64,000 nt of DNA from Candidatus Altimarinota bacterium (GTDB lineage: Bacteria > Patescibacteriota > Gracilibacteria > UBA1369). Shown here in pieces: positions 1 through 64,000 of the stretch. How positions within the stretch are numbered: position 1 is the stretch's first letter; every line of letters starts with the position of its first letter. The position numbers were made by a program, and so were the translations under genes. The stretch covers positions 64,001 through 128,000 of the forward strand of contig OY782391.1 in NCBI GenBank assembly GCA_963677745.1, written 5' to 3'. The notes under the pieces were generated by a model that did no database searches, had not been told where the DNA came from, and saw only the letters and a list, made by a program, of their open reading frames with translations.

Positions 1-1
1 G

Positions 2-229
2 GCTGCTGCTGCTGATATCTGGACCCCTGCATTACAGAAACAGCATTGTCTGTTTGGTCGTAAGGGTGCTATTACGGCCGTTGTCCAGAAAGATCCGACC
101 CCGGAAGTGAAAGAAGTGTCCGACAAGCTCGGTAAAAACGTGCTGGTTGGCATTCTCTATGGTTGGAAAACTTATGCCGACGGAGCCAAGGAATTGGTCG
201 ATGTCGCATTGGATTCCTCAGCGTTCTAA
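2..229 (+). CDS. Major capsid protein, C-terminal fragment (P22 coat-like)
   Basis: Manual translation ...HCLFGRKGAITAVVQKDPTPEVKEVSDKLGKNVLVGILYGWKTY...SSAF*; resembles coat C-termini and precedes decoration/head-completion genes. Confidence 0.55.
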   Translation, partial: AAAADIWTPALQKQHCLFGRKGAITAVVQKDPTPEVKEVSDKLGKNVLVGILYGWKTYADGAKELVDVALDSSAF

Positions 230-240
230 TTATCAACCGA

Positions 241-272
241 GTGAGGGGGCGTGATAGGACGCCCAGTCTCAC
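241..272 (+). other. Intergenic hairpin after capsid gene
   Basis: GTGAG..GGCGT-GATAGG-ACGCC..CTCAC inverted repeat. Confidence 0.4.
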
Positions 273-289
273 CTAACCAAAATAAATAT

Positions 290-739
290 ATGGCTAAAGT
301 TATCGGAACAGACGTCAAACTTGTCGGGAAAGCCGTTTTCAAGGCCAACGACAGATTTGTCACGTCCCCAGATGGTAGAGTTATGGGGGGCAAAATGACC
401 GTCACCACCAAGGCGACGGCAACTGCCATCACCCTGACCGCTGCTGAGGTTTTAGGAGGTTTAATCCTCCAGGATCCAGCCGGCGGAGCCTGCACGACCA
501 ATCTCCCAACAGCGGCTTTATTGTCTGCTGCCCTGGGGGGGGCGGTTGCTGGCGATTCAGTTGAATTCACCATCAGGAATACCGCTGATGCTGGCGAGAC
601 CATTACTGTTGCTGCCGGAACAGGTGGCGGCACTTCTGGGACTATGACCATCGCTCAAAGCAACACCAAGCGTTTTGTGATTATATTCACTTCCAAAAGT
701 GCATATACAGTCTATTCGCTCGGTACGATTGTTCATTAG
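290..739 (+). CDS. Putative capsid decoration / minor structural protein
   Basis: T/A/G-rich beta-type protein directly after capsid; ATG 290 preferred over 251. Confidence 0.55.
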   Translation: MAKVIGTDVKLVGKAVFKANDRFVTSPDGRVMGGKMTVTTKATATAITLTAAEVLGGLILQDPAGGACTTNLPTAALLSAALGGAVAGDSVEFTIRNTADAGETITVAAGTGGGTSGTMTIAQSNTKRFVIIFTSKSAYTVYSLGTIVH

Positions 740-747
740 TTTGCAAT

Positions 748-773
748 GGAGGGGGCTTAAAAAAGCCCTTTCC
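748..773 (+). terminator. Stem-loop, probable terminator of capsid transcript
   Basis: GGAGGGGGCTT-AAAA-AAGCCCTTTCC. Confidence 0.5.
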
Positions 774-802
774 TTGGAGGCTAATCACTAATCAAAAAAA
801 AC

Positions 803-1168
803 ATGGCAGATGATTACAAAATAATGAAAGTTTGGCACAAAGAACGCCAGGCGGAAATGTGGATCAAGGATTTCGCTTTTAATCCTGAAATTCACAAAAA
901 ATTAAGCGAACTTTTCCCGAAAGATCACATTTACACCGTCCAAATGGAGGCTCTAAATGCAAAGCTCAAAAAATCACTTGAAAGCGAACAAAAACCAGTA
1001 CATAGTGAGCCCGTACAGCAAGAAACGGCTGAAACTCCCGACTACGAAAAAATGAAAATGCCCGATTTAAGGGCTTTGGCAAAATCATTGGGAATCAAGA
1101 CCCAATTCACGGACAAGAAAACAGACATTTTGGCGAAAATTAAGGATACAAACGCAACTAATCCTTAA
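803..1168 (+). CDS. Phage protein with C-terminal HeH/Rho-N-like domain
   Basis: YEKMKMPDLRALAKSLGIK...KKTDILAKI motif. Confidence 0.6.
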   Translation: MADDYKIMKVWHKERQAEMWIKDFAFNPEIHKKLSELFPKDHIYTVQMEALNAKLKKSLESEQKPVHSEPVQQETAETPDYEKMKMPDLRALAKSLGIKTQFTDKKTDILAKIKDTNATNP

Positions 1169-1180
1169 TCCAAGTCAACA

Positions 1181-1966
1181 ATGTATATTGAAAAGTTCCA
1201 AAACGTAAACGGATCAACAATAGCGGTCACGGGAACGGCGACCAATATCTTTGATTTAATCAATACGGCCCAAGCCACCACCCTTACCAACGCAGGGTTT
1301 TCAAGCGGCGTAAATGCAATCACAATCCAGCCGGCAGGGGGCGATATTCGGGTCACTTTTGATGGCACGACCCCGACAGCGACGGCCGGTTTTCTGATTA
1401 AAGGTAATTCGACTGTTTATCTGCCAAATATTCCATTAAAAGCCCTCAAATTAATTCGAACGGGTGGATCCAATGTGAGCTGTTCAATTTTGGTTGGTAA
1501 ATCTGATATGGGCGAAAGTATGTCGGTCAGTACGCCCCAATCTGGACCCCAAACAGTCATTCGGGCGGCTGCAAATTTACCTCAAACAGCCCAGACCCCT
1601 TATTTTACAGTTACCGGGGGCAGATGCAGAATCAAGATCTATGGTGAGGTGACGACAATTGTCGAAAATACCGGGGCGGTAAATATCGATCTTTGGTCCA
1701 ATCCGGCAAACGGCACGGCAGACGCGGCTTTGTGCGCTGTTGTAAATGCTGCCAACGCTGCTGTTGGAAGCTCAATAAACATCACCGGGACGCCTGCAAA
1801 TGCGGCAATTATCAATCCATCAAGTACAGTTTTGGACCAGGCAGATTGGGTTGTTGTCCCAGCCGGAACAATTGACCTCAAGACCTCAGCATCAAAAACA
1901 GGCGCGACAAAGTGGGTTGTTCAATATGAGCCCATCGACGTTGGAGCGAGCATTGCAGCCGCTTAA
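1181..1966 (+). CDS. Virion structural protein (hypothetical)
   Basis: 261-aa T/A/G/N-rich ORF in the morphogenesis cluster. Confidence 0.55.
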   Translation: MYIEKFQNVNGSTIAVTGTATNIFDLINTAQATTLTNAGFSSGVNAITIQPAGGDIRVTFDGTTPTATAGFLIKGNSTVYLPNIPLKALKLIRTGGSNVSCSILVGKSDMGESMSVSTPQSGPQTVIRAAANLPQTAQTPYFTVTGGRCRIKIYGEVTTIVENTGAVNIDLWSNPANGTADAALCAVVNAANAAVGSSINITGTPANAAIINPSSTVLDQADWVVVPAGTIDLKTSASKTGATKWVVQYEPIDVGASIAAA

Positions 1967-1985
1967 ATTTAACTAAATTCGTCCA

Positions 1986-2213
1986 ATGGATAACCAAACA
2001 ACCGTCCAAAGAATCCTGAGATCCGAGCTGTCCTTTTACGGGACGATTATCGCTGCTGTTATCTCGATTGCCGCCTTTTATTTTGGGGTGACAAATCAGA
2101 TAAATTTAATTGCCCAAAAGCTTGACACTCACCTTGAGGCAACAGCTTATATGCCGCTTAAACTAACGGAAATTGGCGAAAAGGTGGCGGTACTTATTAA
2201 CCAAAATAAATGA
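1986..2213 (+). CDS. Small single-TM phage protein
   Basis: Hydrophobic FYGTIIAAVISIAAFYFGV followed by coiled segment. Confidence 0.55.
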   Translation: MDNQTTVQRILRSELSFYGTIIAAVISIAAFYFGVTNQINLIAQKLDTHLEATAYMPLKLTEIGEKVAVLINQNK

Positions 2214-2428
2214 GCCATCAGCGACTAAATGAATATCTCTACGATTTGGAGCGCGTCGAGGACGTCAGAAACAAACTTCCACCAGGCGACAGACGCGGCG
2301 AAGTGGATAAAGTCACAAGGCGGATCCGGGAAATGATCTGCGAGGCTGACGGGGCAATAAGTCAGCACCGAAACGTCGAAAATATGCTGGCGCGCATCAG
2401 AAACTTAATAAATATCGTCTTAAAATGA
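2210..2428 (+). CDS. Hypothetical phage protein
   Basis: 4-nt overlaps with both neighbours. Confidence 0.5.
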   Translation: MSHQRLNEYLYDLERVEDVRNKLPPGDRRGEVDKVTRRIREMICEADGAISQHRNVENMLARIRNLINIVLK

Positions 2429-3087
2429 GCACATTATCAAGTCTGGTTTCAGACCTCAGGAATTACATAAAATCGGACCCCAACGATAAAATTTGGGGAA
2501 GTGCAATAAAAGAATCGGCGATAAATTCCGCTTATTTCCAGATCCAGAAAGACGGAGGTTTCAGATGGCCCCAGAATGAAGCGTCAACAACTCAAGTCAC
2601 AGTCGGAGGAACGGCGGAATATGCTTTGCCAACCGACTTTATCAGGCTAGAAATGGTCCAGTTTTCCGATACTTTGGGGCAACTCACCCCGACGACAAAA
2701 CAGGCTGCCATGAGAAATGGCACGACCAGCCAGGGCAGACCATCAAATTACTATCTTTGGAATCAGAAACTTGGCTTTTATTCTACCCCGGACACGGCCT
2801 ACCCGGCAAACATTTTATACCGAAAACGCCTGGCGACATTAACCGGCGTCCAGGATTCACTTTTTCCGTCCGATTTCGATAACGCGATCGTCCGATATGC
2901 GGCTTATATCCTTTGGTCAACGACCAAAAACCAGCCCAAAACAGGGCAGGCGTTGGACGATTACCGCCTGATGTTGGGAATGTTAAAAGACGCTTATTTA
3001 TATCAAGACACCGCCATGATTTCATTCCCTTATCAACGGGGAGTGTCCAGGCGGAATAAATTTGACCCCAAAATACTAGATGCGTAA
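2425..3087 (+). CDS. Head-tail adaptor (tail tubular protein A-like)
   Basis: Size, position, EYALPTDF and GRPSNYY motifs typical of podovirus adaptors. Confidence 0.6.
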   Translation: MSTLSSLVSDLRNYIKSDPNDKIWGSAIKESAINSAYFQIQKDGGFRWPQNEASTTQVTVGGTAEYALPTDFIRLEMVQFSDTLGQLTPTTKQAAMRNGTTSQGRPSNYYLWNQKLGFYSTPDTAYPANILYRKRLATLTGVQDSLFPSDFDNAIVRYAAYILWSTTKNQPKTGQALDDYRLMLGMLKDAYLYQDTAMISFPYQRGVSRRNKFDPKILDA

Positions 3088-5140
3088 AGTTTTCGACAAT
3101 TTGATCGGGGGACTTTCCAAAAGAGAGCCTCAACTTGTTGGAGACAACCAGTTTGTTGAGCTCCAAAACTTTTTTTATAACCAAGATAAAAGGCTCCAAA
3201 CACGTTACGGATATATGCGCTATTTCCCGATCGTTCCCGATACTTGCGTTCAGGTCGATTCGGTTGATGCGATTTCCGATTATGTCGCTTCCGATGATGC
3301 AACCAACGTGGTCACGGGCGCACCAATCCGGGGGGCCGGATCCCTGAGTTTCGACATAGACGTGAGTTTGTCGGCTACTGACCAGGCGACGGTCACCAAA
3401 TCCACCCTAGCGGTGAATATTTCCGCTGCCAAAGACTATTTCGGAATGTGGGTTAATGTCCCAACCGGGTTTAATACCAATTTGACTGCTGTTAAATACA
3501 GGCTCGGATCTGATGCCGCCAATTACTACGAATGGACCTTGCCGGCAATTACTGAGGCGACCAGCCAATATTTAAAACTGAATTTCAGCGCGGCGACAGT
3601 TGTCGGGACGCCGGTTGACGCTGCCATCACTTATGAACGCTTCCAAATGACGTATTCGGCCGGGTATTTGGATCAACTCGGGATCAGGTTTGATGCGTTA
3701 ATCTGCTATTCAGCCAGCTACAACAAGCCGGTTACCAGTTATTTTTTCAACAGGGACGAGGCCAGCGGAACAAATATCACAATTTGCGTTGCCGGTGACA
3801 ATATGTTTCTTTTTAACGAGGCGAATTTGTGCTGGGAAAGAATCCAGTCGAGCCTTAGCCAGTTTGAAACGGCGGTCGGAAAAACAACCCATCGCACACG
3901 TTGGGAATTTTTCGCTTATAACGGGTCCGGGACAATGGAGGTCGGAATGTGTAATGGCATCGATGATTATCGCGTCTGGGACGGTGTAACGGTTACCAGC
4001 TATCCGGCAATGCCTAAATGCCGATATTTTCTGGTATTTGAGGACACTATTTTCGGGGCCGGAGCAGACGCCAACCCATTGACTGTTTATTACACAAACG
4101 CCAACCCTGCCAACGCCCAAACAATTAATACCAACAATGTCGATGCCGGAAACGAGGCCGATGGACGGATTAACGGACTTTTCCCCTTGGCCCAGTCGGT
4201 GATGATCGGCAAGACGGAAAGAATTTACTATTATGACGCTGTAAATGCTGTCTGCCTTCCCCTGGATTCCCAAAATGGAATGTTTAGCCAAAGAGCAATC
4301 AGAGAAGTTGGCAACGGAATCCTTTTACAAACAAAATCGGGAGTTGATAATTTGGCCCAAAAAAGAGCGGTGACTGGAGCGGCGGCAGTTGAAAGCGAGG
4401 GTTATTCCAGCGATCTTGAAAGCTTTTTTAACTCGATTTTATACAACAATTTAAACGCCAGTTCAGGGCTTTACATAAAGGAAAACAATAATTATCACAT
4501 AAGCATAGATACGGACGGGGACAATAAGCCCGACAGGACTTTGGTTTATAGCTCGCTGATTGGGAAAACTTGGTCGCAATACATTTACCCGTCGGCCTAT
4601 ACCTACGGAGTTTATATCGACCCGACCAATTCCTACCATTATTTGATGTGTTCGGCGACCGCTGGGCTTATCTGGGAAGTGGAAAGCGGCTGGGACGATG
4701 ACGGATCCCCAATAAACTTCTGGTTTAAGACCAAAGAGCATAATTTCCAGACCCCTTATGATTGGAAAGATTTTGAGGCAGTAACCCTTTCAGGACTGAA
4801 AAATATCGGGTCCGAAATGCTGATCGACGTTTTGGTTGATGGCGAGATTTTGTATTCCGCAACGCTGGACGATTCGTTTTTGACCTCAACCAGCTCGGCC
4901 GTCACCATCGGAAGTCACCCGATTGGACTTGAAACCGTTGGTGGGGGATTGGCAGAGAGCCCGGAGGTCGCATTATACCCATATAAGATGCGATTGGGGG
5001 CGGAATTGTTCGCGTCTGGGCAAACTATCCAGATTCAAGGGACATCGGATTCTAAACCGCTTGTTTTGACTTTAGACAGAATTGAGGTCAAATACCAAAA
5101 CACTACCGATGATATGTTTCCGGCAATAAATTTCGCATAG
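3080..5140 (+). CDS. Tail nozzle / head-stabilisation protein (tail tubular protein B / P22 gp10-like)
   Basis: 686-aa beta-rich protein after adaptor; N-terminal GGL...N...LQTRYGY pattern. Confidence 0.6.
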   Translation: MRKVFDNLIGGLSKREPQLVGDNQFVELQNFFYNQDKRLQTRYGYMRYFPIVPDTCVQVDSVDAISDYVASDDATNVVTGAPIRGAGSLSFDIDVSLSATDQATVTKSTLAVNISAAKDYFGMWVNVPTGFNTNLTAVKYRLGSDAANYYEWTLPAITEATSQYLKLNFSAATVVGTPVDAAITYERFQMTYSAGYLDQLGIRFDALICYSASYNKPVTSYFFNRDEASGTNITICVAGDNMFLFNEANLCWERIQSSLSQFETAVGKTTHRTRWEFFAYNGSGTMEVGMCNGIDDYRVWDGVTVTSYPAMPKCRYFLVFEDTIFGAGADANPLTVYYTNANPANAQTINTNNVDAGNEADGRINGLFPLAQSVMIGKTERIYYYDAVNAVCLPLDSQNGMFSQRAIREVGNGILLQTKSGVDNLAQKRAVTGAAAVESEGYSSDLESFFNSILYNNLNASSGLYIKENNNYHISIDTDGDNKPDRTLVYSSLIGKTWSQYIYPSAYTYGVYIDPTNSYHYLMCSATAGLIWEVESGWDDDGSPINFWFKTKEHNFQTPYDWKDFEAVTLSGLKNIGSEMLIDVLVDGEILYSATLDDSFLTSTSSAVTIGSHPIGLETVGGGLAESPEVALYPYKMRLGAELFASGQTIQIQGTSDSKPLVLTLDRIEVKYQNTTDDMFPAINFA

Positions 5141-5148
5141 ATTTTCCC

Positions 5149-5194
5149 TAGACAATGGGGAAAAAGATAGTATCTTCACGAGATAGGCGCAGGG
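5149..5194 (+). promoter_or_regulatory. Putative phage promoter with downstream GGCGCAGGG element
   Basis: TAGACA-16-TATCTT, then GGCGCAGGG (5186-5194); same layout at 14254-14298. Confidence 0.45.
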
Positions 5195-5210
5195 ATAAAA
5201 ATTCGATAAA

Positions 5211-7664
5211 ATGGCAGTAACAATTCCTTTGGAGGACAATTACGAGGCAATATTGACCCAAGCCCTCGCCGCCGATGCCGCATCGCTGACAGTTTACGTC
5301 TCAAAAACGCCTGTTTGCACAATCCCGGCCGGAAAAGAGGTCGTTATCACAATCGACCCGGGCAGGGGATTTTTATATCAAGAAAATTGTTTGATGGAAT
5401 CTTATGATGCCGTCAATAAAACAATCACACTCAAAACAGCCGGACGTGCGGTCGCCAGGTATGCCGGAGATACAGCTACGGCTTTGCCCCATGCTGTTGG
5501 AGCTAAAATTATCATTTCCGACAATTACTGGGTTTGGGAAAATACCAATGATTATTTGCCCCTTGCCGGCGGAATAATGACCGGGCCAATTCAATTCGGC
5601 GATGCTCTAACCCAGATCCGCCATGATGCCGGCGATATGAAATTCAAATCTGATTCACAGGCCGAGGTTACACTTTCCCAGTTGGCCAGCGGCGCAGGCG
5701 TAAACGACAAAACCAAGGTAAGCGCGGCCGATACTACGGAGGGATATTTATTCAGCAAACTGGCGTTTTCGCTTGGTTTGTCCGGGACGATTTTAAACCC
5801 GGGGGCGAATGAATCTTATCAGATCGGAATCGACACGACCGAGCCAACTTTATTTTCACAAACAGGCGCGGCAAATAAAGTCCCAGTTGGAACACCCAGC
5901 GGTTTGTTGGATCCGTCTTGGATTCCCCAAGAAAACCCTGAAACTGGTGTCTCTGGCAATGTTATTACTGACAAAGAAATACTGAATATTTCCAATTCTA
6001 GCGGTAGAATGGAAGGAACGGACGCGGACGCCATCGCAACGGCAGCCGGATTTATTGGGATCGCCAATAGCGCGGCCGGGGGTGCTGATGTAAGTTTAAA
6101 TTATACGCCTTTCGGCCCAGTTGTTGATATCCCTACGCTGGCAATGGCTGAATATGCAAACGGCGTTTTAACTGCCGCAACTCCAACAAACGTCGTGGAG
6201 GACATTGATACCGATGCCCCTACTGCAATTGCCGAAAGAAGAGCGCAGACATTTACTACTGCAAATAACACCTGGGAGGATAACATCGCCACAGTTTCCT
6301 TACAGCTTACCAAAACTGGTGCGCCATCGGGTAATTCAATTGTCAGGCTTCACGCTACATCGGGCGGACTTCCGATCTCCCGTGTCGCAAATGAAAGCCA
6401 GGCTGCAAGCGACACCGCCGATGCTGTTGCAAACTCAGCCCATTGGAGGGCTCAGACCTTTACCCCTACCGTCGGAGGTTATCTTTCTGATGTCGATATA
6501 TATTTAACGAAAGTTGGTTCGCCTGGTGGAAATTCTACTGTCACTTTAACCGCTGTTGCTGCTGGTGTCCCAACTGGTGCGGCCTTAGCTACCGCAACGG
6601 TCCGGGCAAATTCGGGAATTGCAACGGGGACCATTACCTTTACTTTCCCAACGCCTTATTTACTGGTTGCAGGGACTACCTATGCCATTGTTCATTCACC
6701 CGGAACTGTATCGGCTGGCAACACTTTGTCCTGGGACTATCAGAATTCTGATGCTTATGCTGGTGGAAATTCTGCCTATTCAACCAATTCAGGGGGGGCT
6801 TGGACCGCAAGTGCCTATGATCGGAGGTTTACAGTTTACACCAATGGGGAATTGGGGAGGGCAACAGTTGCCAACGCCTCAATTGCTACTGGAATTAATC
6901 TATTTACGTTCGCGACACCCGTCGCTGTTTCTGCAAATACTGTTTACGCGCTTGTTTATGAAGCTGGCGGAACTTCTGCCGGTAATGTGGTTGCCTGGGA
7001 TTATAAAAACGGCGATGTTTACGCAGGCGGACAATCCGCAAAATCAACCGATTCGGGTCAGAATTGGACTGCCGAAGCTGGTTATGACCGCTGGTTTAGA
7101 ATGCAATATGGTGCGATTTACGGGCTTCCGGCTTTTGTAAGTACGGCAACTGGTGGATTAACACTTTTACCTGCCGCTACTGGGTCGGGAGATTTCAATC
7201 GCAGAATCGGATTTATGGTAAGTAACAACAAACTGCTATTAAGTGCCGGAATTCAGCACATTTACGCTACTTTTAATTTTACCGCCGATGCGCCGGCTAC
7301 TGTTGATACAGAAATTACAATTGGATTTAGGCCAATGATGATTTTTGCAAGTGGACGAAATGGGGCAGGGACGACCGTTACAAATGGCTCAATGGGACAT
7401 TGGATGCAGGGTGGAAGTTCAATGTCTTTGGAAAACAAGGGAACTTTCATCTCTGCCAATGGGGCCAGTCAGTTTTTTGGATATGCTACTGGGAGCCTTT
7501 TATATTTTGACAACGACAGTAACCCAGCGGCAGCAAATTTTATCTATGTCACCATGACCGTCCAGGCAACTTCTGCCAATACCGTTACAATTCGGAGAGT
7601 GGTTACAGAGGACACGGCAGGCTCAATGACGCCCTATATTTATCTACACATAATCGGTTGGTAA
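5211..7664 (+). CDS. Tail fibre / receptor-binding protein
   Basis: 817 aa, A/G/T-rich, YLPLAGG-MTG fibre motif, duplicated beta domains. Confidence 0.7.
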   Translation: MAVTIPLEDNYEAILTQALAADAASLTVYVSKTPVCTIPAGKEVVITIDPGRGFLYQENCLMESYDAVNKTITLKTAGRAVARYAGDTATALPHAVGAKIIISDNYWVWENTNDYLPLAGGIMTGPIQFGDALTQIRHDAGDMKFKSDSQAEVTLSQLASGAGVNDKTKVSAADTTEGYLFSKLAFSLGLSGTILNPGANESYQIGIDTTEPTLFSQTGAANKVPVGTPSGLLDPSWIPQENPETGVSGNVITDKEILNISNSSGRMEGTDADAIATAAGFIGIANSAAGGADVSLNYTPFGPVVDIPTLAMAEYANGVLTAATPTNVVEDIDTDAPTAIAERRAQTFTTANNTWEDNIATVSLQLTKTGAPSGNSIVRLHATSGGLPISRVANESQAASDTADAVANSAHWRAQTFTPTVGGYLSDVDIYLTKVGSPGGNSTVTLTAVAAGVPTGAALATATVRANSGIATGTITFTFPTPYLLVAGTTYAIVHSPGTVSAGNTLSWDYQNSDAYAGGNSAYSTNSGGAWTASAYDRRFTVYTNGELGRATVANASIATGINLFTFATPVAVSANTVYALVYEAGGTSAGNVVAWDYKNGDVYAGGQSAKSTDSGQNWTAEAGYDRWFRMQYGAIYGLPAFVSTATGGLTLLPAATGSGDFNRRIGFMVSNNKLLLSAGIQHIYATFNFTADAPATVDTEITIGFRPMMIFASGRNGAGTTVTNGSMGHWMQGGSSMSLENKGTFISANGASQFFGYATGSLLYFDNDSNPAAANFIYVTMTVQATSANTVTIRRVVTEDTAGSMTPYIYLHIIGW

Positions 7665-7665
7665 T

Positions 7666-8001
7666 ATGAAACAATACTTTGCAAAACACAAAAACGGAAA
7701 CATCACGGTCTGTAACTGGCCTATCAAAGAAACAGGGGCTGATTCTTACGAATTTGAGATCAACGAACTGGATCTAAAAGACGTCCAAAATGGCGAGAAG
7801 GATTGGCGCATCGAGGGTGGAAAGTTGACGGTTGTTGCATCAACCAGAAAGGCAGACTTTTTAGCCGCCCAGAAAGCGGCTCAAGATGCTCAAATTACCA
7901 TGGAGGAACAGGAAAAAAATCGGAAATTAGAGCTTGTCCAAAAGATTACCGAAGGGAAGGCAAGCCCAGCAGAACAACAAGAATTCGTTAATTTAATCTA
8001 A
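7666..8001 (+). CDS. Tail-fibre-associated protein (possible assembly chaperone)
   Basis: Small ORF directly after fibre gene. Confidence 0.4.
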   Translation: MKQYFAKHKNGNITVCNWPIKETGADSYEFEINELDLKDVQNGEKDWRIEGGKLTVVASTRKADFLAAQKAAQDAQITMEEQEKNRKLELVQKITEGKASPAEQQEFVNLI

Positions 8002-8003
8002 AA

Positions 8004-10865
8004 ATGGTTGCAGAAACAATCACAACGGGAAACTGGGGCAGAAACAAAAAAAGATTACCGCCGGCGGTTGAATCAATGCCGGATCAACAGGTAAAAAGGG
8101 GAGTTGATTTAGCCGGAACTCAAGTCCAAACGCCAGACGGAGCCTACACAATGAAACCAGCGAGCGCAGGCGGTTTACCCATGGCAAGGGTCGGACAAAC
8201 GATCCCGGAACTGAGACAGCCCAGACTTCCGGCAACAGTCGCCACCTCAGATAATCCGTTAATTCAAAAAGGACAGCCGGTCACTACCGCAACAACCGAC
8301 CCCAGACAAAAGGAGGTCGAAATTATGGTAAAAAGAGCGAAAAACGAAAGCCTCAATGACGAAGATTTGCGCTTTTTGGCCAACAAAGAACTGGAATCGC
8401 GGAATGTAACTACCCCCGTCGCAGCTACCTCACCAACCCCGGTGGTTACACCTGACGACATCAACGCAATGACCCCTGAACAAAGACAGGCTTACGAACA
8501 AAGCGGATTTAATGACATCAGGGACCAGCAAATCGGGGCAATCGACGAATTCGGCCAGGCACAGCAAGATGTGTTTGGAAAAAGGATCGCCGCTGCCGAA
8601 GATCAACTCGCAGAAACAAAGTCACAAACGGAGCTGCAAAATAACGAACTTTTAAAAGCTTTCGAGGCAGAACAACGCCAGGCGGCGGAAGGCTCAAAAC
8701 AAGACATAATAGAGGCCGGAGCCGAAGGAATGAACACTTTACAACGCAGCGCGGCAAGACGTGGAATGAGCCGGTCCAGCGATACTGAGGGGGCCATCGC
8801 GAAAGCAACTGCCAACACTCAAAAACTTGTCGGACAAATTGAACTCGCAACAAATTCGGCAATCAGGACTTATCAGGTTGAACTTTTGGATAAACTGGAC
8901 CAAAAGATGACCAAATTACAGGACAGGGTCACAAATCTTGGTGATGCTGCCGCCGATGCTGAATTGTCGGTTATGAAAGAAAAGCAGAAAACCTATGTCG
9001 ATTTAATGAGCCAGGATCCGACCAATCCCAAAAACATGATCGCCCTTGCCGATAAATTAAAAACTCAGCAATTGGCAGAACTCAAGGAAAACAACGAGGC
9101 CGCAAAAGCCCTTAGAGCTGATGCAAAAGCCAATTTCCAATTTATGATTTCCAGTTTTGGAAGCCAGGCGTTTGCCAATACGTCACCTGAGGAAATGGCA
9201 AATCTTGCCGCAAATCTCGGCGTCCCAGTAAGCACATTATCGAAAATGCCTGCCACCCTGAAAGAACAGGAAAATGACTGGGAAAAACTCAAATATTCCG
9301 CTGATCGTCAATGGGACGCTCAAAAATACGCTCAGGACAGGGAGGATAAATTTGCCATTGAGGATTTGAAAACAAGTAACGATTGGCAGAAATTACTTTG
9401 GCAGGCTGCCCGTGATGACGAAAAATCCAGCAAACAATTGGATAATATTTTGGCATCGGTTGGCATAGATTATGCAGACAAAGCGTCCGGGGCAACACCA
9501 AGCGCGATGACTTACGATGTCCCCGTTCCTCACCCGGTAAGCGGCGACGCTGTTGTTTCTGTGAATACCAACTTAGCCTTGGCGAAGCCCGAAGGTTACA
9601 AATATTCTACCAGCGGTGGTCCTTTGGCCGGTCAATGCGCCTGGTATGCTGAACAACTCACAAATTTGGGAGGCAAAAACTGGACCATCGGTAATACGCT
9701 TTCGGAAAAACAAAATAATCTCGCCGGAAAGGTCAAACAAGGATTGGCGTTTTATCCAGGACAGGACGAAATAAAGGTTGGTCAGACTTTAATTACCAGC
9801 GATTCCCAGACTTATGGCCACGCTGCCGTTGTGAACGGAATTACTGCCGATGGAAAACTGATTTTGACTGAATCAAACTATGCCGGTCCGCTCAAAGTCA
9901 CAAATACCAGAACGGTTGACCCCAACGATCCGAAGATTATCGGAATCCTGAAAACCACCCCGAAACCCCAATATCAGATCGCCAAGGCGGCGGTCAACGC
10001 GATCGGATCCGTCACCGACAAACTGGGACCGCTTGGGAAACTTGTTTCAGGGATTGGAAAAGAAAACCCCAATATCGGCGAATCAATTGCACAGACTTTG
10101 GCCGGTTTCTTGCCCTCAGGGGAGACCCCGGAACAACCGACGGAAACACCGACCGAACAACCGGGACAAAATGCTTTGAACGAAACGCAAATCAGGGGAA
10201 TTGACAGCCTTTCAGCGGACGAAAAAGCATTACTCAGACAGCAAGCCCCGGAGGTTTGGAATATGTATTTGCAGAGCGGAGGGGCAAAAGACCAGGCGAG
10301 CGCGTCTGATGTCAGAATGACCAGAAAAGAGGTTTATTCCATGCCGGTAGTCAAGAACTTTGAGGCGTTAAACGACACTTTCGAAAAGATGGATTCCTCC
10401 TACAAGGCATATAAAAAAGGCTCCATTGCCAAGGGCGGCGTCGATCAGGCGTTGGTGATGATGTTTAATAAGATGCTGGATCCGACCTCAGCCGTTAGGG
10501 AGGGCGAATATGCAAGAACAGCGCAGGGACAGTCTGCCCTTGATCGAGCCCAGCAGTATGTCGCCCAGTTATCTCAGGGGGGCGCAGGTATTACAGACAA
10601 AACCAGATCCGACATGGTTGACCTTGCGAAAGAATTACAGGGCGCGGCGCAGCAACAGTTTAACAGCCAAATGAAATTTTACGTCGATCTGGCCCCGGAA
10701 CTTGGCACGACACCTCAAAATCTCCTTGGTGCTTATTATCAGTATTACCAGCCCGGACAGACGGGAGGTCAGAGCGTAAAAGTCCAAGGCCCAGACGGCA
10801 ATTTGTATGAAATGACCCCGGAGGACGCTCAACTTGCAGTCCAACAGGGCGGAAAAATAATCTAA
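8004..10865 (+). CDS. Internal virion / DNA-ejection protein with CHAP peptidoglycan hydrolase domain
   Basis: Long helical Q/A/E-rich body; CHAP triad context GQCAWY...GHAAVV...LTESNY at about 9620-9960. Confidence 0.75.
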   Translation: MVAETITTGNWGRNKKRLPPAVESMPDQQVKRGVDLAGTQVQTPDGAYTMKPASAGGLPMARVGQTIPELRQPRLPATVATSDNPLIQKGQPVTTATTDPRQKEVEIMVKRAKNESLNDEDLRFLANKELESRNVTTPVAATSPTPVVTPDDINAMTPEQRQAYEQSGFNDIRDQQIGAIDEFGQAQQDVFGKRIAAAEDQLAETKSQTELQNNELLKAFEAEQRQAAEGSKQDIIEAGAEGMNTLQRSAARRGMSRSSDTEGAIAKATANTQKLVGQIELATNSAIRTYQVELLDKLDQKMTKLQDRVTNLGDAAADAELSVMKEKQKTYVDLMSQDPTNPKNMIALADKLKTQQLAELKENNEAAKALRADAKANFQFMISSFGSQAFANTSPEEMANLAANLGVPVSTLSKMPATLKEQENDWEKLKYSADRQWDAQKYAQDREDKFAIEDLKTSNDWQKLLWQAARDDEKSSKQLDNILASVGIDYADKASGATPSAMTYDVPVPHPVSGDAVVSVNTNLALAKPEGYKYSTSGGPLAGQCAWYAEQLTNLGGKNWTIGNTLSEKQNNLAGKVKQGLAFYPGQDEIKVGQTLITSDSQTYGHAAVVNGITADGKLILTESNYAGPLKVTNTRTVDPNDPKIIGILKTTPKPQYQIAKAAVNAIGSVTDKLGPLGKLVSGIGKENPNIGESIAQTLAGFLPSGETPEQPTETPTEQPGQNALNETQIRGIDSLSADEKALLRQQAPEVWNMYLQSGGAKDQASASDVRMTRKEVYSMPVVKNFEALNDTFEKMDSSYKAYKKGSIAKGGVDQALVMMFNKMLDPTSAVREGEYARTAQGQSALDRAQQYVAQLSQGGAGITDKTRSDMVDLAKELQGAAQQQFNSQMKFYVDLAPELGTTPQNLLGAYYQYYQPGQTGGQSVKVQGPDGNLYEMTPEDAQLAVQQGGKII

Positions 10866-10870
10866 AAACC

Positions 10871-12427
10871 ATGCCAAGCGTATTCTCAAAATATCAACCA
10901 GTCAGCTCAGCATCAAGCGTTTTCAGTAAATATAAACCCGTTGAAAAGAGCGGATTTATTGGTGCAAAAGCCCCGGCCCAGACAAACAACGGGGATTGGG
11001 TTTCCAGTACCTTATTGGGACTGGGTAATTTAGGGGCTCAGGCGGCATCAGAAGCGGCCAGATTTGGGGGAAATGCTCTAAATGCTGCCGGACAGATCGT
11101 CGATCCTGTCACAAACATTAATCGCGTCGCCCAGACAGTCAGTCGCATTGGCGGAGGTGACGGAAGCGTAAATATTATCCCGAAAGAATTACAGCTTGTC
11201 GAAGGGGCAACCGGCCTGGTTAAAAAAGGAACAGACTATCTAGCCGACACGGCCGAAAAGACCTCACAGCTTTCAAGCGGAAAAGGGGAGGACGACATTT
11301 CAACACAGGCAGGCCGGGCATTGGGCGTCGGGGCTGGCATAATTGGTACCATGGCCCTAACCCCTCAGGTTTCAATTGATAAAATCAAAAACATTTCCCC
11401 ATTTTTAGGTAAAATCATTCCACAATCGCTGGTTGATACTGCCGTTCAGTCTGGGGGAATTAAAGGCGAAGCCCCAAGCTGGCAAGATTACGCAACGGGA
11501 GCCGCTTTCGATTCCGTTCTTTATGGAGGTGGAAAATTGCTGAGAATGCTATCAAAAAAAGGACTTGCCGGGATCCCCAATTTTACCAATACCCAAAAAG
11601 GCCGATTGGCAGAACAAGGGCTTACAATGGACAAAATCGGAGACACTCTTTATGACCTCGATTTACCAGTTACGAACAACCGGGAGGCTATCAAGTCCAC
11701 AATTTCAAACAAAGTGGCCAAGCTTTCCGGGATCCTCGATGATGCAATCGATTCGGCGGACAACGTCCCTGGACTGGTTAAACGTGGACAGGGTTTTGGG
11801 GCCGTCAAAAGTGCCGATCTAATCGACGGATTACGGGAAAAGACGCTGGACGAACTGGGAAACCTCAAGTTTGGCCAGGCTCAGCAAGTTTCGAATTCAA
11901 TTGAAAACGTCCTGGACGAATTCCAGAAAACGGTCGGGTCCAGGGAATATTTAACCAATGCCCAAACTCAGGCGTTGAAAAAGAAATTAGGCGGAGCATT
12001 GGAAAGTTTTTATAATTCAAACGCCCAGGAAAAAGCCCTGGACGTGGCAAATGATGTTATCAGGGGCAATGCTCAAAAAATCATCGAAAAAAATGTCAAA
12101 GGAGCGGCAGAATTGAACGCCCAGATGTCACCTTTATTGGCAGTACAAAACAGACTGGAAAAGGCCGGAAAATCAAGCGGTTATCTGGGGAATATCATCA
12201 CGGGAACAGGGGCAATGGCCGGGGATTTTGCCAAAGGGAATCTGCCCGGAGCGATGAAAAATGCAGGGATCGCAATTGGCCTGAAAAATCTAATCACCAG
12301 CGATCTTGCTAAAACCGGCCTCGCGAAATTCTCAAAAAGTACCGAAAAGGGTGCATTGGCTCAAATCGGCAAAATCACAAACCCATTAATCAGGACATTA
12401 ATTTTGAAAGGAATTAGCGGCAAGTAA
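10871..12427 (+). CDS. Internal virion / DNA-ejection protein
   Basis: G/A-rich helical protein following the previous gene; N-terminal SVFSKY repeat. Confidence 0.55.
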   Translation: MPSVFSKYQPVSSASSVFSKYKPVEKSGFIGAKAPAQTNNGDWVSSTLLGLGNLGAQAASEAARFGGNALNAAGQIVDPVTNINRVAQTVSRIGGGDGSVNIIPKELQLVEGATGLVKKGTDYLADTAEKTSQLSSGKGEDDISTQAGRALGVGAGIIGTMALTPQVSIDKIKNISPFLGKIIPQSLVDTAVQSGGIKGEAPSWQDYATGAAFDSVLYGGGKLLRMLSKKGLAGIPNFTNTQKGRLAEQGLTMDKIGDTLYDLDLPVTNNREAIKSTISNKVAKLSGILDDAIDSADNVPGLVKRGQGFGAVKSADLIDGLREKTLDELGNLKFGQAQQVSNSIENVLDEFQKTVGSREYLTNAQTQALKKKLGGALESFYNSNAQEKALDVANDVIRGNAQKIIEKNVKGAAELNAQMSPLLAVQNRLEKAGKSSGYLGNIITGTGAMAGDFAKGNLPGAMKNAGIAIGLKNLITSDLAKTGLAKFSKSTEKGALAQIGKITNPLIRTLILKGISGK

Positions 12428-12658
12428 AAACAGGAAAATTGCCAAAATAGACAGGGTCAGATAAACGGCGATGGAGTGTTTGCGGATCCATTTTATCAGT
12501 TTTTCATGTTTCTTGGAAAAGGCCGGCCAATTCTTTTCGGCGTGCTGTTCGGTCAGCGACCAAGCGATTATTAGCAGAATTACACAAATCAGCCCAAGGG
12601 CCAATGACGGGAAAAAGCCTGTAAAAATGCCGACGCCTGCCGCGAATATATATTCCAT
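12398..12658 (-). CDS. Small multi-TM moron protein
   Basis: 2-3 hydrophobic segments; antisense to late operon. Confidence 0.55.
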   Translation of the reverse strand: MEYIFAAGVGIFTGFFPSLALGLICVILLIIAWSLTEQHAEKNWPAFSKKHEKLIKWIRKHSIAVYLTLSILAIFLFLLAANSFQN

Positions 12659-12668
12659 GGTTTTTTGA

Positions 12669-13088
12669 TTAAATATCGTCGTCTGAATCGTCATCATCAA
12701 TTTGGGTCTGCCCCTCGCGCCCGTTATACCTCACCAGGGCTCGATAAGCCGCGTCCTCGATCATGTTTGGGAGCCAAGTAGCTGAAAGATGGTTTAAAAT
12801 GATTAAACCGATAATCCACCACAAATTAGCCCAGATCCAGCCAAATACAATAAACAGGATTCCAACAACAAAAGCCCCGAGCCTGCTCCAACCCGTGTCA
12901 GTCCCAATATCGATGCTGCCGCCGGTCCAGTCTAAAATCATGGGTTGAAAGATGGCAACGGCAAAAATGAAGCCGACGATCCATAACAAAGCTTTCCAGG
13001 CTGGTTTTGTATTTTCGAACAACCATTTAATTTCGTTGGCAATTCTTTTGAAAATCCCGATTTTTTTTGGTTCGACTTCTTTGGTCAT
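12669..13088 (-). CDS. Membrane moron protein
   Basis: MTKEVEP start overlapping upstream stop; 2-3 TM segments; acidic tail. Confidence 0.6.
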   Translation of the reverse strand: MTKEVEPKKIGIFKRIANEIKWLFENTKPAWKALLWIVGFIFAVAIFQPMILDWTGGSIDIGTDTGWSRLGAFVVGILFIVFGWIWANLWWIIGLIILNHLSATWLPNMIEDAAYRALVRYNGREGQTQIDDDDSDDDI

Positions 13089-13315
13089 TCGCTTTCTATT
13101 AATTGTCTTTCGTCCTGGTGATGATAATGCTCTACCCGGGGAGTTCCCTGATCTTTCAATGCTTTCGCGACCGATTTCCATTTATCAACCTCGTGACAGA
13201 GTTCCTTTATGCGTTCCTCGTAAGAATAGATCAGAAAGCCAATAATTCCTAAAAAACCACCACAAACAACCCAGAAAAAAGGGTGAGCAATAATGTCTCT
13301 AAGTGTAAGGGTCAT
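13085..13315 (-). CDS. Single-TM moron protein
   Basis: FFWVVCGGFLGIIGFLIY followed by coiled coil. Confidence 0.55.
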   Translation of the reverse strand: MTLTLRDIIAHPFFWVVCGGFLGIIGFLIYSYEERIKELCHEVDKWKSVAKALKDQGTPRVEHYHHQDERQLIESE

Positions 13316-13449
13316 TTTTTTGATTATTTCAATTTATCCTATTTAAACACAATCATTTGCTATTGGTCAAATGTATTGTCTGAATCATGCCTTGATCCGT
13401 TTTGGTGGGGGTATATGATCGAAAAAATAAATTAAATAACCCACAAATT

Positions 13450-14232
13450 ATGGCAAGAAAACAGCCGGTCCAGCTTTCCTTGATACCTCACGAGATCCAG
13501 TCAAATATCGTCACACAAAGAGCCGTTGACGGATATATTAACGCCACGGCCATGTGTAAGGCGGCCGGGAGGGAGTTTTCAGAATATAAGAGGAACAAAG
13601 CTACTATTGCCTTTATTGACGCCCTTTCTGCCGAGCTGGGAATTTCACAGGACGGCTTAATTCAGTCCATTGTCGGAGGCGTCCCGGAATATCAGGGGAC
13701 TTGGATTCACCCTCAAGTCGCAATCCATTTGGCCCAATGGCTTTCCCCTCAATTTGCTGTCCAGGTATCAAAGTGGGTTTTTGAGTGGCTTTCTGGTGGA
13801 GGAAAGGACACTATGCCCTATCACCTGAGGCGGTACATAGCCAACAGGGGAAATATTCCTCACACTCACTTTTCTATTCTGAATGAGGTTATATTTGGGC
13901 TGGTCGCTCCGTTGGAAAGCCAGGGGTACACATTGCCCGAAAAACTGGTCCCGGACATCTCAGAGGGAAAAATGTTTTCGTCCTGGTTGATCTCAAAGGG
14001 CATAGATCCTAAAAAATTTCCCAGATATTACCATCGTTACGAGGACGGCCGGGTCGTAGATGCCCGATTATATCCCAACGAGGTTTTGGCCGAATTTAGA
14101 CAGCATTTTAATGAGGTTTGGCTGCCGGAAAGGTCAAAACTGTATTTTCAGGAAAGAGACCCAGAGGCTTTGCCATATCTGGAACAGGTGCTAATCGCCA
14201 TCGGTTACAACAAGCCAAAACAACTCAATTGA
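13450..14232 (+). CDS. KilA-N domain protein, BstA-like C-terminus
   Basis: KilA-N: QRAVDGYINATAMCK...GTWIHPQVAIHLAQWLSPQF; C-terminal HFS.L.E..VPDIS.G..Y.H.Y..YP..LAEFR. Confidence 0.8.
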   Translation: MARKQPVQLSLIPHEIQSNIVTQRAVDGYINATAMCKAAGREFSEYKRNKATIAFIDALSAELGISQDGLIQSIVGGVPEYQGTWIHPQVAIHLAQWLSPQFAVQVSKWVFEWLSGGGKDTMPYHLRRYIANRGNIPHTHFSILNEVIFGLVAPLESQGYTLPEKLVPDISEGKMFSSWLISKGIDPKKFPRYYHRYEDGRVVDARLYPNEVLAEFRQHFNEVWLPERSKLYFQERDPEALPYLEQVLIAIGYNKPKQLN

Positions 14233-14253
14233 CGGGGACGGATAATCATTAGC

Positions 14254-14298
14254 TTGCATTTTAAGAATTCCAGCGTATCTTTCGGAATTGGCGCAGGG
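14254..14298 (+). promoter_or_regulatory. Putative phage promoter with downstream GGCGCAGGG element
   Basis: TTGCAT-16-TATCTT, then GGCGCAGGG (14290-14298). Confidence 0.45.
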
Positions 14299-14312
14299 TA
14301 AGAAGTCAATTT

Positions 14313-15167
14313 ATGGCTATCACTTACCTGAGAACACCCGTTTATCGCGGAACAAATGTCGCTGGACAAACTGCAATGGTCAACGGCCAGCCTTATGTTA
14401 TGAGGGGTGCATCTTCTGGCGTGGCAACCCGGACGCTTCCAAACTATGTGCAAGGACGCCCAGTCACCGAAGATGACATCTCCAACGCCCGAAATGCTCA
14501 GGCCCAGGCTGTCGCAACAGTCGGCAATTACACCCCGGACGGGATCCAGATTAATAAAGTCCGCCAAGGGTGGCTTTCAAATCAAAACCCAGAATTGAGG
14601 GGAGGTATTGCCGAGGTTTCTGTTAATGGCAAGCCAATTCGCGTACCAAACGCGCTTTTACAACAAATGATGTTTACCGACGCCTGGAATCAGGGCCGGA
14701 GCAATGAAGTCGGCGATTTTTTCAATGGCAGAGCAAACCCGGATCCGAAAACTTATGGTTACACAAATTATGACGCGACCCAACAGCGTTTTGACAAGAT
14801 TTTAGCCGCAAATCCGCAATGGACAAATGACGCGCCGCTGAATCCTTACAAGGCGGCCGAGGAAAAAGCCCAGGCAGCCGCCGGCCGGTATCAAAAAATT
14901 ATGGACCAGATGGGACAACCCATGAAAGAAAGCCGGGCAGCAGGGGGACAATTTATGGGTGGCGACACTATGGGTGGCTTAAAAAGCGAGGCCGACAAGG
15001 CGTTGGCCGAGGCCCAATCATATTCCCCAGAACTTAACGCGCGCCGGGGCCGGTATTTTGGGGAATTGCAGGGTACGCGAATGCTCGAAGCACAAAGAAA
15101 AGCTTTTGAGGGTGGCGTTAAACCAACCTATTCAAATTTACCGATTCAGGAAAGAATTATTAAATAA
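14313..15167 (+). CDS. Hypothetical virion/ejection-type protein
   Basis: Q/G/A/N-rich 284-aa ORF with composition like the ejection proteins. Confidence 0.5.
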   Translation: MAITYLRTPVYRGTNVAGQTAMVNGQPYVMRGASSGVATRTLPNYVQGRPVTEDDISNARNAQAQAVATVGNYTPDGIQINKVRQGWLSNQNPELRGGIAEVSVNGKPIRVPNALLQQMMFTDAWNQGRSNEVGDFFNGRANPDPKTYGYTNYDATQQRFDKILAANPQWTNDAPLNPYKAAEEKAQAAAGRYQKIMDQMGQPMKESRAAGGQFMGGDTMGGLKSEADKALAEAQSYSPELNARRGRYFGELQGTRMLEAQRKAFEGGVKPTYSNLPIQERIIK

Positions 15168-15177
15168 CAAATCCAAA

Positions 15178-15375
15178 ATGAAAGATAAATTAATAAAATC
15201 AGCCTTAATCGCATTGGGCGGAGCTTTGATTACTGTTTTGCCCCTTTTAACTGTTGAAATAACCGACTGGCTCACAAAGTCCGATCCTATTGATTGGAAA
15301 ACGCCGGTTGCAATGGCGATAACTGCCGCTGGAACGTGGGCGGTAAACACAATCCGCGAGCTTATTAAAAAATAA
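15178..15375 (+). CDS. Holin (putative)
   Basis: 65 aa, two TM segments, basic ends, directly before endolysin. Confidence 0.65.
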   Translation: MKDKLIKSALIALGGALITVLPLLTVEITDWLTKSDPIDWKTPVAMAITAAGTWAVNTIRELIKK

Positions 15376-15379
15376 ATAT

Positions 15380-15994
15380 ATGCAGGCAATTTTCATTGAG
15401 GCCGGCCATGGAAAGTCTCTTTTAGGCATAAAAAAAGACGTCGGAGCGGTGGGAAAATTTGGCTCAAACGTCTATACTGAAAGATCAATTGTCCTGGAAC
15501 TGGCCCGGCGCATCATCACGATTTTAAAAGCCAAGCCAGAACTCAAACATTGTTTGATTCAAGGGAATGGTGTCGAAACTGATGCGACGATCAGAGCGAA
15601 AATGAAATACGTAAATACAGTAATTCAAGAAAATCGGTTTTTACCTTCCAAGTGTCTTGGTGTTGCAATCCACATGAACGCCAGCGGATCAAATCAACCA
15701 GGCGGATTTGAGACATGGTATCAAGTAAACGGGAAAAGCAAGCCACTTGCTGAATATATGGTTAGGGCTTGGCAAGAATACAAAATCACACCTTTGAGGC
15801 CGAGGCCGCTGAATAACAATAAAAATGGGCGTTACGGGCGATTCTATACCGACGACGCGCTTTGTCCTTACGTCATTATCGAAACTTCTTTTATTTCCAA
15901 TCTTGAGGACGTCAAATCAATTATCTCGAATTATGACCGGGCGGCCGAATGTTTGGCACATGGCATAATGGAGTTTATCAGAGCAAATGGCTAA
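15380..15994 (+). CDS. Endolysin, N-acetylmuramoyl-L-alanine amidase (Amidase_3)
   Basis: IEAGHG, E(R), AIHMNA, IIETSFISN zinc/catalytic motifs. Confidence 0.9.
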   Translation: MQAIFIEAGHGKSLLGIKKDVGAVGKFGSNVYTERSIVLELARRIITILKAKPELKHCLIQGNGVETDATIRAKMKYVNTVIQENRFLPSKCLGVAIHMNASGSNQPGGFETWYQVNGKSKPLAEYMVRAWQEYKITPLRPRPLNNNKNGRYGRFYTDDALCPYVIIETSFISNLEDVKSIISNYDRAAECLAHGIMEFIRANG

Positions 15995-16379
15995 AAAAAA
16001 CCGTTACTCGCAAACAATCCATCACGTCGTCCCAAGTTCCAGACGGGACGAGGGGTTTGACACTTCAAATAAACGCAATTTAAGGGATCTCCGCAAAACC
16101 TACCATGAAAACTGGCATCGTCTTTTTGCAAACAAAACGCCGGCTGAGATTATTGATTCGGTTGTCCAGATGCAGCACAATGTCATAAATCAAAAGGTCA
16201 GACGGGTAATTGAGGGGCTTTGCGATTTACCAAAATCTGATTTTTACATTCCAGACGTGTTGACCGAATATGCCGACGAAGATTTCGACCCGATGGACGT
16301 TGAGCTGGTCCGGGGAGAATTAAAAAAGCGGATCCAAGAATTACTTGACTGGATCGACGGTTTTAACGGTGATGTTTAG
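15987..16379 (+). CDS. HNH-like protein
   Basis: TIHHVVPSSR...N...HENWHRLF. Confidence 0.55.
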   Translation: MAKKNRYSQTIHHVVPSSRRDEGFDTSNKRNLRDLRKTYHENWHRLFANKTPAEIIDSVVQMQHNVINQKVRRVIEGLCDLPKSDFYIPDVLTEYADEDFDPMDVELVRGELKKRIQELLDWIDGFNGDV

Positions 16380-17241
16380 AGTGGATTTCCTGTAAATATT
16401 TGTCGGTAACGTGGGTATAAACCTGGGTTGTCGTTATTGAGGCGTGGCCCAAAAGTTGCTGAATTGCAGGCAGGGGAGCACCATTCCTTAAAAGCTCAGT
16501 TGCAAATGTATGGCGCAAACTATGGGGAGTAACTTTTTTCTTTATTCCGGCTTTCAGGGCGTAGGTTTTTACAATTATTTCGATCATCGCAACGCCCAGG
16601 CGTTTACCATTCCCGGAAACAAACAGCGCGTTTGATTTATCAGTCCTAAGGGACAAATACCGATCAAGACTTTTTCGGGCGACGTCCGAGATAAAAACAA
16701 GCCGATATTTTCGGCCTTTTCCTAAAACCCGGACATTGTTACTCAGCACATCGTCCCGATTCAAACTGGACAACTCCCGGACCCGGCAGCCGGTAGAATA
16801 CAAAACCCGGATTATCGCCGTGTTACGAATCGACCTGAACAAATCACAATCTTTTATCTCAAGTAATTTTTTCAGCTCCGGCATTTCCAAATAACACGGC
16901 TCCGGCCTGCTATATTTACAGGTTTCTATTTTATAGTATTTCAGCGTCGGGAAGTCCCGAATAAAACAAAATTTCAGAAATTGTCGGAGGACGATCAGGT
17001 GATACTGGACAGAGTTAAAACCGAGCCCCTTTTCCCTTAGTTTTAGGCGGAAACTATCAATATCCGAGCAATCTATCAGCTTTATATCTTTTCCCCGTAA
17101 AACCTCTAAAAACGCATATAAACAAGACTTGTAGTTTCTGAGCGTAAAAGGGGAGTAATTTTTGATAATTTCTAAATACTCTAGATATTTGTCAATCAAG
17201 TCAAGCACATGGTAAATCCGCCCGTCCACTATTTCACACAT
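16363..17241 (-). CDS. Tyrosine recombinase, XerC/XerD-like
   Basis: TGCRVREL, GKGRK, HSLRHTFAT, LLGH, TTTQVYTH (R-K-H-R-H-Y); 292 aa, no arm-binding N-domain. Confidence 0.95.
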   Translation of the reverse strand: MCEIVDGRIYHVLDLIDKYLEYLEIIKNYSPFTLRNYKSCLYAFLEVLRGKDIKLIDCSDIDSFRLKLREKGLGFNSVQYHLIVLRQFLKFCFIRDFPTLKYYKIETCKYSRPEPCYLEMPELKKLLEIKDCDLFRSIRNTAIIRVLYSTGCRVRELSSLNRDDVLSNNVRVLGKGRKYRLVFISDVARKSLDRYLSLRTDKSNALFVSGNGKRLGVAMIEIIVKTYALKAGIKKKVTPHSLRHTFATELLRNGAPLPAIQQLLGHASITTTQVYTHVTDKYLQEIHSKHHR

Positions 17242-17266
17242 ATTTAAACAAAGATTAAATAATTTA

Positions 17267-17434
17267 TTACAAATTTATTAACTTTTGTTTGGATATTGTT
17301 TTTGCGAGCGTAATTATTTCGTCTGCCTGGTCGGTCCCGACTGCATCGTTTAATTGGTCGAAAATTTCGATCATAGAAAGTGTCAGCTCCAACGCCTTGA
17401 GTTTTAAGACGTGAATTTTTTGTTTATTTGTCAT
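17267..17434 (-). CDS. Hypothetical 55-aa protein (below ORF-track cutoff)
   Basis: Manual translation MTNKQKIHVLKLKALELTLSMIEIF...; fills the operon gap. Confidence 0.45.
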   Translation of the reverse strand: MTNKQKIHVLKLKALELTLSMIEIFDQLNDAVGTDQADEIITLAKTISKQKLINL

Positions 17435-17621
17435 CTGGTTTGTGAAGTTTAAAGGTGGATTTTCTAAGCCGGATCCTGTTTAGAATAATGACCCTCGTTT
17501 TTGGGGTAGGTTGGCAGGGATTGTCCAGGGGATTTGCCGTCCTTAGCGAGCAGTTTTGACATTCCAAAACATCGAATCCTTCGGAGGTTTTAAATCCTGT
17601 CAGGATAAATCGGTGTTTCAT
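17424..17621 (-). CDS. Hypothetical protein (CxxC)
   Basis: Overlap-coupled ORF. Confidence 0.45.
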   Translation of the reverse strand: MKHRFILTGFKTSEGFDVLECQNCSLRTANPLDNPCQPTPKTRVIILNRIRLRKSTFKLHKPDDK

Positions 17622-17791
17622 GGCATTAAAAGGGTTAAACCCTCGCGCGAGATCATTGTTTTTCTGTCCGATCTGGACAGGTGGTTTCGCAGCCTGAATT
17701 CGTTGATTTTTAAGATTGCATAGAACGCCTGTTTGGAGACGCCTAAATATTTTGCCGCCATTTCGGCGTCAAACCATCGTTTTGGTTTCAT
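17618..17791 (-). CDS. Excisionase-like HTH protein (57 aa)
   Basis: Manual translation MKPKRWFDAEMAAKYLGVSKQAFYAILK..., MerR/Xis-type HTH pattern. Confidence 0.65.
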   Translation of the reverse strand: MKPKRWFDAEMAAKYLGVSKQAFYAILKINEFRLRNHLSRSDRKTMISREGLTLLMP

Positions 17792-17801
17792 AAGTTTTGG
17801 A

Positions 17802-17999
17802 TTATTTTATTTTTTGTTTAGCGAGCCATTTAAGCGATTCCCTTGCGAGTTTTAACTTTTGTCGGTTGTTTTCGAGTGTTCGGGGATTGGGTCTGATCCC
17901 AACCTGGTAAATTTGCCATTCTAAATGCTCGATTCTTTCCTTTAAAAGATATTTTAAGAGTGCTTTTGGGTTGTCGATTGGCTTTGTTTTTGGTGTCAT
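17802..17999 (-). CDS. Hypothetical phage protein
   Basis: ORF in early operon. Confidence 0.45.
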   Translation of the reverse strand: MTPKTKPIDNPKALLKYLLKERIEHLEWQIYQVGIRPNPRTLENNRQKLKLARESLKWLAKQKIK

Positions 18000-18123
18000 T
18001 TTTTGTTTGATAAGAAAATTTGACGATTTGGGTTGGCGTGAGCCCGGTTTCAGCCTGAATGAAAAGGATCGGGGCGTTCTTTCTAAGCAAGTCGAAAAGA
18101 CGCTCCCGGGTTTCGGTGAGCAT
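17830..18123 (-). CDS. Hypothetical phage protein (long overlap with neighbour)
   Basis: Good ATG context; C-terminal half overlaps 17802-17999. Confidence 0.35.
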   Translation of the reverse strand: MLTETRERLFDLLRKNAPILFIQAETGLTPTQIVKFSYQTKNDTKNKANRQPKSTLKISFKGKNRAFRMANLPGWDQTQSPNTRKQPTKVKTRKGIA

Positions 18124-18344
18124 TTTGTTTTTTTGGTTATATGTTAATGAAAGGGGAGAAAAATTAACGGGGGAGGTCTGTCATGTTAATTGCGGCTAAC
18201 TTGTTTTTTCCAATTCTTTCTTGGCTTTTTCAAGATCATCGGCAAGATACCTCAACGCGAAAATGTGTTCGTCCAGGGAATCGCAAAACCGCTGGGCGTT
18301 AATCACGGTGGCCAATAACAATAAGAATTTTTGAGTGTTTTCGT

Positions 18345-18749
18345 TCATTTTTTTGGGGTTAATAAATCCGAGTTTTCGTATATGTTTCCGATAAGTTCAA
18401 TGTCATAATCATAAAACTCACCTGCCCTATCCCGATATGTCGAAAGGGGGAAATACAACACAGAATTGTTGAACGCCCAAGTGTATTGATTGTATTCAAT
18501 GGCAAGGACTTTCCATTCAAAGTCGGGTTCTCCATGCTTCCAGTTTTCTTTCAGATTGTTTATGCGAACAAGGTCGCCTTCAAAAATTTCTTTTCCGTTT
18601 TTGTCGGTCAGGCCGGTAAACTGCATATAAACACAGTCAATAGTCGGATCAACGGCCGGCCTGATTCTGATTGCCTGTTCAAGGGAAAAAGGCTCTCCCA
18701 TTGTTTTGTCTGCCTTATTCCAAGCTCTAAATTTTATCGTTCTGGTCAT
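18345..18749 (-). CDS. YopX family protein
   Basis: IKFRAW...MQFTGLTDKNGKEIFEGD...ELIGNIYEN. Confidence 0.95.
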   Translation of the reverse strand: MTRTIKFRAWNKADKTMGEPFSLEQAIRIRPAVDPTIDCVYMQFTGLTDKNGKEIFEGDLVRINNLKENWKHGEPDFEWKVLAIEYNQYTWAFNNSVLYFPLSTYRDRAGEFYDYDIELIGNIYENSDLLTPKK

Positions 18750-19044
18750 TGGTTGGTTGATTAATTGGTTTGATTTGGACTTCCAGATCTACAAGATATT
18801 TTTTTAGTAAAAAAATCGTTTTCGGATTCTGATAATCAAGCTGGTTGGCCTTGATCTGGTTACAGGTTTTGCATAGAAAGCGGAAGTTTTCGGCATCTTC
18901 GTAAACCGCGTCGATCTGCAGAAGTTGCCGCATTAATTGGACCGGGATAATATGATCGACTGTTTCAGCTTGGCGGCCGCATGGACAAAGATGGGTTTCC
19001 GCTTCTTGCTGCCAAAGAAACAGTTTGGAGTGTTTCTTTTTCAT
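18727..19044 (-). CDS. HNH endonuclease
   Basis: CPCG..TVDHIIP..N..LCKTCN..K. Confidence 0.85.
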   Translation of the reverse strand: MKKKHSKLFLWQQEAETHLCPCGRQAETVDHIIPVQLMRQLLQIDAVYEDAENFRFLCKTCNQIKANQLDYQNPKTIFLLKKYLVDLEVQIKPINQPTNDQNDKI

Positions 19045-19260
19045 TTATTTGTAGGTGTCAAGAATACCTTTTCTGATAGCTTCCCATTGTTCCTCGGTCA
19101 ATACCACGTCCAGCAGGCCAGTCGTAATTATCGGCTGGGGGATTTCAGCCATACCCTCTCTACGATTTGACCAATGGTTTTGGTGTTCCTCGTATTCTTG
19201 CCGCTGGGCATCGTATTTGGGATTATCTTCTTGTTTTGTGATTCGCAATTTGTAGTACAT
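19045..19260 (-). CDS. Hypothetical phage protein
   Basis: Abutting ORF in operon. Confidence 0.55.
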   Translation of the reverse strand: MYYKLRITKQEDNPKYDAQRQEYEEHQNHWSNRREGMAEIPQPIITTGLLDVVLTEEQWEAIRKGILDTYK

Positions 19261-19286
19261 ATTTTGGGGGTTAATTTGGATTATTT

Positions 19287-19796
19287 TTAATCGACTTTGA
19301 ACGTGTTCAAAATTTCCTCGGCTCTTTTTAAACTGTGCAGGTCGGATTGGAATTTTTCTATTGCCTGAGCTAAAACATTTTGAACAGAATCTCTTTGCAT
19401 AATTTTCTGGTGCGGCAATAGGGGGACTTTAGGCAGTTTTATGGAGCTGGGTTTGGGACCACTTCGGGGGTTAGGCAGTCCGGCTGCCTTACGTTTTGCC
19501 CACCAGGCTTTTTTTGCGGCCGCCTGCCTTTCCCTGGCGGACGTTGGGTTATCAGTTCCCATTTCCCCGGGATCCGATTCGTCAATAACATCGCTTTCAA
19601 ATTTAGCCTGTTGTCTCCGGGCTGGGGCAGTCATCATAAGGTATTGACGCCGGACCTCCATATAAAGGGATTTGTCGTCGGCCAGTTCACATTCAAGCGC
19701 ATCAAAGCTGGTCAGTCCGTCCAAAACACGTTTCGCGTGGTGTTTCGCTTTGTTTTCCCGTTCTTCGGACGCTCTTTCTTCTTCGTTTTTAGTCAT
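19287..19796 (-). CDS. Hypothetical basic phage protein
   Basis: RERQAAAKKAWWAKRK motif typical of small DNA-binding modules. Confidence 0.55.
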   Translation of the reverse strand: MTKNEEERASEERENKAKHHAKRVLDGLTSFDALECELADDKSLYMEVRRQYLMMTAPARRQQAKFESDVIDESDPGEMGTDNPTSARERQAAAKKAWWAKRKAAGLPNPRSGPKPSSIKLPKVPLLPHQKIMQRDSVQNVLAQAIEKFQSDLHSLKRAEEILNTFKVD

Positions 19797-20067
19797 TGTT
19801 TATTTCGTTAAAAGTTGGACTTCGGTCGGTGTCGGCATAGGGCTCGATCAGTTTATAGGCCGCATCGATCCGGCCCCGGGCATGAGCTGTAACGTCGTTA
19901 ATTTCCTTAAATAAAACGACCTCGCCCGATTCCAGCCGGCAGATAAGCTCTTTTGTGCAGGTCAGGGTTTGGGCCAGTTCGTCCTTGGCGTCCTGGTTGT
20001 TTGTTTGGTCAAACAGTTCTTGAGCTTCCGCATGGTGAGCATAAAGGCTGTCTAAAGGGTTTTTCAT
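19789..20067 (-). CDS. Hypothetical phage protein
   Basis: ATGA-coupled ORF. Confidence 0.55.
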   Translation of the reverse strand: MKNPLDSLYAHHAEAQELFDQTNNQDAKDELAQTLTCTKELICRLESGEVVLFKEINDVTAHARGRIDAAYKLIEPYADTDRSPTFNEINND

Positions 20068-20276
20068 GGTTTTATTAGTGAATGAATTATGCGACGAAAC
20101 CAATTTCCCGGGAGGGGCTTTCCTTTTAAAAGGCCGACGGCTGTTTTTGTTCGCCTGATTGCCGCAACTCGGACCGTTGACCTGGTGGATTTTAGAGCCT
20201 TCCGATATTTGTTTCGTTTTGTAGGATCCTTTGGGGTTTTGATAAATCGAGCCCCTTTATTTTGGGTTGTTTTCAT
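20064..20276 (-). CDS. Hypothetical basic protein
   Basis: ATGA-coupled on both sides. Confidence 0.45.
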   Translation of the reverse strand: MKTTQNKGARFIKTPKDPTKRNKYRKALKSTRSTVRVAAIRRTKTAVGLLKGKPLPGNWFRRIIHSLIKP

Positions 20277-20521
20277 CTTAGGTTTTTAAGTGTTTCATTA
20301 AGCAAGTAACGGATCAGGTCAATTTCGCTTTCTATGCGATAACCTTCATAGGAAGCGGCCTCAGCGGTGGCCAAAACGTCCCGGGCTCTTTCAAGCCGGC
20401 ATTCATTATCGTGCCGAAGCCGGCCGGCCGGTTGTTCCTCGATGATGTCCTGGACCCGGGCAATTTCTTGTCTCGCTTCCTCCAATTCGGGTTTGATAAA
20501 GGATAGGGATAATTGGGTCAT
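20273..20521 (-). CDS. Hypothetical phage protein
   Basis: ATGA-coupled ORF. Confidence 0.55.
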   Translation of the reverse strand: MTQLSLSFIKPELEEARQEIARVQDIIEEQPAGRLRHDNECRLERARDVLATAEAASYEGYRIESEIDLIRYLLNETLKNLR

Positions 20522-20715
20522 TCTTCTGGTTTGTAACAGTATAAAAAGCCGTAGTCGTTGGTTGCCGTCTTGCCACCTATTTCCTTGCAGTTAGAAAGTT
20601 CTGCAAGGTTTAATTGATGTCGTTTGGCTTGTAATTCCTCCCTTGTTTCGAGAGTTGAGCAGCCAAAAAGAAAAAGGGCCGTTGCCGCTAAAAGAAAAAT
20701 TACTTTTTTGGGCAT
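20518..20715 (-). CDS. Small lipoprotein
   Basis: MPKKVIFLLAATALFLFGC lipobox; two further Cys. Confidence 0.7.
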   Translation of the reverse strand: MPKKVIFLLAATALFLFGCSTLETREELQAKRHQLNLAELSNCKEIGGKTATNDYGFLYCYKPEE

Positions 20716-20883
20716 TTGATTGGCTTAATTTTTAAGTGAGCAAGGCGGTAGCCGGCGAGCGGCCAGTTGTGTTTCTCAGTTAGGGCAAGCCTGCGTGAAA
20801 GGAAAACGTCAGTCGGTATTCCATTAGGTAAAATTAAAAACCAAAGATGCCATTGTTTAACTTTTTTCATAAATTTTGTTTGT

Positions 20884-21222
20884 TTAAGAATATTGTTTGA
20901 TAATTTCGATAGCTTCGTCTGCCCCGTAGCAAATATGGGCGGCCACGTTGTCGCATTTATTCAGATCGTCGATCCATATTTGTTGGGTGTCGCTGACTTT
21001 GCTTTGTTTTCGTCGTTTCATTTCAATAAAAACAAGACTGTCTTTGACAATCACCAGTAAATCGGGCAGTCCGGGGCGTAAGCCCTGCCGATAGTTTTTA
21101 GCCTTTTGGGCGTTGCTGGTGGTGTAGGTTGAATTGGGGATCGCGGTAAACTTAAACCCGTTATATTCCAGCCATTCGACAAACGCTGCCTGTTCCTCGG
21201 CCTCTTTTGGTGTTTCATTCAT
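20884..21222 (-). CDS. VRR-NUC domain nuclease
   Basis: E..EQ...IPN...GLRPGLPDL...FIEMKR...Q..W. Confidence 0.9.
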   Translation of the reverse strand: MNETPKEAEEQAAFVEWLEYNGFKFTAIPNSTYTTSNAQKAKNYRQGLRPGLPDLLVIVKDSLVFIEMKRRKQSKVSDTQQIWIDDLNKCDNVAAHICYGADEAIEIIKQYS

Positions 21223-21503
21223 GGCCGGAGGGTTAGAATGTCTGGAAAAAGATCATAAAGTTTTCTTGCCTGGACAACCGATTGTCGAGCTGCCTTTTTT
21301 TTGTGTAATTTTGCATGGCATTTAGAGCAGCAAATTAAAAGGTTGTCTTTATGATTCAAATTCGGGTGTTTGGGGGCTTCGGAGCGGAAAACAATATGAT
21401 GGACTTCCCAAAAGAATGTCCGGCTTGTTCCGCACATCTGGCAGCTTAGAAACCCCTGTTGATCGATCAGTTCTTTCTTGGCTTCCGCTGCCGTTTCTAG
21501 CAT
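21219..21503 (-). CDS. HNH endonuclease
   Basis: CQMCG..EVHHI..NL..CCSKCHAKLH. Confidence 0.85.
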   Translation of the reverse strand: MLETAAEAKKELIDQQGFLSCQMCGTSRTFFWEVHHIVFRSEAPKHPNLNHKDNLLICCSKCHAKLHKKKAARQSVVQARKLYDLFPDILTLRP

Positions 21504-21682
21504 TGGTCGAGCGGTTTAATTGTGACCTCGAAATGCATATTTTCCGGGTAGGCTTCCAACCCGATCACCTGGGCAAACAAAGCGCGCTCGACTTCCATTT
21601 CGACGCCTATCTGGCCCCGGTTTTTTAGGGATTTGTTGTTCTTAACCAACACCTCGTTGGTGATAAATTTAATTTCTTGCAT
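21497..21682 (-). CDS. Hypothetical phage protein
   Basis: ORF in operon. Confidence 0.5.
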   Translation of the reverse strand: MQEIKFITNEVLVKNNKSLKNRGQIGVEMEVERALFAQVIGLEAYPENMHFEVTIKPLDQC

Positions 21683-21694
21683 TGAAAATTTTTG

Positions 21695-21973
21695 TTATGT
21701 GTTAATTTTTGGGTAAATCTGCCTTATGCCGCATGATTCGATACACCAAATCACTTGGGCGTTGATCTTTTCAGCGGTGCGGATTGCCTCGTTTTCATAA
21801 TGAGATTCAAAAACGATTTGTCCGTCCTTCCGCACCTGGTATGAATTGGCCTCAAGGTCGGCCTGGTCGCGCTTTTTTTGTGATTCCTCCCAGATTTTCC
21901 GTTCCTGTTTGTCTTTCAGGCTTTCGGCTTCTGCGCCCTGCCATTGCTCAAACTTTTGTGTTTTTTTGGTCAT
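21695..21973 (-). CDS. Hypothetical phage protein
   Basis: ORF in operon. Confidence 0.5.
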   Translation of the reverse strand: MTKKTQKFEQWQGAEAESLKDKQERKIWEESQKKRDQADLEANSYQVRKDGQIVFESHYENEAIRTAEKINAQVIWCIESCGIRQIYPKINT

Positions 21974-22130
21974 CAAGTTGTTGTTATTGGTGGATCCTCG
22001 GAAAGTAGTCCTTTACTTTTCAGGTATGCAATATGGGGGGAGGGCTTGGCCGGGACATAACGGCAGTTCCCCATTTTCTTTGCATTTTTCGCCCTCCGCC
22101 TATCTGCTCTATTTGTCATCAATTATTTGG

Positions 22131-22352
22131 TTAAAGTGTTTTTTGAGCGACGTTCGGGACGGGGCAGCTTGAGCCGGAGCAGGGGAGATTCAATTGTCCG
22201 TCAAACGTGACGTGTCCACGGACCTGACGGGCGAAACAATAGGTCAGCGGCAAACCCTCGTTATGCGCCTGGACAAAGTCCCAGCCGCAAGGTGCGGAGG
22301 CGTTACCGAGCCAGAAAAGAGCGACGAACATGGAAGCGATTAGTTTTTTCAT
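22131..22352 (-). CDS. Small secreted Cys-containing protein
   Basis: Signal peptide MKKLIASMFVALFWLGNASA; four Cys in mature part. Confidence 0.6.
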   Translation of the reverse strand: MKKLIASMFVALFWLGNASAPCGWDFVQAHNEGLPLTYCFARQVRGHVTFDGQLNLPCSGSSCPVPNVAQKTL

Positions 22353-22377
22353 TTTGATTGGGTTAATGAAATAAAAA

Positions 22378-22560
22378 CTATTCACGAAATTTAATGCCCC
22401 AAATAAAAACTGTAATTGAGGCGGCGGCGAGCAGGGTCGCCAGTAGTGCGAAGCCAAACAGGGCAGCGGAAATTGTGTAAGTGATAAACATTAAGTAAGC
22501 TCCCCAAACGCAATTAAATAAAAGCAGGGAAAGCGTGCATGAGTGGATAGCGAATTTCAT
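22378..22560 (-). CDS. Small two-TM protein
   Basis: Nearly entirely hydrophobic 60 aa. Confidence 0.55.
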   Translation of the reverse strand: MKFAIHSCTLSLLLFNCVWGAYLMFITYTISAALFGFALLATLLAAASITVFIWGIKFRE

Positions 22561-22642
22561 TTTGTTTTGGTTATTAATTAAGACGCCCGGGGCTGGCCCG
22601 GGTCGGGTAGGGCTGGTCAAGCCCCTTTGATTACGGTTGAAA

Positions 22643-23176
22643 CTACGGGAACAAAATCATGTTTTTTACTTTCGCGCGCCGGTTATAGCCGCAAAACTTC
22701 TTTTTTCCGCATGAAGTCGTCCAGTCTGGCTGGTTATAGACTTTCCAATGATATTCAGCGATTTCTTTAATCGAGATTTCCTTTTTCAGGATCCGGGCGA
22801 TCATTTCCTTATGGTAATAAGAATTCAGCCCGAAAGAATAATCCCAGCTCCCGTCCCGGTTGCGGTTCGGGTGTTTGATAAACGGGTCGAAACTTCCGTT
22901 TTCCGCTGCCATTGTCAGGATAAAGTCTTTATCTCCGCCGGAGACTTCCCAGAATATTCGGAGGGCATCTTGGGCAATCGCTCCTTTCCAGCTTCGGAAT
23001 ACTGGAAAGTTATTAACTGGGTTATCGTCTCCGATAAGGCCAACAGCTCCTTTATCAGGTTGTAGTGCGCCCGGAGCGTTCGCCAAATCATCACTTGCCC
23101 CGTCCCCAGGCAAAGAATCGCCAGGGCGAGAAATGACAGCAGAATTTCCATCGGAAGAGGGGTTAAAGTTTAACAT
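22643..23176 (-). CDS. Lysozyme/lytic-transglycosylase-like domain protein (probably C-terminal part of a frameshift fusion)
   Basis: TMAAENG...NRDGSWDYSFGLN resembles the SLT catalytic-Glu and NxxGSxDxG..N motifs. Confidence 0.5.
   Translation of the reverse strand: MLNFNPSSDGNSAVISRPGDSLPGDGASDDLANAPGALQPDKGAVGLIGDDNPVNNFPVFRSWKGAIAQDALRIFWEVSGGDKDFILTMAAENGSFDPFIKHPNRNRDGSWDYSFGLNSYYHKEMIARILKKEISIKEIAEYHWKVYNQPDWTTSCGKKKFCGYNRRAKVKNMILFP
22915..23151 (-). CDS. Possible overprinted membrane protein
   Basis: MEILLSFLALAILCLGTG hydrophobic N-terminus nested in the linker of 22643-23176. Confidence 0.35.
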   Translation of the reverse strand: MEILLSFLALAILCLGTGQVMIWRTLRAHYNLIKELLALSETITQLITFQYSEAGKERLPKMPSEYSGKSPAEIKTLS

Positions 23177-23205
23177 GCCGGTTTTCGGCTTAGCCGGCGT
23201 GCCGG

Positions 23206-23523
23206 TTAAAAAGAACAGTCCTGGTCCCGTTTCTTGGCCAGATCGTTTCTGTCGATGTTTTCAAGTTTCACCCCGTTCATATCATCTTCGAGTTTAAGAG
23301 AAGCTAAATTTTTTATTAATTCGCATCTTTTAACAGCGGTTTCATGCTCGAAATTTTCGAGGATTAACTGAGCAGCAGGGGATTGGGCCTGATAATTGTC
23401 TTTCGCCTGGACATCAGGTTGAGATATCCAAATATAAGCGCAGAAAGCCAGGACGACGATTGCCGTCAGTCCGATTACATTTTGCTTAATAGATAAGCCG
23501 TTTTTTGTTTTTTCAGTATTCAT
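23206..23523 (-). CDS. N-terminally membrane-anchored protein
   Basis: TM VIGLTAIVVLAFCAYIWI; ends TTT-TAA before a GC-rich structure. Confidence 0.65.
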   Translation of the reverse strand: MNTEKTKNGLSIKQNVIGLTAIVVLAFCAYIWISQPDVQAKDNYQAQSPAAQLILENFEHETAVKRCELIKNLASLKLEDDMNGVKLENIDRNDLAKKRDQDCSF

Positions 23524-23527
23524 TGTT

Positions 23528-23710
23528 TTATTTTTTAGTGGTTAATTTCCTTGCTGCTCTGTTGCAGCGATCGCAGCCGCTAACTTGCCAAGGTTCGTAA
23601 ACCTTTTCCCCACAATAGCGACATTCGTAGGGGGACATTGATAGGCGGCATTCAAAGCATTTGGTTTCCCAAATTCTTAAAGAATTGCCGCATTTACAGG
23701 TTCTAATCAT
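23528..23710 (-). CDS. Cys-rich zinc-finger protein
   Basis: CKC, CFEC, CRYC, CDRC. Confidence 0.6.
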   Translation of the reverse strand: MIRTCKCGNSLRIWETKCFECRLSMSPYECRYCGEKVYEPWQVSGCDRCNRAARKLTTKK

Positions 23711-23901
23711 GGCAAATTGAATTATGTTGCCTGACGTTGTTCTGGATCTGGTTTAGGGATTCGACCTGATGGACAAGCCGGAAAACCTGTTCAAAGTCCA
23801 GGGGATTGGTAATGTCGGCCAAATTTGATTTGACCTTTTGTTGATCTTGCATGATAATTGTTGGTGAATGAATGATTAAGGCCGTTTGCAGACGGTCTTT
23901 T

Positions 23902-24057
23902 TTAGTGCGCCATCGCTGGCGCGTGGTATTTGCAAAGCATTTCGCGACCCTGATCTTCGCCGTCGTCATCGTAAATGACGGCTTCGGTGACAGCGTGATT
24001 TTTGCAATTGGGAAAGTCGCAGGCGACATAGTCGCCGGCATCTTGTAATTTGTGCAT
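23902..24057 (-). CDS. Small zinc-finger-like protein (51 aa)
   Basis: Manual translation MHKLQDAGDYVACDFPNC...LCKYH. Confidence 0.5.
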   Translation of the reverse strand: MHKLQDAGDYVACDFPNCKNHAVTEAVIYDDDGEDQGREMLCKYHAPAMAH

Positions 24058-24060
24058 AAT

Positions 24061-24732
24061 TTAGAAGTTAGGAGGTGAAATATCGCGGTCCGGGACGACA
24101 ATGTCGTTTAACCAAAGTTCTTTATCGGTTGCGGATCCGTCTTTTGGAGCGCGGTAATAAACCCTATCGCCGTTCTTAACTACTGCATACCAGGATCGGC
24201 CCTCAAAAGCCCCGGTTACCATATCGTTACCGTCTTTGTCCTTGCCCTGGTAAGTCCAGTATTTATTCTTTCCTTCCCGGGCCTGTTTTGCGGCTCTAGT
24301 AGGGGAATTGCCGTCCTCTTTTTGGTCATCTTTCTGGGTGTTTTTCCAGACATCTTTGCCTATTTCCAGATAGGAGCCAATCTTGGTGAGGGCATCGGTC
24401 ATGGCCCCTTTCAGGGCGTCGCCCTTGTCCTCGTTGTCGTTTCCACCAAACTGTTCAAGCTCGATGTCATATTCTTGGACGGTAAAAGTTGCCTTGACAG
24501 TAAGCATTCGGGAAACTTTTTGCTCACCTTGTTTTGTCGTATATTCGCGATTTTCCTCGCCCAAACATTCGGCCTTTAATTTCCAGCCGCCTATTCCAAA
24601 CACTTGGTTTAGACGTTCGGTTACATAGATGGCGTTAATTGAGGAAAGGTGTCGTTTGGTCGGGTGCGGTTTGATTGCTTCGGGCGGTAAAGGCTCTCGA
24701 AGCATCGCCGCCAGATTTTCAGGTAGTTTCAT
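24061..24732 (-). CDS. Rad52/Sak-family single-strand annealing protein
   Basis: LREPLP..I..LSSI...YVTERLNQVFG.GGW...KGAMTDAL.K. Confidence 0.8.
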   Translation of the reverse strand: MKLPENLAAMLREPLPPEAIKPHPTKRHLSSINAIYVTERLNQVFGIGGWKLKAECLGEENREYTTKQGEQKVSRMLTVKATFTVQEYDIELEQFGGNDNEDKGDALKGAMTDALTKIGSYLEIGKDVWKNTQKDDQKEDGNSPTRAAKQAREGKNKYWTYQGKDKDGNDMVTGAFEGRSWYAVVKNGDRVYYRAPKDGSATDKELWLNDIVVPDRDISPPNF

Positions 24733-24800
24733 TGGATTAATTGGTTACAGAAAAAGACCTGTCATTGAGGCAGGGGCAATTTCTTTCGTTTATAGAGGCT

Positions 24801-25049
24801 TTACGCCTTTTTTGTGTAGCGATTCCCAGTCTTGCGATTAGGGAAGCTATAACGGGATTTGCGTTTAAAAGCGTCCATTTTGGCTAACAGTTCAGGCGCA
24901 AACCTTGCAGCGAGCGTATAATTTAGAAGCTCGGTAATGGTGGTCTGATCTTGGACAGCCTTTTTTTTCATAGAATCAATAATCGACCTATGAATTCGGA
25001 ATCGACTTTCTTTCGCGTCCTCCCGTGGGAACAGTCCGATTATTGGCAT
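24801..25049 (-). CDS. Ribbon-helix-helix regulator (putative)
   Basis: SRFRIHRSIIDSMKKKAVQDQTTITELLNYTL; first gene of the early operon. Confidence 0.55.
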   Translation of the reverse strand: MPIIGLFPREDAKESRFRIHRSIIDSMKKKAVQDQTTITELLNYTLAARFAPELLAKMDAFKRKSRYSFPNRKTGNRYTKKA

Positions 25050-25075
25050 AAGAGATGGAAATTAATTTGTTGGTA

Positions 25076-25127
25076 TTGACCGCATGGCGGCTGCGGAATA
25101 TAATATCACCGTATTTGATCTTTGCAA
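25076..25127. promoter_or_regulatory. Overlapping opposed sigma70-type promoters
   Basis: + strand TTGACC-17-TATAAT (25076-25104); - strand TTGCAA-16-TATTAT with extended TG (25127-25100). Confidence 0.6.
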
Positions 25128-25153
25128 TCCAGGGATTCCCAGACTTCTCTAGC

Positions 25154-25181
25154 ATTTCGCACAAGATACATTGTGCAAAAT
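25154..25181. other. dif-like Xer recombination site / prophage attachment junction
   Basis: ATTTCGCACAA-GATACA-TTGTGCAAAAT: 11-6-11 layout, arms inverted with one mismatch; reverse complement matches E. coli dif at 19/28 by my count; sits at the phage/host boundary. Confidence 0.8.
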
Positions 25182-25223
25182 AAACATATATTCAAAAGTT
25201 ACTGTTCCCCGTTAATTATCGTC

Positions 25224-26888
25224 CTATGAATAGTTGCCATGGTTTACAGGCACATTCAATCTCTTTGCCAGATTTTCAACTGTCATATTCTTCAGTGAAT
25301 CTGAATTTTGAGTTTCCAGAAATTTATAACAAGCAGCCGCTTTGCTTCCGCTGTCAAGACCCAGCATGAAATTTACAAACCTTACTCTGTTTTGAATAGC
25401 CAGCAAATCCCCATAATCCCCTTTTGGAGTGCCTTCATTATTGTTTTTGCCGCTAATTATCATCATCAGATTTCTAAATACAATGGCCTGCGTCGGATTC
25501 ATCGGCACCTTGGCAATATCGGTCGGAACAAAGAGTTTTGATGCCATCTCATACATGGCACGATTGGAAATAATCGAATTTAGTTCAGGACTTACGTAGC
25601 CACGCTCCGGACTATTGGAAGATTCCATTTCGTGGCCAAGATACAATATATTAACCTCTTTTTTAAATTCATTTTCACCAACAACAGCTGATCCGTTAAT
25701 CACACTGTCATTAAAAATATAGACGTTTTTAGGCTTTCCCTGTTCATCCAACAAAGGTTTTCCGTTCTCCATCAATTGTCTTACCTGAAATTCCGATACC
25801 TGACCTTCTCCGCTTTTACTCGGAAATTTAATCTGATATACCCCCGGCCTGATCTGATTGATGGCAATTTCAGTGTTTTCCGACAATTTGCTACCGGCTG
25901 AAATGTCAACATAGCCATAATCGGAACCGTTGAAGGTGGAAGGAGCGGTTGAAGCCACGGTTTTCGTTGCTTCCTCCTGTTTTTTCTGCTGTTCTTCCAG
26001 TTCTTTCGCTTTTGCTTCAGCCAATTTAGCCAATTCCTCATTCCATTTTTCCTCAGTCATCGTTTCGTCGCCCATCCAGGCCACCATATCCGTATTTAAA
26101 TCCTTGACTGTTTTCTTGGCCACCAGCATTTGTTTGTAGTCGCCCATCAGATCAGCAAACAGGCTTTCTATACTTGTTTTCAGGGGCTCAATGGCTACTT
26201 TATCTCCAAGATCGGAAAATACTCCTTCCTTGAATCCTTTTAGCAGACCATCCTTCAATTTTGCCTGTTCCGACCCTTCCGCATTAAAATAATCCTCGAT
26301 CTTGATGCGATTGTCAGGATTGTCAAAAAACGCAGCGCTTTTAACATTTATTTCTTCGGCTTTCTTTGCTTTACCCGCTTCCCTCTTTTCCGGATCCTCC
26401 TCCTTGGTCAGGTCTGTGTAAATTTGGTCGACATACTTGGTAATTCTTTTAAGCATCAATTCATTCCGGATATTCTCCAATTCTTTTTCCTGATTTTTCA
26501 AAACAAATTCTTCAATGGACATACTGCTTCTGACCGGCTTGCCGTTTTCATCCAATGCAGTCAGGTATTGATCCCGCCAACCATCCGGTTTGCGGTAACT
26601 CTCCGTATTCCATTTAAAATCCCTGAATACTTTTTCATAGGCTTTTTCAGGATTTTGCAGCATCTCCTCTTCCTGATTTTTCTTTTCTTCCTGCTCATTC
26701 ATTTTGGCTCTGACTTCTTCGCGCACGCTGGAAATCCTTTCAGCTTTTTTAGTCTGAAAACTTTCGCGTTTTTTCTCACGCAATCTGTTCAGCATCGCCA
26801 AATTATCGGCTGCCAAACCGGGCATTTTCCGCGGTTCTCCTGGGGCTTGTTCGATCGGGTGCGTTTCTAATGGTTTGGCTGGGGACAT
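25224..26888 (-). CDS. Hypothetical protein, E/K-rich coiled coil
   Basis: 554-aa ORF, no recognised motif. Confidence 0.75.
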   Translation of the reverse strand: MSPAKPLETHPIEQAPGEPRKMPGLAADNLAMLNRLREKKRESFQTKKAERISSVREEVRAKMNEQEEKKNQEEEMLQNPEKAYEKVFRDFKWNTESYRKPDGWRDQYLTALDENGKPVRSSMSIEEFVLKNQEKELENIRNELMLKRITKYVDQIYTDLTKEEDPEKREAGKAKKAEEINVKSAAFFDNPDNRIKIEDYFNAEGSEQAKLKDGLLKGFKEGVFSDLGDKVAIEPLKTSIESLFADLMGDYKQMLVAKKTVKDLNTDMVAWMGDETMTEEKWNEELAKLAEAKAKELEEQQKKQEEATKTVASTAPSTFNGSDYGYVDISAGSKLSENTEIAINQIRPGVYQIKFPSKSGEGQVSEFQVRQLMENGKPLLDEQGKPKNVYIFNDSVINGSAVVGENEFKKEVNILYLGHEMESSNSPERGYVSPELNSIISNRAMYEMASKLFVPTDIAKVPMNPTQAIVFRNLMMIISGKNNNEGTPKGDYGDLLAIQNRVRFVNFMLGLDSGSKAAACYKFLETQNSDSLKNMTVENLAKRLNVPVNHGNYS

Positions 26889-26915
26889 TTTTTGGCATTA
26901 AATCCCCATATTATA

Positions 26916-28523
26916 TCATTTTTCCAGTCTTTTCACCATATACGTCCCTTCCTGATGATAACCCAGCTTTCGGTAATATTCTCTCACCCCAATGCCGGAA
27001 ATAACTGCCAGCTTGTGAAAACCGTTTTTTAAAGCAATGTCCTCCGCGGTCTTCATCATTCTTCGGCCCAAGCCTATGTGCTGTGAAACATCCCGTTCCT
27101 TGCTATCTATGGACACCAGTTCACCATAAGCATGCACCTCTCTTATCAAGGCAGCTCCCTCCAGTTCCGTAATAAAATGTTTCTTGCCCTGCAGAGAATA
27201 TGAAGAAAACCTCAATCTGAGCAAAGAACATAATTTATCGCTGTCGGGCTGATCATAACTGATAAAAAACTCCTGTCCGCCCGATGCTTCAAATTGCCTT
27301 ATATTCATGCTCAAATCTGACAAATTGACTTTCTGCTCCTTAATTTCACGGCTGCGTATATCACGCGACGTAATGCCGCGCAAAGCCATTTCTGTTTCCA
27401 CAAATTGCCTGAGATTGGAGAGTTTGGAGCCGGCAATAACGGTATCCGAGGGGATGTCCCTGTAAATTCTGGTAACTCTCACATATTCCGGCCAGAGCTG
27501 GGTCATTTTTATCATCAATTCTATCAGTTCTGTATCACTGTAACTTTTATATTTCCCGTTACGGTAAACCTGTTCCAGCTGAGACCAGGGCACCACAATG
27601 CAGGGATATACTTTCATCCAGTCAGGCCTGTAGGCGGGGTTTGCAAACAACTCCTTCATGTCCGCCAGATCAATTTCGGGTGTAGAGCCGTACAAATTCG
27701 GCATCATATGAACATTAATCTTGAAAGCTGCGTCTCGCAACAATTGCATGGCCAGCTTCGTTTCGGCAATGCCATGACCACGTCTGTTCATTTCCAAGAC
27801 TCTGTCATTTAGAGACTGTACCCCGATTTCCACTTTGGTGCAACCTAGCCGCCTCAGATGCAAAATTTCTTTCTCATTCACATGATCAGGCCTTGTTTCG
27901 AAAGATAAACCAATACAGCGGTTATCGGCCTTTTCATTGCGCTTTTGAGCCTCCAATAAGGTTGTGGCCGGGGGGAGCGGGTAATTTAAAGCATTGAAAA
28001 TGCTTTTGGTAAAATCATTCTGATAGCGCTTCGGATAAAATGAAAACGTCCCCCCGGCCACAACCAGATCTATTTTGTCTGTTTTATGACCGGTTGTCTT
28101 CAAGGAAAAAAGTCTGTTTTTGACCTGCCGGTAGGAGGAAAACTTATTCAGTATTGCTCTCATCATGGCCGGCTCATTGGAAAGATAACTCTTGGGCATT
28201 CCCGGTTCCGTCGGACAAAAAAGACACTTTCCCGGACAGGGAAAAGATTTAGTAAGTACAGTAATATTGGCGATACCCGATTTGGTGCGGACTGAACGCC
28301 GTCTGAGAAACTTTAAAAAATCCGGATTTTCAGCCAGACTCCCCTCTTTAACCATTTCCCGGTAAATTCGTATCAATTCCACATTGGTAACCGATGAAAC
28401 CCGGTACTTTGAACTGATCTCATTTTTGAGACTTTGCAGCTGCTGCTGGCTGGAAAGCTTTTCGGAGTAAGCCCTCTCAATCAACTCTCTATAGGCATTT
28501 TCATTAACTTTTCGCTTCAACAT
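26916..28523 (-). CDS. elp3: Elp3 tRNA uridine(34) carboxymethylase (radical SAM + KAT)
   Basis: CPGKCLFC, PKSY, ETRPD, QHIGLG, ISGIGVREYYRKLGY. Confidence 0.95.
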   Translation of the reverse strand: MLKRKVNENAYRELIERAYSEKLSSQQQLQSLKNEISSKYRVSSVTNVELIRIYREMVKEGSLAENPDFLKFLRRRSVRTKSGIANITVLTKSFPCPGKCLFCPTEPGMPKSYLSNEPAMMRAILNKFSSYRQVKNRLFSLKTTGHKTDKIDLVVAGGTFSFYPKRYQNDFTKSIFNALNYPLPPATTLLEAQKRNEKADNRCIGLSFETRPDHVNEKEILHLRRLGCTKVEIGVQSLNDRVLEMNRRGHGIAETKLAMQLLRDAAFKINVHMMPNLYGSTPEIDLADMKELFANPAYRPDWMKVYPCIVVPWSQLEQVYRNGKYKSYSDTELIELMIKMTQLWPEYVRVTRIYRDIPSDTVIAGSKLSNLRQFVETEMALRGITSRDIRSREIKEQKVNLSDLSMNIRQFEASGGQEFFISYDQPDSDKLCSLLRLRFSSYSLQGKKHFITELEGAALIREVHAYGELVSIDSKERDVSQHIGLGRRMMKTAEDIALKNGFHKLAVISGIGVREYYRKLGYHQEGTYMVKRLEK

Positions 28524-28604
28524 AAATTCTCTGGTTTTCCTTGCTATGACGCCCTAAACTGATAAAGTAATTCTCGTGAAAAAGCAATTATTTCAGCATA
28601 AAAA

Positions 28605-29336
28605 GTGAAAAAAGCAAAAATTGCCAAAATCCTGGAAGACGTCAAGAAATCCTATAATCTGATTGCAGATGAATTTTCCGATACCCGCAATTACAGTTGG
28701 GAGGATTTCAATTATTTTAAACAGTACTTGTTTGAAAATGCCGAAATAGTTGATTTGGGCTGCGGAAACGGCAGACTTGTCAATTTTCTGGAAAAATACT
28801 ACCTGGGAAAGCCATATCGTTACGTGGGACTTGATAATAGCGAGGCGCTCCTGAAAAAAGCCCTGGATCTGCATCCCCACCAGGTATTTTTACCGGGCGA
28901 CCAAATGGAGATACCTTTGTCCGAAAACCAGGCTGATTTGGTCTTTGACATCGCCGCCTTTCATCACATTCCGTCAGTCAATTTGAGAAAACAATCGCTT
29001 TTGGAAATTAAAAGGGTACTTAAACCCGGCGGCATTTTGGTTTTGACAGTCTGGAACCTTTGGCAGAGAAAATACTTATGGCCCAATCTAAAAGCCTGGC
29101 TGGAATTTCTGATTAGTTTCGGAGGCATTGCTCCAAATGATCTTTTTATCCCCTGGAAAAACTCCCGCGGAAAAGTTGTTTCTTCACGCTATTATCATAA
29201 TTTCTTGCCGGTAGAATTAAACAATCTGGTTAAAAAGGCCGGATTTTCCGTAATCAAGGCCTTCCCCTCACGCAACGGACATAAGACCTCTCTTTTTAAT
29301 AGCTACAACTATATTTTGATCGCCAAAAATGAATAA
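28605..29336 (+). CDS. Class I SAM methyltransferase, Trm9/ALKBH8-like
   Basis: YNLIADEFSDTR..W, DLGCGNGR, IAAFHH, DLFIPW, RYYHNF..EL. Confidence 0.8.
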   Translation: MKKAKIAKILEDVKKSYNLIADEFSDTRNYSWEDFNYFKQYLFENAEIVDLGCGNGRLVNFLEKYYLGKPYRYVGLDNSEALLKKALDLHPHQVFLPGDQMEIPLSENQADLVFDIAAFHHIPSVNLRKQSLLEIKRVLKPGGILVLTVWNLWQRKYLWPNLKAWLEFLISFGGIAPNDLFIPWKNSRGKVVSSRYYHNFLPVELNNLVKKAGFSVIKAFPSRNGHKTSLFNSYNYILIAKNE

Positions 29337-30206
29337 TAAGGTAGATATTCTGGGAATTCCGTTTACATCTCTATCTGAAGAGGAAGTCCTGAATTTTATT
29401 AAAAATCATCTTAACAATCACTCCTCTCCCCCTCTTTTTGTTGCTACCCCCAATCCTGAAATGCTTCTGGAATCACATAAGAACTTGTTGTTTAAAAAAA
29501 ATATTCAACAGGCGGGATTGAATCTTCCGATGGTAACGGGCTAATCTGGGCCAACCGCTTTTTGTCAAAAATGTCAGGAAGGAAAAACAAAATAATGATT
29601 GCACTGTATGGAGCATTTAGTCTGCCTGCCTTTCTTTTTCATCGAAAGGTAACCGGACAGCGTTTCCAAAAAGCAATTCACGGTTCGGATCTGACCATGA
29701 AAATATGCCAGGATTCCGTAATTGGCAGCCAGGGGATTTTTCTCCTTGGTAACAAGTATGGTCTTCGGGCCAATACAGCAGAATTAGCGGCAAAAAAGCT
29801 GCAAAAAATGTTCCCCGCAATCAACATTTCCGGCTATCTGGACGCCACAGCCTCCGACTCTCATATTATCAGTAAAATCAATCAAAGCGGAGCCAAGATA
29901 CTGCTGGTTGCTTTTGGAGCTCCGATCCAGGAGCTGTGGATAGCCAGGAACCTTTCTGCGATGCCTGATATCAGGTTAGCCATGGGCATCGGGGGAACGT
30001 TTGATTTCATTGCCGGTATTGTGCCACGGGCACCGGTTTTAATGAGAAAACTGGGTCTTGAATGGCTCTACAGACTATATAAACAGCCGAAAAGGCTGGG
30101 CAGAATTATTAATGCCACCCTGGTTTTTCCCTATACTGTGATTAAAGACCGCCTGAATTCCTCTACCCCGGCAAATCCTGATAAACACAAAATTTCCGGC
30201 ATTTAG
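29329..30206 (+). pseudogene. WecB/TagA/CpsF (GT26) glycosyltransferase split by 1-nt frameshift near 29528
   Basis: N-part ..TPNPE..LNLP; other frame resumes DGNGLIWA..GSDL..VAFGAPIQE..GIGGTFD..RAP..LEWLYRL. Confidence 0.8.
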
Positions 30207-30606
30207 CCTGTCTCAAAGAATCCAGCTCCAGTAGTTGTTCCTCGATCAAATCTATTTTTCGCTGAAAATATTGATCCGAATAAATTTGCTTTAGTATTTC
30301 CTGTTTTTCACGTTTTTCCAAATCACTTAAATCCTTCAATTTTTCAATTTGCCGTCTTTCACTTTGAAAAACTATCAAATCGCTTGCATACTCCGCCTTC
30401 AGCATTTCAATCCTGGTCTGAATTTTTCTTTCCTCCTGTTCAAATTGATAAACGCCGGCAAATGTTTCATATTTTAATACGGTGGGACTTGATACCTGAT
30501 CCCCTGCTTTCAAACCGGCAATTCTCGTAAAATAAAACAGTAACGCCACCGCTACCAGCGCCCCCACAAAAACAATTTGCAAAATATTGTCTTTAGTCCT
30601 GTCCAT
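30163..30606 (-). CDS. Membrane-anchored hypothetical protein
   Basis: N-terminal TM plus coiled coil. Confidence 0.65.
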   Translation of the reverse strand: MDRTKDNILQIVFVGALVAVALLFYFTRIAGLKAGDQVSSPTVLKYETFAGVYQFEQEERKIQTRIEMLKAEYASDLIVFQSERRQIEKLKDLSDLEKREKQEILKQIYSDQYFQRKIDLIEEQLLELDSLRQAKCRKFCVYQDLPG

Positions 30607-30686
30607 AAATAGATTTAAGACCTATTTATATACTATTTCTGGAAAATTGCAAAATCCAGTGCTATTCTATTTCAGCAAAGTTAAAC

Positions 30687-30762
30687 GGGCCCTTAGCTCA
30701 GCTGGTAGAGCGCGGCATTCGCATTGCCGAGGTCGGGAGTTCGAGTCTCCTAGGGTCCACCA
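30687..30762 (+). tRNA. tRNA-Ala (anticodon CGC)
   Basis: Cloverleaf, G3-U70 pair, anticodon loop TT-CGC-AT, GTTCGA T-loop, encoded CCA. Confidence 0.97.
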
Positions 30763-31176
30763 TTATTTCCCCAGTTTTCTAATTGAAAAAAAGCCTTTTT
30801 TCTTCGCTTGTTCTTTTTCTTTTTCTTTTTCTAAAGCCTTTTTTGCCTCTTCCTTTTCTTTTTCAGACGGCTCACAGTAACATTCTTCCTCTCCACAATC
30901 CTTGCAGACAGCATCTTCTTTGACCTCTTCAAATCTGGTCCTGATTTTTTCCACAATTTGATGTATGAAGCCCAGACTGGCCGTCATCTCTGACAGCGCT
31001 TTCATCGGCTCCATTACAACTTCCCGTACTCTTTCCGAAACCTCCTTAAAGTTTGCGGTCATTTTGCTTACATCCCTCAAGACCAGCGTCAGATTTAGAA
31101 ACAAAACGCACAAAAAGATAACTAGAATCACAAATCCTCCTCCCAATGCGATATATAGAAAATCCAATGACGTCAT
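30763..31176 (-). CDS. DUF948-like membrane protein
   Basis: N-terminal TM then coiled coil. Confidence 0.65.
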   Translation of the reverse strand: MTSLDFLYIALGGGFVILVIFLCVLFLNLTLVLRDVSKMTANFKEVSERVREVVMEPMKALSEMTASLGFIHQIVEKIRTRFEEVKEDAVCKDCGEEECYCEPSEKEKEEAKKALEKEKEKEQAKKKGFFSIRKLGK

Positions 31177-31178
31177 AA

Positions 31179-32615
31179 TTATTTTGTTTTTAATATTTTA
31201 ATTAGTATTTCATTGGCTAGTTCAGGATTAGCCTGCCCCCTGGTTGCCTTCATGACTTGTCCGACCAGGGCCTTAAAGGCATTCTCCTTGCCACCAAGAT
31301 AATCTTGCACCGATTTTTGATTTTCTGCAACTACTTGCTGACAGATTTTTTCCAGTTCTAACGAATCCCCTATCGACTTCAGCCCCTTTTCGTCAATTAT
31401 CTTCTGAGGATCTCCGCCCTGCAGATACATTGTTTCAAATACTTCGCCCTTGGCAATATTCATGGAGGTCTGGCCTTCGTTTACCAGTTTAATCAGTGCA
31501 GCCAGATGTTCCGCAGAAATTTTGCAGCTTTGTATGGTCAAACCGTCTTTTTTAAGTCTTCCGACCAGAATACTCATCACGAAACTGGCAGACTTTTTGG
31601 AGTCGCCGGAAATTTCCACCACCCGGTCAAAATATACAGCCAGATCCCTATCTTCAATCAAAAACAATGCTTCCGCTTCGCTCAAACCGAATTCCGACAA
31701 ATAGCGCTGATATTTTTTTTCAGGAAGTTCAGGAATTTCCAATCGTAATTTCTCAATAAAATCATCCGCCAGCACAATAGGCGGCAAGTCCGGCTCGGGA
31801 AAATATCGATAATCATCAGATCCTTCCTTGATTCTCATGAAATAGGTTTGCCCGGAAATGTCATCAAAACCAACCGTAATATTCTGCTGAAGAGTCTGAT
31901 TATCCGACCAAAGTTGTTTCTGACGTTCTATTTCATATTTAATGGCCGTTTCCAGAGATCGAAAAGAATTCAGGTTTTTTATTTCGGCGCGCGGGTACAG
32001 TTTTTGCTCACCAACCGGGCGGATGGAAATACTGGCATCAAAGCGCATCATTCCTTTCTCCATATCCGCATCGCTAGAACCGGTATAACGCATTATCTGC
32101 TGAATTGCTTTGGCATAAGCCACGGCTTCTTCCGGAGAACGCAGATCCGGATCACTGACTATTTCCATCAGTCCCACTCCGGCTCTGTTGAAATCAATCA
32201 ATGTGCCTCCCTGAAAATGAGTAAGTTTTCCAGCATCCTCCTCCAGATGTAAACGGGTAATACCAATCTTCTTTATTTTGCCGTTCACGGTGATATCCAG
32301 ATATCCATGTTCACTTAGAGGAAATTCAAACTGTGAAATCTGATAACCTTTCGGCAGATCCGGGTAAAAATAATTTTTACGGTCAAAATGCGAATAATTA
32401 TTTACTTTACAATTGAGAGCCAGAGCCGCCTTGATCCCCTTATTGAGGGCTTCTTCATTCAGTACCGGCAGTTGCCCCGGCATTCCCATACAAACCGGAT
32501 CAATGTTCTGATTCGGTTCTTTGCTGAAATACTCGGCACTGGAAGGACAAAATATTTTGCTTTTCGTGGTGATCTGGGCATGAATTTCCAGACCTATTAC
32601 AGCCTCAAATTCCAT
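31179..32615 (-). CDS. gatB: Asp/Glu-tRNA amidotransferase subunit B
   Basis: VIGLEIHAQ, FDRKNYFYPDLPKGYQISQ, DYRYFPEPDL. Confidence 0.98.
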   Translation of the reverse strand: MEFEAVIGLEIHAQITTKSKIFCPSSAEYFSKEPNQNIDPVCMGMPGQLPVLNEEALNKGIKAALALNCKVNNYSHFDRKNYFYPDLPKGYQISQFEFPLSEHGYLDITVNGKIKKIGITRLHLEEDAGKLTHFQGGTLIDFNRAGVGLMEIVSDPDLRSPEEAVAYAKAIQQIMRYTGSSDADMEKGMMRFDASISIRPVGEQKLYPRAEIKNLNSFRSLETAIKYEIERQKQLWSDNQTLQQNITVGFDDISGQTYFMRIKEGSDDYRYFPEPDLPPIVLADDFIEKLRLEIPELPEKKYQRYLSEFGLSEAEALFLIEDRDLAVYFDRVVEISGDSKKSASFVMSILVGRLKKDGLTIQSCKISAEHLAALIKLVNEGQTSMNIAKGEVFETMYLQGGDPQKIIDEKGLKSIGDSLELEKICQQVVAENQKSVQDYLGGKENAFKALVGQVMKATRGQANPELANEILIKILKTK

Positions 32616-32678
32616 ATCTAATCTTAAATGAATAATCCTTCACAGCTTACCCAAAACCCAACTTTTACTCAACCCAAA

Positions 32679-33080
32679 TCATTTGAAATGCAATCCGATA
32701 TCTCCAAAAGCCCTGCGGAAAGATGACATAGCCGAGTCTATCTCCCGGGAGTTGATTTTGGCGTCCAGTTCATGCGCCAATTTATTGCGCAACTTGTGGG
32801 CCTGCCACAAACCGTTTATATCTGAAAAACTATCCGCCTGCTTTTTTAGTTTATCACCCAAACTTCCCTGAAGACCTTTGATCTTTAACATATGATCTAA
32901 TAGCTTATCGGCTTCCATAAGCCTGTATCGACCATCCTGGTTTTGCATTATCCTGTTCCAATTTTCACGATAAAACTTCAGATCGGCTGGAGACCATTTC
33001 TTACGGCTGTTCCAGACCGCCAGCTGAAAAGCCAGATAGATCAGGAAAACCAGTATTAAGAGAACAATCAGCCAGTTCAT
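32679..33080 (-). CDS. Hypothetical membrane-anchored protein
   Basis: TM plus EADKLLD..AHKLRNKLAH. Confidence 0.7.
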   Translation of the reverse strand: MNWLIVLLILVFLIYLAFQLAVWNSRKKWSPADLKFYRENWNRIMQNQDGRYRLMEADKLLDHMLKIKGLQGSLGDKLKKQADSFSDINGLWQAHKLRNKLAHELDAKINSREIDSAMSSFRRAFGDIGLHFK

Positions 33081-33083
33081 AAT

Positions 33084-33710
33084 TTAAAAATCAACTTCTA
33101 CTTCCTTCATTTCCTGCGCATGTTTTTTGACCATTTCCGACAACAACTTTTTAAGCGTTTTTGTTTCCTCAAAAGATTTATCTTCCAGATATTTTTCTTT
33201 GTAGGACATGATTACACTTTCAATCCTGGCTGGATTTACAGCATCTTTCAGCTCCAAACCTACACCTCCGCTTTCGCGGTTTATTTGAATTAATCCGTAA
33301 TTAAAAACCGTTTGCAGAAAACCCTTGAATTTATTGGTGATACCTTCCACATTCGGATATTCCAGACGCACCGAATTGCGGTCGAACGGACCGTTCCATG
33401 TGACATCAATCAGGGTCAGATCCGTTACCAGTATCACGTCGAAATACCAGTTGAACATCATCTTATTCAAGGCGATTACGCCGTAAAGAAGCCAGACTAA
33501 AAAGGCAAACCAGATTTCCGGGAAGACCTGCCACAGAAAGATCGGTATAAAAAAATGCAAAATAAATATTTTGAATCCCTTTTTTATCATTAAAAAAGGA
33601 TGACGGTGAGCAATAAAAAGTATCTTTTCACCCTTTTCCAGATGAGGTCCAAACAGATAATACTGTGTTTTTTCCTTAAAATTGGCCCAGGTTGAAGATT
33701 TCTTCACCAT
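33084..33710 (-). CDS. Membrane protein with bacterial PH-like domain
   Basis: RHPF, two TM segments, WYFDVILVTD, G...FNYG.I. Confidence 0.7.
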   Translation of the reverse strand: MVKKSSTWANFKEKTQYYLFGPHLEKGEKILFIAHRHPFLMIKKGFKIFILHFFIPIFLWQVFPEIWFAFLVWLLYGVIALNKMMFNWYFDVILVTDLTLIDVTWNGPFDRNSVRLEYPNVEGITNKFKGFLQTVFNYGLIQINRESGGVGLELKDAVNPARIESVIMSYKEKYLEDKSFEETKTLKKLLSEMVKKHAQEMKEVEVDF

Positions 33711-33782
33711 TTTGTTTTAATTTTTAGTCAATTCTAAATAAATTCTACACTTGTTTTTGTCACCCAGTAAAGTTAAACTTTC

Positions 33783-34547
33783 GTGGCTAAAACAGAACAA
33801 ATGGCTAAAGATAAAGATCAAAACCCGGGATACCTGATCAATTACCTGGAAAAAAAACTACAGGGAAGCCGTCTAAACTACGGGCAACAGAAAAAACTGC
33901 TTCTGGCCGCCGATATATCATTGAATGTAATAATTGTGGTGGTATTGGTGGTATTGATGAGAACTTTTATCATGACTCCTTTTCAGGTCTATGGCATTTC
34001 AATGTGTAACACACTTAATTACATTAATGATAAGTGCCAGGATGGTTATGGAGACTACATAATTATCAATAAAAGCTCATATCTGCGCCTGCCCGGCTGG
34101 ACCGTCGGTACTCCCCAGCGTGGTGATATCATTGTTTTCCGCCCACCGCACAACAATCATGAGTTTTACATAAAAAGAGTAATCGGGCTTCCCGGAGAAA
34201 CGGTCAAACTGATTGACGGTTATGTTTACATTTTTAGCGATAAATATCCTCAGGGCATCAAACTGGATGAGCCATACCTGTCAGATGATAATAATGGCAG
34301 TACCTTTGCCACCGGCGGAATTAATGAATTTACTGTCCCGGCAGATCAATATTTTGTGCTGGGAGATAATCGCAAACGCAGTTCCGATTCCAGACTTTGT
34401 TTCAAGGAAAGCTCCGCCAGCCCCAATTGCGGTGAAAAAGGAGCGTCTTCTTTTCTGACCATGGACAACATTGAAGGAAAAGCAGCTCTCGTTTTATGGC
34501 CCAGACCCGAAATAATCTACAGTCACGAGTATCCCCAAACGGTCTAG
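33783..34547 (+). CDS. lepB: Signal peptidase I
   Basis: GISM, RGDIIVF, YIKRVIGLPGE, GDNR..S.DSR. Confidence 0.95.
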   Translation: MAKTEQMAKDKDQNPGYLINYLEKKLQGSRLNYGQQKKLLLAADISLNVIIVVVLVVLMRTFIMTPFQVYGISMCNTLNYINDKCQDGYGDYIIINKSSYLRLPGWTVGTPQRGDIIVFRPPHNNHEFYIKRVIGLPGETVKLIDGYVYIFSDKYPQGIKLDEPYLSDDNNGSTFATGGINEFTVPADQYFVLGDNRKRSSDSRLCFKESSASPNCGEKGASSFLTMDNIEGKAALVLWPRPEIIYSHEYPQTV

Positions 34548-34670
34548 TATTATCGTATTTCGCCCCATTTTCCCCTTTCTCACAAGCAATTTAGGGTAAT
34601 TTTTGAATAATTCGTGGTTTTCCTCTTCAGACAGGGAAAATGGCACTTTTATATTTTGGCATCAAAAATC

Positions 34671-34699
34671 TTGACAAAACCTCGGTTTGTTGGTAAGTT
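34671..34699 (+). promoter_or_regulatory. Sigma70 promoter of GC-rich cassette
   Basis: TTGACA-17-TAAGTT with extended TG. Confidence 0.65.
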
Positions 34700-34733
34700 G
34701 ATACCTTCTAAAAAATTGCTGTTACTGTTTAGC

Positions 34734-35040
34734 GCTCATTGAAAAACAGGGAAAGCAGAGAGTAAATTGCCTAAACTTGCAATCGAATGCCAGTTCATGT
34801 AACGACACCATCCCTCCCCAAAGTAAGATGTTGTTTCCTGGCGTTCCGTTGTCTTTAGGCAGTTAGCCTCTCTGTTTTCGTCACTGCGGCTCACACTTCT
34901 GTGCTGCCGCAATTTCATAAGTTAAGTCCGTCCTGGACTCTCATAGTCGGACGGATTGCATGTTTCTGGGAAGTGAGCCCACGGCTTTACACCCACCAAA
35001 GACTCAAGCCCGCCTCCTCCGGCGGTACAATAGGAGGACA
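34734..35040 (+). ncRNA. Structured 5' leader RNA of unknown class
   Basis: boxA-like GCTCATTGAAAA; rod 34751-34879; hairpins 34885-34911, 34925-34957, 35010-35025. Confidence 0.55.
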
Positions 35041-35066
35041 ATGTGCATGCCGAGGAGGATAACACG

Positions 35067-36053
35067 ATGACGCAATCCAATTTTGGACCCGGAATGTTCG
35101 GACAACCTCAACCTACTGCCCAGGTTCAGCCTGGCCTGCCCGTGCCCCCTGCGCCACCCGCACCGCAACCGCAGCCCACGTTCGGAGGCCCGCCTGCGCC
35201 TACTGCGCAGCAGGCGGTGGGGCAGCCTCTGCCTCAGATTGCTCCCCCCGCCGGTCCGGTTCAACCCGGCCAGCAGGGTGGACAGCAGTTCGCGCAGCAG
35301 CCCGGCCAGCCTCAGCCGCAGTACCAGCCGCCCCCGCGGGCACGCAGCCGCCTGGGCTGGCTGATGGCGCTGTTGGCATTGATTGGCGCGGCCATCGTGG
35401 CGGCCATCATGCTCGGGCCGGGATGCAATTCTGCTCCCCCGCCCCCGCCCGGACCGTCCACGCCGCCGTCAGCCTACCTGACTGAGCCAGAGGCGGTGGG
35501 AAGCTCCCTGTGCCAGACCGTCCTTGCCGGAAAGCAGGCGGTCAACTGGTACATGGTCTTCACCTCGCTCGAGGCTCGCCAGACCTACGCAGCACGTCTG
35601 TGCGTAGGACCTGGGGGACGCTTCCAGGTGGCCGACAACGCCAAGATCGTCGGGCAGAGCGTGTACATCCGCGAAGGCGGGCACGACTCTGTCGGCACGA
35701 TCGACACGAAGTACAAGCTGAGCGACGCGTTCGCTGGGAAGCTGTACGCCCGTGTGGTGGGCAAGGACGGTTCGCAGTTCGGGTTCGCCAACCCTCTGCT
35801 GGTGTACGTCGAGAGCGGCAATGCCTTCGACGACTGCAGCCAGTACAAGGGCATGACGGAGCCGGCCGCCGATGACATGGTGGCCTGGCAGATCTGGTGG
35901 CGCTGCAACTTCGGGGACCGCAAGGGCCCCAAGGGAGACCGTGGCCCCGCCGGACCCCGAGGTCCGAAGGGAGATACGGGCCCCCAGGGTTCCGCGGCTC
36001 CTTCGGCCCTGCCGCCGATTGCCCCTGTGGATGTCGACACCAACTCGCCGTAA
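35067..36053 (+). CDS. GC-rich Pro/Gln-rich single-TM protein with short collagen-like repeat
   Basis: AGGAGG 8 nt before ATG 35067; TM WLMALLALIGAAIVAAIML; GPKGDRGPAGPRGPKGDTGPQG. Confidence 0.8.
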   Translation: MTQSNFGPGMFGQPQPTAQVQPGLPVPPAPPAPQPQPTFGGPPAPTAQQAVGQPLPQIAPPAGPVQPGQQGGQQFAQQPGQPQPQYQPPPRARSRLGWLMALLALIGAAIVAAIMLGPGCNSAPPPPPGPSTPPSAYLTEPEAVGSSLCQTVLAGKQAVNWYMVFTSLEARQTYAARLCVGPGGRFQVADNAKIVGQSVYIREGGHDSVGTIDTKYKLSDAFAGKLYARVVGKDGSQFGFANPLLVYVESGNAFDDCSQYKGMTEPAADDMVAWQIWWRCNFGDRKGPKGDRGPAGPRGPKGDTGPQGSAAPSALPPIAPVDVDTNSP

Positions 36054-36265
36054 GGCAGAAGGTGCACGCACAGTCCACCCGGGCACACTTACCGACATCA
36101 ACTCGCCGCAAGGCTCGCAGATGATGTCCAAAACTCACGGGGGCGCGGTGTAGCGGCAAGCGCGAACCTCCCCCCATGCGGCCCGTCTACGCCGCGTCCC
36201 CGTGACTATCTCAATTCAGCTACCCGCCCCCCGAAAGGAGGCAATGACGAAAACAGAAGAGGAAT
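36027..36265 (+). ncRNA. Structured 3' trailer RNA
   Basis: Tandem GNRA hairpins, 19-bp stem 36135-36205, segment complementary to the 5' leader. Confidence 0.5.
36036..36114 (+). repeat. 21-nt direct repeat (19/21 identical)
   Basis: GACACCAACTCGCCGTAAGGC (36036-36056) and GACATCAACTCGCCGCAAGGC (36094-36114). Confidence 0.8.
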
Positions 36266-36266
36266 A

Positions 36267-36306
36267 GCCCCAGGTCTACCGCATGGTATGACCCGGGGTT
36301 TTCCTT
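36267..36306 (+). terminator. Intrinsic terminator-like hairpin
   Basis: GCCCC-A-GGTC-TACC-GCAT-GGTA-T-GACC-C-GGGGT followed by TTTCCTT. Confidence 0.55.
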
Positions 36307-36356
36307 ATGTACTTTAAATTCCATCGTCAAATTCTGATCGGCAGATCTGCAAAAAA

Positions 36357-36728
36357 TCAGTCCTTGGCCACCAGATAAAATTCAATCATTGTTACCGCTG
36401 CGATCAAAAGCAGTCCCGACCACCAGGTCAAAACTCCCAACAACTGAAACAGCAGGCATCCCAGCGTAATCAATGTCAGTAAAATCCCCTGCCTCAGTGA
36501 GACATTAATATGATCGTAATATATTTCATTTTTATTGAACCAGACCCTTATATAAAAACCGACAATCGTAAAGGTGCAGGTTAACGCAAAAAACAGACTG
36601 ATGAAAAACATCGCCAGTGCCAAGCCGGTGGAAGCCCAAACATCCAGTTTATCAATCACCAGATAAAAGGCCAGCCAGCTGATCAGCGCGGCCACTCCAA
36701 TTATCAAGATGTATCTTTGGTGTGTCAT
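36357..36728 (-). CDS. Four-TM membrane protein
   Basis: Hydrophobic, SLRQG motif. Confidence 0.75.
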   Translation of the reverse strand: MTHQRYILIIGVAALISWLAFYLVIDKLDVWASTGLALAMFFISLFFALTCTFTIVGFYIRVWFNKNEIYYDHINVSLRQGILLTLITLGCLLFQLLGVLTWWSGLLLIAAVTMIEFYLVAKD

Positions 36729-36745
36729 TTTCTTAACCTAAGCTA

Positions 36746-37339
36746 CTACAAAGCATTGGCTTCTTCAATTTTTTTTATCAGTAACGGCAGTTTTCTCATA
36801 TCTTCCTCCAGAGTTGTTCGCAGCGCGGGGTTATACAATGCGGCGGCGGGGTGATAAAGGGGAAATATCACCTGTTTTTCCGAAAAAATACCGGTAACCC
36901 TTTTGGCCTGGCCATGAATGTCCGAAATCCTGAAGCCGGGCAAAAATCTTGCCATTGAATGCCTTCCCAGCGTCACCAGAAGCAAGGGTTTAATCATTTT
37001 CAACTGCGCATCCAGATACTTGAAACAGGCCTCCACCTCTTCCGGCAGCGGATCCCGGTTGTTGGGCGGCCGGCACTTCACCACATTGGTAATGTAGACG
37101 TCATCCCTATTCATTCCAATGTCCTCCAGCATCTTGTTTAAATACTTGCCGGCCGCCCCGACGAATGGTTTCCCCTGAATATCTTCATCTTTTCCCGGCC
37201 CCTCTCCCACAAACATGATTTTTGCGGAATAACTTCCGGCTCCAGGCACTGCCTGAATTCTTCCTTTACACAAGCCGCAATCAGAACACCCCCTAATTTT
37301 CTCCTCAATTTCCCTCATTGGTATCAGATTTTCCTCCAT
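36746..37339 (-). CDS. udg: Uracil-DNA glycosylase family 4
   Basis: CxxC Fe-S, GEGPG, PFVG, NVVKCRPPNNR, YHPAA. Confidence 0.93.
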   Translation of the reverse strand: MEENLIPMREIEEKIRGCSDCGLCKGRIQAVPGAGSYSAKIMFVGEGPGKDEDIQGKPFVGAAGKYLNKMLEDIGMNRDDVYITNVVKCRPPNNRDPLPEEVEACFKYLDAQLKMIKPLLLVTLGRHSMARFLPGFRISDIHGQAKRVTGIFSEKQVIFPLYHPAAALYNPALRTTLEEDMRKLPLLIKKIEEANAL

Positions 37340-37352
37340 AAACTGCAAATAA

Positions 37353-38303
37353 TTATTCTGAAACAGGATTAGTTTTAACCTCCACTGTACGTTTAATTAC
37401 AAAACGGATCAATAAAAGTGCCAATCCGACAACACCAAACATGATCGACATTCGCTGTACCTCTGTAACCAGAAACTTAAGCAAATAAAGCAAAAATTCC
37501 TGACTGCGGGGGTCTCCCAGATCTCCTTTTATTCCTGTTAAAGCCGCTCCCAAGGCATATGAAAAACCATAACCGGCAATCCCAGCCATCACAAAACCCG
37601 TCGAAACATAAGCAAGTATGGAAGAAATTTTCCCATAAATTACCAAAGCGATCAGAGCTATAATTCCAATCAAAACCAGAAAAGACAGATCACGGTATTT
37701 TTCAATTTTCACCAGCTCGGCAATCGGGAAAGCCCGGTCAATATTACTCAGTTCTTCCGGAATAGTATTATAGACAGTGGCTTCAAAATTATCGGTGAGA
37801 GGTTTCACTACTTCCTCATAGGGCACTGACTTCGGCACACAGGCGGGAACAGTGTGTTCACTGATTTCCAACAATTCATCATTGGAACAGGTAGGTAGCT
37901 TTTGATAAATCAGGTAAGCCAGATTGTTACCCACCGTCAATAGATTGGCTCTGAGTGTCTGCAACGATAAAACCAGCGGTCTGGATGGATCCTTTTTGTA
38001 TAAATCCATCTGATCGGCAAAATCGTTCAGTGTACTGGTAAAAATCTTTTTTGAGAAAACTTTTTCCACCTGCGTGCGCAACTCACTGGCACTAAAATAG
38101 CCTTTGAAAAAATCACTTTCGCGCTGTAGTACCTCAACAGTTTTGTCCAGGGTGAAATCATAAACTTTTTGTACCAATTCGTCCTTTGAATAAAAATCCC
38201 TGTTCAAATAAGTCCGGGAAATGCCGTATACCACAAAATTAGGTACAGCCAGGACAACAAACATAATCACTAAAAACGAAGCCGTAAGTTTTCTGAGTAT
38301 CAT
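37353..38303 (-). CDS. Hypothetical membrane protein
   Basis: N-terminal TM, extracytoplasmic loop, three C-terminal TMs. Confidence 0.75.
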   Translation of the reverse strand: MILRKLTASFLVIMFVVLAVPNFVVYGISRTYLNRDFYSKDELVQKVYDFTLDKTVEVLQRESDFFKGYFSASELRTQVEKVFSKKIFTSTLNDFADQMDLYKKDPSRPLVLSLQTLRANLLTVGNNLAYLIYQKLPTCSNDELLEISEHTVPACVPKSVPYEEVVKPLTDNFEATVYNTIPEELSNIDRAFPIAELVKIEKYRDLSFLVLIGIIALIALVIYGKISSILAYVSTGFVMAGIAGYGFSYALGAALTGIKGDLGDPRSQEFLLYLLKFLVTEVQRMSIMFGVVGLALLLIRFVIKRTVEVKTNPVSE

Positions 38304-38366
38304 ATTAAAATATCTGATAAATCTCTTTTCGGCGGAATTATAGTTAAATGCTGCCGAAAAGAAAAA

Positions 38367-39425
38367 CTAGGACTGAATTTTGACTTCCGGAATTTGTAAA
38401 ATATTGCTTAAAAGTTCCTGCGGACTGGCATTTCCAATCTGTTTCTGTCCTTCTTCCGGCAAGGAAGCCGAAAACGGAAGAACTTTCCATCTAATTTCCT
38501 GATGAATTCTTCCCGGCATGGAAAATCCGGCTGCCTTTTTATGCCCGCCACCACCGAACAGTCCGGCCAATTGTGCCAGATCCACATCATCTCGCCTGGT
38601 TCTGAAAGAACCTTTCACGTTACCCTTCTCGTCTTCATTGATTAAAACAGTAAATTTTGACCCCGGCACGGCATTTAAAAAATCAACCAGCCCTGATAAT
38701 TCATCCGCTTTGGCATCAATTTCCTGTAAATCATTATTTGTCAAAACCGTCACCACCACTCCCTGATCGTTGATTGAAGCTCGTTCGAGAGCCTTTCCCC
38801 AAGCCTTTAAAGTGGTTATGGGAGTGCTTCTGAACAAATTTTTTGCAATAATATTCACCCTCCCCCCCGCCTCCATCAGTTTCCCGGTTATCTCAAACAC
38901 TTCAAGACTGGTGTTTTGATGCATCAGACTGCCTGTATCATTGTATATACCGCAAAGCATCGCGGTAGCGATCGCCGGCGAGATTTTAATATCCAAAAAC
39001 TGAAATATTTTATAAAGAATCACAGTGGCTGAAGCGCTGTTGACGTCCACAACATTAACCGTGCCAAAATTATCATTGGAAGGGTGATGATCAATGTTGA
39101 CCACAGGAACCTTTCCACTAAAGATGCCGGGATATATCTCATGATATTTGGTCATATAGGAAGCTCCTGCATCAGAAACTATAATTAAATCGTAATCCTC
39201 ATAATTAAATTCTCTGATAAATTTTCTGGATTCGGGCAAAAAATGGAAACGTTCGGGCAAGTCATCAATACAGGCCATCTCGACTTCCTTATTCATTTCC
39301 TTGAAAGCCAGATACAATGCAACTGTGGCACCCAGCGAATCTCCATCCGGTTTCTTGTGGGCGATACAAAGAATTCTTTTGGACTCTTTGATCAATTTCC
39401 CGAATTTTATGAATACTTCTTGCAT
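38367..39425 (-). CDS. nrnA: DHH/DHHA1 oligoribonuclease/pAp phosphatase
   Basis: H.KPDGD, IDHH, DTG, GGGHKKAAG. Confidence 0.92.
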   Translation of the reverse strand: MQEVFIKFGKLIKESKRILCIAHKKPDGDSLGATVALYLAFKEMNKEVEMACIDDLPERFHFLPESRKFIREFNYEDYDLIIVSDAGASYMTKYHEIYPGIFSGKVPVVNIDHHPSNDNFGTVNVVDVNSASATVILYKIFQFLDIKISPAIATAMLCGIYNDTGSLMHQNTSLEVFEITGKLMEAGGRVNIIAKNLFRSTPITTLKAWGKALERASINDQGVVVTVLTNNDLQEIDAKADELSGLVDFLNAVPGSKFTVLINEDEKGNVKGSFRTRRDDVDLAQLAGLFGGGGHKKAAGFSMPGRIHQEIRWKVLPFSASLPEEGQKQIGNASPQELLSNILQIPEVKIQS

Positions 39426-39483
39426 CAATTGCTAAAATTAGTGTTAAATTCTAGTACCAATTGATCTAAAGCGCAAGCAACAA

Positions 39484-40422
39484 ATGTCTGATAAAACCAC
39501 CATAGTTTTCCTGGGAAGTCCAGACTTCGCCTGTTCTTTTCTGGATAAGTTGTCCCGTGACTCCAGATTTGAGGTTTTGGCCGCAATTACGCAGGAAGAT
39601 AAGCCCAGCGGACGCAAAAAAATACTTACCCCCACCCCCGTTAAAAAACTCGCCCTTAGTTTGGGAATTCCTGTTTTTCAGCCCCCCCGATTGAATAAAG
39701 ACCTGGAATTAATCGAACATCTGCGCGTACTTAACCCGGATTTTCTGCTTGTAGTGGCCTATGGGCAGATTGTAAGCCAGAAAGTACTTGATTTACCCAA
39801 AATTAAAGCAATCAACGTACACGGATCCCTGCTACCCGCCTATCGGGGAGCTTCTCCCATTGAACAATCATTACTCAATGGAGATTCCGAAACGGGACTT
39901 TCCATTATGGAAATGGTACTGATGATGGACGCCGGCCCCGTTTTTACAACAATCCGCCAGCAAATTCTCCCCACAGACAATGATCTGACGCTCCGCCAAA
40001 AATTATCGGAAAAGGGATCTTCCGCTTTGCCGGATATTCTGATGCAAATTAAAACCGGCCAGCTTCAGGGACAACCGCAGGATCAGTCAAAAGTGACTTT
40101 TTGTCAGAAAATCAATAAAACCGACGGGCTGATCGATCCTTTGACTCAAACCGCCCGACAGATTTTCAACCGCTACCGGGCGTTTATTCTTTGGCCGGGC
40201 ATTTTCCTTAATTTTCAGGGCAAACAGCTCAAACTGCTAAGTCTTCAGCCCGCTGCGGATAACCTCCCTGCCCCGTCCCCCGGAAAATTTCATAGTATTG
40301 AGAATCGGCTATATCTTGGCTGTCTGGAAGGAACTTTGGAAATTTTATCCCTTCAGCTGGAAGGTAAAACGGCTCAGAACACCGAAATCTTTCTGCGGGG
40401 CAACCGGCATCTATTTGATTAA
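39484..40422 (+). CDS. fmt: Methionyl-tRNA formyltransferase
   Basis: FLGSPDFA, VVAYGQI, NVHGSLLPAYRGASPI, MDAGP. Confidence 0.96.
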   Translation: MSDKTTIVFLGSPDFACSFLDKLSRDSRFEVLAAITQEDKPSGRKKILTPTPVKKLALSLGIPVFQPPRLNKDLELIEHLRVLNPDFLLVVAYGQIVSQKVLDLPKIKAINVHGSLLPAYRGASPIEQSLLNGDSETGLSIMEMVLMMDAGPVFTTIRQQILPTDNDLTLRQKLSEKGSSALPDILMQIKTGQLQGQPQDQSKVTFCQKINKTDGLIDPLTQTARQIFNRYRAFILWPGIFLNFQGKQLKLLSLQPAADNLPAPSPGKFHSIENRLYLGCLEGTLEILSLQLEGKTAQNTEIFLRGNRHLFD

Positions 40423-41790
40423 ACTTTCCCTGTGCTTCCGGTAGTCCAGATATAGCATGGCCATCACTAAGGTCAACAGCACCTGCCCCGGCCAGAGAGT
40501 GTAAAAATAATGATCAAGCAAACTCAGGGGTACCATCCCGATTAACAATCCCAGGTATATTTTTGCTGGATATTTTTGTTCATTAACCACTCTTCTCATC
40601 GAGTAAAAGACCATTTTTATGGCAGTAACAAATATCACCATCCAGAAAAACAGTCCGGCTACACCCAATTCCGCCCAGGCCATCATGAAAAAATTATGAG
40701 CGGGCTGCATCAGCCAGGGACTGAGTGTTTCCGGATAATATCTGGCCATTTCCAAAACAAAGTTTCCGGCGCCCACACCAAACCAGGGATTTTTCATAAT
40801 TACTTCACCGGCAATATTTGTAAAAATCAGTCTTTCATCCCATGATTGAATGGAAAAATTGACTATCCTCGCCAATATCACCTGATCGAGACTGAATACC
40901 GTCAAAATAAACAGAATCATCACCGCGGCCAAAAGCAGTTGTTTCCAGTGTATTTTGAAGGCCCTTTCCACCAGAGCCATAATTACCAAAAGAAACATGG
41001 CCAGCCAGGCCGACCTGGAAAAACTGATCAAAATACCAATTAAAAATATGATCAGAAAATGCAGGTTTTTCAGCAAATTCTCCTTTTTTAGTGACTGCAG
41101 CAGGAAGGCCAGACAAATAAAAATATATCCTCCGAAAAGATTGGCATGGGCAAAGGTACCGTAAGCCCTCAGCAATTTCTCTCCGCCCAGATTGATTCTG
41201 GCAATATTTAGATATTCCGCCCCCAGTCTGGGTTCTCCCAAAAACCACAGTCCCAGGTCAGACTGACTCAAATATTGTCCAAAACCTATAATTGTCTGCA
41301 AAACGGCTCCGTAAAACAAATATTTAATGATGGTCTGGCGATCTATCACCTCTGTTATAATGAGATACACCAAAATCCCCAATTCCAGCCATTTATAGGC
41401 ATATAATAAAGCCAGCAACTTATCTCCGGCCCAAAACACGGAAAGAATATTAATCATTACCACACCCGTCCATCCGGCGATCATCATGACGTCCAGGGAA
41501 CCCGGCCGAAAACTGAAAAAATCATTTTTACCGTGTCCCCTTACTTTATCAAATGCCGTAAACAACAATGAAAAGATCAAAAACAATTCGCTTAATCCTA
41601 AAAAGACGCTGCTGAAAAAATTAAACTGACCGGAAAACAGCTCCGACTTATAAATCAAAGTCTGTATTTGAAGCGGAAAAGACAATAAAAACAATTTTAA
41701 ACACCAGGCGCTCAAAGCCTTCGGGTTAAATTTGTCTTTCCAGCCAACCCGGTGGTGCAGATTGCTGATGTGTTTTAAAATTCTTCTCAT
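40411..41790 (-). CDS. O-antigen ligase family (Wzy_C) protein
   Basis: RAYGTFAHAN, SFSRSAW, GVGAGNF, PAHN..AELG. Confidence 0.88.
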   Translation of the reverse strand: MRRILKHISNLHHRVGWKDKFNPKALSAWCLKLFLLSFPLQIQTLIYKSELFSGQFNFFSSVFLGLSELFLIFSLLFTAFDKVRGHGKNDFFSFRPGSLDVMMIAGWTGVVMINILSVFWAGDKLLALLYAYKWLELGILVYLIITEVIDRQTIIKYLFYGAVLQTIIGFGQYLSQSDLGLWFLGEPRLGAEYLNIARINLGGEKLLRAYGTFAHANLFGGYIFICLAFLLQSLKKENLLKNLHFLIIFLIGILISFSRSAWLAMFLLVIMALVERAFKIHWKQLLLAAVMILFILTVFSLDQVILARIVNFSIQSWDERLIFTNIAGEVIMKNPWFGVGAGNFVLEMARYYPETLSPWLMQPAHNFFMMAWAELGVAGLFFWMVIFVTAIKMVFYSMRRVVNEQKYPAKIYLGLLIGMVPLSLLDHYFYTLWPGQVLLTLVMAMLYLDYRKHRESLIK

Positions 41791-41793
41791 ATT

Positions 41794-43335
41794 TTACTTG
41801 GTTGACGCTTTTGTGTCCGTGTTTGAGGTCTTTGCGTCAGCTGCAGTGGAAGTGGTTTTAGTCGTTGTGGTTGATTTGGAGGTTGTGGCGGTACCTTTGG
41901 GAATAATGGGAGGTGAAGCCAAAATACCGTCGGATGGCAAAATCTTATTAATGGCGCCTTCAGCTTCCCTGATGGCTGCCGAGGCATTGGAGGTAGTCGC
42001 CAGTACGGAATCAATTGCCTTGGAAAAAATCTGCTTATACAAATCCCAGTCATAAATAAGAATACTTTCTGCAAATCCTGACTGTTCCGCAAAAACACCG
42101 TAAACCGAATCCTGTTTTTGTGACTCGATCAAATCTCTTCTGGATGTAGGGCGATGGGTCTTTTCATTGTAGTAAGTCAAATTATCCTTGGAGGTTACAA
42201 ACATCAGAAACTCCCAGGCCGCTTCCGGATTTTCCGAATTTCGGCTGACCGTCTCCACAAAATAATTGGCATAAGCATCTCGTTTTTCCGTCGAGGTCTG
42301 GGGGTCGTTAACCTGCGGTACCGGAGAAATCTTGACCAGATCAGGATTAATCGTAGCAACTCCCTGGTCTTTTAACTGTTTAATTTCCGTTTTTATCTGT
42401 TCATAGAGATAGGAATAACCAAAGATAGTGGCAACCTTCCCCCTGGCAAAAGCTTCCATCTCCTTTACGTCGGATTTGGGATCGGCCATGTATTCATTCC
42501 AGGAATAATTTTTATTGGAGGCCAGACCGAAACTTGTATAAAGTTTCAACGCTTCCACCGCTGGATTATAGGTTACGCTGGTTGAACCGACGGCAGTTTG
42601 TTTGGCAAATTCAGCCTGGTTCAGTTTTTCGTTATAAAACGCAACCTTATACTGCAACATCATCAGATAAAGTATATCCATCGCCCGGGAGATGTTATCC
42701 GAACGTCCGATGGCGGTACCAGCAACTTCAAAACGCTCAAAACTGTTATCCGCCTTGGTCAGCTTAAACACATCATCCATGAAACCGTCCCAGGTGGCGG
42801 CGGGTTTCCCCCGTGACGCAACTCTGTCCTCGTACAGGCCTTTGTTATAATAAAGTGCCAGTGTGTCTATCGCCATCGGCAAACCGAACACCTTGGTTTC
42901 TCCGTCTCGCGGGTCCGTAAAAACAAGATCTTTTTCAGCCACACTTACAAAGGTGTCGGCAAAATCCTTTGGACTGCCCATATTCGTCGGCAAAGCAGAA
43001 ATCTTTTTGGCATTCTTCTTTATCCAGTAATTGGGAACCGAAAAAATATCAGGCCCCTCACCTTCCGCCAATTCATTCAAAATTGTGCGATAATACTCTT
43101 CCTGGTCGCTAAACATCTTGTATTTGATGGTTACGCCGGGATGAGTGGAAATATACTGCTGAATGAGAGGTTTCATAATATCCTCCTGATCGAAGAGTTT
43201 ATAATAAACCAGTTCTATCAATTTTGGCGCGGCGGCCTTTTGGGTGGCCTGTTTTTTCAGACATCCGCCAAGAAGCGTCAGCGATAATATGCAGACCATC
43301 ACTACCGCCAATTTTTTTTTGATGTTTGTTTTCAT
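41794..43335 (-). CDS. Extracellular solute-binding lipoprotein (sugar ABC type)
   Basis: LGGC lipobox, GEGPDIF, DTLALYYNK, AWEFL. Confidence 0.88.
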   Translation of the reverse strand: MKTNIKKKLAVVMVCILSLTLLGGCLKKQATQKAAAPKLIELVYYKLFDQEDIMKPLIQQYISTHPGVTIKYKMFSDQEEYYRTILNELAEGEGPDIFSVPNYWIKKNAKKISALPTNMGSPKDFADTFVSVAEKDLVFTDPRDGETKVFGLPMAIDTLALYYNKGLYEDRVASRGKPAATWDGFMDDVFKLTKADNSFERFEVAGTAIGRSDNISRAMDILYLMMLQYKVAFYNEKLNQAEFAKQTAVGSTSVTYNPAVEALKLYTSFGLASNKNYSWNEYMADPKSDVKEMEAFARGKVATIFGYSYLYEQIKTEIKQLKDQGVATINPDLVKISPVPQVNDPQTSTEKRDAYANYFVETVSRNSENPEAAWEFLMFVTSKDNLTYYNEKTHRPTSRRDLIESQKQDSVYGVFAEQSGFAESILIYDWDLYKQIFSKAIDSVLATTSNASAAIREAEGAINKILPSDGILASPPIIPKGTATTSKSTTTTKTTSTAADAKTSNTDTKASTK

Positions 43336-43411
43336 AATTCTTAGAAGAATTTTCCTTTATCAAACCGTTGTTTTACGGGTTGATTTTTTATGACTTTCCC
43401 GCCAATTATAA

Positions 43412-44347
43412 TCATTTACGCCTGCTTTTCCTACCCATTTTTAATCCTCTCAAAAAGTATTTTTTGGAAAGCAGGTAAAAATACAGATTATGAAATTTGT
43501 CAGCGGACAAGGACTTGATTGCAGAAAGAGTCGCCATTAAAGGCCAGTTGGTAAGACAACGTAACAGCAGATATTTAAAAAACCCGGGTACTTTGGCCAG
43601 TTTGGGATGTTTTTTGTGAATAATCCAGGCCGACTTGCCGATCGCCTCCATTCTGGCCGGCAGGGACTTTTCATCCATATAATGATGATGGTAGGCCAAC
43701 GCCCAGGAATTATAATAAAGCTTCATATACGCCTCTTTCTCCAGTCTGTACCCGAGTTCAATATCCTCCCAGCCATAACTGCTGAAGGCGGGGTCAAAAG
43801 GATATTTGTCCAAAAGTGATTTTTTGAGGGAAAGATTGGAAGTATAAAAAAAATTATAATTAGCCAGCTTTCTTCCATGCAGTTTTTCATAAGCGAACTG
43901 ATGGCCTCCAAATCTTCCCAAAATTGATGATCCATTGACCATCCAGCGCATAAAAATGTTTTGTTTCAATTCCGGATGCCAGGCGGTAAAGCCAAGAACC
44001 ACTGCGTTCTCCTCCGGATACAAATAATGAAATTTCTGATGTTCGTACAAAAAATCGTGGGTAGGAATTATATCATCCTGTCCCAATACTATAATCGTCC
44101 CCCTGGCAATTTTGATTCCGGCGTTCCTAGCCACTCCCTGTCCCTGATTCTTTTGCTTGATAAAAACAAAATTTTTGTGGGAAGTCCTGAATTTTTTCAA
44201 GACTTTTTCAGTGGAGTCAGTACTCCCGTCATTCACAACAATCACCTCATAATCCACTTCTTGTACCGACTGACTGTACCAGGCAGTCAGCGCTTTTTCC
44301 AGAACCTCAGCCCGATTATAAGTTGGAATAACAACACTAAAAAACAT
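43412..44347 (-). CDS. GT2 glycosyltransferase
   Basis: SVVIPTYNR, VNDGSTD, ARNAG, GWEDIELGYR. Confidence 0.92.
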   Translation of the reverse strand: MFFSVVIPTYNRAEVLEKALTAWYSQSVQEVDYEVIVVNDGSTDSTEKVLKKFRTSHKNFVFIKQKNQGQGVARNAGIKIARGTIIVLGQDDIIPTHDFLYEHQKFHYLYPEENAVVLGFTAWHPELKQNIFMRWMVNGSSILGRFGGHQFAYEKLHGRKLANYNFFYTSNLSLKKSLLDKYPFDPAFSSYGWEDIELGYRLEKEAYMKLYYNSWALAYHHHYMDEKSLPARMEAIGKSAWIIHKKHPKLAKVPGFFKYLLLRCLTNWPLMATLSAIKSLSADKFHNLYFYLLSKKYFLRGLKMGRKSRRK

Positions 44348-44418
44348 GTACTATTGCTTAAACCTGAACAATAGTACATGAATCGGATTAAAACATAAAT
44401 AGCTTTGCCACAGCCCGG

Positions 44419-44796
44419 TTACTCTTCCACCGTCACCAGATTTATCTCGTCGATATTCTGGTTTTTCTTATAAGTAATGAAATTGATCTCATCTGCATGA
44501 ACCTCAGTTATCTTCTTGTTCTTGCCTTCTTTGTCCTGGATATTAATGTTTTTTAATTTGCCTTCCACCATCACCGCCGACCCCTTTTTAAGATAGGTAT
44601 GGCAAATTTCCGCCAGTTTTCTCCAAGCCACCACATTGTGGAAATCGGTTTGTTCTTTTTTTTCTCCATCCCTGGTGCTCCAGTTACGATTGGTGGCCAA
44701 TGTAAACTTGGCCAGTTTCACTCCCGACTCCAGATCGGTCATTTCCGGATCGCGGGTTAAATTACCTATCAGTAAGACCTTATTTAAAGTTCTCAT
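44419..44796 (-). CDS. ssb: Single-stranded DNA-binding protein (short form)
   Basis: LNKVLLIGNLTRDPE, VAWRKLAE, KKG..V.VEG; lacks the DDIPF tail. Confidence 0.92.
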   Translation of the reverse strand: MRTLNKVLLIGNLTRDPEMTDLESGVKLAKFTLATNRNWSTRDGEKKEQTDFHNVVAWRKLAEICHTYLKKGSAVMVEGKLKNINIQDKEGKNKKITEVHADEINFITYKKNQNIDEINLVTVEE

Positions 44797-44920
44797 CTTT
44801 GCTTGTTATGAATTAAACAAGCACAAAGTACTCCGCAATAATGATCCAAAAATAAAATATTATTTAAAAAATATTAAAAAGGACTATGCTGTGACAAAAC
44901 AAATAATAACCAGCCGGCTT

Positions 44921-46111
44921 ATGAAATTAAAAAATTTCCTCGAAACGAATTATCGCGGCAAAACCGTAATCCTGAGGGTCGATTACAATGTTCCGCTTCA
45001 GGGTACACGAATCACCGACGACAACCGGATCAGAGAAAGCCTTCCCACCATCCAAAAGCTTCTCCAGGCCAACTGTAAAATCGTGATACTTTCCCATCTC
45101 GGCCGTCCGGAAGGAAAAATCGTGCCCGGCCTCAGCCTGAAACCCGTCTCCAAAAGGCTTCAAAAACTGACGGGCAGAAAAATACTTTTTCTCAACAAGA
45201 CTACCGGTCCCGATGTGGAAAAAAGCTGCGTTAGCCTTAAACCGGGACAAATTATTCTTCTGGAAAACCTGCGTTTTAATCCTGGCGAGGAGAAAAACGA
45301 TCTCAAATTCGCTGCTTCCCTGGCCAAATTGGGCAATATTTACATTGATGACGCGTTTGGCTGCGTTCACCGTGCACACGCCTCCATTCACGCCATAACC
45401 AAGTTTCTCCCGTCTTTTGCCGGTATATTGCTGCAAAAGGAGGTAAACAATCTGAATCCGCTTCTTGATAATCTGGAATATCCGGTTACCATGGTGATAG
45501 GAGGTGCCAAGATAGACACTAAAATCGATCTTATTAAAAGTTTTGCCGGCCGCGTTAACCATTTTATTATGGGGGGAGGAATTGCCAATACATTTCTGGC
45601 AGCCAAAAAATATCAGCTGGCCGACTCACTGGTGGAAAAAGAAAAGCTGAAAGTAGCACAGGAAATTGAAATACTTATCCGCAGACATCATCACAACCTT
45701 CACCTGCCTCAGGATTATGTGACCGCTTCAAAAATATCAAATCTGGCACTAACAAAAGTATTGTCCGGAAAAATCATCCCCAAAGGAAAGAGAGTACTGG
45801 ATATCGGCCCGCGTGCCTCCGCCCAATTTTCCGAAATCATTGAAAACTCCAAAACCATAATTTGGAACGGCCCAATGGGCGTTTGCGAATTTAAACCTTT
45901 CAGAAAAGGTACTGCACAGATAGCAAAAGCCATTGCCAAAGCCACTAAAAACGGGGCCCGCAGCGTCTTGGGTGGTGGAGACACGGTAGATGCACTTAAA
46001 CTGATCGGTCTTAAAAGCAGTCTTTTCACTCACGTCTCCACGGGCGGTGGCGCCATGCTTGAATACCTGGAAAAAGGAACTCTCCCCGGCCTGGAAGTTT
46101 TGACAAAATAG
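44921..46111 (+). CDS. pgk: Phosphoglycerate kinase
   Basis: RVDYNVP, SHLGRP, LLENLRF, WNGPMG, STGGGA. Confidence 0.97.
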   Translation: MKLKNFLETNYRGKTVILRVDYNVPLQGTRITDDNRIRESLPTIQKLLQANCKIVILSHLGRPEGKIVPGLSLKPVSKRLQKLTGRKILFLNKTTGPDVEKSCVSLKPGQIILLENLRFNPGEEKNDLKFAASLAKLGNIYIDDAFGCVHRAHASIHAITKFLPSFAGILLQKEVNNLNPLLDNLEYPVTMVIGGAKIDTKIDLIKSFAGRVNHFIMGGGIANTFLAAKKYQLADSLVEKEKLKVAQEIEILIRRHHHNLHLPQDYVTASKISNLALTKVLSGKIIPKGKRVLDIGPRASAQFSEIIENSKTIIWNGPMGVCEFKPFRKGTAQIAKAIAKATKNGARSVLGGGDTVDALKLIGLKSSLFTHVSTGGGAMLEYLEKGTLPGLEVLTK

Positions 46112-46140
46112 GTTCTGAACTGAACCGAACTAATTAAACA

Positions 46141-48891
46141 CTATAACGGGACATCTTCGCCTGCCGGCGCTTCATTCTGTGCTTCTGCAGTCAATTGAAG
46201 CAGGGGTTTATCCTGCGATTTTTTGGTTTGCAACAACAACTCGTTTTTATTTACGGTAAGCTTCTTTTTTGGCTCCGTCTTCAAATCCTCCAACGGTTCT
46301 GCACCTTCGGGCTGTGGAAGGGCCGAATTGGCGTCCTCGTCCACATCCCCTCCTTTGCTCCAGCGCATAATTTTATCTTCTACCACCACTCTGGGTGAAC
46401 AATATCTCTCTCTGGCCAAACGGATTACTTTTTCTTTTCTTTCCGCTTCCATATCAACCTGGCGCGGAGGCAGGGTTGCCAGTGAAAAGGTCTTGGAGGG
46501 CATACCATCGATCAACAGACGCATATAGGCAGTGTATTTACTCAGATTGACCAGATCATTGGGCAACACTTCCTCTCCAAATTGTCCTGACAGATATTCC
46601 GCATCATCAAACCCCACCTGATAACTGAGGATTGTACCGACATTGCCGAAAACGGCGTCCCTGACTTCTTCCGGCATCTGGGCAATATACTGATTGGCCA
46701 TAGTCAGATTAAGTCGGTATTTTCTGGCCTCGGACAGAATGGTGGCAAAAGAATCGGTGGCAAAATTCTGGAATTCATCAACATACAGATAAAAATCGAC
46801 ACGGTCTTTTTCGGGAATATTGGCTCTGCTCATGGCGTCGATCTGGAATTTGGTAATAATCATGGAACCCAGCAGCGAGGAATTGTCTTCACCAATCTTG
46901 CCCTTAGACAGGTTGACTACGACGATTTTCTGGTTATCCATGGCCCAGCGGAAATCAATCTTGGAATTTACCTGGCCCAGAATATTTCGCACGATAGGAC
47001 TGGATAAAAACTGGCCGACTTTGTTGAGAATTGGTGAAATAGCCTCAATTTTCATTCTAGGCTCCATCATTTCAAACTCATTCTGCCAGAAACTTTTTAC
47101 CAGGGGATCTTCAATCTTCCGCACAACCTTGCGTCTGAATTCGTAATCCTGAAGTATACGCGGAATCCCCAGCATGGTGGTATTGGGATATTCCAGAAGA
47201 GACAAAACTGTATTGCGTAAAATATGCTCAAGTCTGGGTCCCCAGCTGGTGGAATAAATCTTCTTAAAGATGCCGACCAGACCGGAAGCCACAATGGTAT
47301 TCAGTGAAGGATCAATATTTTCCAGCATATTGAATGCAATGGGCCAATCACGGTCCGATGGATCAAAAATAATCACATCATTAGTTCTCCAGGAGGGCAC
47401 AAAATTCAGCACTGTTTCGGCCAGGTCGCCATGCGGATCAACCACCGCCACTCCCCTGCCGGCCATGATATCGGAATAAATCATGTTTTCCAGGATGGTG
47501 GTCTTACCCATACCGGTTTTCCCGATAATGTACATATGGCGGCGCCGGTCCAGTGTTTTAATGCCAAATTCCATATCAACTCCCCGGAAATTGGTCCGGC
47601 CTATGCCGGTGACCGGCGCCGCTTTCTCATTGGAGGCTTTTGGCAAATCGTTGGGAGGTTCTATTTTCTTCGATCTGACCCAATAAATATTGGGGGTTTG
47701 TACCGTAATATTCGGTAAATGGAAGATGGTCGCCATTTCCTTTACATTCATCAGGAAAGGACTGTCCAACAACCTTTCACGGTATCTTTCCACAATGGAC
47801 GGCTCCTTATAGATTTTTGACAAAGCAAAACCGTTAAGGGTGGGCATGTTAAACTGCTTAAAGGATCCGGCAATCTCCTTTAATTTTACTACGGAGGCAG
47901 CGTGATCTTTCTGCTTTGGTATGTAAACAATGCGAATATTTACCCCGAACAACAGACCGGACAGCTTTTCTTTAGCGGAAAGATCTCCCGAACCTTCCTT
48001 TTTTTCTTCTGTCACAGCGGGTTTAAATCTCTTGGGACTAAAAATCAGCGTAACCGGAAAAAAGATGATCCGTAACAGTGAGGAAGCTTTTACAAAATAA
48101 TTAAAATACCATTTCTGCAAAAATTTCTTTTTGATGGACGAAAAAGAATCGTAAGCTTTTTGAAGATATTTGCCTTTTTTTTCATGAATCGGGCTGAACA
48201 CATATTGTATCCAGGCCTGCTCGTCTGGATCTGAAAACTTGGCCAGCGTCGCAGTTATGGCTGAAAGAGGATCCACGTTCATCTTGGTGGATTTATCCTC
48301 AAATTGGTTATAAAGTTTGATCGGGAAAAAATCGAAATTGGTAAGTGCCAATTCCGCGCCCACCGCCGTTGCAAAAGTGTTTACAACCGAATATTCCAGA
48401 TTTTCGGAAGATTTATGGACAATCACCTGCTTGTCCCGCCCCTCACCGGTAGATTCAGGCTGATCATTTTTAGCCACTTCAACCATCTGCGGAAGACTGT
48501 AATCAGGCACATCCTCTATCTCCACATGCGGATACTGGGCATAGATCTGTCCTTCCACCAGATTACGGAGTTTTTGAGGAAAATGGACGTAAAACCTGAT
48601 ACTTCTGCCAATATTGGCTATTTCAAATGAAATTTTCTCCGGATTTACCCCTTTTACCCTTTCCCACCAGCCTATTTTGGACACAATGCTGTGAATTGTC
48701 GAAAAAACCTGTTCAGCCACCAGTGGCCCGCACTCATTATCCTTTGCCACCCGAACCATTAAAACAATCGATTTCTCTTTATTTAAAGCTTTTTTTTGTC
48801 CCCAGGAGGCCAATATTTCCATTATAATCAAGAGCAGGTATAAGCCTACCAGCGCACCCAATGACAGATTTATGATCAAAGCCCAGTTCAT
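46141..48891 (-). CDS. VirD4/TraG-like (HerA/FtsK superfamily) ATPase
   Basis: GKTGMGKT, DPHGD, YVDEFQNF, LSEARKY; architecture typical of CPR genomes. Confidence 0.9.
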   Translation of the reverse strand: MNWALIINLSLGALVGLYLLLIIMEILASWGQKKALNKEKSIVLMVRVAKDNECGPLVAEQVFSTIHSIVSKIGWWERVKGVNPEKISFEIANIGRSIRFYVHFPQKLRNLVEGQIYAQYPHVEIEDVPDYSLPQMVEVAKNDQPESTGEGRDKQVIVHKSSENLEYSVVNTFATAVGAELALTNFDFFPIKLYNQFEDKSTKMNVDPLSAITATLAKFSDPDEQAWIQYVFSPIHEKKGKYLQKAYDSFSSIKKKFLQKWYFNYFVKASSLLRIIFFPVTLIFSPKRFKPAVTEEKKEGSGDLSAKEKLSGLLFGVNIRIVYIPKQKDHAASVVKLKEIAGSFKQFNMPTLNGFALSKIYKEPSIVERYRERLLDSPFLMNVKEMATIFHLPNITVQTPNIYWVRSKKIEPPNDLPKASNEKAAPVTGIGRTNFRGVDMEFGIKTLDRRRHMYIIGKTGMGKTTILENMIYSDIMAGRGVAVVDPHGDLAETVLNFVPSWRTNDVIIFDPSDRDWPIAFNMLENIDPSLNTIVASGLVGIFKKIYSTSWGPRLEHILRNTVLSLLEYPNTTMLGIPRILQDYEFRRKVVRKIEDPLVKSFWQNEFEMMEPRMKIEAISPILNKVGQFLSSPIVRNILGQVNSKIDFRWAMDNQKIVVVNLSKGKIGEDNSSLLGSMIITKFQIDAMSRANIPEKDRVDFYLYVDEFQNFATDSFATILSEARKYRLNLTMANQYIAQMPEEVRDAVFGNVGTILSYQVGFDDAEYLSGQFGEEVLPNDLVNLSKYTAYMRLLIDGMPSKTFSLATLPPRQVDMEAERKEKVIRLARERYCSPRVVVEDKIMRWSKGGDVDEDANSALPQPEGAEPLEDLKTEPKKKLTVNKNELLLQTKKSQDKPLLQLTAEAQNEAPAGEDVPL

Positions 48892-48923
48892 TATGTTTGT
48901 TTATTTATCTAATTTTACCTTAT

Positions 48924-49358
48924 TTAAGGCCTGAAGTCTATATAGCGATGCACCAAAATTATGGCTGACATTTCATCTTCCGTCAGTTTTTTTTCTCTTC
49001 CTTTTACCCCTATTTTATCCAGAATCTTATTGGCCTCGAAAGTACTGAATGATTCATCGATGTATTCCAGCTCAACCGACTGATTTTTTTGTACGAGAAA
49101 TTCCTGCAAAACATCCGCAAACTTCCTGATCTTTATAGTTTGAGAGGTCTCTTGCCCCTCTTTACCCATCGGCAGTCCAACCAGGATTAATTTTATCTCA
49201 TCCCGAATTACCAGACTGTAAATTTCTTCTAAAATATCAGGCAGACTTTTGCCCTTGATAGTTCCCCTTCCAAAAGCCATCATTCTGTCGGCATCCGAAA
49301 CAGCCAACCCAATGGAACTTCCTCCATAATCAATGGCTAAAATTTTACCTTTACCCAT
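48924..49358 (-). CDS. ruvX: YqgF/RuvX resolvase-like nuclease
   Basis: LAIDYG..IGLAVSD, VGLP, DESFST. Confidence 0.92.
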   Translation of the reverse strand: MGKGKILAIDYGGSSIGLAVSDADRMMAFGRGTIKGKSLPDILEEIYSLVIRDEIKLILVGLPMGKEGQETSQTIKIRKFADVLQEFLVQKNQSVELEYIDESFSTFEANKILDKIGVKGREKKLTEDEMSAIILVHRYIDFRP

Positions 49359-49361
49359 GTT

Positions 49362-49811
49362 TCAGCTGGGGTCAGCCTTAATATTGACTTTTATCTTGGC
49401 CTTCAGACCTTCCGCCAGTTTAATTTCAACTTCATGAGATCCAACCTCCTTGATATGCAGTTTGTTGGAGAAATTTGACTTATCCAGGCGGATTTTCACT
49501 TTATCCACCAAACCTTTAATCAAATCTTCGACGCCGATGGAAGCGTAAAGAGTGTTGCCCTTGGCTTTGCCGTTTATATCCAGTACCACGCCGTCCAGTT
49601 TGCTTTTTACCAAGGCGGCTTCTTCCTTGATCCTTTCCGCGTCCATTACCTCCTTTTGTTTCTTAAGCTCAGCCATTTTAACAGCTTCAGCGGTGGCAAT
49701 CTTGGCCAGCTTGCGGGGAGCCAGATAATTCAGATAATATCCGTCGGCCACGTTTTTAACATCACCTTTACGACCGATACCTTTTACATTTTCCAAAAAT
49801 ATTACCTTCAT
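49362..49811 (-). CDS. rplI: 50S ribosomal protein L9
   Basis: MKVIFLENVKGIGRKGDVKNVADGY..NYL.P. Confidence 0.96.
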   Translation of the reverse strand: MKVIFLENVKGIGRKGDVKNVADGYYLNYLAPRKLAKIATAEAVKMAELKKQKEVMDAERIKEEAALVKSKLDGVVLDINGKAKGNTLYASIGVEDLIKGLVDKVKIRLDKSNFSNKLHIKEVGSHEVEIKLAEGLKAKIKVNIKADPS

Positions 49812-49828
49812 AAAAACTATAGTTAGGA

Positions 49829-51526
49829 TTATTTACACTCATTACCTATACACCAATCGGCTATATTTACAAAACGATCGTTGATATAGGCCAAATCCTC
49901 CAGTTTAATCCCCTTCACTTTATTATCAGTCAAAAACAGATAACTGGGACGATACAAAAACAGTGCGGGCGCCTCCCTGTTTAAAGTTTCAGCCAGTAAT
50001 TTTTGCCTGTCCGCCTTTTCATCTTTGTCAAAGGTAGCCCTGATTTTCTCTATTTGCTGATCGGCGGCCAGACTTCTAAATTGTGAAAGGTTCAAACCGT
50101 CCTCCCGACTCTGACTGGAATGCCAGAAAGGAAAAGTGTCCATGTTATAGCCCATGCTCTGACCTGCAAAAATCATGTCATATTGCTTGGATCTGATCGC
50201 ATCAAGATATTCCTGTTCCGCCAGATAGCTCAGTTCCACCTTTACTCCTCCCTTTTTCCAGGCCTCCTGAAGGTACTTTCCCAGTATCTGCATTTCTGAG
50301 GACTGGGCGGACCCCTCATCATATTGACGTAAAATCAAGGTCAAAGTCATTTCTTTACCTTCCTTGTCCCGTCTGTATATTTCTCCCGGCACAATTTCTC
50401 CCTTATCATCTTTTTTGAATTTATAACCCGCATCAAAAAGAGCACCGCTGGCTTCTTTCAAATCCGGTTTGTTAAGCCATTCCTTCTGTTCCAGTTCCAT
50501 CAGCGGGGTATCGACTCTTATTTTGTTTTCCAATTGTTTAAGCAAATCATCCTTATCGACCAGCTTTATTAGAGCAATTCTAACCTTCTGTTCCTTGAGA
50601 ATATCGCTTTCCGTGTTGAAAAACACGGCATTATACTGGGGCAGGATATAACTCTCGGTTTTAAACCTGGCATCATAGACCAGTTCGTTCAGCTTGCCCG
50701 TCACCCTCGACACAATATTCAGAGAATCCTTGTCTCTCAGTAAACTTTCTTCATCCGGATATATTTTGAATCTCACCTGGGTGATCTTCGGTTTGACGGA
50801 ATAGTACTTGGCAAACATAGACAGCGTCACTTTTTGCTTTCCGTCATTGGCGATTTCCAGGGGACTCAAAACTTTATAAGGTCCTGATCCGATGGGTTGA
50901 AGATTAAATTTATTGTTCAACAATTCATTAACCGGGATTTCCTCCAGAATATGCTTGGGCAGCAATCCGACGTTCAAATTGGTAATAAAAAAAGAATTGG
51001 AACTGCTCAAGACGAACTTTACCGTTTTTTCATCTAGCTTTTCAATCTTCACCCCCTCAAAATCAGCTTTCAAAAGCTGATTCTGAAACTGGGCATTCTG
51101 AATGACACTGAAAGTAAAGATAACATCATCGGCTGTTACCGGGACCTCATCATGCCATAAAGCATTATCCCTAAGCGTAAAAATATACTCCTTTTTGTCT
51201 TCACTGATCCTCAGGGAAGCCAGATCGTCTACAAAACCTTTCATCTTCGGATCGTATTTCAATAAACCGGAAAATATCAATGATGAAACGTCCCTGTTGG
51301 TCTGCGAATAATCCGTATAGAGGGGATTTAAAAGAATCGGTTTGTTGCTGATAACCGCTTCCGTATAAACACTGCTGTCTGCAAAAACGGACTCCGGACT
51401 AAGCAGGAAAATACCGGTTCTGACTGTAAAGAACATAAAAACCAGCAGACAGACAATACTGATTACTTTCTCTTCCAGAGAATAGGCAGAGATAACCTTT
51501 CTGATAGTGGCTAAAAATTGTTTCAT
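49829..51526 (-). CDS. Peptide ABC-type substrate-binding protein (family 5)
   Basis: LNP, IFSGL, WHD..VTADDVIFT, PIGSGPY. Confidence 0.9.
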   Translation of the reverse strand: MKQFLATIRKVISAYSLEEKVISIVCLLVFMFFTVRTGIFLLSPESVFADSSVYTEAVISNKPILLNPLYTDYSQTNRDVSSLIFSGLLKYDPKMKGFVDDLASLRISEDKKEYIFTLRDNALWHDEVPVTADDVIFTFSVIQNAQFQNQLLKADFEGVKIEKLDEKTVKFVLSSSNSFFITNLNVGLLPKHILEEIPVNELLNNKFNLQPIGSGPYKVLSPLEIANDGKQKVTLSMFAKYYSVKPKITQVRFKIYPDEESLLRDKDSLNIVSRVTGKLNELVYDARFKTESYILPQYNAVFFNTESDILKEQKVRIALIKLVDKDDLLKQLENKIRVDTPLMELEQKEWLNKPDLKEASGALFDAGYKFKKDDKGEIVPGEIYRRDKEGKEMTLTLILRQYDEGSAQSSEMQILGKYLQEAWKKGGVKVELSYLAEQEYLDAIRSKQYDMIFAGQSMGYNMDTFPFWHSSQSREDGLNLSQFRSLAADQQIEKIRATFDKDEKADRQKLLAETLNREAPALFLYRPSYLFLTDNKVKGIKLEDLAYINDRFVNIADWCIGNECK

Positions 51527-51548
51527 AATGGCTTTTTCCTTATGGAAA

Positions 51549-51770
51549 TTAAGCCACAAACAAAAATGCCACCGAACTTAATACAAATAAAACCGCAAAA
51601 ATAATCGTTGCGTTAAAAATCACTTTTTCCGCACCACGCTTGGTAGTCGCAATGGAACTTGTTGAAGTCATTGAACCTGCGGAAAATCCCGAAGTCTTAT
51701 TCTGCATCAGAATTGCAAATATCAGTAATACCGACACAATCAGCTGAAAATATTTTAGGAAAGTAATCAT
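51549..51770 (-). CDS. secG: Preprotein translocase subunit SecG
   Basis: ILMQ..G...TKRGAEK with two TM segments. Confidence 0.9.
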   Translation of the reverse strand: MITFLKYFQLIVSVLLIFAILMQNKTSGFSAGSMTSTSSIATTKRGAEKVIFNATIIFAVLFVLSSVAFLFVA

Positions 51771-51869
51771 CTTGTATTAATAATAGCTATAAACCGACAG
51801 ACTTATAGCACTTTTATCCGGCAGGGTCAAACCGGCAAAAAGACTAATAATTCTGTTTAAATTGAGTCT

Positions 51870-54800
51870 TTAAGATTTTTTCAGCGCTACTTTTACTTCC
51901 AGGCCGTCTATTTCCACTTTGGTCTCTTTATCCCATTCCATATCACCCTTCTGGATCAGCTCATCCGCCAATGTTTCGCGCATGATGTAGTCGGCATGTT
52001 TGGTGACCGCATCAGCAATTTCATGATGCGCCGTGACATCCAGTATAATGTGATCGCTGACATTATAATCGGCATCTTTTCTCAGATCCTGAACAATACG
52101 CACCACTTCTCTGGCATAACCTTCCGACAACAACTCCTCTGTTATTTCAATATGCAGTATGACTGTAATCCCATTCTCGCTGGCCGCATCCGTATTGGCA
52201 TCATTGCCGCTGGACATCGTTTCCAGTGTAAATTCATCGGAAGTCAGTCTGACCTGCGTGCCTTCCCCAACAGTTAATTTGGTCATTACTATCTCACCGT
52301 TTTCCTGTATGAAATTCCCCTCCTTGGCTTCTCGTATAATGTCTTGAACCAGTGAACCAAATTTTGGTCCAAGCAGTTTGGAATTTGGCTTTAGGATGAC
52401 CTTTACCAGATCTCCTACTTCCTCCATTTTCAAGAATTTCACCTCCTTGACATTCAGTTCTTCGGCAATTACTTCCATTTGTTTTTCAACCGCCTTGCTG
52501 TCCGCACCTTCCGGAAGTGCCACCTCCACCAGACCCAGGGGCTGTCTGACCTTGATCTTGCTCTTTGACCTGATCTGATGTCCCAAAGTAACTATCGCCC
52601 TCACCAGATGATTCTGTTCATTTAGATTGGTGTCGACAAAACCCGCTCTGTACTCAGGCCAATCAGTCAGATGAACTGATTCCTCCCCAGTCAGATTTCT
52701 ATAAATTTCCTCCGACATAAATGGCATAAAGGGCGCCAGTAATTTGGAAAAAACCACCAATACCGTATAGAGAGTCTGATAGGCCTCATTCTTATCTGTG
52801 TCATTCTCTGATTTCCAGAAACGTCTTCTGGATCGGCGTACATACCAATTGGAAAGATTGTCAATAAACTCGATCATCGGCCTGGTAGCCTTCATCAGGT
52901 TATAATTCTCCATCTCTTCCGATGTAATCTTGATCAAATTATTTAATTCGGAGAGAATCCAACGGTCCAGTGCATGCTTGGGACTGAAATCCTTGATCAA
53001 TTTTTTAGGACTCCAGCCGTCAATATTGGCATAGGTTACAAAGAAACTATAGGTGTTCCAGATGGTCAGATTGAACTTTTTCAGAAAATCATCCACATGC
53101 TGTTCCGAAAATCTCACCCCGTCACCCAGCACCACCGGTGACTGATATAAATAAAATCTGACTGCGTCCACGCCTTTACTGGCAAAAAGCAGGGTTGGAT
53201 CGGGAAAATTCTTTTTGCTTTTGGAAAGTTTCTCGCCGTCAGCCGCATTGATATGCCCGGTACAGACAATATTGTTGGAAGCAGGTTTGTCGAAAAGTAT
53301 GGTTGCCAGCACATGCAAAGTATAAAACCAGCCCCGAGTCTGATCTATTGCCTCTATAATAAAATCCGCCGGAAAATTATTTTCCAGTTTTTCCTTATTC
53401 TCAAAAGGATAGTGCATCTGCGCATAAGGCATGTTGCCGCTCTCAAACCAGCAGTCAAACACTTCCGGGACTCGTTTCATCAGATATTTCTCATCCTGTG
53501 AATCTGCGTGATCCGGATGCATAAAAGTAATCGCATCGATAAACGGCCGGTGTAAATCCAGGTTGCCCTGATCATCCTGCGGCAGCTTGCCTCCGGACAA
53601 TTTCTTCAGGTCTTCCATTGACCCGACGCAGATCAGATCTCCGTTCTTGTTTTGCCAGATGGGCAAAGGGCAGCCCCAATAACGGCTTCTGGAAATACTC
53701 CAGTCACGGGCCCCTTCCAGCCATTTTCCGAATCTGCCTTCCTTGATGTGCTGGGGCTGCCAATTGATCTTTTCATTATTGGCCAGCATTTTATCCTTAA
53801 CATCCGTGACGCGTATAAACCAGGAGTTCGTTACATAATTCAAAAGCGGGGTATCGGTCCGCCAGCAATGAGGATAGGAATGGCGAAAGAACTCATCAGA
53901 AAACAAAAGTCCCCTTTCCTTCAGGAATTTACCGACATTCTGATCCTGTCCGCGTACGTACTTACCGGCAAAATCCGTAACTTCGGGCTTAAAATTCCCG
54001 TTCATTTCCACGTGAACGATCGGTTCCAGTTTATGCTGATTGATCAGATTGAAGTCGTCCTCGCCGAAACCGCCGGCAATATGTACAATTCCAGTTCCGC
54101 TGTCCGTAGTAACAAAATCGGCGGTAAAAATCTGAAAATAATTGGGATCTTTCTTGGCGTAATAATCGAACAACGGTTTATATTTTTTACCGATCAGTTC
54201 TTCAGCCTTTACTGCGCGCAATAACTTAAATTCTTTATCCTTGAATACGGCCTCCAGACGTTCTTTTCCGACAATATATTGCTGACCTTCCCATTCCACC
54301 AGCACGTATTCCAGATCCTTGCCGATTGCCAGAGCCTGGTTTCCAGGCAAAGTCCAGGGAGTGGTGGTCCAGGCCAGTACAAACACTCCCGGCTGATCAA
54401 CCAGTTCAAATTTCACTGTTACAGAATAATCTGTGACATCTTTATAATTCTGGGAAGCCTCAAAGTTACTAAGAGGCGTCTCCAGCCCCGTTGAAATATG
54501 CATGGGCTTGTATCCCTGATAAACCATACCCTTGTCCCAGATCTGTTTAAAAACAGACCAGATCGACTCCATATAATCATTATTAAGTGTGGCATAACCA
54601 TGCTCAAAATCAACCCAGCGCCCCAGTCTTTCCATAATCTGCTCCCATTCCTTGGTATAACGGAAAACCGAGGCCCGGCACTCGGCGTTAAATTGTTTTA
54701 TGCCGATTTTTTCTATATCAGCTCTTCCCCGGATATTGTGAGCTTTCTCAATTTCATTTTCTACGGGAACCCCGTGACAATCCCAACCGGCATTTCTGGG

Positions 54801-55040
54801 AACATAGAACCCCTTCATAGTCCAATACCTGGCCACTGCATCCTTCAGAGCGCTGATCATCAAATGTCCGTAGTGGGGCAGGCCGTTGGCAAATGGCGGT
54901 CCGTCAAAAAACACCACCTTTTTAGCCGTTTCCCTGTTCTTCAGTGATTTTTCAAAAATTTTGCCGTCACGCCAGATTTTCAGGTTTTCCAGTTCTATTT
55001 CGGCCAAATTTTGATTATTTTTTACCGGTTTAAATGACAT
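51870..55040 (-). CDS. ileS: Isoleucyl-tRNA synthetase (type 2)
   Basis: DGPPFANGLPHYGH, GWDCHG, WTTTPWTLP, KLSKS; type-2 C-terminus. Confidence 0.97.
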   Translation of the reverse strand: MSFKPVKNNQNLAEIELENLKIWRDGKIFEKSLKNRETAKKVVFFDGPPFANGLPHYGHLMISALKDAVARYWTMKGFYVPRNAGWDCHGVPVENEIEKAHNIRGRADIEKIGIKQFNAECRASVFRYTKEWEQIMERLGRWVDFEHGYATLNNDYMESIWSVFKQIWDKGMVYQGYKPMHISTGLETPLSNFEASQNYKDVTDYSVTVKFELVDQPGVFVLAWTTTPWTLPGNQALAIGKDLEYVLVEWEGQQYIVGKERLEAVFKDKEFKLLRAVKAEELIGKKYKPLFDYYAKKDPNYFQIFTADFVTTDSGTGIVHIAGGFGEDDFNLINQHKLEPIVHVEMNGNFKPEVTDFAGKYVRGQDQNVGKFLKERGLLFSDEFFRHSYPHCWRTDTPLLNYVTNSWFIRVTDVKDKMLANNEKINWQPQHIKEGRFGKWLEGARDWSISRSRYWGCPLPIWQNKNGDLICVGSMEDLKKLSGGKLPQDDQGNLDLHRPFIDAITFMHPDHADSQDEKYLMKRVPEVFDCWFESGNMPYAQMHYPFENKEKLENNFPADFIIEAIDQTRGWFYTLHVLATILFDKPASNNIVCTGHINAADGEKLSKSKKNFPDPTLLFASKGVDAVRFYLYQSPVVLGDGVRFSEQHVDDFLKKFNLTIWNTYSFFVTYANIDGWSPKKLIKDFSPKHALDRWILSELNNLIKITSEEMENYNLMKATRPMIEFIDNLSNWYVRRSRRRFWKSENDTDKNEAYQTLYTVLVVFSKLLAPFMPFMSEEIYRNLTGEESVHLTDWPEYRAGFVDTNLNEQNHLVRAIVTLGHQIRSKSKIKVRQPLGLVEVALPEGADSKAVEKQMEVIAEELNVKEVKFLKMEEVGDLVKVILKPNSKLLGPKFGSLVQDIIREAKEGNFIQENGEIVMTKLTVGEGTQVRLTSDEFTLETMSSGNDANTDAASENGITVILHIEITEELLSEGYAREVVRIVQDLRKDADYNVSDHIILDVTAHHEIADAVTKHADYIMRETLADELIQKGDMEWDKETKVEIDGLEVKVALKKS

Positions 55041-55165
55041 ATTAAGGCAGGTTAGAAAAACTGTTTCTTATAACAAATTCAAAAAATTGCGCAGGCAGAA
55101 TATACCACCACGTCAAATCAATGTCTACGATGATTGTACAAGCTCAAAAGACCTTCCTGATCAAA

Positions 55166-55465
55166 TTATTTCTCCAGATATAAATCACGAAACTCCTGAA
55201 GCGCCTTTACAAAAACCTTGTCGATATCTTTTATATTGGATCTTAGAAATTCCATCAGTTTTTCCGGCTTTTCAGGTTTTTCCGCCATCTTTTCCAGCTC
55301 CGCCTGCTTTTTTGCAGGCAAACTGTCCATCGAAGCCAAAATCAACTTTTGTTCCAGTCTCACATTCAAATCCTCCAGCAGCTGTTCTTCCACCGCTGCA
55401 GGCAGCCCCGTCTGTCCGGCATCTTTCAACAATTGTTTCAGAAATTTTCTTACATTGGTATCCAT
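55166..55465 (-). CDS. Small helical hypothetical protein (DUF5663-like)
   Basis: 99-aa helical ORF of a type common in CPR. Confidence 0.6.
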   Translation of the reverse strand: MDTNVRKFLKQLLKDAGQTGLPAAVEEQLLEDLNVRLEQKLILASMDSLPAKKQAELEKMAEKPEKPEKLMEFLRSNIKDIDKVFVKALQEFRDLYLEK

Positions 55466-55520
55466 ATTTTTTTGTTTATTTTTCTAATTATATATTAACT
55501 ATTTTGATCCGGGAATCAAA

Positions 55521-58500
55521 TCATGCTGCAGCCTTGAAAGTTCTCTGTTCCACGCCCGCCTTTCCTACATATAACTTCCCGTCTTCCTTTCCAATAACGG
55601 CAGCCGATCTTTCTTCAGGGTTATAAATTTGCGTGCCGCCTTTAATCATTCCTGGTTCCGGTCTTCCCGCACTCAAATCCAGGGCCAAATGTTCAACGCC
55701 GGAAATTACCTTTATCTCTCCTCCCCGGTCGGAATGTCCGAAAATTACTCTGTTCAATCCCTTCTTATGCAGCCGCTCCAAAGCTTCAACCGCCTCCTGA
55801 TCAACCTGCCCCGTAACGGGGTCAGCTTCTCCAACCAGAGTTCTGTTATTGGTATCCAAAAATGTATCCACGATATCCTTGAACGCTTTTTTTTCTGAAT
55901 CAAGAAGCCCGGAAGTCATAAGTAGCTGATCCCTTGTACCAGTCATATAAATATAGTTGAACAGATCCATTGCTTCTCCGATAGAGAAACCATTTTCGAC
56001 ATGTCTGTCGATTAGCTTTACCATAGCTGGAGTTAGTTCAGAATGGACAGATAGAGTGTCATCCGTAAATTCGGCAACCCGCATTTGTGACATGTCATTT
56101 AACATTTCATATCCTTCTTTATCATCCCGCATATTTTCGAGAATATGCGGTCCAAGGTAAGTCTGCATGAATTTTCCTCTGAGTCCCAACTTCAGTTTTC
56201 TGTTTCTATCTCTGTTAAAATTCTTGGGATCGCTGTCAATGGAAGCACAGTCATGAACATATCTTGGATTGTATTTTTCCAGCTGTTTATTCAGGAAACT
56301 GTCATATTGAGTCACAGTTAGACAATCGGCCGGAGGTGCATATTGTGGATCTTTTATAAATCTTTTTATTACTTCTATGCCTCCTCTTCCCTGCTCACTG
56401 TTGACGATATTTGCCCAGGTGGGTTTATCTCCGGCAACTTGTCTTCCCGCCAACAGGGCTACCAGAAAATCATCATGATTGCCGCTCAGTACAATTATAT
56501 CGCCGCCTTCCTTTCTGGCCTCATTTCTCAGATATCTGATTGCTTCCAAAATAGGTAAACCAAATTCCTGACGGTCACCCAAAATATCTCCATGAAAAAT
56601 CACTCTTTTATTCTTTCCCTTCCAGATCAATTCATCAGCTTTGGTAACCTTATTGTCCTCGATCAGACCGCAACTTGTCATTGTATCGTAAAATATCTGC
56701 CAGTTACCGTGCAGATCTGCTATGTGCACTTCTTCCCTGTCCCTTGGCACGTCTTCAATTCTGCGTTCAACAGTATTTCTATAGATTGGCGGCTGCTGGT
56801 CTTCCAATTCCTTCTTTGCTTCCATCCCTGTGGGAACATTTTCTGCGACAGCATTATTTTGGGAGACTGTATTTAGAGTGGTTGCGGCAACTGAAGGAGG
56901 AGTAATAATTGTACCTACAGGACCCGCCGGCGGAGCAATCGGAGGTGTCGGCGCTCCGGGAAGAGTTGGGCCCAAAGGAGGTGCAATGGGCGGGGTAGGC
57001 ACAGTTGGTTGTGTTGGTCCAGTAGGTAGTGTCGGCCCTGTGGGCTGTGTCGGACCCGTTGGTTGAGTCGGCCCGGTGGGCTGTGTAGGTGTGGTTGGTC
57101 CTGTTGGCTGTGTCGGACCCGTTGGTTGAGTCGGCCCGGTGGGCTGTGTAGGCGTGGTTGGACCTGTCGGCTGTGTCGGCGCAGGAGCCGGTTGGCTTAT
57201 TACCTGTTGACCATAGTCCAACGTATTTAATTTATCTGCATAAATCGGAGGAAAAATGAATCCTGTAGCTTTTGATCCTTCCTTATTAACCCCCTCCAAA
57301 ACAGTATAAAGCGTTGTATCGCGGGGCGGATTATCATGTATTTCACTTAAAACATATCCCATTTTCTCCCGCAGAATTGGAGGCGTGGGCAAAAATTCAT
57401 TGCTTCCCGCTCCTCTTGCCGATGAGAGCACCTGGAATTTCCCGGTCTTGTCCAAAAATCCAAAAGTTAATCCGTCAGGTTTATACCCGGGTAATACTGA
57501 TCCACCTCTGGGAATTGCAGCAACACCGGGCCCAAAAAAGTCTTTCGGAACCTTCACTATACCCGATGCATCCATGTCAACCAGATTCACAAAATGTTTG
57601 CCATTATGTTCCACCAGAATTCCCACTTTCATCTGATCCCAGCTATCCGGGAGGCTTACTCCGGACGGAAGTCTGGTATGAGCCAATTTTGAATCCAAGA
57701 CGCCGGTCGCTTTAAAATGATAACAGCCGTCGCTATATAATTTTGGCTTCCCGTCAGCAAAATAAAATCTCAGTTCATCAAGACTGGTCGGTTTATTTCC
57801 ATTATAGTGCAAACTCAAAGGTTTAAACCCGTTGGCATCAAGCAGTTCTTTTGTAACAGGACCTCCGGGAGTTCCGGGAATAGTTTCCGTGCCGGGTAAT
57901 TCGGTAATCCTGAATCCCTTCTGTTTAAGTAATTCCTGGCTGGCCGCATCCAGTCTGCCAGCCCGATAATGCAGCTGTGCCGGATCAATTCCTTTGTTTC
58001 TGAGAGCTTCTTCCAGAGCGGTTCGGTTTGTAAAACCTCCAATCGGATGTTCTATGGGTGGACCTCCTGCCTCGTGAATAATTGACGGCGAAACCCTGAT
58101 ATTACGTCGTGCCAGCCAGTCTGCAGAAGCCTGTTCCAGCTCTCCGTTTCCCTTGAATTTCAAGTGCTGGGTCAGATCTGCGTTGGAAATACGATAATCC
58201 CTGTGTAACATTTCCCGGAAAGCCTGTTCCCCTTTCGGCGGAATGTTTTTTGGCACAAATTCCTGGGCTGCTCCTCCGTGAGGATGATAAGTCAGATAAG
58301 TTGCAATTGCGGCAAACGATGCACCCATTCCTCCTCCTATCAAAGCTGCCTTGAGATTTTCCCTTCTCTTGAATTTTTTAAAATTTTGATCAGTTAATTC
58401 CATCATCTGCTTCAATTGCTGATCCGATATTGCTAATTTTGAATCCAACAGTTGCTGCCAGTTTGCATTGCCCTGCTGGTGCAACAGTTGCTGCAGCATT

Positions 58501-61500
58501 ACCTTTCCGCGGGCGATTGAAACCATTAATGCCAGACGCTGTTTTTCCACTTTTTCTTCTTCAAAAGAAATCAGATCCACACGTGTTTTATCTTTTGTCT
58601 TCGGATTGGTCAGCCCATATTCGGAAAGGTCGTTTCTTCTGATTGCATCTGCCAAAGCCGTAGCCAGCTGATCGGGGGAAGGATTGGGAGTGTTAATAGC
58701 CGAATCGATCGCTCCCTGTAAATCCGTGGCACTTTTCTTCTGATATAATGACCCGCTGGCCTCCATTCTTTGTTCAAAGGTACCTTTGCGCGCTCCTCGT
58801 GGCGTCATTTCACCTTCCCGCTCATATTGCAATGCTTGCCGGCGTTCTTTTTGGGCCTTTGATCTAAGCGTTTCCTTGTTCTTTCTGAACCAGCCAAAAC
58901 CCGCGCCCAATATTGCTCCGGATGCGATGCCGGCTATTACCGGTGCCATTGACGGTGCGGCTAATGCTCCAATAGTTGCCAGTGCGCCGATTCTTACAGC
59001 ATGGCTGGTAAGAATTTGAGTACCAATGTTGGCCAGTCCATAACCCATAATTGAAACCGTCGCCGGGGAAAGGAATCGTCCTAGAAACTTGTTTCTCTGA
59101 AGAGATTCGATAAATTTTCTGCTGTATTTATCTACTCTGGTTTGATCCTTAACTTCCGTTTTCACATCTACATTTCTGGCCTTACCAAAAACAATGCGGA
59201 AAGTGTCTGCAGCATTCGACATATCCAGATTAATCAGTCCCTGTCTGTGTGCTTCCAGTTTATCCAGAAGACCATTTCTTTGTTCAACTGGAATATTTTG
59301 TTTCCCTGTTTCCTGTTCCATAAAAGCCACCAATTCCATGCTATCTGCTGACTTAACTCCTCTCAACATAGGCATAACTTCAGCCTTGAATCTCTGCCTG
59401 AAGTTGGTCTTATATGCGTCAACAGAATTCGGGGGCTGCGCAACATATTCATCGCATAATTCTTTAATTTTTTGCTGCAATTGAACGTTGGCCCGCTTAT
59501 CCAAAAGATCATGAGCCTCATCAGTCAGGTAAGTAGCATTTTTTTCAGACCAGGATATTCCGAAGCGCTCGGCAATAGCATCCAGTTCCCCCTCCAGATT
59601 TACCTCCTGTCCGGGCTTGGGAGTTTCTCCGGACCAGTCCCCGGGCTTTACTTTTGCTCTACCGCCGGGTTGTGCCGAAATGTTCATCAGTTCCGATCGG
59701 TATTTGTGATCGGTCTTCAGTCTCTGCAAAATTTCTTCGAAATACTGTTTCCGATAAGCTTCCATTGCATTTCTTTTCCACCATTTTGCGGCCCACTTGT
59801 CGATGCTGATAAATCTCTTCCAGCCGGGTCTGGTGAGCTGCTCCATTTCCTGATCCAGACGTTCATTGGCCAGTCTTTCCGCCACCCGTCTTAATTTCTC
59901 GTCTATGTCAACAACGACGATTTCCAGTTTTTTTGTCGGAACATTACGCGGAGGGAGAGTCGGTTGTGTCGGGGCGGTAGGACCTGTGGGCAGAGTGGGA
60001 CCCGTGGGCTGTGTGGGACCGGTTGGTAATGTCGGGCCGGTTGGTTGTGTAGGGAGTGTCGGTCCTGTTGGTTGAGTCGGACCGGTTGGTAATGTCGGGC
60101 CGGTTGGTTGTGTAGGAGTTGTTGGTCCTGTGGGCTGTGTCGGACCTGTTGGTGCAGTTGGAGTAGTAGGACCTGTGGGCAGAGTGGGACCCGTGGGCTG
60201 TGTGGGACCCGTTGGTTGCGTAGGGGTTGTTGGGCCTGTCGGCTGAGTGGGGCCAGTTGGCTGTGTAGGTGTTGTCGGACCTGTAGGCTGAGTTGGGCCG
60301 GTTGGTTGTGTCGGACCTGTTGGTTGCGTAGGGGTTGTTGGGCCTGTTGGCTGTGTAGGTGTGGTTGGTCCTGTCGGCTGTGTCGGACCTGTTGGTGCAG
60401 TTGGAGTAGTAGGACCGGTTGGAACGGTCGGTCCAGTGGGCTGTGTGGGGCCCGTTGGTTGCGTAGGGGTTGTTGGGCCTGTTGGCTGAGTCGGACCTGT
60501 TGGTTGAGTGGGGCCCGTTGGTTGCGTTGGTGCAGTTGGAGTTGTTGGTCCTGTAGGAGCAGCCGGACCAGTAGGTTGGGTAACAATTACACCGGGAATA
60601 TTTACATTCACATGTATGTTTCCCTGCTTTACTTTCTGTTTAATTTTCTGAGGTTCCGGTTGCCTAAATTTCTTTATCTTTTTCTTAAGTTTCTTAATTT
60701 CCTTCAACAAAATTTCCATATTCGCCTGGTCTGGTGTTCCTGGAGTTGGGTTTTCTCTTCTCATCTCAGCTAAAGCCTCTTCCAGAGCCAGGATCCTTTT
60801 TCGTAACTCTTCCTTTTCATAATCATTCTGGGCAATATTTACGGTAACATTACCTCCATTAAGTGTGTTTGTGGCTGTACCGCCTGACAAACTGTTGGTA
60901 TTGGTGGTTGTTTCCGTACCTCCGGTAATCGTGTTTGTAGTTGTTTCAGCCCCTCCCGTAACAGTCGTAGTCTGGGGAGCCGCATTGGCCGTTGCCGACT
61001 GGGCTCCGGTGGTCGTGGTCTGGGAACCAGCCTTGGCTGTTGCTCTGGAGTTTCCTCCCTTAACTGCAATGTTTTGTGGCGCCTCGTTGATGGTATTTTC
61101 TATTGGTCCTGTGGAAGCACTGCTTATGCCACTTCCACCTGCTCCACCACTCACCCCCTCAACTTTTCCGCCTTCCGAGGTTGATGATGAATTTCCACCG
61201 GTTCCGCCAGTTACTCCTTCCACCTGTCCTCCTTCAGCTGTTGATGTTGAAGTGCCTCCTTCGGCAGAGGAGGTAGAAGATGATGGACCGGTCTCAGCAT
61301 TGACCGTTGATGAGAGCTCTCCACCAGTCACCTGTGTACTTTGTGAAGTATTATTTTCAGTCTGAGTAACCGTTTGTACCTGTTGATTTACAACTAATGT
61401 TTGCTGGACAACTTCATTTCTTTCGGATTTTTCAGTCTGTTCGATTTCAGTAGGCTTTTCAGCCGATGGACTCATTCTTTTTCTGTTTGTTTCAATGAAA

Positions 61501-62009
61501 TTTGCCGTTCTTTGCCCCCAAGATCCCTTATTTTCTGGATCAAGAAAATCCTGGTAGTTGAGATACTTATCAATTTTGTTTTCATCCTGATCAATGTTTC
61601 TAAGCATCATTGTCAAAACACGCACATACCCCTCATGAAAACAAAAAAGTGACTCTTGCGCCTCCACATAATTTGTTTTTCCCATTCCTGCACTTTCAAA
61701 ATCGTTTGCCCTGATTTTCACGATATTTTCCCAACTGCCTTGATTCCCGGTATCATCCAATCCCCCTTTGATCAGAGACAATATCTTATTAATCTGATCA
61801 GCCTTTTCCGGATAAATTTCCTGCAGTTTTTCAAACTCTTCTTTTAATCTGCCGTATCTTTTATTGATATTCGAAATCACACCGGGATTGATATCCAGGG
61901 AATTTCCCGGAAATATATCCCGTTCTCCCATCTGTGATTCCTCGTAGTCATCCAGGCCACTCAAATCAATCTTATTCCGCTCTGTCTCACTGGAAAGCTT
62001 AATAGACAT
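55521..62009 (-). CDS. Giant 2162-aa protein: Pro/Thr mucin-like repeats, Gly-rich hydrophobic segments, C-terminal metallophosphoesterase
   Basis: (PTG/PTQ/PTT)n blocks; ADLHGN, GDILGDR, GNHD, VHS, FGH motifs. Confidence 0.85.
56920..57195 (-). repeat. Coding tandem repeat block 2 (PTQPTG)n
   Basis: 9-nt period degenerate repeats. Confidence 0.9.
59955..60580 (-). repeat. Coding tandem repeat block 1 ([12 protein letters not shown])n
   Basis: 9-nt period degenerate repeats, about 200 aa. Confidence 0.92.
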
Positions 62010-62031
62010 AGTTTTTTAATTAAATCTCCAT

Positions 62032-62098
62032 ATTATAACACAAATCTCTCTTTTTCCAAAGGGTGGAAATTGAAAAACGTGCCTTCTCATGCTAAAAT
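62032..62098. promoter_or_regulatory. Back-to-back divergent promoters
   Basis: - strand TTGGAA-16-TATAAT (62059-62032); + strand TTGAAA-17-TAAAAT (62070-62098), both with extended TG. Confidence 0.5.
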
Positions 62099-62117
62099 TT
62101 CATGATTAACAGAAAAT

Positions 62118-64000
62118 ATGTCCGTTAAAAGCAAAATTGAGTCCCCAAACAAGAGTTTTTCCATTATCATCACCTCTTTCAATGAAGGTGATTGGCTTCA
62201 GAAAACTGTCGATAGTATCTTGGGCGAAAAATCCTATGAAAATTACGAAATTATTCTCATCAATGACGCATCCACTGATGACAGTTTTGAATTTCTGCAG
62301 TCAACCGGATACCGTGACTTGGTTCAATCGGGAAAAATTTCCAGTGAAAAAGTGAACGGTCTGGGAGTGTCTGCGGGACGCCATGCCGGGGCATTAAAAG
62401 CCAAAAACGATGTTTTAATTTTTTTGGATGCCCATATGAAAGTGAGTCCTGGCTGGCTGAAAAAAATCAACGATACCATGACCGGCCATAAACATATCAA
62501 ACTGCTGGGAATGAAAATTTACGAAATTGAAAGCGAACCGCAAAACAGCAAGAACGTTTACTCCTCTTCCGACCTGACGATGGTCTCACCTTGCTGGATA
62601 AATCTGGAAGATGCCTTCCCCGGGGAATTGGTAAAAGTACCGTTTATCAATGCTGCTAATCTGATTATCGACAGAAAAGCTTACTTTCAAATTGGTGGCT
62701 TTCCTCCTTATATTAAAGGCTGGGGCCCTGAGGACAGATCGCTTTGCCTGGCAGCCTATTACGCCGGATATGATTCTTACCTGCATTTTGGTATTGAAAT
62801 TGGTCATTTCTATAAAATAAACACCAAACTGTCCTCTGCTCAGATTTCCAAAATGTCCCAAATTATTTACAGCTCTCTGGCCGCCAGTTATGTACTTTAC
62901 CCACCGTTATTCCATCAAAAAACCGTCCGGAAACTAAAATTGCTGTTTCCCGGCGAAAATTTTGATTCACAATTCAATGAATTTTCCGCTGATCTTCCTC
63001 AACTGTCTGAAAGCAAATCTAAACTAAAAATTCTATCAAAAAGGAATTTTAGGAACTTTATTTCTGACCACTCCGACTTTCTTTATTTCATACATCGGAG
63101 TGAGCTGGAAGAAGCTCTTACAATTTATCCGGAACACCCAGAAAAAGCTCTCAAATTAATCAACCTGGCACTTAAAGCTCGATTTTTCCCCGACCAAAAA
63201 CAAAAAACTGACTTTCTGAGTGCCTGTAAACTGTTAAAAGCCTATTTAATTCAATTGATAGACCCTCAAACAGCCATTGAACTGGTCTGGGAAATTTTAA
63301 AAACCAGAATCGACTGGATACCGGTTAACTATCTTGCAGCCGAATTGTCCTATGATCAAAAAAATTACCCGCAAGCTATCGCTTTTTATACACTGACTAT
63401 CAATTTACTGGAGCATAAGGATCTGTATGACAATAATCCGCTGATATCCTTCCCGACCAGATCACTAAACGATCTGCTTTTCCGTATTTCTCAATGCCAC
63501 TTCTATAGTGGAAACTATTTACCGGCCAAAGAATATATTGAAAAATGCCTTGAACAGGAACCAGACAGGCCGGAATTCCAAAAAGCTTTGGTGGAATGCC
63601 ACAAACAAATAGATGTCAACACCCTGCAAAACCCAGCCAATTCGGCTGAAGCTATTTTTGAAGTTATTCACAAACACAATGTTTGGGGTTCGAAAGAATC
63701 AATCTCCGGCCCGGGTTCAACAATCTCGGCCACTACAACCATCAGAGAGGCCATACCGGAAATTGTGCGAAATTTTAATATAAACTCCGTTCTGGACGTA
63801 CCCTGCGGTGATCTCAACTGGATAAAGCATATTTTCACCAGTTTGCCCCAATATACCGGTATTGACATTGTTTCAGGGCTGATTGATCAAAATCGTAAAA
63901 ACTTCGGCTCGGACAAAATCAACTTCTTGCACAAAAATCTTATTTCCGACCAATTACCTCAAGCCGATTTGATTCTCTGCCGGGACTGTCTTCCGCATCT
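62118..64000 (+). CDS. Multidomain protein, truncated by window: ppGalNAc-T-like GT-A domain + TPR-like + class I methyltransferase
   Basis: Manual translation open to window end: SIIITSFNE, INDASTD, FLDAH..GWL, IDR..F.IGGF..GWGPED, IGHFYK; then SGPGS, LDVPCGD, YTGIDIV, CRDCL.H. Confidence 0.85.
   Translation, partial: MSVKSKIESPNKSFSIIITSFNEGDWLQKTVDSILGEKSYENYEIILINDASTDDSFEFLQSTGYRDLVQSGKISSEKVNGLGVSAGRHAGALKAKNDVLIFLDAHMKVSPGWLKKINDTMTGHKHIKLLGMKIYEIESEPQNSKNVYSSSDLTMVSPCWINLEDAFPGELVKVPFINAANLIIDRKAYFQIGGFPPYIKGWGPEDRSLCLAAYYAGYDSYLHFGIEIGHFYKINTKLSSAQISKMSQIIYSSLAASYVLYPPLFHQKTVRKLKLLFPGENFDSQFNEFSADLPQLSESKSKLKILSKRNFRNFISDHSDFLYFIHRSELEEALTIYPEHPEKALKLINLALKARFFPDQKQKTDFLSACKLLKAYLIQLIDPQTAIELVWEILKTRIDWIPVNYLAAELSYDQKNYPQAIAFYTLTINLLEHKDLYDNNPLISFPTRSLNDLLFRISQCHFYSGNYLPAKEYIEKCLEQEPDRPEFQKALVECHKQIDVNTLQNPANSAEAIFEVIHKHNVWGSKESISGPGSTISATTTIREAIPEIVRNFNINSVLDVPCGDLNWIKHIFTSLPQYTGIDIVSGLIDQNRKNFGSDKINFLHKNLISDQLPQADLILCRDCLPH

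Follow-up and report, generated by a model that had tools for sequence, protein, structure and literature searches.

The window analysed here, a 64,000-nucleotide stretch (bases 64,001-128,000 of one 1,335,835-bp contig, G000:C1), passes from phage genes to host genes at a 28-bp inverted repeat, and this arrangement raises two questions: is the repeat the chromosomal dif site of a small-genome bacterium, and how did a tailed phage come to lie beside it? As an integration target, dif has so far been known mainly for filamentous viruses. Our overall reading, which we consider likely, is that the 28-bp repeat is dif and that a tailed phage recombined into it, probably by way of its own Xer-family recombinase.

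The repeat at window 25154-25181, ATTTCGCACAA-GATACA-TTGTGCAAAAT, consists of two 11-nt arms that are spaced by 6 nt and complementary at 10 of 11 positions (91%), in agreement with an earlier note on this DNA that had described an 11-6-11 inverted repeat at the phage/host boundary. This layout fits the definition of dif quoted in a passage of PMC8371274, namely 28 bp made up of two 11-bp inverted arms and a 6-bp central region. The earlier note had also aligned the reverse complement of the repeat with E. coli dif at 19 of 28 positions, a figure that we reproduced, both manually and with a script, using the sequence given in a passage of PMC3603311. The likeness itself is unexceptional: a scan of the genome against E. 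coli dif returned eight positions also at 19/28, one at 20 and one at 22, or ten at 19/28 and above. Inverted repeats of this layout with at most one mismatch number 2 in the window and 65 in the genome, and shuffled versions of the window (n=30) hold 0.6 +/- 0.6 each. With 65 repeats genome-wide and ten positions scoring at least 19/28, neither the repeat nor its resemblance to E. coli dif, taken alone, goes beyond chance. The site is instead distinguished by its second copy, by attP, by empty sites, and by its conservation and position. We also considered a better dif elsewhere in the genome. The sole closer match that this check brought forward, the best at 22/28 (genome 1,205,788-1,205,815, L167:1501-1528), occurs in none of the 40 relatives examined, lies across two ORFs of the minus strand and is probably a chance look-alike.

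Only one further copy of the 28-mer was found when the genome was searched at up to seven mismatches. This second copy, which the earlier note had expected to the left of the window, lies at genome 55,860-55,887 (L002:11860-11887) in the same orientation, 33,294 bp upstream and 8.1 kb left of the window, in the spacer past recG and a 92-aa ORF. Its sequence, ATTTCGTACAAGATACATTATTCTGAAT, represents attL, and it agrees with attR at 10/11 positions of the left arm, 6/6 of the spacer and 7/11 of the right arm; the two have a 12-bp stretch, ACAAGATACATT, in common, with one difference in the left arm and four in the right. The attR site is identical to the single sites of two relatives (G004 and G030). 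A free form of a related phage is provided by a 35,949-bp IMG/VR contig (G061) whose TerL is 84% identical and which is collinear with the circularised prophage, running straight from the right end of the prophage into its left end. At that join it carries attP, ATTTTGTACAA-GATACA-TTATTCTGAAT, whose flanks correspond, on the left, to the phage side of attR and, on the right, to that of attL. In attP, one dif arm is retained along with the spacer, and the other arm is replaced; this phage-specific arm is identical in the two diverged phages, whose flanks differ.

The empty counterpart of the locus is found in a genome of the same genus (G002), where a lone 28-mer stands between orf92 and a homologue of orf554. 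The gene order there (PocR-PAS, RecG, orf92, site, orf554, radical SAM, MTase, WecG, GatB) matches the host flanks, and its nucleotide flanks align with the host sides of attL and attR; the scores are 65 and 88, and controls taken from the phage sides reach 27 and 23. The expectation that the same 28-mer would occupy an empty locus in relatives was thus confirmed. In addition, attR is bridged at host-like depth by contigs from four runs of two studies, one of which may be the source sample, and no loose contig ends occur at the site among the 24 matches listed from these runs; as contigs drop rare forms, they permit no inference either way on excision. An artefact, in which phage and host contigs were joined during assembly at a palindrome present by chance, might be entertained on the grounds that the genome holds 65 such repeats, but this explanation is vanishingly improbable: attL, attP and the empty attB fit a single recombination event, the junction is spanned in four runs from two studies, and the site is conserved in relatives. 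From attL, attR, the attP of G061, the empty site of G002 and the bridging contigs, integration by site-specific recombination within the 28-mer is established, and the prophage is precisely bounded, with attL, attR, attP and attB all identified. Table 1 gives its coordinates, together with those of its main genes and of the adjoining host genes.

Table 1. Features of the prophage and of the adjoining host DNA (window positions unless another frame is named).
Feature	Position	Strand	Match or remark
Prophage, 33,294 bp	genome 55,888-89,153	.	right 25.2 kb = window 1..25153; left 8.1 kb outside the window
TerL, 629-aa protein, major head protein	L002:14241-19998, just left of the window		TerL PF03237/PF17289, phrog_2; head phrog_267
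Virion module	251..12427	+	Pfam and PHROGs
Scaffold-like protein	251-739	+	Pfam/PHROGs
SU10-adaptor-like protein	2425-3087	+	SU10-adaptor domain, 3.9e-17
Large proteins of 686, 817, 953 (CHAP domain) and 518 aa	within 251..12427	+	probably tail or injection
KilA-N / BstA-like protein	13402..14232	+	PF04383 2.8e-25; phrog_6287 4e-60
Endolysin (N-acetylmuramoyl-L-alanine amidase)	15380..15994	+	PF01520; phrog_435
Xer-family tyrosine recombinase, 292 aa	16363..17241	-	PF00589 5e-38, PF02899
Early module, transcribed away from attR	17830..25049	-	YopX, two HNH, VRR-NUC, Rad52-like, small ORFs
Rad52-like recombinase	24061-24732	-	Pfam/PHROGs
attR	25154..25181	.	regenerated complete dif-like site; left arm from the phage, right arm from the host, core common to both
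Adjoining host gene on the right, 554 aa (orf554)	25224..26888	-	no Pfam or PHROG match
ELP3-like radical SAM gene	26916..28523	-	conserved right-hand neighbour in relatives

The integrated element can be assigned to the Caudoviricetes, since it encodes TerL, a major head protein, a scaffold, an SU10 adaptor and an endolysin; a replication-initiator-like HTH protein was also recognised within it (Pfam/PHROGs). No prophage protein matched a portal profile in Pfam or PHROGs, and tail-tube, sheath and tape-measure matches were absent among the 40 prophage proteins scanned, many of which had no match of any kind. The claim of a tailed prophage at a candidate dif is therefore borne out by attL, attP, the empty site and the tailed-phage genes. 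The description of the phage as podovirus-like stands less firmly: one SU10-adaptor domain, with tail-tube, sheath and tape-measure genes undetected, speaks for it, but no further podovirus-type match was obtained. The KilA-N / BstA-like protein is a candidate for prophage-borne abortive-infection defence in a CPR-type host. Querying 204 other genomes of the order with TerL returned no related prophages. The element described here offers a precisely bounded prophage in a group in which lysogeny is poorly documented.

Outside the prophage, host genes flank both junctions: uvrC, rmuC, obg, pth, rplU, tyrS and recG to the left, and the radical SAM gene, gatB, ileS and further genes to the right. 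Beyond attR, 20 of 27 ORFs lie on the minus strand and hence point toward the site (ORFs of 100 aa or more, selected greedily without overlap, rather than gene calls), a share similar to the 23 of 30 host CDSs counted in the earlier note. The 554-aa gene at the junction of the two arms is fast-evolving, being ~30% identical in the same-genus G002, where its neighbours are 70-83% identical. RecG stands beside the site at 13 of 19 relative loci and on 6 of 10 metagenome contigs, and at six loci (L003, L004, L014, L016, L018 and L022) the site is still present although a search within 1.5 kb found no RecG.

The 28-mer is widely conserved among relatives as a single-copy element. At no more than three mismatches it occurs in 24 of 60 relatives, one copy each, including 21 of 35 family genomes, and a reversed-pattern control gave no match in the same 60. 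A variant with the spacer GATATA is present in single copy in all five further family genomes that had lacked a match, bringing the family total to at least 26 of the 35 other genomes. Ten metagenome contigs each carry one full site, with no second site and no phage genes, and the genome under study has the full site plus the hybrid attL only. Metagenome contigs gave no match to the 21-mer of attL/attP type. The spacer and right arm are near-invariant among relatives, and the outer left arm is variable. A second 12-mer core in one relative (G018) was set aside as a chance match inside a lysine-rich coding frame.

The site also occupies a distinctive position in the composition of the chromosome. 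The mean-subtracted cumulative GC skew reaches its maximum at genome 89,137, 17 bp from the site at 89,154, and with the prophage removed the maximum falls at 55,825, 35 bp from the junction. The best two-level skew fit has its breaks at the site and at 711 kb, where dnaN and a 340-bp AT-rich spacer are located; a local fit with one breakpoint, by contrast, places the step away from the junction, at ~29.5 kb. Without the prophage the chromosome measures 1,302.5 kb, of which 622 kb (47.8%) separate the site from dnaN, and in two complete relatives this distance is ~707 kb of ~1.5 Mb and ~745 kb of ~1.4 Mb, although these relative positions may reflect inherited synteny, so that agreement among family genomes does not amount to independent tests. 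Motifs of the GGGG type switch sign at 86-91 kb. GC skew is negative genome-wide (the plus strand is C-rich), at about -0.13 between 89 and 711 kb and about -0.03 elsewhere, and third codon positions are negative too, in genes on both strands. Because the skew changes in amplitude and never in sign, the designation of a terminus rests on this amplitude change and on G-tract polarity. The cumulative-skew inflection proposed as a check in the earlier note is accordingly found, with one qualification: the detrended curve turns 17-35 bp from the site, but the turn is one of amplitude, the sign remaining constant.

This one-sided skew around the site recurs in relatives. When seven genomes are aligned on the site, the single-base step there measures 0.21, 0.10, 0.067, 0.047 and 0.047 in five and is near zero in the other two, at 0.015 (G017) and 0.003 (G001); the GGGG/CCCC step is clear in six of the seven. 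G-rich, KOPS-like octamers show origin-to-terminus skew in both arms (e.g. 23:7 and 28:3), which is weak support because these words were picked from many using the assumed arms. The dnaA gene, at 233.5 kb, is ~145 kb from the site, hence not opposite to it, and far from dnaN, with no skew break; at 711 kb no cluster of consensus DnaA boxes was found. Two exact DnaA boxes lie 160 bp apart at G000:C1:241181 and 241340, ~7 kb from dnaA. A one-sided G/C disparity between strands has been reported for UBA1400 Microgenomates (Kadnikov et al., 2020; PMC7143001), where, in the passage concerned, it is explained by adjacent origin and terminus or by one-way replication. The present chromosome resembles that case in that its cumulative GC skew falls over its whole length, but differs in that its amplitude breaks sharply twice, once at the site and once at dnaN. 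The site is a fixed landmark for the question raised in that passage, of how chromosomes with one-sided skew are replicated; it bears on the question and does not settle it.

The host recombination machinery is compatible with a dif function. A 319-aa Xer-type recombinase is encoded in the host at 880 kb (the site being at 56/89 kb). Of 35 family genomes, 34 have it as a conserved enzyme, and in 15 of these it is the sole hit. Its score lies above the XerA-type cut-off of NCBIfam (222 bits; cut-off 220) and below the cut-offs for XerC and XerD. The host also has an FtsK with a gamma domain. The earlier note had remarked that near-symmetric arms suit a single-recombinase Xer system, and the finding of one conserved host Xer agrees with this. 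A second, sporadic tyrosine recombinase of 270 aa is encoded in the host 2 kb from the two DnaA boxes near 241 kb. From the single-copy conservation, the composition switch, the place opposite dnaN, the single Xer and the FtsK gamma domain, we infer that the 28-mer is very likely the chromosomal dif of this small-genome lineage. Integration by itself is no proof of this, since any conserved site may serve as target for a phage that brings its own integrase.

We also considered whether the 28-mer might be some other host element, such as a protein-binding or terminator-like palindrome, that merely serves as attB, the real dif being elsewhere or absent. The site does lie between the convergent recG and orf554, with RecG adjacent at the 13 of 19 loci and 6 of 10 contigs given above, the skew keeps its sign, and the phage has its own recombinase, all of which would suit such an element. 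A terminator is hard to reconcile with a hairpin that is weak (-5.3 kcal/mol as DNA) and lacks a T-run, however, and the persistence of the site in the six loci in which no RecG turned up within 1.5 kb speaks against a tie to that neighbour. Its 11-6-11 layout matches the dif definition in the PMC8371274 passage, it coincides with the composition switch opposite dnaN, and the one sequence that resembles E. coli dif more strongly is unconserved and overlaps coding frames. We therefore regard a non-dif host element as improbable.

Assuming that the 28-mer is dif, a mechanism can be outlined. At the 28-mer, where the replication arms meet, a single host Xer under the direction of FtsK would resolve chromosome dimers. 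A temperate tailed phage of 33.3 kb brought in an attP composed of a dif-type arm, the identical 6-bp spacer and a phage-specific second arm, and strand exchange within the shared 12 bp yielded the two junctions: attL, a hybrid of host arm and phage-specific arm, and attR, a complete consensus-type dif regenerated by integration. With a complete dif at attR, the lysogen would keep dimer resolution. Recombination would most likely be carried out by the two-domain Xer/Cre-type enzyme of the phage, alone or together with host Xer on the dif-type arms. How such a lysogen avoids FtsK-driven loss of the prophage is a question that this arrangement raises.

The phage enzyme has the features of a Xer-family recombinase. 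It consists of a SAM-like core-binding domain and a catalytic domain with no arm-binding domain, scores 236 bits with the NCBIfam XerA-type model (cut-off 220), and is 40% identical to host Xer over its full length, an alignment in which all of the R-K-H-R-H-Y catalytic motifs are visible. Its three closest relatives (83, 75 and 61% identical) are on phage-sized contigs, and the free phage G061 also encodes a recombinase. The nearest non-phage relatives are thousands of chromosomal recombinases at 43-49% identity, those that are named among the 120 matches listed belonging mostly to Patescibacteria/CPR groups. In the recombinase tree the phage enzymes form a separate clade (support 100/99) amid the chromosomal ones.

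A distant relative of the phage is organised differently. The viral contig G210 (42,463 bp, CheckV 100% complete; TerL 34% identical) has no tyrosine recombinase and carries a near-perfect 11-6-11 dif-like palindrome, ATGTCGCACAA-TATACA-TTCTGCGACAT (L069:8997-9024), in the spacer from which its early and late modules diverge; attP occupies the same place in the present phage. No host dif matching this palindrome was found in 401 genomes of the class. Other viral contigs (L122/L126, L123 and L124; 33-37% GC, no tyrosine recombinase) contain the 19-mer of left arm plus spacer; we treat them as unrelated, as their number is close to the estimated chance expectation and they have no protein in common with phage or host.

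These observations bear on the relationship of the prophage to Xer-exploiting elements (IMEX), which, in the passages of PMC5357621 and PMC12715192 drawn on here, have no recombinase of their own and are filamentous, double-jelly-roll or islands. As in IMEX, a candidate dif at one end and a dif-like site at the other border the prophage, attP imitates the centre and one arm and has a divergent second arm, and one junction regenerates a canonical dif. Unlike them, it is a tailed dsDNA phage of 33 kb that itself encodes a Xer-family recombinase, and its host seemingly has one Xer rather than XerC and XerD. The prophage therefore appears IMEX-like in layout and not in enzyme supply. The proposal in the earlier note of a dif-integrating phage is accordingly upheld as regards integration at the candidate dif, but since the phage carries its own Xer-family enzyme it need not exploit host Xer and is not an IMEX in the strict sense.

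It is nevertheless conceivable that the phage is a true IMEX, integrated by host Xer acting on the dif-type arms, with the phage recombinase serving another purpose: multimer resolution, excision, or binding of the phage-specific arm alone as partner in a heterotetramer. The structure of attP, with one dif arm and the spacer kept exactly and the other arm degraded, is what would be expected, and the same layout is described for TLC-phi, GGI and the 'left-armed' Vibrio DJR phages in the passages of PMC5357621 and PMC12715192. The identity of the phage-specific arm in two phages with differing flanks implies that it is bound by something, the recombinase gene is 8 kb from attP rather than adjacent, and G210 has a full dif-like palindrome with no tyrosine recombinase. 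However, the recombinase, which in the present phage has every catalytic motif in place, has been retained in the phage and its three closest relatives, and the host dif that G210's site would match did not turn up in the 401 genomes of the class. On balance we find this explanation doubtful and favour integration by the phage enzyme.

A broader scheme can be added, which we offer as speculation and think unlikely as a whole. A lineage of CPR tailed phages may have adopted an IMEX lifestyle in two grades. In the prophage described here, a private Xer paralogue would pair with host Xer on an asymmetric attP, giving a phage-only counterpart of the XerC/XerD system, with control of direction and with attL shielded from FtsK-driven excision, and G210 would have lost the recombinase and rely wholly on host Xer through its full palindromic dif mimic. 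Under this scheme, a conserved dif opposite dnaN would also mean that the one-sided skew reported for some CPR lineages does not arise from a side-by-side origin and terminus.

Returning to integration by the phage enzyme at dif, the system can be placed among known ones. It resembles the single-recombinase systems (archaeal XerA/dif, XerS/difSL and XerH/difH) in having one conserved Xer and near-palindromic arms, and archaeal dif in particular in its 28-bp, 11-6-11 site. According to a review passage, xerS and xerH adjoin their sites; in contrast, the host xer here is far from the 28-mer. With lambda-like phages that target tRNA genes the prophage shares a tyrosine recombinase, an attP x attB reaction and a conserved host target, but its recombinase has no arm-binding domain and is not encoded beside attP, and it is integrated not in a tRNA or protein gene but between genes, in a dif-type site of 28 bp. 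In the literature covered, which did not extend to subscription journals, we found neither a tailed phage at dif nor a dif described for CPR bacteria. For this uncultivated family of small-genome bacteria, the locus supplies a concrete candidate for dif together with a system based on a single Xer.

Several other features were observed in the host part of the window. A G+C-rich island at 34500-36300 (0.55-0.58, against ~0.42 around it) holds long overlapping ORFs on both strands and gave no Pfam, Rfam or tandem-repeat match; the Rfam scan of the window returned tRNA-Ala only. Farther right, a 2162-aa ORF on the minus strand (55521-62009) has no Pfam match, and over it the local GC skew is reversed (+0.07 to +0.11), with an AT skew of -0.30 to -0.34. 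Between these two, on the minus strand at 46141-48891, a 916-aa protein with HerA / TraG / VirD4-type coupling-protein domains is encoded amid host transport and glycosyltransferase genes.

Follow-up and report, generated by a model that had tools for sequence, protein, structure and literature searches.

A predicted Elp3–Trm9-type pathway for wobble-uridine modification in Patescibacteria

Known pathways for wobble-uridine modification

Modification of the tRNA wobble uridine (U34) is nearly universal, and the textbook view splits the responsible enzymes in two: MnmE–MnmG in bacteria and organelles versus Elp3 or Elongator plus Trm9–Trm112 in archaea and eukaryotes. MnmE–MnmG, which works with MnmC or MnmM, uses folate, FAD, and glycine to produce cmnm5U. 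The CmoA/CmoB/CmoM pathway to cmo5U and mcmo5U ends in the esterification of a wobble-uridine carboxylate, catalyzed by a class I methyltransferase. To our knowledge, mcm5s2U is known only from eukaryotes. Trm9–Trm112 of Saccharomyces cerevisiae and Yarrowia lipolytica (PDB 5CM2), like human ALKBH8–TRMT112, contains a class I SAM methyltransferase, and every characterized Trm9 enzyme depends on Trm112 for solubility and activity. Among archaea, the Elp3 and Trm9 genes of Sulfolobus solfataricus are clustered (PMC2584109). In Haloferax volcanii, mcm5U has been demonstrated, and HvoTrm9 (HVO_1032) requires Trm112 both in vivo and for solubility (PMC6144793). The papers on Elp3 that we consulted describe bacterial Elp3 as rare and name no bacterial Trm9. 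We found no published description of an Elp3–Trm9 wobble pathway in bacteria.

Here, we describe a divergent pair of genes from the Gracilibacteria genome GCA_963677745.1 (Candidatus Altimarinota bacterium, phylum Patescibacteria), located in a 64,000-nucleotide stretch of contig OY782391.1 that we call the window. One gene encodes Elp3, and the other encodes a class I SAM methyltransferase. Among solved structures, Trm9 is the one most similar to this methyltransferase in sequence. The methyltransferase keeps all eight residues needed for activity of S. cerevisiae Trm9 (ScTrm9) and, like Trm9 and ALKBH8, is predicted to act after Elp3. Unlike Trm9–Trm112 and ALKBH8–TRMT112, however, it comes from a genome without Trm112 and carries neither AlkB nor RRM domains, its family has charged or polar residues at two hydrophobic Trm112-contact positions, and its gene lies head-to-head with elp3.

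The arrangement resembles that of archaea in that Elp3 stands alone, without Elp1, 2, 4, 5, or 6, and is joined by a Trm9 homolog. Archaea thiolate via Ncs6/Tuc1-type enzymes, whereas this host is a bacterium and its genome has the bacterial MnmA. Dehalococcoides mccartyi DmcElp3 (PDB 5L7J) is likewise a bacterial stand-alone Elp3, and the window protein matches it at 331 bits, but the window Elp3 has a long N-terminal region, alignable from residue 29 onward with archaeal MinElp3, and lacks the three Zn-site cysteines reported for bacterial and archaeal Elp3. With MnmE–MnmG, the proposed pathway would share the tRNA position, the role in decoding, and the combination with MnmA thiolation; the enzymes and the chemistry are unrelated.

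The elp3–methyltransferase locus

The features of the locus are as follows.

26916..28523, minus strand: elp3, 535 aa, ATG start; radical-SAM and GNAT/KAT protein, predicted cm5U34 synthase
28524..28604, no strand: 81-bp divergent spacer common to elp3 and the methyltransferase gene
28605..29336, plus strand: Trm9-type methyltransferase gene, 243 aa, GTG start; class I SAM enzyme, predicted carboxyl methyltransferase converting cm5U34 to mcm5U34
29329..30206, plus strand: WecG/TagA-type glycosyltransferase (GT26) gene, PF03808 at 147.7 bits

The original prediction, made from the DNA letters, described a full-length elp3 head-to-head with a methyltransferase gene across an 81-bp gap, and both open reading frames are present at the coordinates above. 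The methyltransferase motifs that it listed all occur in the translation: SYNLIADEFSDTRNYSW, VDLGCGNG, DIAAFHHIP, NDLFIPW, and SRYYHNFLPVEL. The GTG start has the support of homologs, which start at the same aligned position, with M1 nearly invariant. The pairing is not a chance arrangement, because 68 of 80 related loci, each assembled independently, contain the same two genes together. The closest relatives are metagenome-assembled genomes of Peregrinibacteria, Peribacteria, and Gracilibacteria, in agreement with the CPR setting of the original prediction.

The spacer is presumed to be the promoter region of both genes. A promoter scan found no consensus sigma-70 site within its 81 bp, and a promoter and terminator scan of positions 26700–30800 gave 7 promoter-like sites versus 7.6 expected from shuffled sequences. 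The 554-aa open reading frame downstream of elp3 (25224–26888) was considered as a further member of the module and rejected: it matches no Pfam family and is found in only 2 of the 80 loci. That the pair is prophage cargo was also considered and rejected, given the conserved chromosomal surroundings (WecG, DUF948, GatB) in relatives.

In the window, the start of the WecG gene overlaps the stop of the methyltransferase gene by 8 nt. The WecG frame appears there as two pieces (71 + 214 aa), and this split is an assembly error, because an additional C after position 29526 is present in the contigs of all 4 runs compared, which come from 2 studies, and restores a single 292-aa frame.

A probable methyltransferase of the Trm9 type

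The Trm9-likeness originally proposed for the methyltransferase was borne out by sequence and profile comparison. In a single-sequence search of the PDB, the best relative was 5cm2_Z, which is Trm9 of the Yarrowia Trm9–Trm112 complex (E 1.9e-13; next match 7.5e-10), and 5cm2_Z was also first in a profile search, at 93.8 bits versus 80 for the next PDB methyltransferase, a margin of 14 bits. The match extends over the C-terminal D..PW / RYYH region, which lies outside the coverage of the generic models. Identity to Y. lipolytica Trm9 (YlTrm9) is about 23–28%. Pfam and NCBIfam return only generic Methyltransf_11/UbiE-type families, below every curated equivalog cut-off (best NCBIfam match, 55.5 bits against a cut-off of 155), and public annotations of the family are mostly UbiE or generic methyltransferase. 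The listed NCBIfam matches include no CmoM-type family, and a CmoM-type role was considered and rejected, as the genome lacks CmoA and CmoB.

ScTrm9 R29, D72, H116, W145, W168, R241, Y243, and N271 are required for activity, according to a mutagenesis study (Létoquart 2015, PMC4678810). Alignment to Trm9 places R28, D77, H121, W150, W184, R195, Y197, and N235 of the window protein at these positions, so that eight of eight are kept. N235 is paired with N271 because the two lie equally far from the C-terminal ends, which align with each other (model 243 = chain 230), and not through a residue alignment. Among 84 homologs, R28, D77, H121, W150, and R195 are each present in 84, W184 in 82, N235 in 80, and Y197 in 62, with F in another 14. 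The DLGCGNG sequence (the G-x-G-x-G motif) and D77, the acidic residue that binds SAM and is equivalent to ScTrm9 D72, are found in 84 of 84, and the class I methyltransferase domain PF08241 is matched at 67.6 bits. The Trm9 motifs given in the original prediction correspond to residues that mutagenesis has proven necessary for Trm9 activity, and family members show little or no variation in them.

In the AlphaFold2 model, pLDDT is 95.5, and comparison with class I methyltransferases gives Z scores of 20–23. Foldseek against the PDB ranks 3l8d first (8.7e-18) and 5cm2_Z second (2.6e-17), and VIA-align places 5cm2_Z at rank 50 (Z 20.0, versus 23.0 for METTL6), with the highest identity, 28%. 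Neither fold search tells Trm9 apart from the remaining class I enzymes, and neither counts for or against membership. The proposed orthology to Trm9 rests on the residues and on gene context. We class the protein as a catalytic subunit of Trm9 type and not as a Trm9–Trm112 holoenzyme, because no Trm112 match was found in the genome and the few in the phylum sample all lie inside long frames.

A family-profile search of representative sequences returned 1,736 clusters at E<=1e-30, and the best 150 listed are close family members. Separately, an ESM Atlas search yielded only automatically named clusters of generic methyltransferases, from CPR bacteria and from archaea (Promethearchaeota, Thermoplasmatota). 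We regard these clusters as a lead only.

The Elp3 protein

The description of elp3 as full-length holds: the protein matches TIGR01211 at 551.2 bits (cut-off 350), spanning model positions 2–522. A sequence search of the PDB matched archaeal Elp3 6ia8 at 366.9 bits (E 1.7e-108), and the Pfam domains are Radical_SAM (PF04055), Radical_SAM_C (PF16199), and Acetyltransf_1 (PF00583, at its cut-off). The three-cysteine Fe-S motif CPGKCLFC stands at residue 96, and CPGxCxxC is found in 61 of 61 aligned related Elp3 proteins. The acetyl-CoA motif QHIGLGRRMM pairs with QHMGYGRMLM of 6ia8, and both the cluster and the acetyl-CoA motifs are kept among the 61 relatives. Thirteen strain SNPs in elp3 produce only one amino-acid change.

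The Zn-binding cysteine triad is absent from the window's Elp3, which has GITSRDIRSRE where 6ia8 has CRCIRC. This triad is reported as a conserved feature of archaeal and bacterial Elp3 that the eukaryotic protein lacks. Among the 61 related proteins, 47 have three Zn-site cysteines, 7 have none, 6 have one, and 1 has four; the triad is typical of, not defining for, archaeal and bacterial Elp3. On its sequence, the window's Elp3 is predicted to be a cm5U34-forming enzyme.

Linkage and distribution across the phylum

The conserved linkage anticipated in the original prediction is observed both in synteny and in co-occurrence. Elp3 lies directly upstream of the methyltransferase in the 68 loci noted above (67 divergent, 1 co-directional). 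The estimated gap is <=300 bp in 62 of these, with a median of ~38 bp. Nine of the 80 loci have no Elp3 despite >=2 kb of upstream sequence.

We also surveyed 151 evenly drawn Patescibacteria genomes, counting the methyltransferase at E<=1e-25. Elp3 occurs in 65 and the methyltransferase in 56, and 54 of the 56 also have Elp3. When both are present, the genes are neighbors on one contig in 42 of 54 genomes, all 42 divergent, and this adjacency spans the whole phylum. The linkage is not universal. Elp3 is missing from two of the 56 methyltransferase-bearing genomes (G069 and G024, the latter with a partial match), and 11 of the 65 have Elp3 without the methyltransferase; in the methyltransferase-negative genomes, no methyltransferase lies within 3.4 kb of Elp3 (10 of 10 checked).

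A proposed route to mcm5s2U34

The window's own genome (1.34 Mb, 97.9% complete) was searched for other wobble pathways. MnmG (TIGR00136) was not found, the best score being 18.1 bits, nor was MnmE (TIGR00450), for which the best match, at 117.1 bits against a cut-off of 252.6, covers the GTPase part only. Neither CmoA nor CmoB reaches its cut-off in this genome. Across the phylum sample, MnmG is present in 11 of 151 genomes and MnmE in 10, none of which has Elp3. Conversely, 0 of the 65 Elp3-positive genomes carry MnmG or MnmE, so that Elp3 and these enzymes are mutually exclusive in the 151 genomes. The suggestion that the pair might replace MnmEG therefore agrees with both the host genome and the wider sample. 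MnmA is retained: it scores 377 bits in the window's genome, where it is encoded away from the pair, and it is kept in 64 of the 65 Elp3-positive genomes.

We consider it likely, from sequence and genome content, that Elp3 makes cm5U34, that an enzyme of Trm9 type, independent of Trm112, converts this to the ester mcm5U34, and that MnmA adds the 2-thio group, the whole replacing MnmEG. Specifically, by homology to the known chemistry of its family, Elp3 would use a SAM-derived radical and acetyl-CoA to carboxymethylate U34 at C5, producing cm5U34. The methyltransferase, judging from its active-site residues and the gene linkage, would then transfer a methyl group from SAM to the cm5U34 carboxylate, producing mcm5U34, and would operate without Trm112. 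Finally, MnmA would introduce 2-thio into tRNA-Lys(UUU), tRNA-Glu(UUC), and tRNA-Gln(UUG), giving mcm5s2U. The Elp3–methyltransferase module would in this way stand in for the MnmE–MnmG route that is missing from the genome.

Alternative explanations

The proposed independence from Trm112 was offered originally as a possibility, and at the genome level the data are in line with it. The window's genome contains no match to Trm112 (PF03966; 14 candidates scored). In the phylum sample of 151, PF03966 exceeds its cut-off in only 5 genomes, every time within a frame of 313–758 aa. Of the 54 genomes that carry both Elp3 and the methyltransferase, 3 have such a match, within frames of 315–359 aa. Of the six hydrophobic positions through which YlTrm9 contacts Trm112, the equivalents of V59 and F78 hold a charged or polar residue in 82 and 83 of 84 homologs, respectively. 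These findings, and the absence of any conserved small open reading frame accompanying the pair in the 80 loci, speak against the view that the enzyme performs Trm9-type chemistry yet needs an activating partner encoded elsewhere, be it a diverged form of Trm112 or a small protein of other ancestry. We judge that view unlikely, even though all characterized Trm9 enzymes require Trm112. In its favor, the remaining four contact positions are still partly hydrophobic, those equivalent to YlTrm9 V102 and F116 being hydrophobic in many of the 84 homologs. PF03966 is also a short model of 40 positions, and a divergent or analogous partner could therefore escape detection. No Trm112–methyltransferase or Elp3–methyltransferase fusion was found among 10 longer homologs (E<=1e-10), which is weak evidence because only 7,997 candidates were scored. 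The least probable of the alternatives, one we find hardly credible, is that the protein is a generic UbiE/Methyltransf_11 methyltransferase of small molecules, the outcome that the original prediction itself named as its refutation. Database families and fold searches that fail to tell it from other class I enzymes would allow this. However, the NCBIfam scores fall far under their cut-offs, sequence and profile searches of the PDB both put Trm9 first, the Trm9 active-site set is conserved, and the gene is linked to Elp3.

The WecG/TagA gene bears on two further alternatives. WecG lies directly downstream of, or is fused to, the methyltransferase in 39 of 79 loci. Methyltransferase–WecG fusions comprise at least 5 distinct proteins of 483–542 aa, and such a fusion also appears in genome G127 and in one locus (L024) among the 80. 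The association is unexplained, in that the tRNA-modification reading gives no account of it. Together with the gene overlap in the window and the mostly UbiE-type or generic public annotations, it could mean that the methyltransferase and WecG act on an envelope glycopolymer or other small molecule, and that adjacency to Elp3 is inherited order of no functional meaning. We regard this as very improbable, since the methyltransferase depends phyletically on Elp3 (54 of 56 genomes) and not on WecG, which no fewer than 11 of these 56 genomes lack. Moreover, Elp3 adjacency is phylum-wide, WecG adjacency is confined in the phylum sample to the window's own order and class, and the family shows no variation at the residues with which Trm9 binds the uridine and the carboxylate of cm5. 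Alternatively, the pair acts on U34 and the end product is not mcm5U, either because the methyltransferase uses another Elp3-dependent intermediate or because mcm5U is processed further, to a nucleoside so far undescribed in bacteria. In the window's class, the fused or adjacent WecG-type transferase could take part. The fusions and the 8-nt overlap fit this idea. In addition, yeast and Haloferax trm9 mutants do not accumulate cm5U, and ncm5U-type products arise instead (PMC3110198, PMC6144793); the pathway therefore has unexplained steps. On the other side, WecG is found in 118 of 151 genomes irrespective of Elp3, and both its absence from methyltransferase-bearing genomes and its restricted adjacency, described above, count against a role in the pathway. 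We know of no GT26 enzyme that acts on RNA. An end product other than mcm5U strikes us as unlikely.

Implications

The pathway that we favor, Elp3 followed by a Trm112-independent methyltransferase and MnmA, would bear on several issues. In a large bacterial phylum, 65 of 151 sampled genomes carry Elp3, the archaeal and eukaryotic enzyme, and most of these also carry a Trm9-type methyltransferase. If the proposal is correct, mcm5(s2)U would be demonstrated in bacteria. A natural Trm9 active without Trm112 would also become available for structural and mechanistic work, and would be useful because Trm9 alone is insoluble. The debate concerning the relation of CPR to archaea and to other bacteria would gain an extra marker. 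The pair consists of two small genes, small enough for a clean test by expression in Escherichia coli and tRNA mass spectrometry.

A broader version is more tentative. Elp3 plus a self-sufficient, Trm112-free Trm9 may be the main wobble-uridine system of Patescibacteria, either ancestral or anciently acquired from archaea, and with MnmA would yield mcm5s2U. We hold this to be possible rather than probable. If Elp3–Trm9 is the main system, the recurrent methyltransferase–GT26 fusion would suggest one more step, or a coupling, that has yet to be described.

Decoding in the host

Decoding in the window's genome is archaeal in style. TadA was not found in this genome. There are 13 U34 tRNA species, the candidate substrates of the pathway, each with a C34 partner in split boxes, and every four-codon box has G34, U34, and C34 tRNAs. 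Finally, tRNA-Arg(GCG) is present in place of ACG.

The Elp3–methyltransferase pair is widespread in Patescibacteria and is combined with the bacterial MnmA; in the genomes searched, it and MnmEG exclude each other. A pathway can be predicted that we regard as likely, though well short of certain: Elp3 would produce cm5U34, a Trm112-independent Trm9-type enzyme would esterify it to mcm5U34, and MnmA would add the s2 group. The enzymes and their chemistry are known already; what is new is the bacterial context, the lack of Trm112, and the hybrid formed with MnmA. Specifically, HvoTrm9–Trm112 makes mcm5U (PMC6144793), the Elp3 and Trm9 genes are clustered in Sulfolobus solfataricus, and some archaea have Trm9 homologs (PMC2584109). 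DmcElp3 has been called "a rare example" and Elp3 placed in "some bacterial clades" (PMC6367351); elsewhere, Elp3 is assigned to "numerous bacteria" (PMC13315578). In PMC6367351, Trm9 is mentioned as the yeast enzyme. Our literature search, limited in its access to subscription journals, returned no description of a bacterial Trm9 or of an Elp3–Trm9 pair in CPR bacteria; in a paper that names both Elp3 and Patescibacteria, Elp3 is discussed for Thorarchaeia.

The locus

Both genes lie where the original prediction placed them, and every motif that it quoted is present in the translations. The genes are arranged head to head and separated by 81 bp; a third gene follows.

26916–28523, minus strand: Elp3, 535 aa
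28605–29336, plus strand: methyltransferase, 243 aa, GTG start
29329–30206, plus strand: WecG/TagA-type gene (PF03808), its start overlapping the methyltransferase stop by 8 nt

Elp3 is full-length (TIGR01211, 551.2 bits against a cut-off of 350), with the Pfam domains Radical_SAM, Radical_SAM_C, and GNAT. Among PDB chains, it matches archaeal MinElp3 (6ia8, 366.9 bits), the eukaryotic Elongator Elp3 chain (8ptx_C, 339.5), and Dehalococcoides Elp3 (5l7j, 331). Published descriptions present a Zn-site cysteine triad as a conserved feature of Elp3 in bacteria and archaea. In the window protein these three cysteines are absent, replaced by S, D, and S (residues 383–393, window 27360–27395); among 61 related Elp3 proteins, 47 have three, seven have none, six have one, and one has four. 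Contigs of four runs carry 13 strain differences clustered at window 27843–27940 in elp3, of which 11 fall at third codon positions and which together change one amino acid, R195L. This patch reflects recombination or strain diversity under purifying selection. A 554-aa Glu/Lys-rich ORF (25224–26888, minus strand) begins 27 bp after elp3; it has no Pfam family at the thresholds used and recurs in only 2 of 80 related loci.

Resemblance of the methyltransferase to Trm9

On the question of whether METHYLTRANSFERASE is Trm9-like, Pfam returns generic methyltransferase families only for the 243-aa protein, and all NCBIfam matches are sub-threshold (best, 55.5 bits against a cut-off of 155). Among all PDB chains, the top sequence match is 5cm2_Z, the Trm9 subunit of Yarrowia Trm9–Trm112 (E = 1.9e-13, residues 26–218); the second is a generic methyltransferase (E = 7.5e-10), with an alignment confined to the Rossmann core. 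With a family profile built from 84 homologs (A2), 5cm2_Z is again the top match (93.8 bits), ahead of 3l8d (80.0).

In Saccharomyces cerevisiae Trm9 (ScTrm9), the substitutions R29A, D72A, H116A, W145A, W168A, R241A, Y243A, and N271A cause loss of zymocin sensitivity, and activity is mostly or wholly lost (Létoquart et al. 2015, PMC4678810). We mapped these residues with the S. cerevisiae/Yarrowia numbering table available from that paper and a sequence alignment to 5cm2_Z, in which the chain index plus 35 gives the Yarrowia number. They correspond, in order, to window R28, D77, H121, W150, W184, R195, Y197, and N235; the last assignment is probable, coming from a structural alignment with a predicted model in which the final aligned residues are 243 (model) and 230 (chain). 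R28, D77, H121, W150, and R195 are identical in all 84 homologs, W184 in 82, N235 in 80, and Y197 in 62, with Phe in 14 more. Three further residues are kept: H120 (ScH115) in 84 of 84, Y17 (ScY18) in 82, and Q154 (ScQ149) in 79.

Fold searches do not separate Trm9 from other class I methyltransferases. With the AlphaFold2 model (pLDDT 95.5, pTM 0.92), the top two Foldseek hits are 3l8d (8.7e-18) and 5cm2_Z (2.6e-17), in that order; VIA-align ranks METTL6 first (Z 23.0) and 5cm2_Z 50th (Z 20.0), the latter with the highest identity (28%). Names attached to some 15 homologs at source are mixed: two read "tRNA (uracil-5-)-methyltransferase TRM9" (JGI, automatic), five read "UbiE," and the remainder are generic. 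The proposed Trm9-like identity is supported by sequence match, by profile, and by conservation of the eight essential residues. The evidence supports a Trm9-type catalytic subunit, not a Trm9–Trm112 holoenzyme, paired with a stand-alone Elp3.

Trm112

The Trm9 enzymes of yeast, Yarrowia, and Haloferax require Trm112 for solubility and in vivo activity (Haloferax: PMC6144793). The suggestion that the bacterial enzyme works without this partner gains from the genome searches: Trm112 (PF03966) has no match in the window's own genome and exceeds the cut-off in 5 of 151 genomes of the phylum, always within open frames of 313–758 aa. Three of those five are among the 54 genomes that carry both Elp3 and the methyltransferase. 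No small ORF is conserved alongside the pair in 80 loci.

Trm112 buries the hydrophobic residues V59, F78, V102, A110, P112, and F116 of YlTrm9 (Yarrowia; PMC4678810). The TRM112 INDEPENDENCE contact equivalents were compared across 84 homologs. At position 47, 82 homologs have Lys, Glu, Arg, or another polar residue; at position 72, 83 have a charged or polar one, the assignment of this position depending on manual re-registering of a gapped stretch in the alignment to 5cm2_Z. Position 96 varies (L 26, Q 22, I 13, E 9, K 6, V 5), and at position 110, 41 homologs have Phe and 19 have Ala. Thus, the Trm112-contact patch is de-hydrophobized in part, not wholly.

Conservation of the linkage

To define related loci, one genome per GTDB species was scanned with the family profile A1, and the best 80 of 479 confirmed relatives were retained, picked by the methyltransferase alone and without regard to Elp3. 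By title, nearly all are CPR/Patescibacteria metagenome-assembled genomes, with a few bins labeled otherwise; lineages include Peregrinibacteria, Peribacteria, Gracilibacteria, Portnoy-, Nealson-, Kuenen-, Kerfeld-, and Berkelbacteria, and Parcubacteria. The anticipated linkage is conserved: by tblastn with the window Elp3, elp3 lies directly upstream in 68 of 80 loci, divergent from the methyltransferase gene in 67 and co-directional with it in one (L023). The estimated gap is at most 300 bp in 62 loci (median about 38 bp) and 0.4–1.1 kb in six. Elp3 was not found in nine loci with 2–6 kb upstream of the methyltransferase; the other 3 of the 12 Elp3-less loci hold less than 1 kb there and are not judgeable. 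Pairwise protein distances for Elp3 and the methyltransferase correlate across 60 loci (r = 0.64, reached by 0 of 500 label shuffles), which is compatible with joint inheritance, although a correlation is expected for any two genes sharing the same genomes.

Distribution in the phylum

Several models were searched against 151 genomes, namely the window's own (G000) and an even sample of 150 from its phylum; these counts include related, non-independent genomes, and absence means not found in the genomes searched. Elp3 exceeds its cut-off in 65. MnmG is found at E ≤ 1e-30 in 11 genomes, 10 of them over cut-off, and MnmE exceeds its cut-off in 10, every one among those 11. When the lists were compared by hand, no genome combined Elp3 with MnmG or MnmE, as expected if the pair replaces MnmEG; 75 genomes have neither Elp3 nor MnmG. 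MnmA exceeds its cut-off in 135 of 151, including 64 of the 65 Elp3-positive genomes. In two genomes, G096 and G118, a weak radical-SAM match (63–66 bits to the Elp3 model) lies right beside mnmG and could be of the MnmL/YtqA type.

The methyltransferase profile matches 56 genomes at E ≤ 1e-25, and Elp3 is also present in 54 of these, all but G024 (a partial match, 96 bits) and G069. Of the 54, 42 carry the two genes divergently on one contig; 41 of these pairs are immediate neighbors, and the pair in G116 is separated by 1.1 kb. Among the 12 non-adjacent matches, some score only 90–115 bits and may be other methyltransferases. Conversely, 11 Elp3-positive genomes have no methyltransferase at E ≤ 1e-25, and in 10 of them the profile finds no match (E ≤ 1) in roughly 3.4 kb of sequence flanking Elp3 in either direction. 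Elp3-only lineages therefore exist.

The genome and its tRNAs

G000 is a single contig of 1,335,835 bp (97.9% complete) with one copy of Elp3. Neither MnmG (top score, 18.1 bits) nor MnmE (top score, 117.1 bits, covering the GTPase part, against a cut-off of 252.6) was found, and CmoA and CmoB have no match over cut-off; MnmA scores 376.9 bits. ARAGORN reports 47 tRNAs. U34 tRNAs serve Lys, Glu, Gln, Arg(UCU), Leu(UAA), Gly, Arg(UCG), Leu(UAG), Ala, Pro, Ser, Thr, and Val. A C34 tRNA is also present in each split box, and all four-codon boxes contain G34, U34, and C34. For Arg, the GCG anticodon is present in place of ACG, and TadA has no match. This set is compatible with a wobble uridine that, like xm5U-type nucleosides, pairs chiefly with A. 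Because ARAGORN identifies just two CAU tRNAs, the initiator, elongator Met, or Ile2 tRNA may be absent or may have been overlooked by the program. A second tRNA with anticodon UGA measures 71 nt, and tRNA-Ala(CGC) lies at window 30687–30762, with all other tRNAs outside the window.

The WecG neighbor

In the window, the WecG gene appears split (71 + 214 aa). All contigs of four public runs from two studies have an extra C behind 29526, restoring a single 292-aa frame; the split is thus an assembly error. In 39 of 79 loci, the methyltransferase is either fused to WecG or has it as the next gene downstream. Fusion is recurrent, with fused methyltransferase–GT26 (WecG/TagA) proteins of 469–542 aa. 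Among homologous proteins, precomputed Pfam assigns WecG to P0121–P0125, and hmmscan confirms P0121, P0124, and P0125 as well as P0143 (542 aa) and P0265 (500 aa). Locus L024, one of the 80, has a 493-aa ORF with both parts (L024:1664-3145), and genome G127 has both matches in one 518-aa open frame (G127:C3:56719-58125).

This association may reflect two overlapping genes whose fusion is tolerated, or a connection so far unexplained. WecG occurs in 118 of 151 genomes with or without Elp3, is missing from at least 11 of the 56 methyltransferase-bearing genomes, and in the phylum sample is adjacent only within the window's order and class (G000, G031, G058, G082, and, fused, G127). Together, these patterns argue that the methyltransferase depends on Elp3, not on WecG.

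Other features of the window

A prophage-like region (within window 1–25100) adjoins the locus, a noteworthy feature for a CPR genome of 1.3 Mb. Its early genes, on the minus strand, include YopX, two HNH, and VRR-NUC. Features of this region and of the remaining window are as follows.

2425–3087, plus strand: SU10-type adaptor, late gene
8004–10865, plus strand: 953-aa protein with CHAP domain, late gene
13402–14232, plus strand: KilA-N, late gene
15380–15994, plus strand: amidase, late gene
16363–17241, minus strand: tyrosine integrase
24061–24732, minus strand: Rad52/22-like protein, early gene
46141–48891, minus strand: 916-aa protein with weak HerA/TraG/TrwB-type coupling-ATPase domains
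55521–62009, minus strand: 2162-aa ORF, no Pfam family at the thresholds used

The 916-aa protein may belong to a system for DNA uptake or to one resembling conjugation.

Follow-up and report, generated by a model that had tools for sequence, protein, structure and literature searches.

One gene in the window (the whole stretch of DNA analyzed, 64,000 nucleotides) is far richer in G+C than its neighbors and is preceded by a canonical Shine-Dalgarno (SD) sequence. The question raised by the locus is whether such a gene is a foreign insert or a native part of the chromosome. The original prediction regarded it as built rather than as a passive remnant of horizontal gene transfer, and proposed an mRNA exported to a high-GC partner cell, an unknown RNA element, or a domesticated foreign gene. 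Hereafter, the genome studied is called G000, the unit is 34671-36306, and the gene is 35067-36053.

The base counts of the original prediction are exact on recounting (46/60, 37/60, and 18/60 G+C on lines 35281, 35701, and 36481). The GC content is 67.7% in the gene and 61.9% in the unit, while that of the flanks is 41.0% and 43.3%. The region 34950-36300 has 66% G+C between flanks of 41-43%, the 300-nt profile of the locus peaks at 0.72, and the sequence between the stop codon and the following gene has 57% GC. The G000 genome (1,335,835 bp) has 47.4% GC with a standard deviation of 0.046 among 500-nt windows; the chromosome, described beforehand as AT-rich, is therefore so to a moderate degree only. 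Four sharp GC islands are found in the genome, and the top 500-nt window (0.704) belongs to this locus. GC1, GC2, and GC3 of the gene are 0.70, 0.56, and 0.77, respectively, each approximately 3.4 standard deviations above the means of 997 long ORFs (0.53, 0.37, and 0.53). In composition, the unit deviates from its host genome as a genomic island does. Among the proteins encoded on the other islands, Myxococcota-type relatives and MopE motifs are seen.

The positions of the features in the unit and its flanks are listed in Table 1. The predicted sigma-70-type promoter is present in the sequence, and TG precedes the −10 element within the 17-nt spacer. Similar sites (TTGACA-N17-19-TAnnnT) lie 35-55 nt upstream of the leader motif R1, described below, at most related loci. 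A strict consensus promoter scan does not list the TTGACA/TAAGTT site, because TAAGTT shares only three of six positions with TATAAT. AGGAGG is found at 35032 in addition to the SD at 35053. The SD-poor background against which these sites had been pointed out is approximately confirmed. An SD core of at least 4 nt at −18 to −4 occurs at 6.5% of 996 long-ORF starts compared with 12% in the control window, and AGGAGG at 4/996 compared with 2/996, values that are rough because the starts taken in the survey are those of the longest ORFs. The 3′ end of the 16S rRNA of G000 retains CCUCC, the anti-SD sequence, and SD sequences are not enriched genome-wide. SD-like sites precede five of the six GC-island genes in this SD-poor genome.

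Table 1. Features of the unit and its flanks in G000 (window positions)
Feature	Position	Strand	Basis or remark
Left flank, signal peptidase I (lepB)	33783-34547	+	PF10502, E 1.7e-38; syntenic in 29 loci
Sigma-70-type promoter	34671-34699	+	TTGACA 34671-34676, 17-nt spacer, TAAGTT 34694-34699; direct reading
R1 leader RNA motif	34724-34889	+	covariance-model match, 101.1 bits
Conserved 5′ box CTCATTGAAAAAC, family consensus YCTTTGAMA	34735-34747	+	alignments
P1 5′ strand AAGCAGAGAG	34753-34762	+	pairs with 34868-34877
P2 5′ strand	34765-34776	+	pairs with 34853-34864; two-sided changes in 7/12 pairs
P2 3′ strand	34853-34864	+	covariation, RNAalifold, fold
P1 3′ strand CUCUCUGUUU	34868-34877	+	covariation, RNAalifold, fold
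SD-occluding hairpin (predicted)	35013-35058	+	CCUCCUC 35013-35019 pairs with GAGGAGG 35052-35058
Shine-Dalgarno AGGAGG	35053-35058	+	8 nt upstream of ATG at 35067; direct reading
CDS, 328 aa	35067-36053	+	ORF, homologues; GC 67.7%, GC3 0.77
Transmembrane helix, residues about 96-118	35352-35420	+	RARSR just before; read from translation
Extracellular Cys-containing β-rich domain, residues 146-283	35502-35915	+	alignments; AF2 pLDDT 88.7
Eight G-X-Y triplets, collagen-like tail	35925-35996	+	PF01391 E 0.0063, under cut-off
GC-rich structured 3′ UTR (predicted)	36054-36306	+	z −4.9
Trailer box AAAACAGAAGAG, P1-5′-strand-like	36250-36261	+	comparison with related loci
Terminator hairpin AGCCCCAGG...CCCGGGGUUUUCC	36266-36306	+	fold; conserved with G254
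Right flank, conserved 123-aa membrane protein	36357-36728	−	in 34/36 family genomes; syntenic with lepB

The leader contains the motif R1, which is composed of a box, helix P1 (AAGCAGAGAG/CUCUCUGYUU), an asymmetric loop, helix P2, and a variable distal hairpin. A covariance model of R1 was built from 13 loci of the chromosomal slot described below. In the build alignment, 92.4% of the cells are paired, compared with 39-50% when the partner strand is slid, and nine pairs are changed on both sides. P1 and P2 are recovered independently by RNAalifold. In 24 loci outside model building, 91.5% of the cells are paired and 17 of 22 pairs are changed on both sides, in an alignment fitted to the model. 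G-U and U-G intermediates are common on the sense strand (e.g., CG:17 UG:16 UA:6), consistent with R1 acting as RNA. R1 has the covariation-supported conserved structure that characterizes cis-regulatory leaders. From sequence-based prediction, its placement would also be that of a leader: a promoter-like site lies at the upstream distance given above, and an ORF follows 40-270 nt further along that strand. A search of the whole window with Rfam 15 at the gathering score gives a single tRNA and no family for the leader or trailer. Six chance-level matches are obtained for 34400-36500 at E ≤ 10, and only an lncRNA model (8.6 bits) among them touches the start of R1. R1 is a structured, putative 5′ leader RNA not described before and has no Rfam family.

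Two other readings of the motif were rejected. The 5′ box can be scanned as an internal promoter (TTGAAA-18-TAAATT), which is rejected because the spacing between the box and P1 varies. As a repeat or mobile element, R1 would be expected to be similar within a genome; same-genome R1 units have no nucleotide similarity in six of the seven genomes compared, and the only match, in G300, covers 109 nt at 83% on opposite strands. The leader blocks occur once in the G000 genome. The unknown RNA element suggested originally is partly borne out: a new covarying motif exists, with the behavior of a 5′ UTR element rather than of a mobile or autonomous one.

R1 is found at E ≤ 0.01 in 30 of 36 genomes of the family. 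In the order sample, it occurs in 16/22 genomes within the family versus 3/128 outside, and it is largely confined to this Peribacteria family. In related genomes, R1 also leads further GC-rich orphan genes, which occupy conserved loci elsewhere. The products of other R1-led genes include lipoproteins with lipoboxes, and a Pfam search of ten of them gives nothing beyond one sub-threshold YqjK match. A GC jump of at least +0.10 accompanies 29 of the 36 R1 matches, versus 3.1% of the positions in the G000 genome, and is also seen at 17 of 23 matches outside model building; the other seven of the 36 have no clear jump. The host genomes of R1 units span 28-50% GC, and the untranslated trailers of the units are GC-enriched as well (0.45-0.64). 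Three more instances come from metagenomes, where a tandem pair of R1 units is seen on one contig, and the R1 pattern has no match in viral contigs. G000 itself has a single R1. Its other three GC islands have none, giving only weak R1-like matches (E 0.19 and 0.58). The expectation that GC-outlier genes share a leader therefore holds across the family but not for these three islands.

The leader and trailer are computed to be strongly folded, in line with the original prediction. The minimum free energy of the leader (34704-35075) is −132.5 compared with −99.9 ± 5.2 for shuffled sequences (z −6.2), and the trailer (36054-36312) reaches z −4.9. The pairing that occludes the SD is predicted in both the minimum free energy and centroid structures, of the full leader as well as of a 76-nt piece. 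In the congener G345, the SD hairpin is formed by GCUUCCUCCG/CGGAGGAAGU, a compensated pair (z −5.0). This hairpin is predicted in three of the six slot loci folded (G000, G345, and G321; not in G333, G270, and G277), suggesting that the expression platform is not conserved. At the other end, the trailer box is identical in G333 and G254 and has one change in G321, and related boxes precede the terminators of G345, G270, G318, and G315. The terminator hairpin is not listed by a simple terminator scan. Selection for extra mRNA structure within the ORF was considered and rejected, since its z value (−2.3) is not distinctive compared with that of lepB (−1.7); structure in the coding region is no greater than composition predicts.

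The unit lies in a fixed slot between lepB and the gene for the 123-aa membrane protein. Among 29 loci, the slot is occupied by an R1-led GC-rich gene in 16 cases, by a normal-GC lipoprotein gene in 8, and by nothing in 5. The GC-rich slot genes in these 16 of 29 family genomes are SD-led and encode membrane or secreted proteins. The whole set of promoter, structured leader, SD, GC-rich ORF, trailer box, and terminator recurs at the slot in related genomes, which upholds the view of a built cassette rather than a passive remnant. In the flank-gene tree, a 100/100 clade of ten genomes has R1 and a GC-rich gene throughout, and the slot states require 4 changes on the tree versus 9.9 when shuffled. 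Synonymous sites are saturated (pS 0.69 in the slot gene and 0.6-0.87 in the flanks). Despite this saturation, the slot gene keeps a GC3 of 0.57-0.92, while that of the flanks is not high. Inheritance of the slot is not simple, either. The G000 ectodomain resembles that of G254, a member of another genus (51%), whereas the closer relatives G333 and G345 have a second ectodomain type with 21-23% identity to that of G000. The C-terminal tails are mosaic. This discordance between slot protein and flanks, together with the mosaic tails, suggests some cassette exchange rather than strict vertical descent. The flanks are 65-77% identical, and the slot enclosed by them is unalignable in nucleotide sequence; the assemblies of G308 and G336 break there. 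When the GC-rich slot family and the slot lipoproteins of normal GC are compared as profiles, the probability is 1.3%, so that the two slot types are not shown to be homologous.

No sign of mobility or of a donor is seen around the unit. As stated in the original prediction, no transposase or integrase is found among its ORFs. No mobility gene, tRNA target, or flanking direct repeat is present in or beside it, the nearest tRNA being 4 kb away at 30687, and PF00078 reverse transcriptase, which would point to a diversity-generating retroelement, has no match in the G000 genome. Protein homologues are found in 7 of 201 genomes of the order sample, all inside the family, and in the class sample only G000 is convincing. 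Protein-based scans of viral and metagenome contigs give none. Neither a high-GC donor nor a high-GC relative is found in the homology searches, including the order and class samples and the viral and metagenome contigs. The patchy presence and donor lineage of an island are likewise not observed, since the slot states are clustered and the clade of ten is fully occupied.

The product contains 15% Pro and 9.5% Gln and has a single transmembrane helix. From the N terminus, a Pro/Gln-rich part, the helix, a Pro-rich stalk, a β-rich ectodomain with four Cys residues, and the G-X-Y triplets follow one another. Topology read from the sequence obeys the positive-inside rule, which places the four conserved Cys residues outside. 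The composition, helix, and triplets are as the original prediction had described them, but membership of the collagen family is not reached: the only Pfam match, Collagen PF01391, scores 16.7 bits against a gathering cut-off of 27.2. The homologues P0002 and P0003 share 45-51% identity across the ectodomain. A search of 1.84e9 representatives gives 23 relatives at E ≤ 0.001, and all 20 sequences read have a like architecture. The dN/dS ratio is approximately 0.23 against the G254 homologue and approximately 0.23-0.36 overall, indicating purifying selection. Foldseek finds nothing for a first, poor AF2 model (pLDDT 69) and nothing at E ≤ 0.001 for the second model, that of the ectodomain (pLDDT 88.7). 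VIA-align against 48,161 chains gives a best Z of 2.6 for the ectodomain, and the best ESM Atlas score (0.83, collagen clusters) is uninformative. The ectodomain is confidently modeled and its predicted structure has no PDB relative, though this lack of a match does not prove a new fold. Judging from its predicted layout, the product is built like a membrane-anchored surface protein of the producer itself, and it plausibly serves contact with the environment or a host. Collagen-like proteins such as Scl of streptococci and BclA of Bacillus are also anchored and have G-X-Y triplets beside a globular domain; the present protein differs in having only eight triplets, below the Pfam cut-off, and in having relatives with a predicted coiled-coil-like tail instead.

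We consider it probable that 34671-36306 is one native Peribacteria transcription unit, in which a vertically kept, fast-evolving surface gene belongs to an R1-marked set and is under R1-linked control. The fixed slot and the sharing of R1 with other GC-rich orphan genes point to a native, long-kept gene class, not to a recent insert or an error. Transcription would start from the sigma-70-like promoter and give an untranslated leader about 370 nt long. R1 would make up the first 166 nt of this leader, and in its last hairpin CCUCCUC is predicted to pair with the SD. R1 may be a cis-acting sensor of a ligand, a protein, or temperature, and in G000 it would set whether the SD-occluding hairpin forms, giving translational control. 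The P1-like boxes at the 5′ and 3′ ends may affect transcript stability. The rest of the SD-poor genome appears to use unstructured-leader initiation, and the SD would be needed here because a GC-rich structured mRNA presumably cannot use that mode. The gene would then be one member of the R1-marked set, with high GC as a maintained property of R1-led units. A more specific version, that high GC is actively maintained along the R1-led transcribed stretch, trailer included, by a leader-linked, locus-specific process or by selection on the RNA, is unlikely. In the first case, base composition might be driven by recombination or gene conversion for which R1 and the P1-like trailer box serve as anchors; in the second, the mRNAs might be long-lived, packaged, or exported, outside the ordinary translation of the producer.

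ROSE and fourU thermometers and translational riboswitches are 5′ leaders that occlude the Shine-Dalgarno sequence. R1 resembles them in being structured and covarying, in lying directly behind a promoter, and in heading several unrelated genes, and an anti-SD/SD hairpin is predicted downstream of it in G000. It differs in that it has no Rfam match and no evident ligand or pocket, and in that the occluding platform is confined to half of the folded loci. Unlike in riboswitches, conservation lies in the helix sequence (P1), while the tip is variable; judged from the alignment, this pattern looks more like that of a protein-binding or RNA-pairing site. We know of no riboswitch regulon with a shared unusual base composition, whereas the R1-led genes share one.

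A rather unlikely alternative is recurrent import or exchange, in which R1 loci are landing sites for ORFs from an outside GC-rich pool (a plasmid, a phage, higher-GC Peribacteria, or a host), with R1 and the trailer/terminator as recombination anchors; high GC would then mirror the pool rather than local maintenance. The discordance of allele type with the flank tree, the mosaic tails, and the unalignable slot between similar flanks are all consistent with this, as are the two assemblies broken at the slot and the alternative ORF branches in run X5. So are the Myxococcota-type relatives and MopE motifs of the other islands, and the SD-like sites before the GC-island genes. Hypervariable surface loci typically lie below the genome GC, whereas the GC of the slot is far above it and the slot has a conserved leader RNA. 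The slot otherwise resembles such loci (capsule, O-antigen, and pilin-type), sharing a fixed position, conserved flanks, mosaic unalignable alleles, a surface-exposed product, and assemblies that break there; a hypervariable gene in a Gracilibacterium is described in PMC6851277. In line with import, a Peribacteria lineage with 58.5% GC exists (PMC4736985). Against import, homologues occur only in the family context in the order and class samples, the viral and metagenome scans give no protein match, and the R1 pattern is absent from the viral contigs. On the tree, the slot state clusters and covers a whole clade, the cassettes of one genome lack nucleotide similarity as well as flanking integrases, transposases, and repeats, and no pool at 65-75% GC is known.

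It is very improbable that R1 is a DNA-level recombination site, an attC-like folded single strand, and that the units are site-specific cassettes. Like integron cassettes, the R1 units are mostly orphan ORFs of odd composition and heterogeneous cargo, each with an imperfect hairpin of 100-170 nt having conserved outer arms and a variable center. The architecture of R1 agrees with attC in its conserved outer inverted repeat, its spacer, its inner helix, and a tip that is variable (40-90 nt), a P1-like direct repeat bounds the cassette at its 3′ end in one clade, and two units stand in tandem on one metagenome contig. However, the R1 hairpin precedes the ORF and follows a promoter of its own, the distance to which is fixed for most copies. 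The wobble pairs favor sense RNA, being C-A mismatches on the other strand. Most loci are single-unit and syntenic across genera, and neither an integrase within or adjoining the unit nor a reverse transcriptase in the genome is found.

A single recent transfer from a high-GC donor, as a genomic islet or a domesticated gene, is hardly credible. The sharp compositional edges, the canonical SD, and the GC3 far above the genome mean would suit it, but GC-rich relatives, some of them distant, occupy the same slot across a deep clade with saturated synonymous sites. The unit has a native, conserved promoter and leader, mobility genes are absent, and the search for taxonomic spread gives no donor, so that the domesticated foreign gene considered in the original prediction is not upheld.

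Its main proposal, an epibiont mRNA tuned in GC, codons, and SD for a high-GC partner, in which R1 would signal export or handling, is unsupported, though not disproved, and we regard it as extremely unlikely. Indirectly in its favor, a leader-marked class of GC-rich SD-led transcription units does exist, and the GC enrichment reaches the untranslated trailer. Nevertheless, the ribosome of the producer carries the anti-SD itself, the product has the layout of its own surface proteins and is under purifying selection, R1-led lipoproteins need the secretion path of the producer, and no high-GC donor is found; we know of no precedent for an exported mRNA of such a kind. An assembly chimera or mis-binned insert, suggested by the sharp GC step and by the breakage of some related assemblies in GC-rich stretches, is practically negligible, because three contigs, one in each of three of the four runs examined (two studies), cross 34300-36700 and both junctions with 0 differences (5-70 kb, a different assembler, possibly derived from the source samples), and the architecture is repeated in 15 other family genomes and two metagenome contigs. 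Run X5 has minor alternative branches within the ORF.

Almost nothing is known of how CPR bacteria, which are uncultured, build their surfaces and make contact with hosts. The locus provides a new, well-supported structured RNA nearly limited to one CPR family. It also defines a set of fast-evolving orphan surface proteins and small helical proteins that is apparently controlled through R1. The locus-specific GC anomaly has outlasted the expected amelioration, which challenges the routine reading of a GC island as recent horizontal gene transfer.

The GC island around the slot gene is real and sharp. In 300-nt windows, the GC content is about 0.43 at 34650, reaches 0.72 over 35100-35400 and is down to 0.40 by 36300. 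The G+C counts reported for three lines in the original prediction were exact on recount, and the gene is, as predicted, far richer in GC (67.7%) than its flanks (41.0% and 43.3%), whereas the chromosome, a single contig of 1,335,835 bp with 47.4% GC, is AT-rich only moderately. All codon positions contribute (GC1/2/3 of 0.70/0.56/0.77 versus averages of 0.53/0.37/0.53 for 997 long ORFs), each being about 3.4 sd higher. Four sharp islands above approximately 62% GC are present genome-wide, and the richest 500-nt window lies in the slot-gene island.

An assembly chimera is contradicted by contigs produced with a different assembler from four public runs of two studies. In three of the four runs, one contig (5-70 kb) spans all of 34300-36700 with no differences, and the fourth is in fragments, with alternative branches of low depth at 35648 and 35891; since the runs may include the source samples, the agreement tests the assembly and not the biology. 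The alternative branches in the run X5, within the ectodomain-coding part, suggest that minor strains carry variants of this surface protein. The assemblies of two related genomes, G308 (L031) and G336 (L032), break exactly at the slot, where the GC-rich gene seems to hinder assembly.

Positions of the features. Coordinates are those of the window unless a genome, contig or locus is named.
Feature	Position	Strand	Details
R1 leader motif	34724-34889		
Box YCTTTGAMA	34735-34747		also at this position in 39 aligned hits (A5), 8-25 nt before P1
CCUCCUC of last leader hairpin	35013-19		predicted
GAGGAGG of last leader hairpin	35052-58		predicted
Slot gene	35067-36053	+	328 aa
Alternative branches in X5	35619-35648, 35891-35920		depth 4-5x vs ~30x
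Third AGGAGG	36236-36241		3' UTR, no ORF behind
Trailer box AACAGA(A)GAG	36250-36261		matching sites L014, L015, L016, L029, L030, L033, L017
GC island L001	genome 511851-516000		outside the window
GC island L002	genome 850051-852200		outside the window
GC island L003	genome 1307101-1311650		outside the window
Weak R1-like match	L003 1886-1938		E 0.19
Weak R1-like match	L001 1432-1515		E 0.58
R1 match	G336:C48:1-129		contig begins with it
Tandem R1 units	L068 1023-2842		a small TM protein (~200 aa) after each; GC moderately raised
CIRCE-like inverted repeats	L055 1195-1265		two, TTAGCAC...GTGCTAA

In the slot protein, a Pro/Gln-rich N-terminal region is followed by RARSR and a single TM helix; a Pro-rich stalk then leads to a domain of about 140 aa in which Cys are conserved, and eight G-X-Y triplets make up the tail, in agreement with the predicted Pro/Gln-rich TM protein with a collagen-like tail. 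A search of 5.8 billion proteins gave only two clear relatives. One of them, in an uncultured Candidatus Peribacteria MAG, occupies the same position between signal peptidase I (lepB) and a conserved 123-aa membrane protein, and its GC is again raised (0.56-0.62 versus 0.36-0.40). Among 1.84 billion representatives, a profile search gave 23 proteins at E <= 0.001; the 20 sequences examined, a set without three long proteins, share the architecture, usually with a coiled-coil-like tail replacing G-X-Y. The AlphaFold model of the domain (22 sequences; pLDDT 88.7) is beta-rich with terminal helices, and no similar solved structure was found by Foldseek at E <= 0.001 (best VIA Z 2.6).

The slot is conserved in the family. 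The 123-aa gene was detected in 34 of 36 family genomes, and 31 loci were fetched. lepB and the 123-aa gene bracket the slot at 29 loci, including the present one; three further loci are truncated at contig ends or have no lepB. Sixteen slots hold a GC-rich gene with the R1 leader (GC3 0.57-0.92; gap GC 2-23 points above the flanks), eight a normal-GC lipoprotein (GC3 0.27-0.39), and five are empty (gaps of 50-276 bp). On a tree built from both flanking proteins, the slot states need four changes versus 9.9 with shuffled labels, and a 100/100 clade of ten genomes has the GC-rich state throughout. Synonymous sites are saturated, with pS 0.69 for the slot gene between this genome and G254, a genome of another genus, and 0.6-0.87 for flanking genes, and the slot protein is under purifying selection (pN 0.34, dN/dS about 0.23). 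The conserved slot, the ten-genome clade and the saturated sites contradict a single recent horizontal transfer, and the saturation implies that the high GC3 is a maintained state and not a donor leftover, barring repeated replacement of the gene from a GC-rich pool. Such replacement has a fairly low probability. The ectodomain shares 51% identity with its G254 counterpart, while the closer relatives G333 and G345 have a second ectodomain type, and mosaicism is seen in the C-terminal tails; these sequence comparisons give signs of some exchange at the slot.

The leaders of this genome and G254 share identical blocks, single-copy in this genome and found again at 13 slot loci. They define R1, in which the box YCTTTGAMA, helix P1 (AAGCAGAGAG/CUCUCUGYUU), a small asymmetric loop, helix P2 and a distal hairpin of variable length follow in order. 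Although the box looks like a -35 hexamer, its spacing varies, which speaks against a promoter; a similar box lies 3' of the promoter of an 800-aa island gene (L002). When 13 sequences were aligned with MAFFT, 92.4% of cells were paired, versus 39-50% with the partner slid, and nine pairs changed on both sides. None of 500 shuffles reached the observed values on four of five measures; on the number of further pair types, 26 of 500 did. RNAalifold recovered P1 and P2 unaided. Among 24 hits outside model building, two-sided changes occur in 17 of 22 pairs and 91.5% of cells are paired, a value flattered by the fitting of the alignment to the model. The frequent G-U intermediates on the sense strand and a TTGACA-N17-19-TAnnnT site 35-55 nt 5' of most copies fit an RNA in the 5' UTR; an attC-like DNA site is unlikely. 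R1 is a new element: it has no match in Rfam, and a full-text literature search, including passages of PMC4736985 and PMC6851277, found no earlier report.

The covariance model finds one copy in this genome and up to five per genome in 30 of the 36 family genomes (E <= 0.01); among genomes sampled from the order, R1 is present in 16 of the 22 that belong to the family versus only 3 of 128 others. Metagenomes gave three more instances, including one contig with two tandem units. When 400 nt 5' of R1 are compared with 600 nt beginning 100 nt 3', GC rises by at least 0.10 at 29 of 36 scorable hits (17 of 23 outside model building), versus only 3.1% of positions in this genome; seven hits lack the jump. 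GC is raised as well in the 3' portion of the leader and in the untranslated trailer (0.45-0.64). No mRNA structure beyond that predicted from composition was found in the slot ORF, and no reverse transcriptase in the genome. The R1-led genes are unrelated orphans, including small acidic helical proteins, lipoproteins and TM proteins, with no Pfam family among them, and several have their own conserved slots across genera. Units within one genome lack nucleotide similarity in six of seven genomes compared (the sole match, in G300, is on opposite strands), and thus did not arise by recent copying of a mobile repeat. In a related genome, CIRCE-like repeats lie ahead of groES-groEL, directly 3' of an R1-led small helical-protein gene.

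The expectation that GC-outlier genes share the leader holds across the family and fails for the other three islands of this genome (L001-L003), where the covariance model found no R1. These islands (62-66% GC) encode secreted proteins or lipoproteins with GC3 of ~0.8, among them a large secreted 1303-aa protein with 25 MopE-type metal-binding motifs. The closest relatives of the 800-aa protein (55-56%) are on two large contigs, and its distant ones are Myxococcota/DUF4215 cysteine-rich repeat proteins. SD-like sites precede four of five genes in L001-L003. The weak R1-like matches in L003 and L001, on the right strand, just 3' of promoter-like sites and 5' of these two islands, could be degenerate relatives or chance. 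The three islands appear to be a class distinct from the R1-led genes, possibly horizontally acquired.

The predicted promoter (TTGACA-17-TAAGTT) and two AGGAGG sites are in place, and the leader and trailer, both proposed to be structured, fold far better than dinucleotide shuffles (z -6.2 and -4.9). The 16S rRNA 3' end, which the original prediction had proposed to check, retains CCUCC. The genome is SD-poor as described: SD-like cores precede 6.5% of 996 long-ORF starts versus 12% in a control window, without enrichment, these figures being rough since starts were set as the longest ORF. SD-like sites precede five of six genes in the GC islands. The proposal that the transcript is an mRNA exported to a partner cell received no direct support and is highly improbable. 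The SD of the slot gene is probably required, since the mode of initiation used in the rest of this genome is not open to a GC-rich structured mRNA.

In the last leader hairpin, CCUCCUC is predicted to pair with GAGGAGG. The folds show a compensated version in the congener G345 (z -5.0) and a weaker one in G321, and no such hairpin at three other slot loci. In the ten-genome clade, a box similar to the 5' strand of P1 lies immediately 5' of the slot-gene terminator, and this box could base-pair with the 3' strand of P1 in the leader or bind the same factor. We propose that R1 is a cis-acting sensor, which in this genome would govern access to the SD.

Follow-up and report, generated by a model that had tools for sequence, protein, structure and literature searches.

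Nus factors and leader-trailer helices are usually regarded as ribosomal RNA machinery, and we know of few boxA sites ahead of genes. In the nut sites of lambda, which involve the N protein, boxA is followed by the boxB hairpin with its conserved loop. Pairing between the two ends of one message is found in icaR of Staphylococcus aureus, whose mRNA 3' untranslated region pairs with the 5' leader over the ribosome-binding site and forms a possible RNase III substrate. At the DNA level, invertons have short inverted repeats on either side of a segment linked with a surface protein.

The presence of boxA in the mRNA leaders of protein-coding genes, including suhB, rpsJ and others, has been reported by Baniulyte et al. 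(2017, PMC5725501), who propose that the Nus complex at an mRNA boxA loops the RNA to the polymerase. In the sites of the suhB/rpsJ type that this paper describes, boxA, which is found about 50 nt or less from the start codon, represses translation and favours termination by Rho. For the ribosomal RNA of E. coli, another study (PMC10250234) reports that the 16S leader-trailer helix requires more than 17 bp and that one point change in boxA can abolish complex formation.

A cassette conserved in one family of small-genome bacteria

The locus described here lies at 34671-36303 on the plus strand of the window, that is, of the whole stretch of 64,000 nucleotides that was analysed, and represents one copy of a cassette conserved in one family of small-genome bacteria. 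The source names attached to relatives of LepB suggest Peregrinibacteria / Patescibacteria. In related genomes the elements follow the order promoter, boxA-like motif, hairpin formed by two arms (A and B), GC-rich open reading frame (ORF) encoding a membrane or surface protein, third arm (C) and terminator. At the sequence level these elements, their order, conservation, covariation and energetics are established, as is the presence of nusB and rnc, and the best explanation of the cassette would be a conserved cis-acting RNA element of this family.

Like the leader of an rrn operon, the cassette has a boxA-type motif close behind its putative promoter; a helix strand lies a few bases 3' of that motif, and the complementary strand past the enclosed RNA would complete a helix of about 20 bp. 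The genome's own 16S and 23S leaders carry the same elements, and nusB and rnc are encoded side by side. Unlike an rrn leader, the cassette encloses a protein-coding ORF and no stable RNA (Rfam and tRNA searches within the enclosed segment gave no matches), its boxA-adjacent strand would pair locally first, with the 3' side of the hairpin going to the trailer, and its trailer arm abuts an intrinsic terminator. By analogy, the cassette helix would work like the rRNA-type leader-trailer family, of which it is not a member, as it encloses an ORF. With the suhB/rpsJ type it shares a boxA consensus within an mRNA leader; unlike in that type, boxA lies 322 nt 5' of the start codon and is joined by a hairpin as well as a 3' partner, and the genome is one in which no Rho was found.

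A putative sigma-70 promoter, read from the sequence, is found at 34671-34699 (+), with TTGACA at 34671-34676, a 17-nt spacer and TAAGTT at 34694-34699. It was missed by the consensus promoter scan, as its -10 box matches at 3/6 positions only, and transcription is predicted to start near 34706. In 14 of 25 related leaders, a TTGAC[AT]-N16-18-T[AT]nnnT sequence precedes the model match by 36-88 nt. At the other end, an intrinsic-terminator-like hairpin (36268-36303, +; CCCCAGGTC...GACCCGGGG, then TTTT; -16.3 kcal/mol) begins 28 nt past the start of the C arm; its loop is above the limit of the terminator scan, which therefore missed it. At least 15 of 20 loci have a comparable hairpin and T-rich tail immediately 3' of the C arm. 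The sequence AGGAGG (36236-36241, +), read by eye, lies 5' of the C arm and overlaps it, and an AGGAG-like motif can be seen by eye at the equivalent place of the trailer in many related loci. An extra pairing of AGGAGG to CCUUCU at the 5' end was considered by eye and dropped, since it would cross the B:C helix.

The enclosed ORF (P0001, 35067-36053, +, with a translation of 328 aa) is preceded by a Shine-Dalgarno-like GAGGAGGA (35052-35059, +), 7 nt 5' of the ATG at 35067, and has a GC content of 65-73% with a GC3 of 0.77. The protein has a Pro/Gln-rich N-terminus, one predicted TM-like helix at 96-115 followed by a Pro-rich linker, a beta-rich ectodomain with Cys, and a short collagen-like G-x-y run at 286-309. 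In its AlphaFold model the mean pLDDT is 57.4 and that of the beta-rich ectodomain about 70-80, and a Foldseek comparison of the model with the PDB returned no matches at E <= 0.001. Pfam gave a sub-threshold collagen repeat alone, the PHROGs matches were restricted to the G-x-y run, and the Atlas score (0.83) was under the useful level. The homologue search yielded one true relative, P0002, the others being matches to the collagen run.

The leader hairpin

The initial annotation had proposed that the leader strand closes a local rod, which is borne out by its predicted folding. The hairpin (34751-34879, +) comprises a base helix A:B, a small internal loop, a second helix and a variable apical part. 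At its base, the A arm GAAAGCAGAGAG (34751-34762, +), which forms the 5' strand and resembles the C arm in sequence, pairs with CTCTCTGTTTTC (34868-34879), with inner stems besides; the second helix, AATTGCC / GGCAGTT, is conserved. The sense fold has an energy of -52.5 kcal/mol (z = -7.85), and none of 200 shuffles folded as well, versus -43.1 kcal/mol (z = -4.24) for the antisense fold. In an alignment of 28 matches fitted to the covariance model, 91.7% of cells are paired and double changes occur at 15 of 22 pairs, a result equalled by 0/500 shuffles. An alignment of six sequences made with MAFFT is 95.5% paired, with double changes at 5 pairs, and contains frequent U.G pairs, column pair 50-145 being UG in 5/6. 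Covariation, U.G pairs and the difference between sense and antisense energy all indicate that the hairpin is a structure of the sense-strand RNA. Its length ranges across loci from 75 to 130 nt. The order boxA, spacer, hairpin is kept at every locus, and the sequence of the first and second helices is kept more than pairing requires.

The leader-trailer helix

The B arm (34867-34887, +) consists of a core, CCTCTCTGTTTTC, that pairs with A or C, and of an extension, GTCACTGC, that pairs with C alone. Its distant partner, the C arm GCAATGACGAAAACAGAAGAGG (36241-36262, +), is the complement of B plus the extension. The inverted repeat at 34871-34887 / 36241-36257 has 17 nt and is 94% complementary; the full duplex, 34867-34887 / 36241-36262, has 21 pairs, one C.A mismatch and one bulged A, so that the long-range complementarity and the extended duplex with one mismatch and one bulge hold as first annotated. 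The same is true of the mutual exclusion between the two folds, because A:B and B:C both use the B core. At other loci, B:C covers about 11 to 23 aligned positions.

The match of leader and trailer scores 32, and shuffled trailers score 17.4 on average (sd 1.9, maximum 26), with 0/300 reaching the observed value. By our estimate, a 64-kb window would be expected to contain about one perfect inverted repeat of 13 nt with its arms within 1.5 kb of each other; a lone match is therefore weak evidence, and it is conservation that decides. In the six loci retrieved with a hairpin-only pattern, long-range complementarity is retained throughout: the best complement of the B arm lies 808-1373 nt downstream in 6/6, and the extension covaries. 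In particular, the extension pairs are CGTCACTGC/GCAATGACG, GTCTCA/TGAGAC, GCTT/AAGC, TCACC-AAC/GTTAGGTGA, CTAAGC/GCTTAG and TAGATTCAC/GTGAATCGA, a sequence that varies from locus to locus with its complementarity kept. Among 24 model matches, the best downstream complement exceeded all 100 shuffles in 12. Across 20 loci, cognate B:C pairs have a mean energy of -26.9 kcal/mol versus -17.6 for non-cognate pairs, and the cognate C arm ranks first in 10/20 and within the top three in 16/20, in a set where the C arm of 8 of the 19 loci carried into it had a Watson-Crick score not above shuffles and was chosen by G.U-tolerant energy and position, and from which five of 25 matches were omitted (one at a contig end, one gapped match and three without a convincing arm). 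Mismatch types in B:C fit the plus strand in 12 cases and the minus strand in 7.

When both conformers of the window are computed, the B:C duplex reaches -31.5 kcal/mol and the A:B base stem -19.0 kcal/mol. The cofold of leader and trailer (-103.7 kcal/mol, versus -61.5 and -31.9 for the two separately) retains the inner rod and forms B:C. The modelled thermodynamics favour B:C once C is present. The B core, which is used twice, is nearly invariant, and the second helix and the extension, each used once, covary freely, as would be expected if both pairings matter. From these comparisons, the leader-trailer complementarity is judged to be real and far beyond chance. As in icaR, the message pairs its 3' untranslated end with its own 5' leader; unlike in icaR, the B arm lies about 180 nt upstream of the Shine-Dalgarno-like sequence and competes with a conserved hairpin.

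Short inverted repeats flanking a surface-protein segment are also the mark of an inverton, and B and C might be the repeats on which a site-specific recombinase flips the gene relative to its promoter, giving phase variation. The repeats of 17-22 bp do stand at both sides of the whole gene, surface-protein cargo is typical of phase variation, and recombination would keep the repeats matched. However, the ORF is sense to the leader in 19/19 loci with listed ORFs and also in genome G002, a single orientation throughout, and contigs of 4 runs from 2 studies, which may include the assembly's own source and from which rare variants are dropped, run across both repeats without a joint, oriented as in the reference. 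In addition, no recombinase was found by Pfam among the 8 neighbouring genes (31.2-39.4 kb), which comprise GatB, an S26 peptidase, UDG, DHH/DHHA1 and four genes to which no family was assigned. Such a switch would leave unexplained the boxA, the RNA-type covariation of the sense strand with its U.G pairs, the conserved bulge and the adjacency to the terminator, and we consider it very improbable.

The boxA-like motif

A boxA-like motif just 5' of the rod had been proposed for this leader; it is present at 34734-34745 (+) as GCTCATTGAAAA and is conserved near the A arm in relatives. The window motif GCTCATTGAAA has one mismatch to GYTCTTTRAMA and two to the stricter GYTCTTTAANA, the published search consensus, which is gamma-proteobacterial (PMC5725501); its position 5 is A where the consensus has T, a difference that weighs against Nus loading in view of the effect of a point change in E. 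coli. Among 25 leaders, mismatches to GYTCTTTRAMA number zero in 7, one in 9, two in 7 and more than two in 2 (thus at most one in 16/25), versus a background chance per 30-nt window of 0.003 for at most one mismatch and 0.03 for at most two, with counts that lean toward boxA, as the covariance model contained boxA columns. Two leaders carry GCTCTTTAACA exactly. In the six seed loci, found by a pattern without boxA, a boxA match with at most two mismatches stands beside the A arm in 6/6, the motif lying 5' at a distance of 4-13 nt.

The rrn leaders of the lineage provide a second comparison. The motif of the genome's own 16S leader, GGTCATTAACA, is identical to the window motif at 8/11 positions, shares with it the unusual A at position 5, and takes the position equivalent to the rrn boxA of relatives, GTTCTTTAACATC, which lies directly 5' of the rrn leader strand; cassette motifs of relatives read GCTCTTTGACA and GTTCTTTGACA. 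The motif of the own 23S leader, ACGTTAAAAAT, is weaker. Taken together, the window motif is supported as a conserved boxA-like element that fits both the published consensus and the rrn boxA of its own lineage. The boxA-like consensus includes TTGACA, and a reading as a -35 box is also possible.

The RNA pairing and the hairpin could be real and have no Nus role, serving as a device of stability or translation that keeps the mRNA ends locked together and safe from exonucleases, or in which a regulator binds to the hairpin or to the freed A arm, with the boxA-like motif acting as a second -35 box or as the site of another protein. All evidence for the RNA structures fits such a device, the motif contains TTGAAA/TTGACA, the promoter scan lists TTGAAA-18-TAAATT at 34739-34768, and Rho is not found. 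On the other hand, the conserved stretch includes the GYTC that precedes the TTGA core, a trait of boxA and not of a -35 box. The spacing to -10-like hexamers is variable, with several loci having GGACTT as the hexamer. A start from the promoter at 34739-34768 would lie inside the hairpin and leave the A arm untranscribed, which contradicts the covariation of the hairpin, since a covarying hairpin means that the A arm must be transcribed. The motif also matches the lineage's rrn boxA and, like it, stands just 5' of a helix strand. All in all, a device without Nus appears unlikely.

Another reading takes the order boxA, short spacer, hairpin as that of a lambda nut site, the hairpin base binding a lineage-specific antiterminator or chaperone and the C arm dismantling the complex so that the terminator works. 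This order is present at all loci, the conservation of both helices goes past pairing needs, and the C arm is immediately 5' of the terminator. The short boxB hairpin with its conserved loop is nevertheless not what is found here: the cassette hairpin, at 75-130 nt, is 5-8 times longer, it is the base and not the variable apical loop that is conserved, its 3' strand has a second partner, and the three demands placed on B already explain the invariant core. Nor did a candidate factor emerge, and to our knowledge no N-like factor exists for the cassette hairpin. We regard a nut-like site as improbable.

A proposed model of transcript maturation

The rRNA-precursor-like architecture of the initial annotation is thus upheld by comparative evidence for the boxA-like element, the leader-trailer pairing and the competing hairpin; its functional part, that is, uncoupling from translation, RNase III cleavage and circularisation, is still conjecture. 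The reading that we favour, with a confidence slightly above even, is that the transcript is loaded with Nus factors at boxA and that its 3' end displaces the base of the hairpin; the leader-trailer helix produced in this way would resemble that of rRNA and serve either processing by RNase III or protection of the ends. We infer Nus binding, strand exchange in vivo and a use of the closed helix. The genome is closed and Rho was not found in it, so the classical anti-Rho purpose of boxA does not apply.

According to this model, the promoter would give an RNA of about 1.6 kb whose 5' leader carries a boxA-type NusB/NusE site and, a few bases on, the A arm. About 100 nt later, A would meet B and the long hairpin would be closed. 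The polymerase, loaded with Nus factors via boxA, would then read a gene of unusually high GC content, which encodes a membrane-anchored surface protein, with no need of a ribosome close behind, and boxA tethered to the polymerase would hold B near the emerging C. On its appearance shortly 5' of the intrinsic terminator, C would displace A from B, because it matches both the B core and the adjoining locus-specific extension. The resulting leader-trailer helix of about 20 bp would bracket the coding region as in pre-rRNA, and the closed RNA might be cut by RNase III or have both ends protected.

A bolder version, which we hold as doubtful, would have the mRNA matured via the ribosomal RNA pathway itself: the boxA-bound Nus complex would hold the leader hairpin at the polymerase, the 3' end would carry out a toehold exchange, and RNase III would excise an end-paired, possibly ligated mRNA, as a dedicated route for GC-rich, fast-evolving surface-protein genes in a Rho-less lineage.

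The cassette unites three features in one conserved mRNA family: a boxA, a leader hairpin that competes for pairing, and a 5'-3' helix that covaries and is set against the terminator. It may thus offer a natural test system for whether the Nus complex serves as a chaperone of long-range RNA pairing beyond rRNA, and for the role of boxA in a bacterium without Rho. Signals of the rRNA type around GC-rich surface-protein genes suggest an unusual, rRNA-like transcription and maturation of these messages, and the cassette would mark GC-rich envelope proteins as a regulon, in a lineage that is poorly understood and probably depends on a host.

Distribution and genomic context

A covariance model of the leader, named R1, matches 23/36 genomes of the family. 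No family accounts for the element: Rfam at the gathering score gave only a tRNA at 30687 for the whole window, chance-level rows only for the cassette region at E up to 5, and no matches for 20 related loci. The leader-trailer cassette looks like a new structured RNA motif, one that is missing from annotation pipelines. A loose pattern of boxA plus A arm retrieved from genome contigs at least 120 stretches in unrelated taxa, and R1 matched 0 among the 80 listed; these stretches appear to have been chance matches. Three hairpin patterns run over viral contigs gave 8 stretches, none matching R1.

In a further reading the region would be a mobile gene cassette, whose insertion left behind or made use of A and C as direct repeats and of B as their inverted copy. 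The site between lepB and a TM gene is empty in 5 genomes (50-276 nt intergenic) and occupied in others, some genomes have 2-4 cassettes at different places, and the cargo is GC-rich relative to its flanks. However, promoter and boxA, which lie outside the A...C interval, are also missing from the empty sites, so that A and C are not the ends of an insertion. The empty sites at lepB / TM gene are also without a copy of the core, which does not favour A and C as a target-site duplication. Different genera share homologous cargo at the syntenic site (22-40% identity), which fits long residence, and R1 is unmatched in the pattern-found viral contigs; mobility as the origin of the repeats is therefore given a very low probability.

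In the window's own genome, three other GC-rich islands have no leader-trailer match of the B:C kind. Island 2 shows a weak match between leader and terminator tail, which 2/300 shuffles reach. Two of the three islands have a boxA-like leader without the helix, and boxA and the leader-trailer helix are thus separable.

A GC-Rich Locus with Leader–Trailer Complementarity

The genome is a single contig of 1.34 Mb in which a 1.3 kb stretch (35000-36300) reaches a GC content of 62-73%, against about 36-47% in its flanks. This stretch lies between lepB (Peptidase_S26; 33783-34547) on the upstream side and a conserved gene on the opposite strand that encodes a small membrane protein (36357-36728), with a UDG-family gene beyond. 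Its sole ORF, P0001 (35067-36053; 328 aa), has a GC3 of 0.772, ranking fourth among the 620 genome ORFs of at least 250 aa (mean 0.537, sd 0.065). Inspection by eye gave a putative promoter (TTGACA-17-TAAGTT; 34671-34699) and, at 36268-36303, a terminator-like hairpin followed by a T run, and from their positions the leader and trailer strands would share one RNA of about 1.6 kb. Elsewhere in the window, the 1-kb bin 60001-61000 (GC 0.53, GC skew +0.28, AT skew -0.44) is far different from its neighbours.

The initial annotation had described an rRNA-precursor-like arrangement around this mRNA, in which one leader strand pairs either locally or with the trailer. The underlying inverted repeat (34871-34887/36241-36257) is indeed present and extends to 34867-34887/36241-36262 with one mismatch and one bulge, and none of 300 shuffled trailers reaches the observed value of 32 (mean 17.4, maximum 26). 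The competing hairpin (34751-34879) was likewise recovered: it folds at -52.5 kcal/mol (z = -7.85), and the core of its B arm (34867-34887) is common to the local pairing with the A arm (34751-34762) and to the long-range helix with the C arm (36241-36262). The B:C duplex is predicted at -31.5 kcal/mol versus -19.0 kcal/mol for the hairpin base stem, and the leader and trailer cofold at -103.7 kcal/mol (-61.5 and -31.9 apart) with B:C formed and the inner hairpin kept. The sense strand of the hairpin, in which U.G pairs are frequent, is 9 kcal/mol more stable when folded than the antisense strand. Immediately 5' of the C arm, as in many related trailers, lies an AGGAG(G) motif (within 36236-36267), which in the window precedes a frame of seven codons (MTKTEEE) running from ATG 36244 to a stop at 36265-36267. 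Since this small frame is not kept in relatives, the motif probably acts as RNA.

Conservation and Covariation in Related Genomes

P0001 has only one clear relative in a large protein collection, and a six-frame search found relatives in 3 of 41 related genomes, at the same position beside lepB. A search pattern made of the two hairpin-base strands alone matched 6 of 36 family genomes, and the reversed pattern, used as a control, none. In all six seed loci, B and the short extension next to it, the part that pairs with C only, find their best complement 808-1373 nt downstream. The extension sequence is unlike in each of the six, with complementarity retained, and the GC contents of enclosed gene and flank are 0.65/0.41, 0.66/0.41, 0.52/0.29, 0.575/0.48, 0.566/0.40 and 0.58/0.40. 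In a sample of 151 genomes from the order, a covariance model built from these six leaders (R1) matches 17, nearly all of them in the window's family (13 of 22; three weak matches lie elsewhere), and it gives no match in 572 kb of unrelated genomes. Within the family, 33 matches are distributed over 23 of 36 genomes and 14 of 25 genera, with at most four per genome. The site between lepB and the membrane-protein gene is polymorphic across 30 genomes (loci L187-L216): it is empty in G011, G008, G041, G046 and G021 (50-276 nt), occupied in many genomes by an R1 cassette whose cargo is GC-rich, and filled in G016, G047, G019, G005, G044 and G013 by other, non-GC-rich genes. The cassette is therefore accessory.

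In a MAFFT alignment of the six leaders, 95.5% of cells pair, with both-sided changes in 5 of 22 pairs. Across 28 R1-aligned matches, an alignment biased towards R1 that includes three weak reverse-strand matches of the same hairpins, 91.7% pair and double changes occur in 15 of 22 pairs, a result that none of 500 shuffles equals. Judged from this sequence comparison, the leader hairpin is an RNA structure. The repeats could instead serve DNA inversion or mark the ends of the cassette, but each of these readings is highly improbable, as the cargo orientation, the lack of a recombinase among the eight neighbouring genes, the empty sites and the RNA-type covariation all speak against them. A ligand-binding aptamer or a sequence-specific small RNA is made less likely by the apical part of the hairpin, which varies in length and sequence.

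The long-range partner was sought in 24 R1 matches by accepting, unselected, whichever downstream stretch best complements B plus extension; it beats all 100 shuffles in 12 of them. Nineteen of these matches, together with the same-genus locus G002, make up a 20-locus set, which leaves out G015 (contig ending 185 nt past the leader), G014:C24 (match long but interrupted by gaps) and three loci where no arm was convincing (G045, G157 and G014:C17). Scored by Watson-Crick pairs alone, 8 of the 19 fail to beat shuffles, and those arms are shorter, with G.U pairs. When G.U pairs are tolerated, the mean duplex energy over the 20 loci is -26.9 kcal/mol for cognate B:C versus -17.6 kcal/mol for non-cognate combinations. 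The cognate C partner ranks first in 10 loci and among the top three in 16, most near-misses arising because orthologous cassettes have extensions in common. The B core, with partners in both A and C, is nearly invariant, and covariation is found in the parts that have one partner. A hairpin of -10 kcal/mol or lower with a T-rich tail begins 14-38 nt past the C-arm start in 15 of 20 loci, by a crude automatic test some of whose misses resemble terminators by eye.

The boxA-like Motif and Its rrn Counterparts

The motif of the window lies at 34734-34745. All six seed loci, found without it, have, 4-13 nt 5' of the A arm, a motif that departs from GYTCTTTRAMA at no more than two positions (background chance per 30-nt window 0.03, or 0.003 for at most one mismatch). 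Over 25 leaders there are no mismatches in 7, one in 9, two in 7 and more in 2, counts biased towards the motif as R1 contained boxA columns. Gamma-proteobacteria were searched by Baniulyte et al. (PMC5725501) with the boxA consensus GYTCTTTAANA. The 16S leaders of two relatives, one read by eye from the reverse strand, have GTTCTTTAACATC directly 5' of the rrn leader strand, which pairs with the trailer behind the 16S gene. The comparison with the genome's own rrn boxA, proposed in the initial annotation, bore out the likeness: GGTCATTAACA stands at the equivalent place before the 16S gene (G000:C1:144335-145832) and a weaker motif, ACGTTAAAAAT, in the 23S leader (G000:C1:136623-139636); in both cases the leader strand that comes next has its pairing partner downstream of the gene. 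These two genes, outside the window and unlinked, each have their own TTGAC-type promoter, boxA-like motif and leader-trailer helix, and a terminator and tRNA genes lie behind 16S. In the relative G051, the 16S trailer strand CTAGATCTCTCTCTACTAC (L049) and the B region GCAGATCTCCTCTCTG of the cassette at G051:C1:595208 have in common the stretch AGATCTC-TCTCT, a resemblance that could be accidental or reflect a common recognition feature.

An RNA device that works without Nus factors is unlikely, if a serious alternative: the predicted boxA site contains a -35-like TTGACA and Nus binding is presumed from sequence, but a promoter reading of the motif sits poorly with the conservation of GYTC, with a spacing to any -10 that varies and with an A arm that has to be transcribed. 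A nut-like site served by a lineage factor besides Nus, with which the order of elements agrees, is more doubtful still.

Proposed Mechanism

We lean slightly towards Nus-assisted closure of the cassette RNA. In rrn transcription, NusB-bound boxA is described as remaining at the polymerase and keeping the next leader strand ready for the trailer, with a leader-trailer helix of more than 17 bp being essential and cut by RNase III (PMC10250234); the sequence-level facts appear to fit this picture. In the cassette, the strand after boxA would first close the hairpin, and the C arm, made last before the terminator, would then capture the 3' strand of the hairpin, using the free extension as a toehold. 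The closed helix may be cut by RNase III, protect the ends, reset the polymerase for termination or lead to circularisation. The gain may be that a gene rich in GC and Pro codons can be transcribed with resistance to pausing and independently of ribosomes, and that distant parts of the RNA can pair. Protection from Rho would not be part of it, as no Rho was detected: the Rho RNA-binding domain has no match in the whole genome, and the full-length rho model reaches only 45.7 bits (cut-off 509), at loci resembling other ATPases. nusB (G000:C1:1178033-1178404) is followed 137 nt downstream on the same strand by rnc, encoding RNase III (1178541-1178930), a suggestively fitting pair for a lineage with boxA and leader-trailer helices on mRNAs.

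A full-text literature search found no description of a protein-coding gene enclosed by a leader-trailer helix and accompanied by boxA, nor did the Patescibacteria literature that it surfaced mention boxA, and Rfam, searched with the window, the region and related loci, has no such family. As far as these searches reach, the parts have been described before and their combination and the handover hairpin have not.

Cargo Genes and Other GC-Rich Islands

The genome has four strongly GC-rich islands (0.63-0.64 over at least 1.5 kb), the cassette among them, and GYTC[ACT]TTRA[AC] follows a TTGACA promoter within the sense leader in three of the four, including the cassette (about 0.009 expected per island, by estimate). 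The three further islands (G000:C1:511618-516180, 849982-852710 and 1306948-1311748) code for large, Cys-rich secreted proteins, and in two of them the TTGACA promoter is followed by a boxA-like motif (GCTCTTTGAAC, GCTCCTTGAAA) and then a different hairpin. Neither the R1 hairpin nor an R1-type leader-trailer match is found in these three, and the cassette alone has both.

Several unrelated kinds of protein, membrane-bound or secreted, are encoded between B and C, with GC3 of 0.59-0.92 in those family ORFs that are taken as real. One kind is the P0001 type, which combines a disordered N-terminus with one TM-like helix and an ectodomain containing Cys; the others are lipoprotein-like proteins whose C-terminal part is multi-pass, acidic disordered proteins and small proteins with a single pass. 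Sequence-family and structure searches assigned no fold or family to P0001. Proteins of the P0001 type from the lepB site are homologues sharing 22-40% identity; their cysteines are conserved, and so is the P..V....P tail with which P0001 and all four homologues end. P0001 has a collagen-like G-x-y run (286-309), where the four homologues have a helix-like segment (SRDD...A..R). In sequencing run X5, the contig graph over 35619-35920 is interrupted within the cargo ORF at 35648 and 35891, and side branches of unlike sequence, at a depth of about 4.5-5.3 versus 27-32, may stem from a less frequent variant of this ectodomain segment within the sample.
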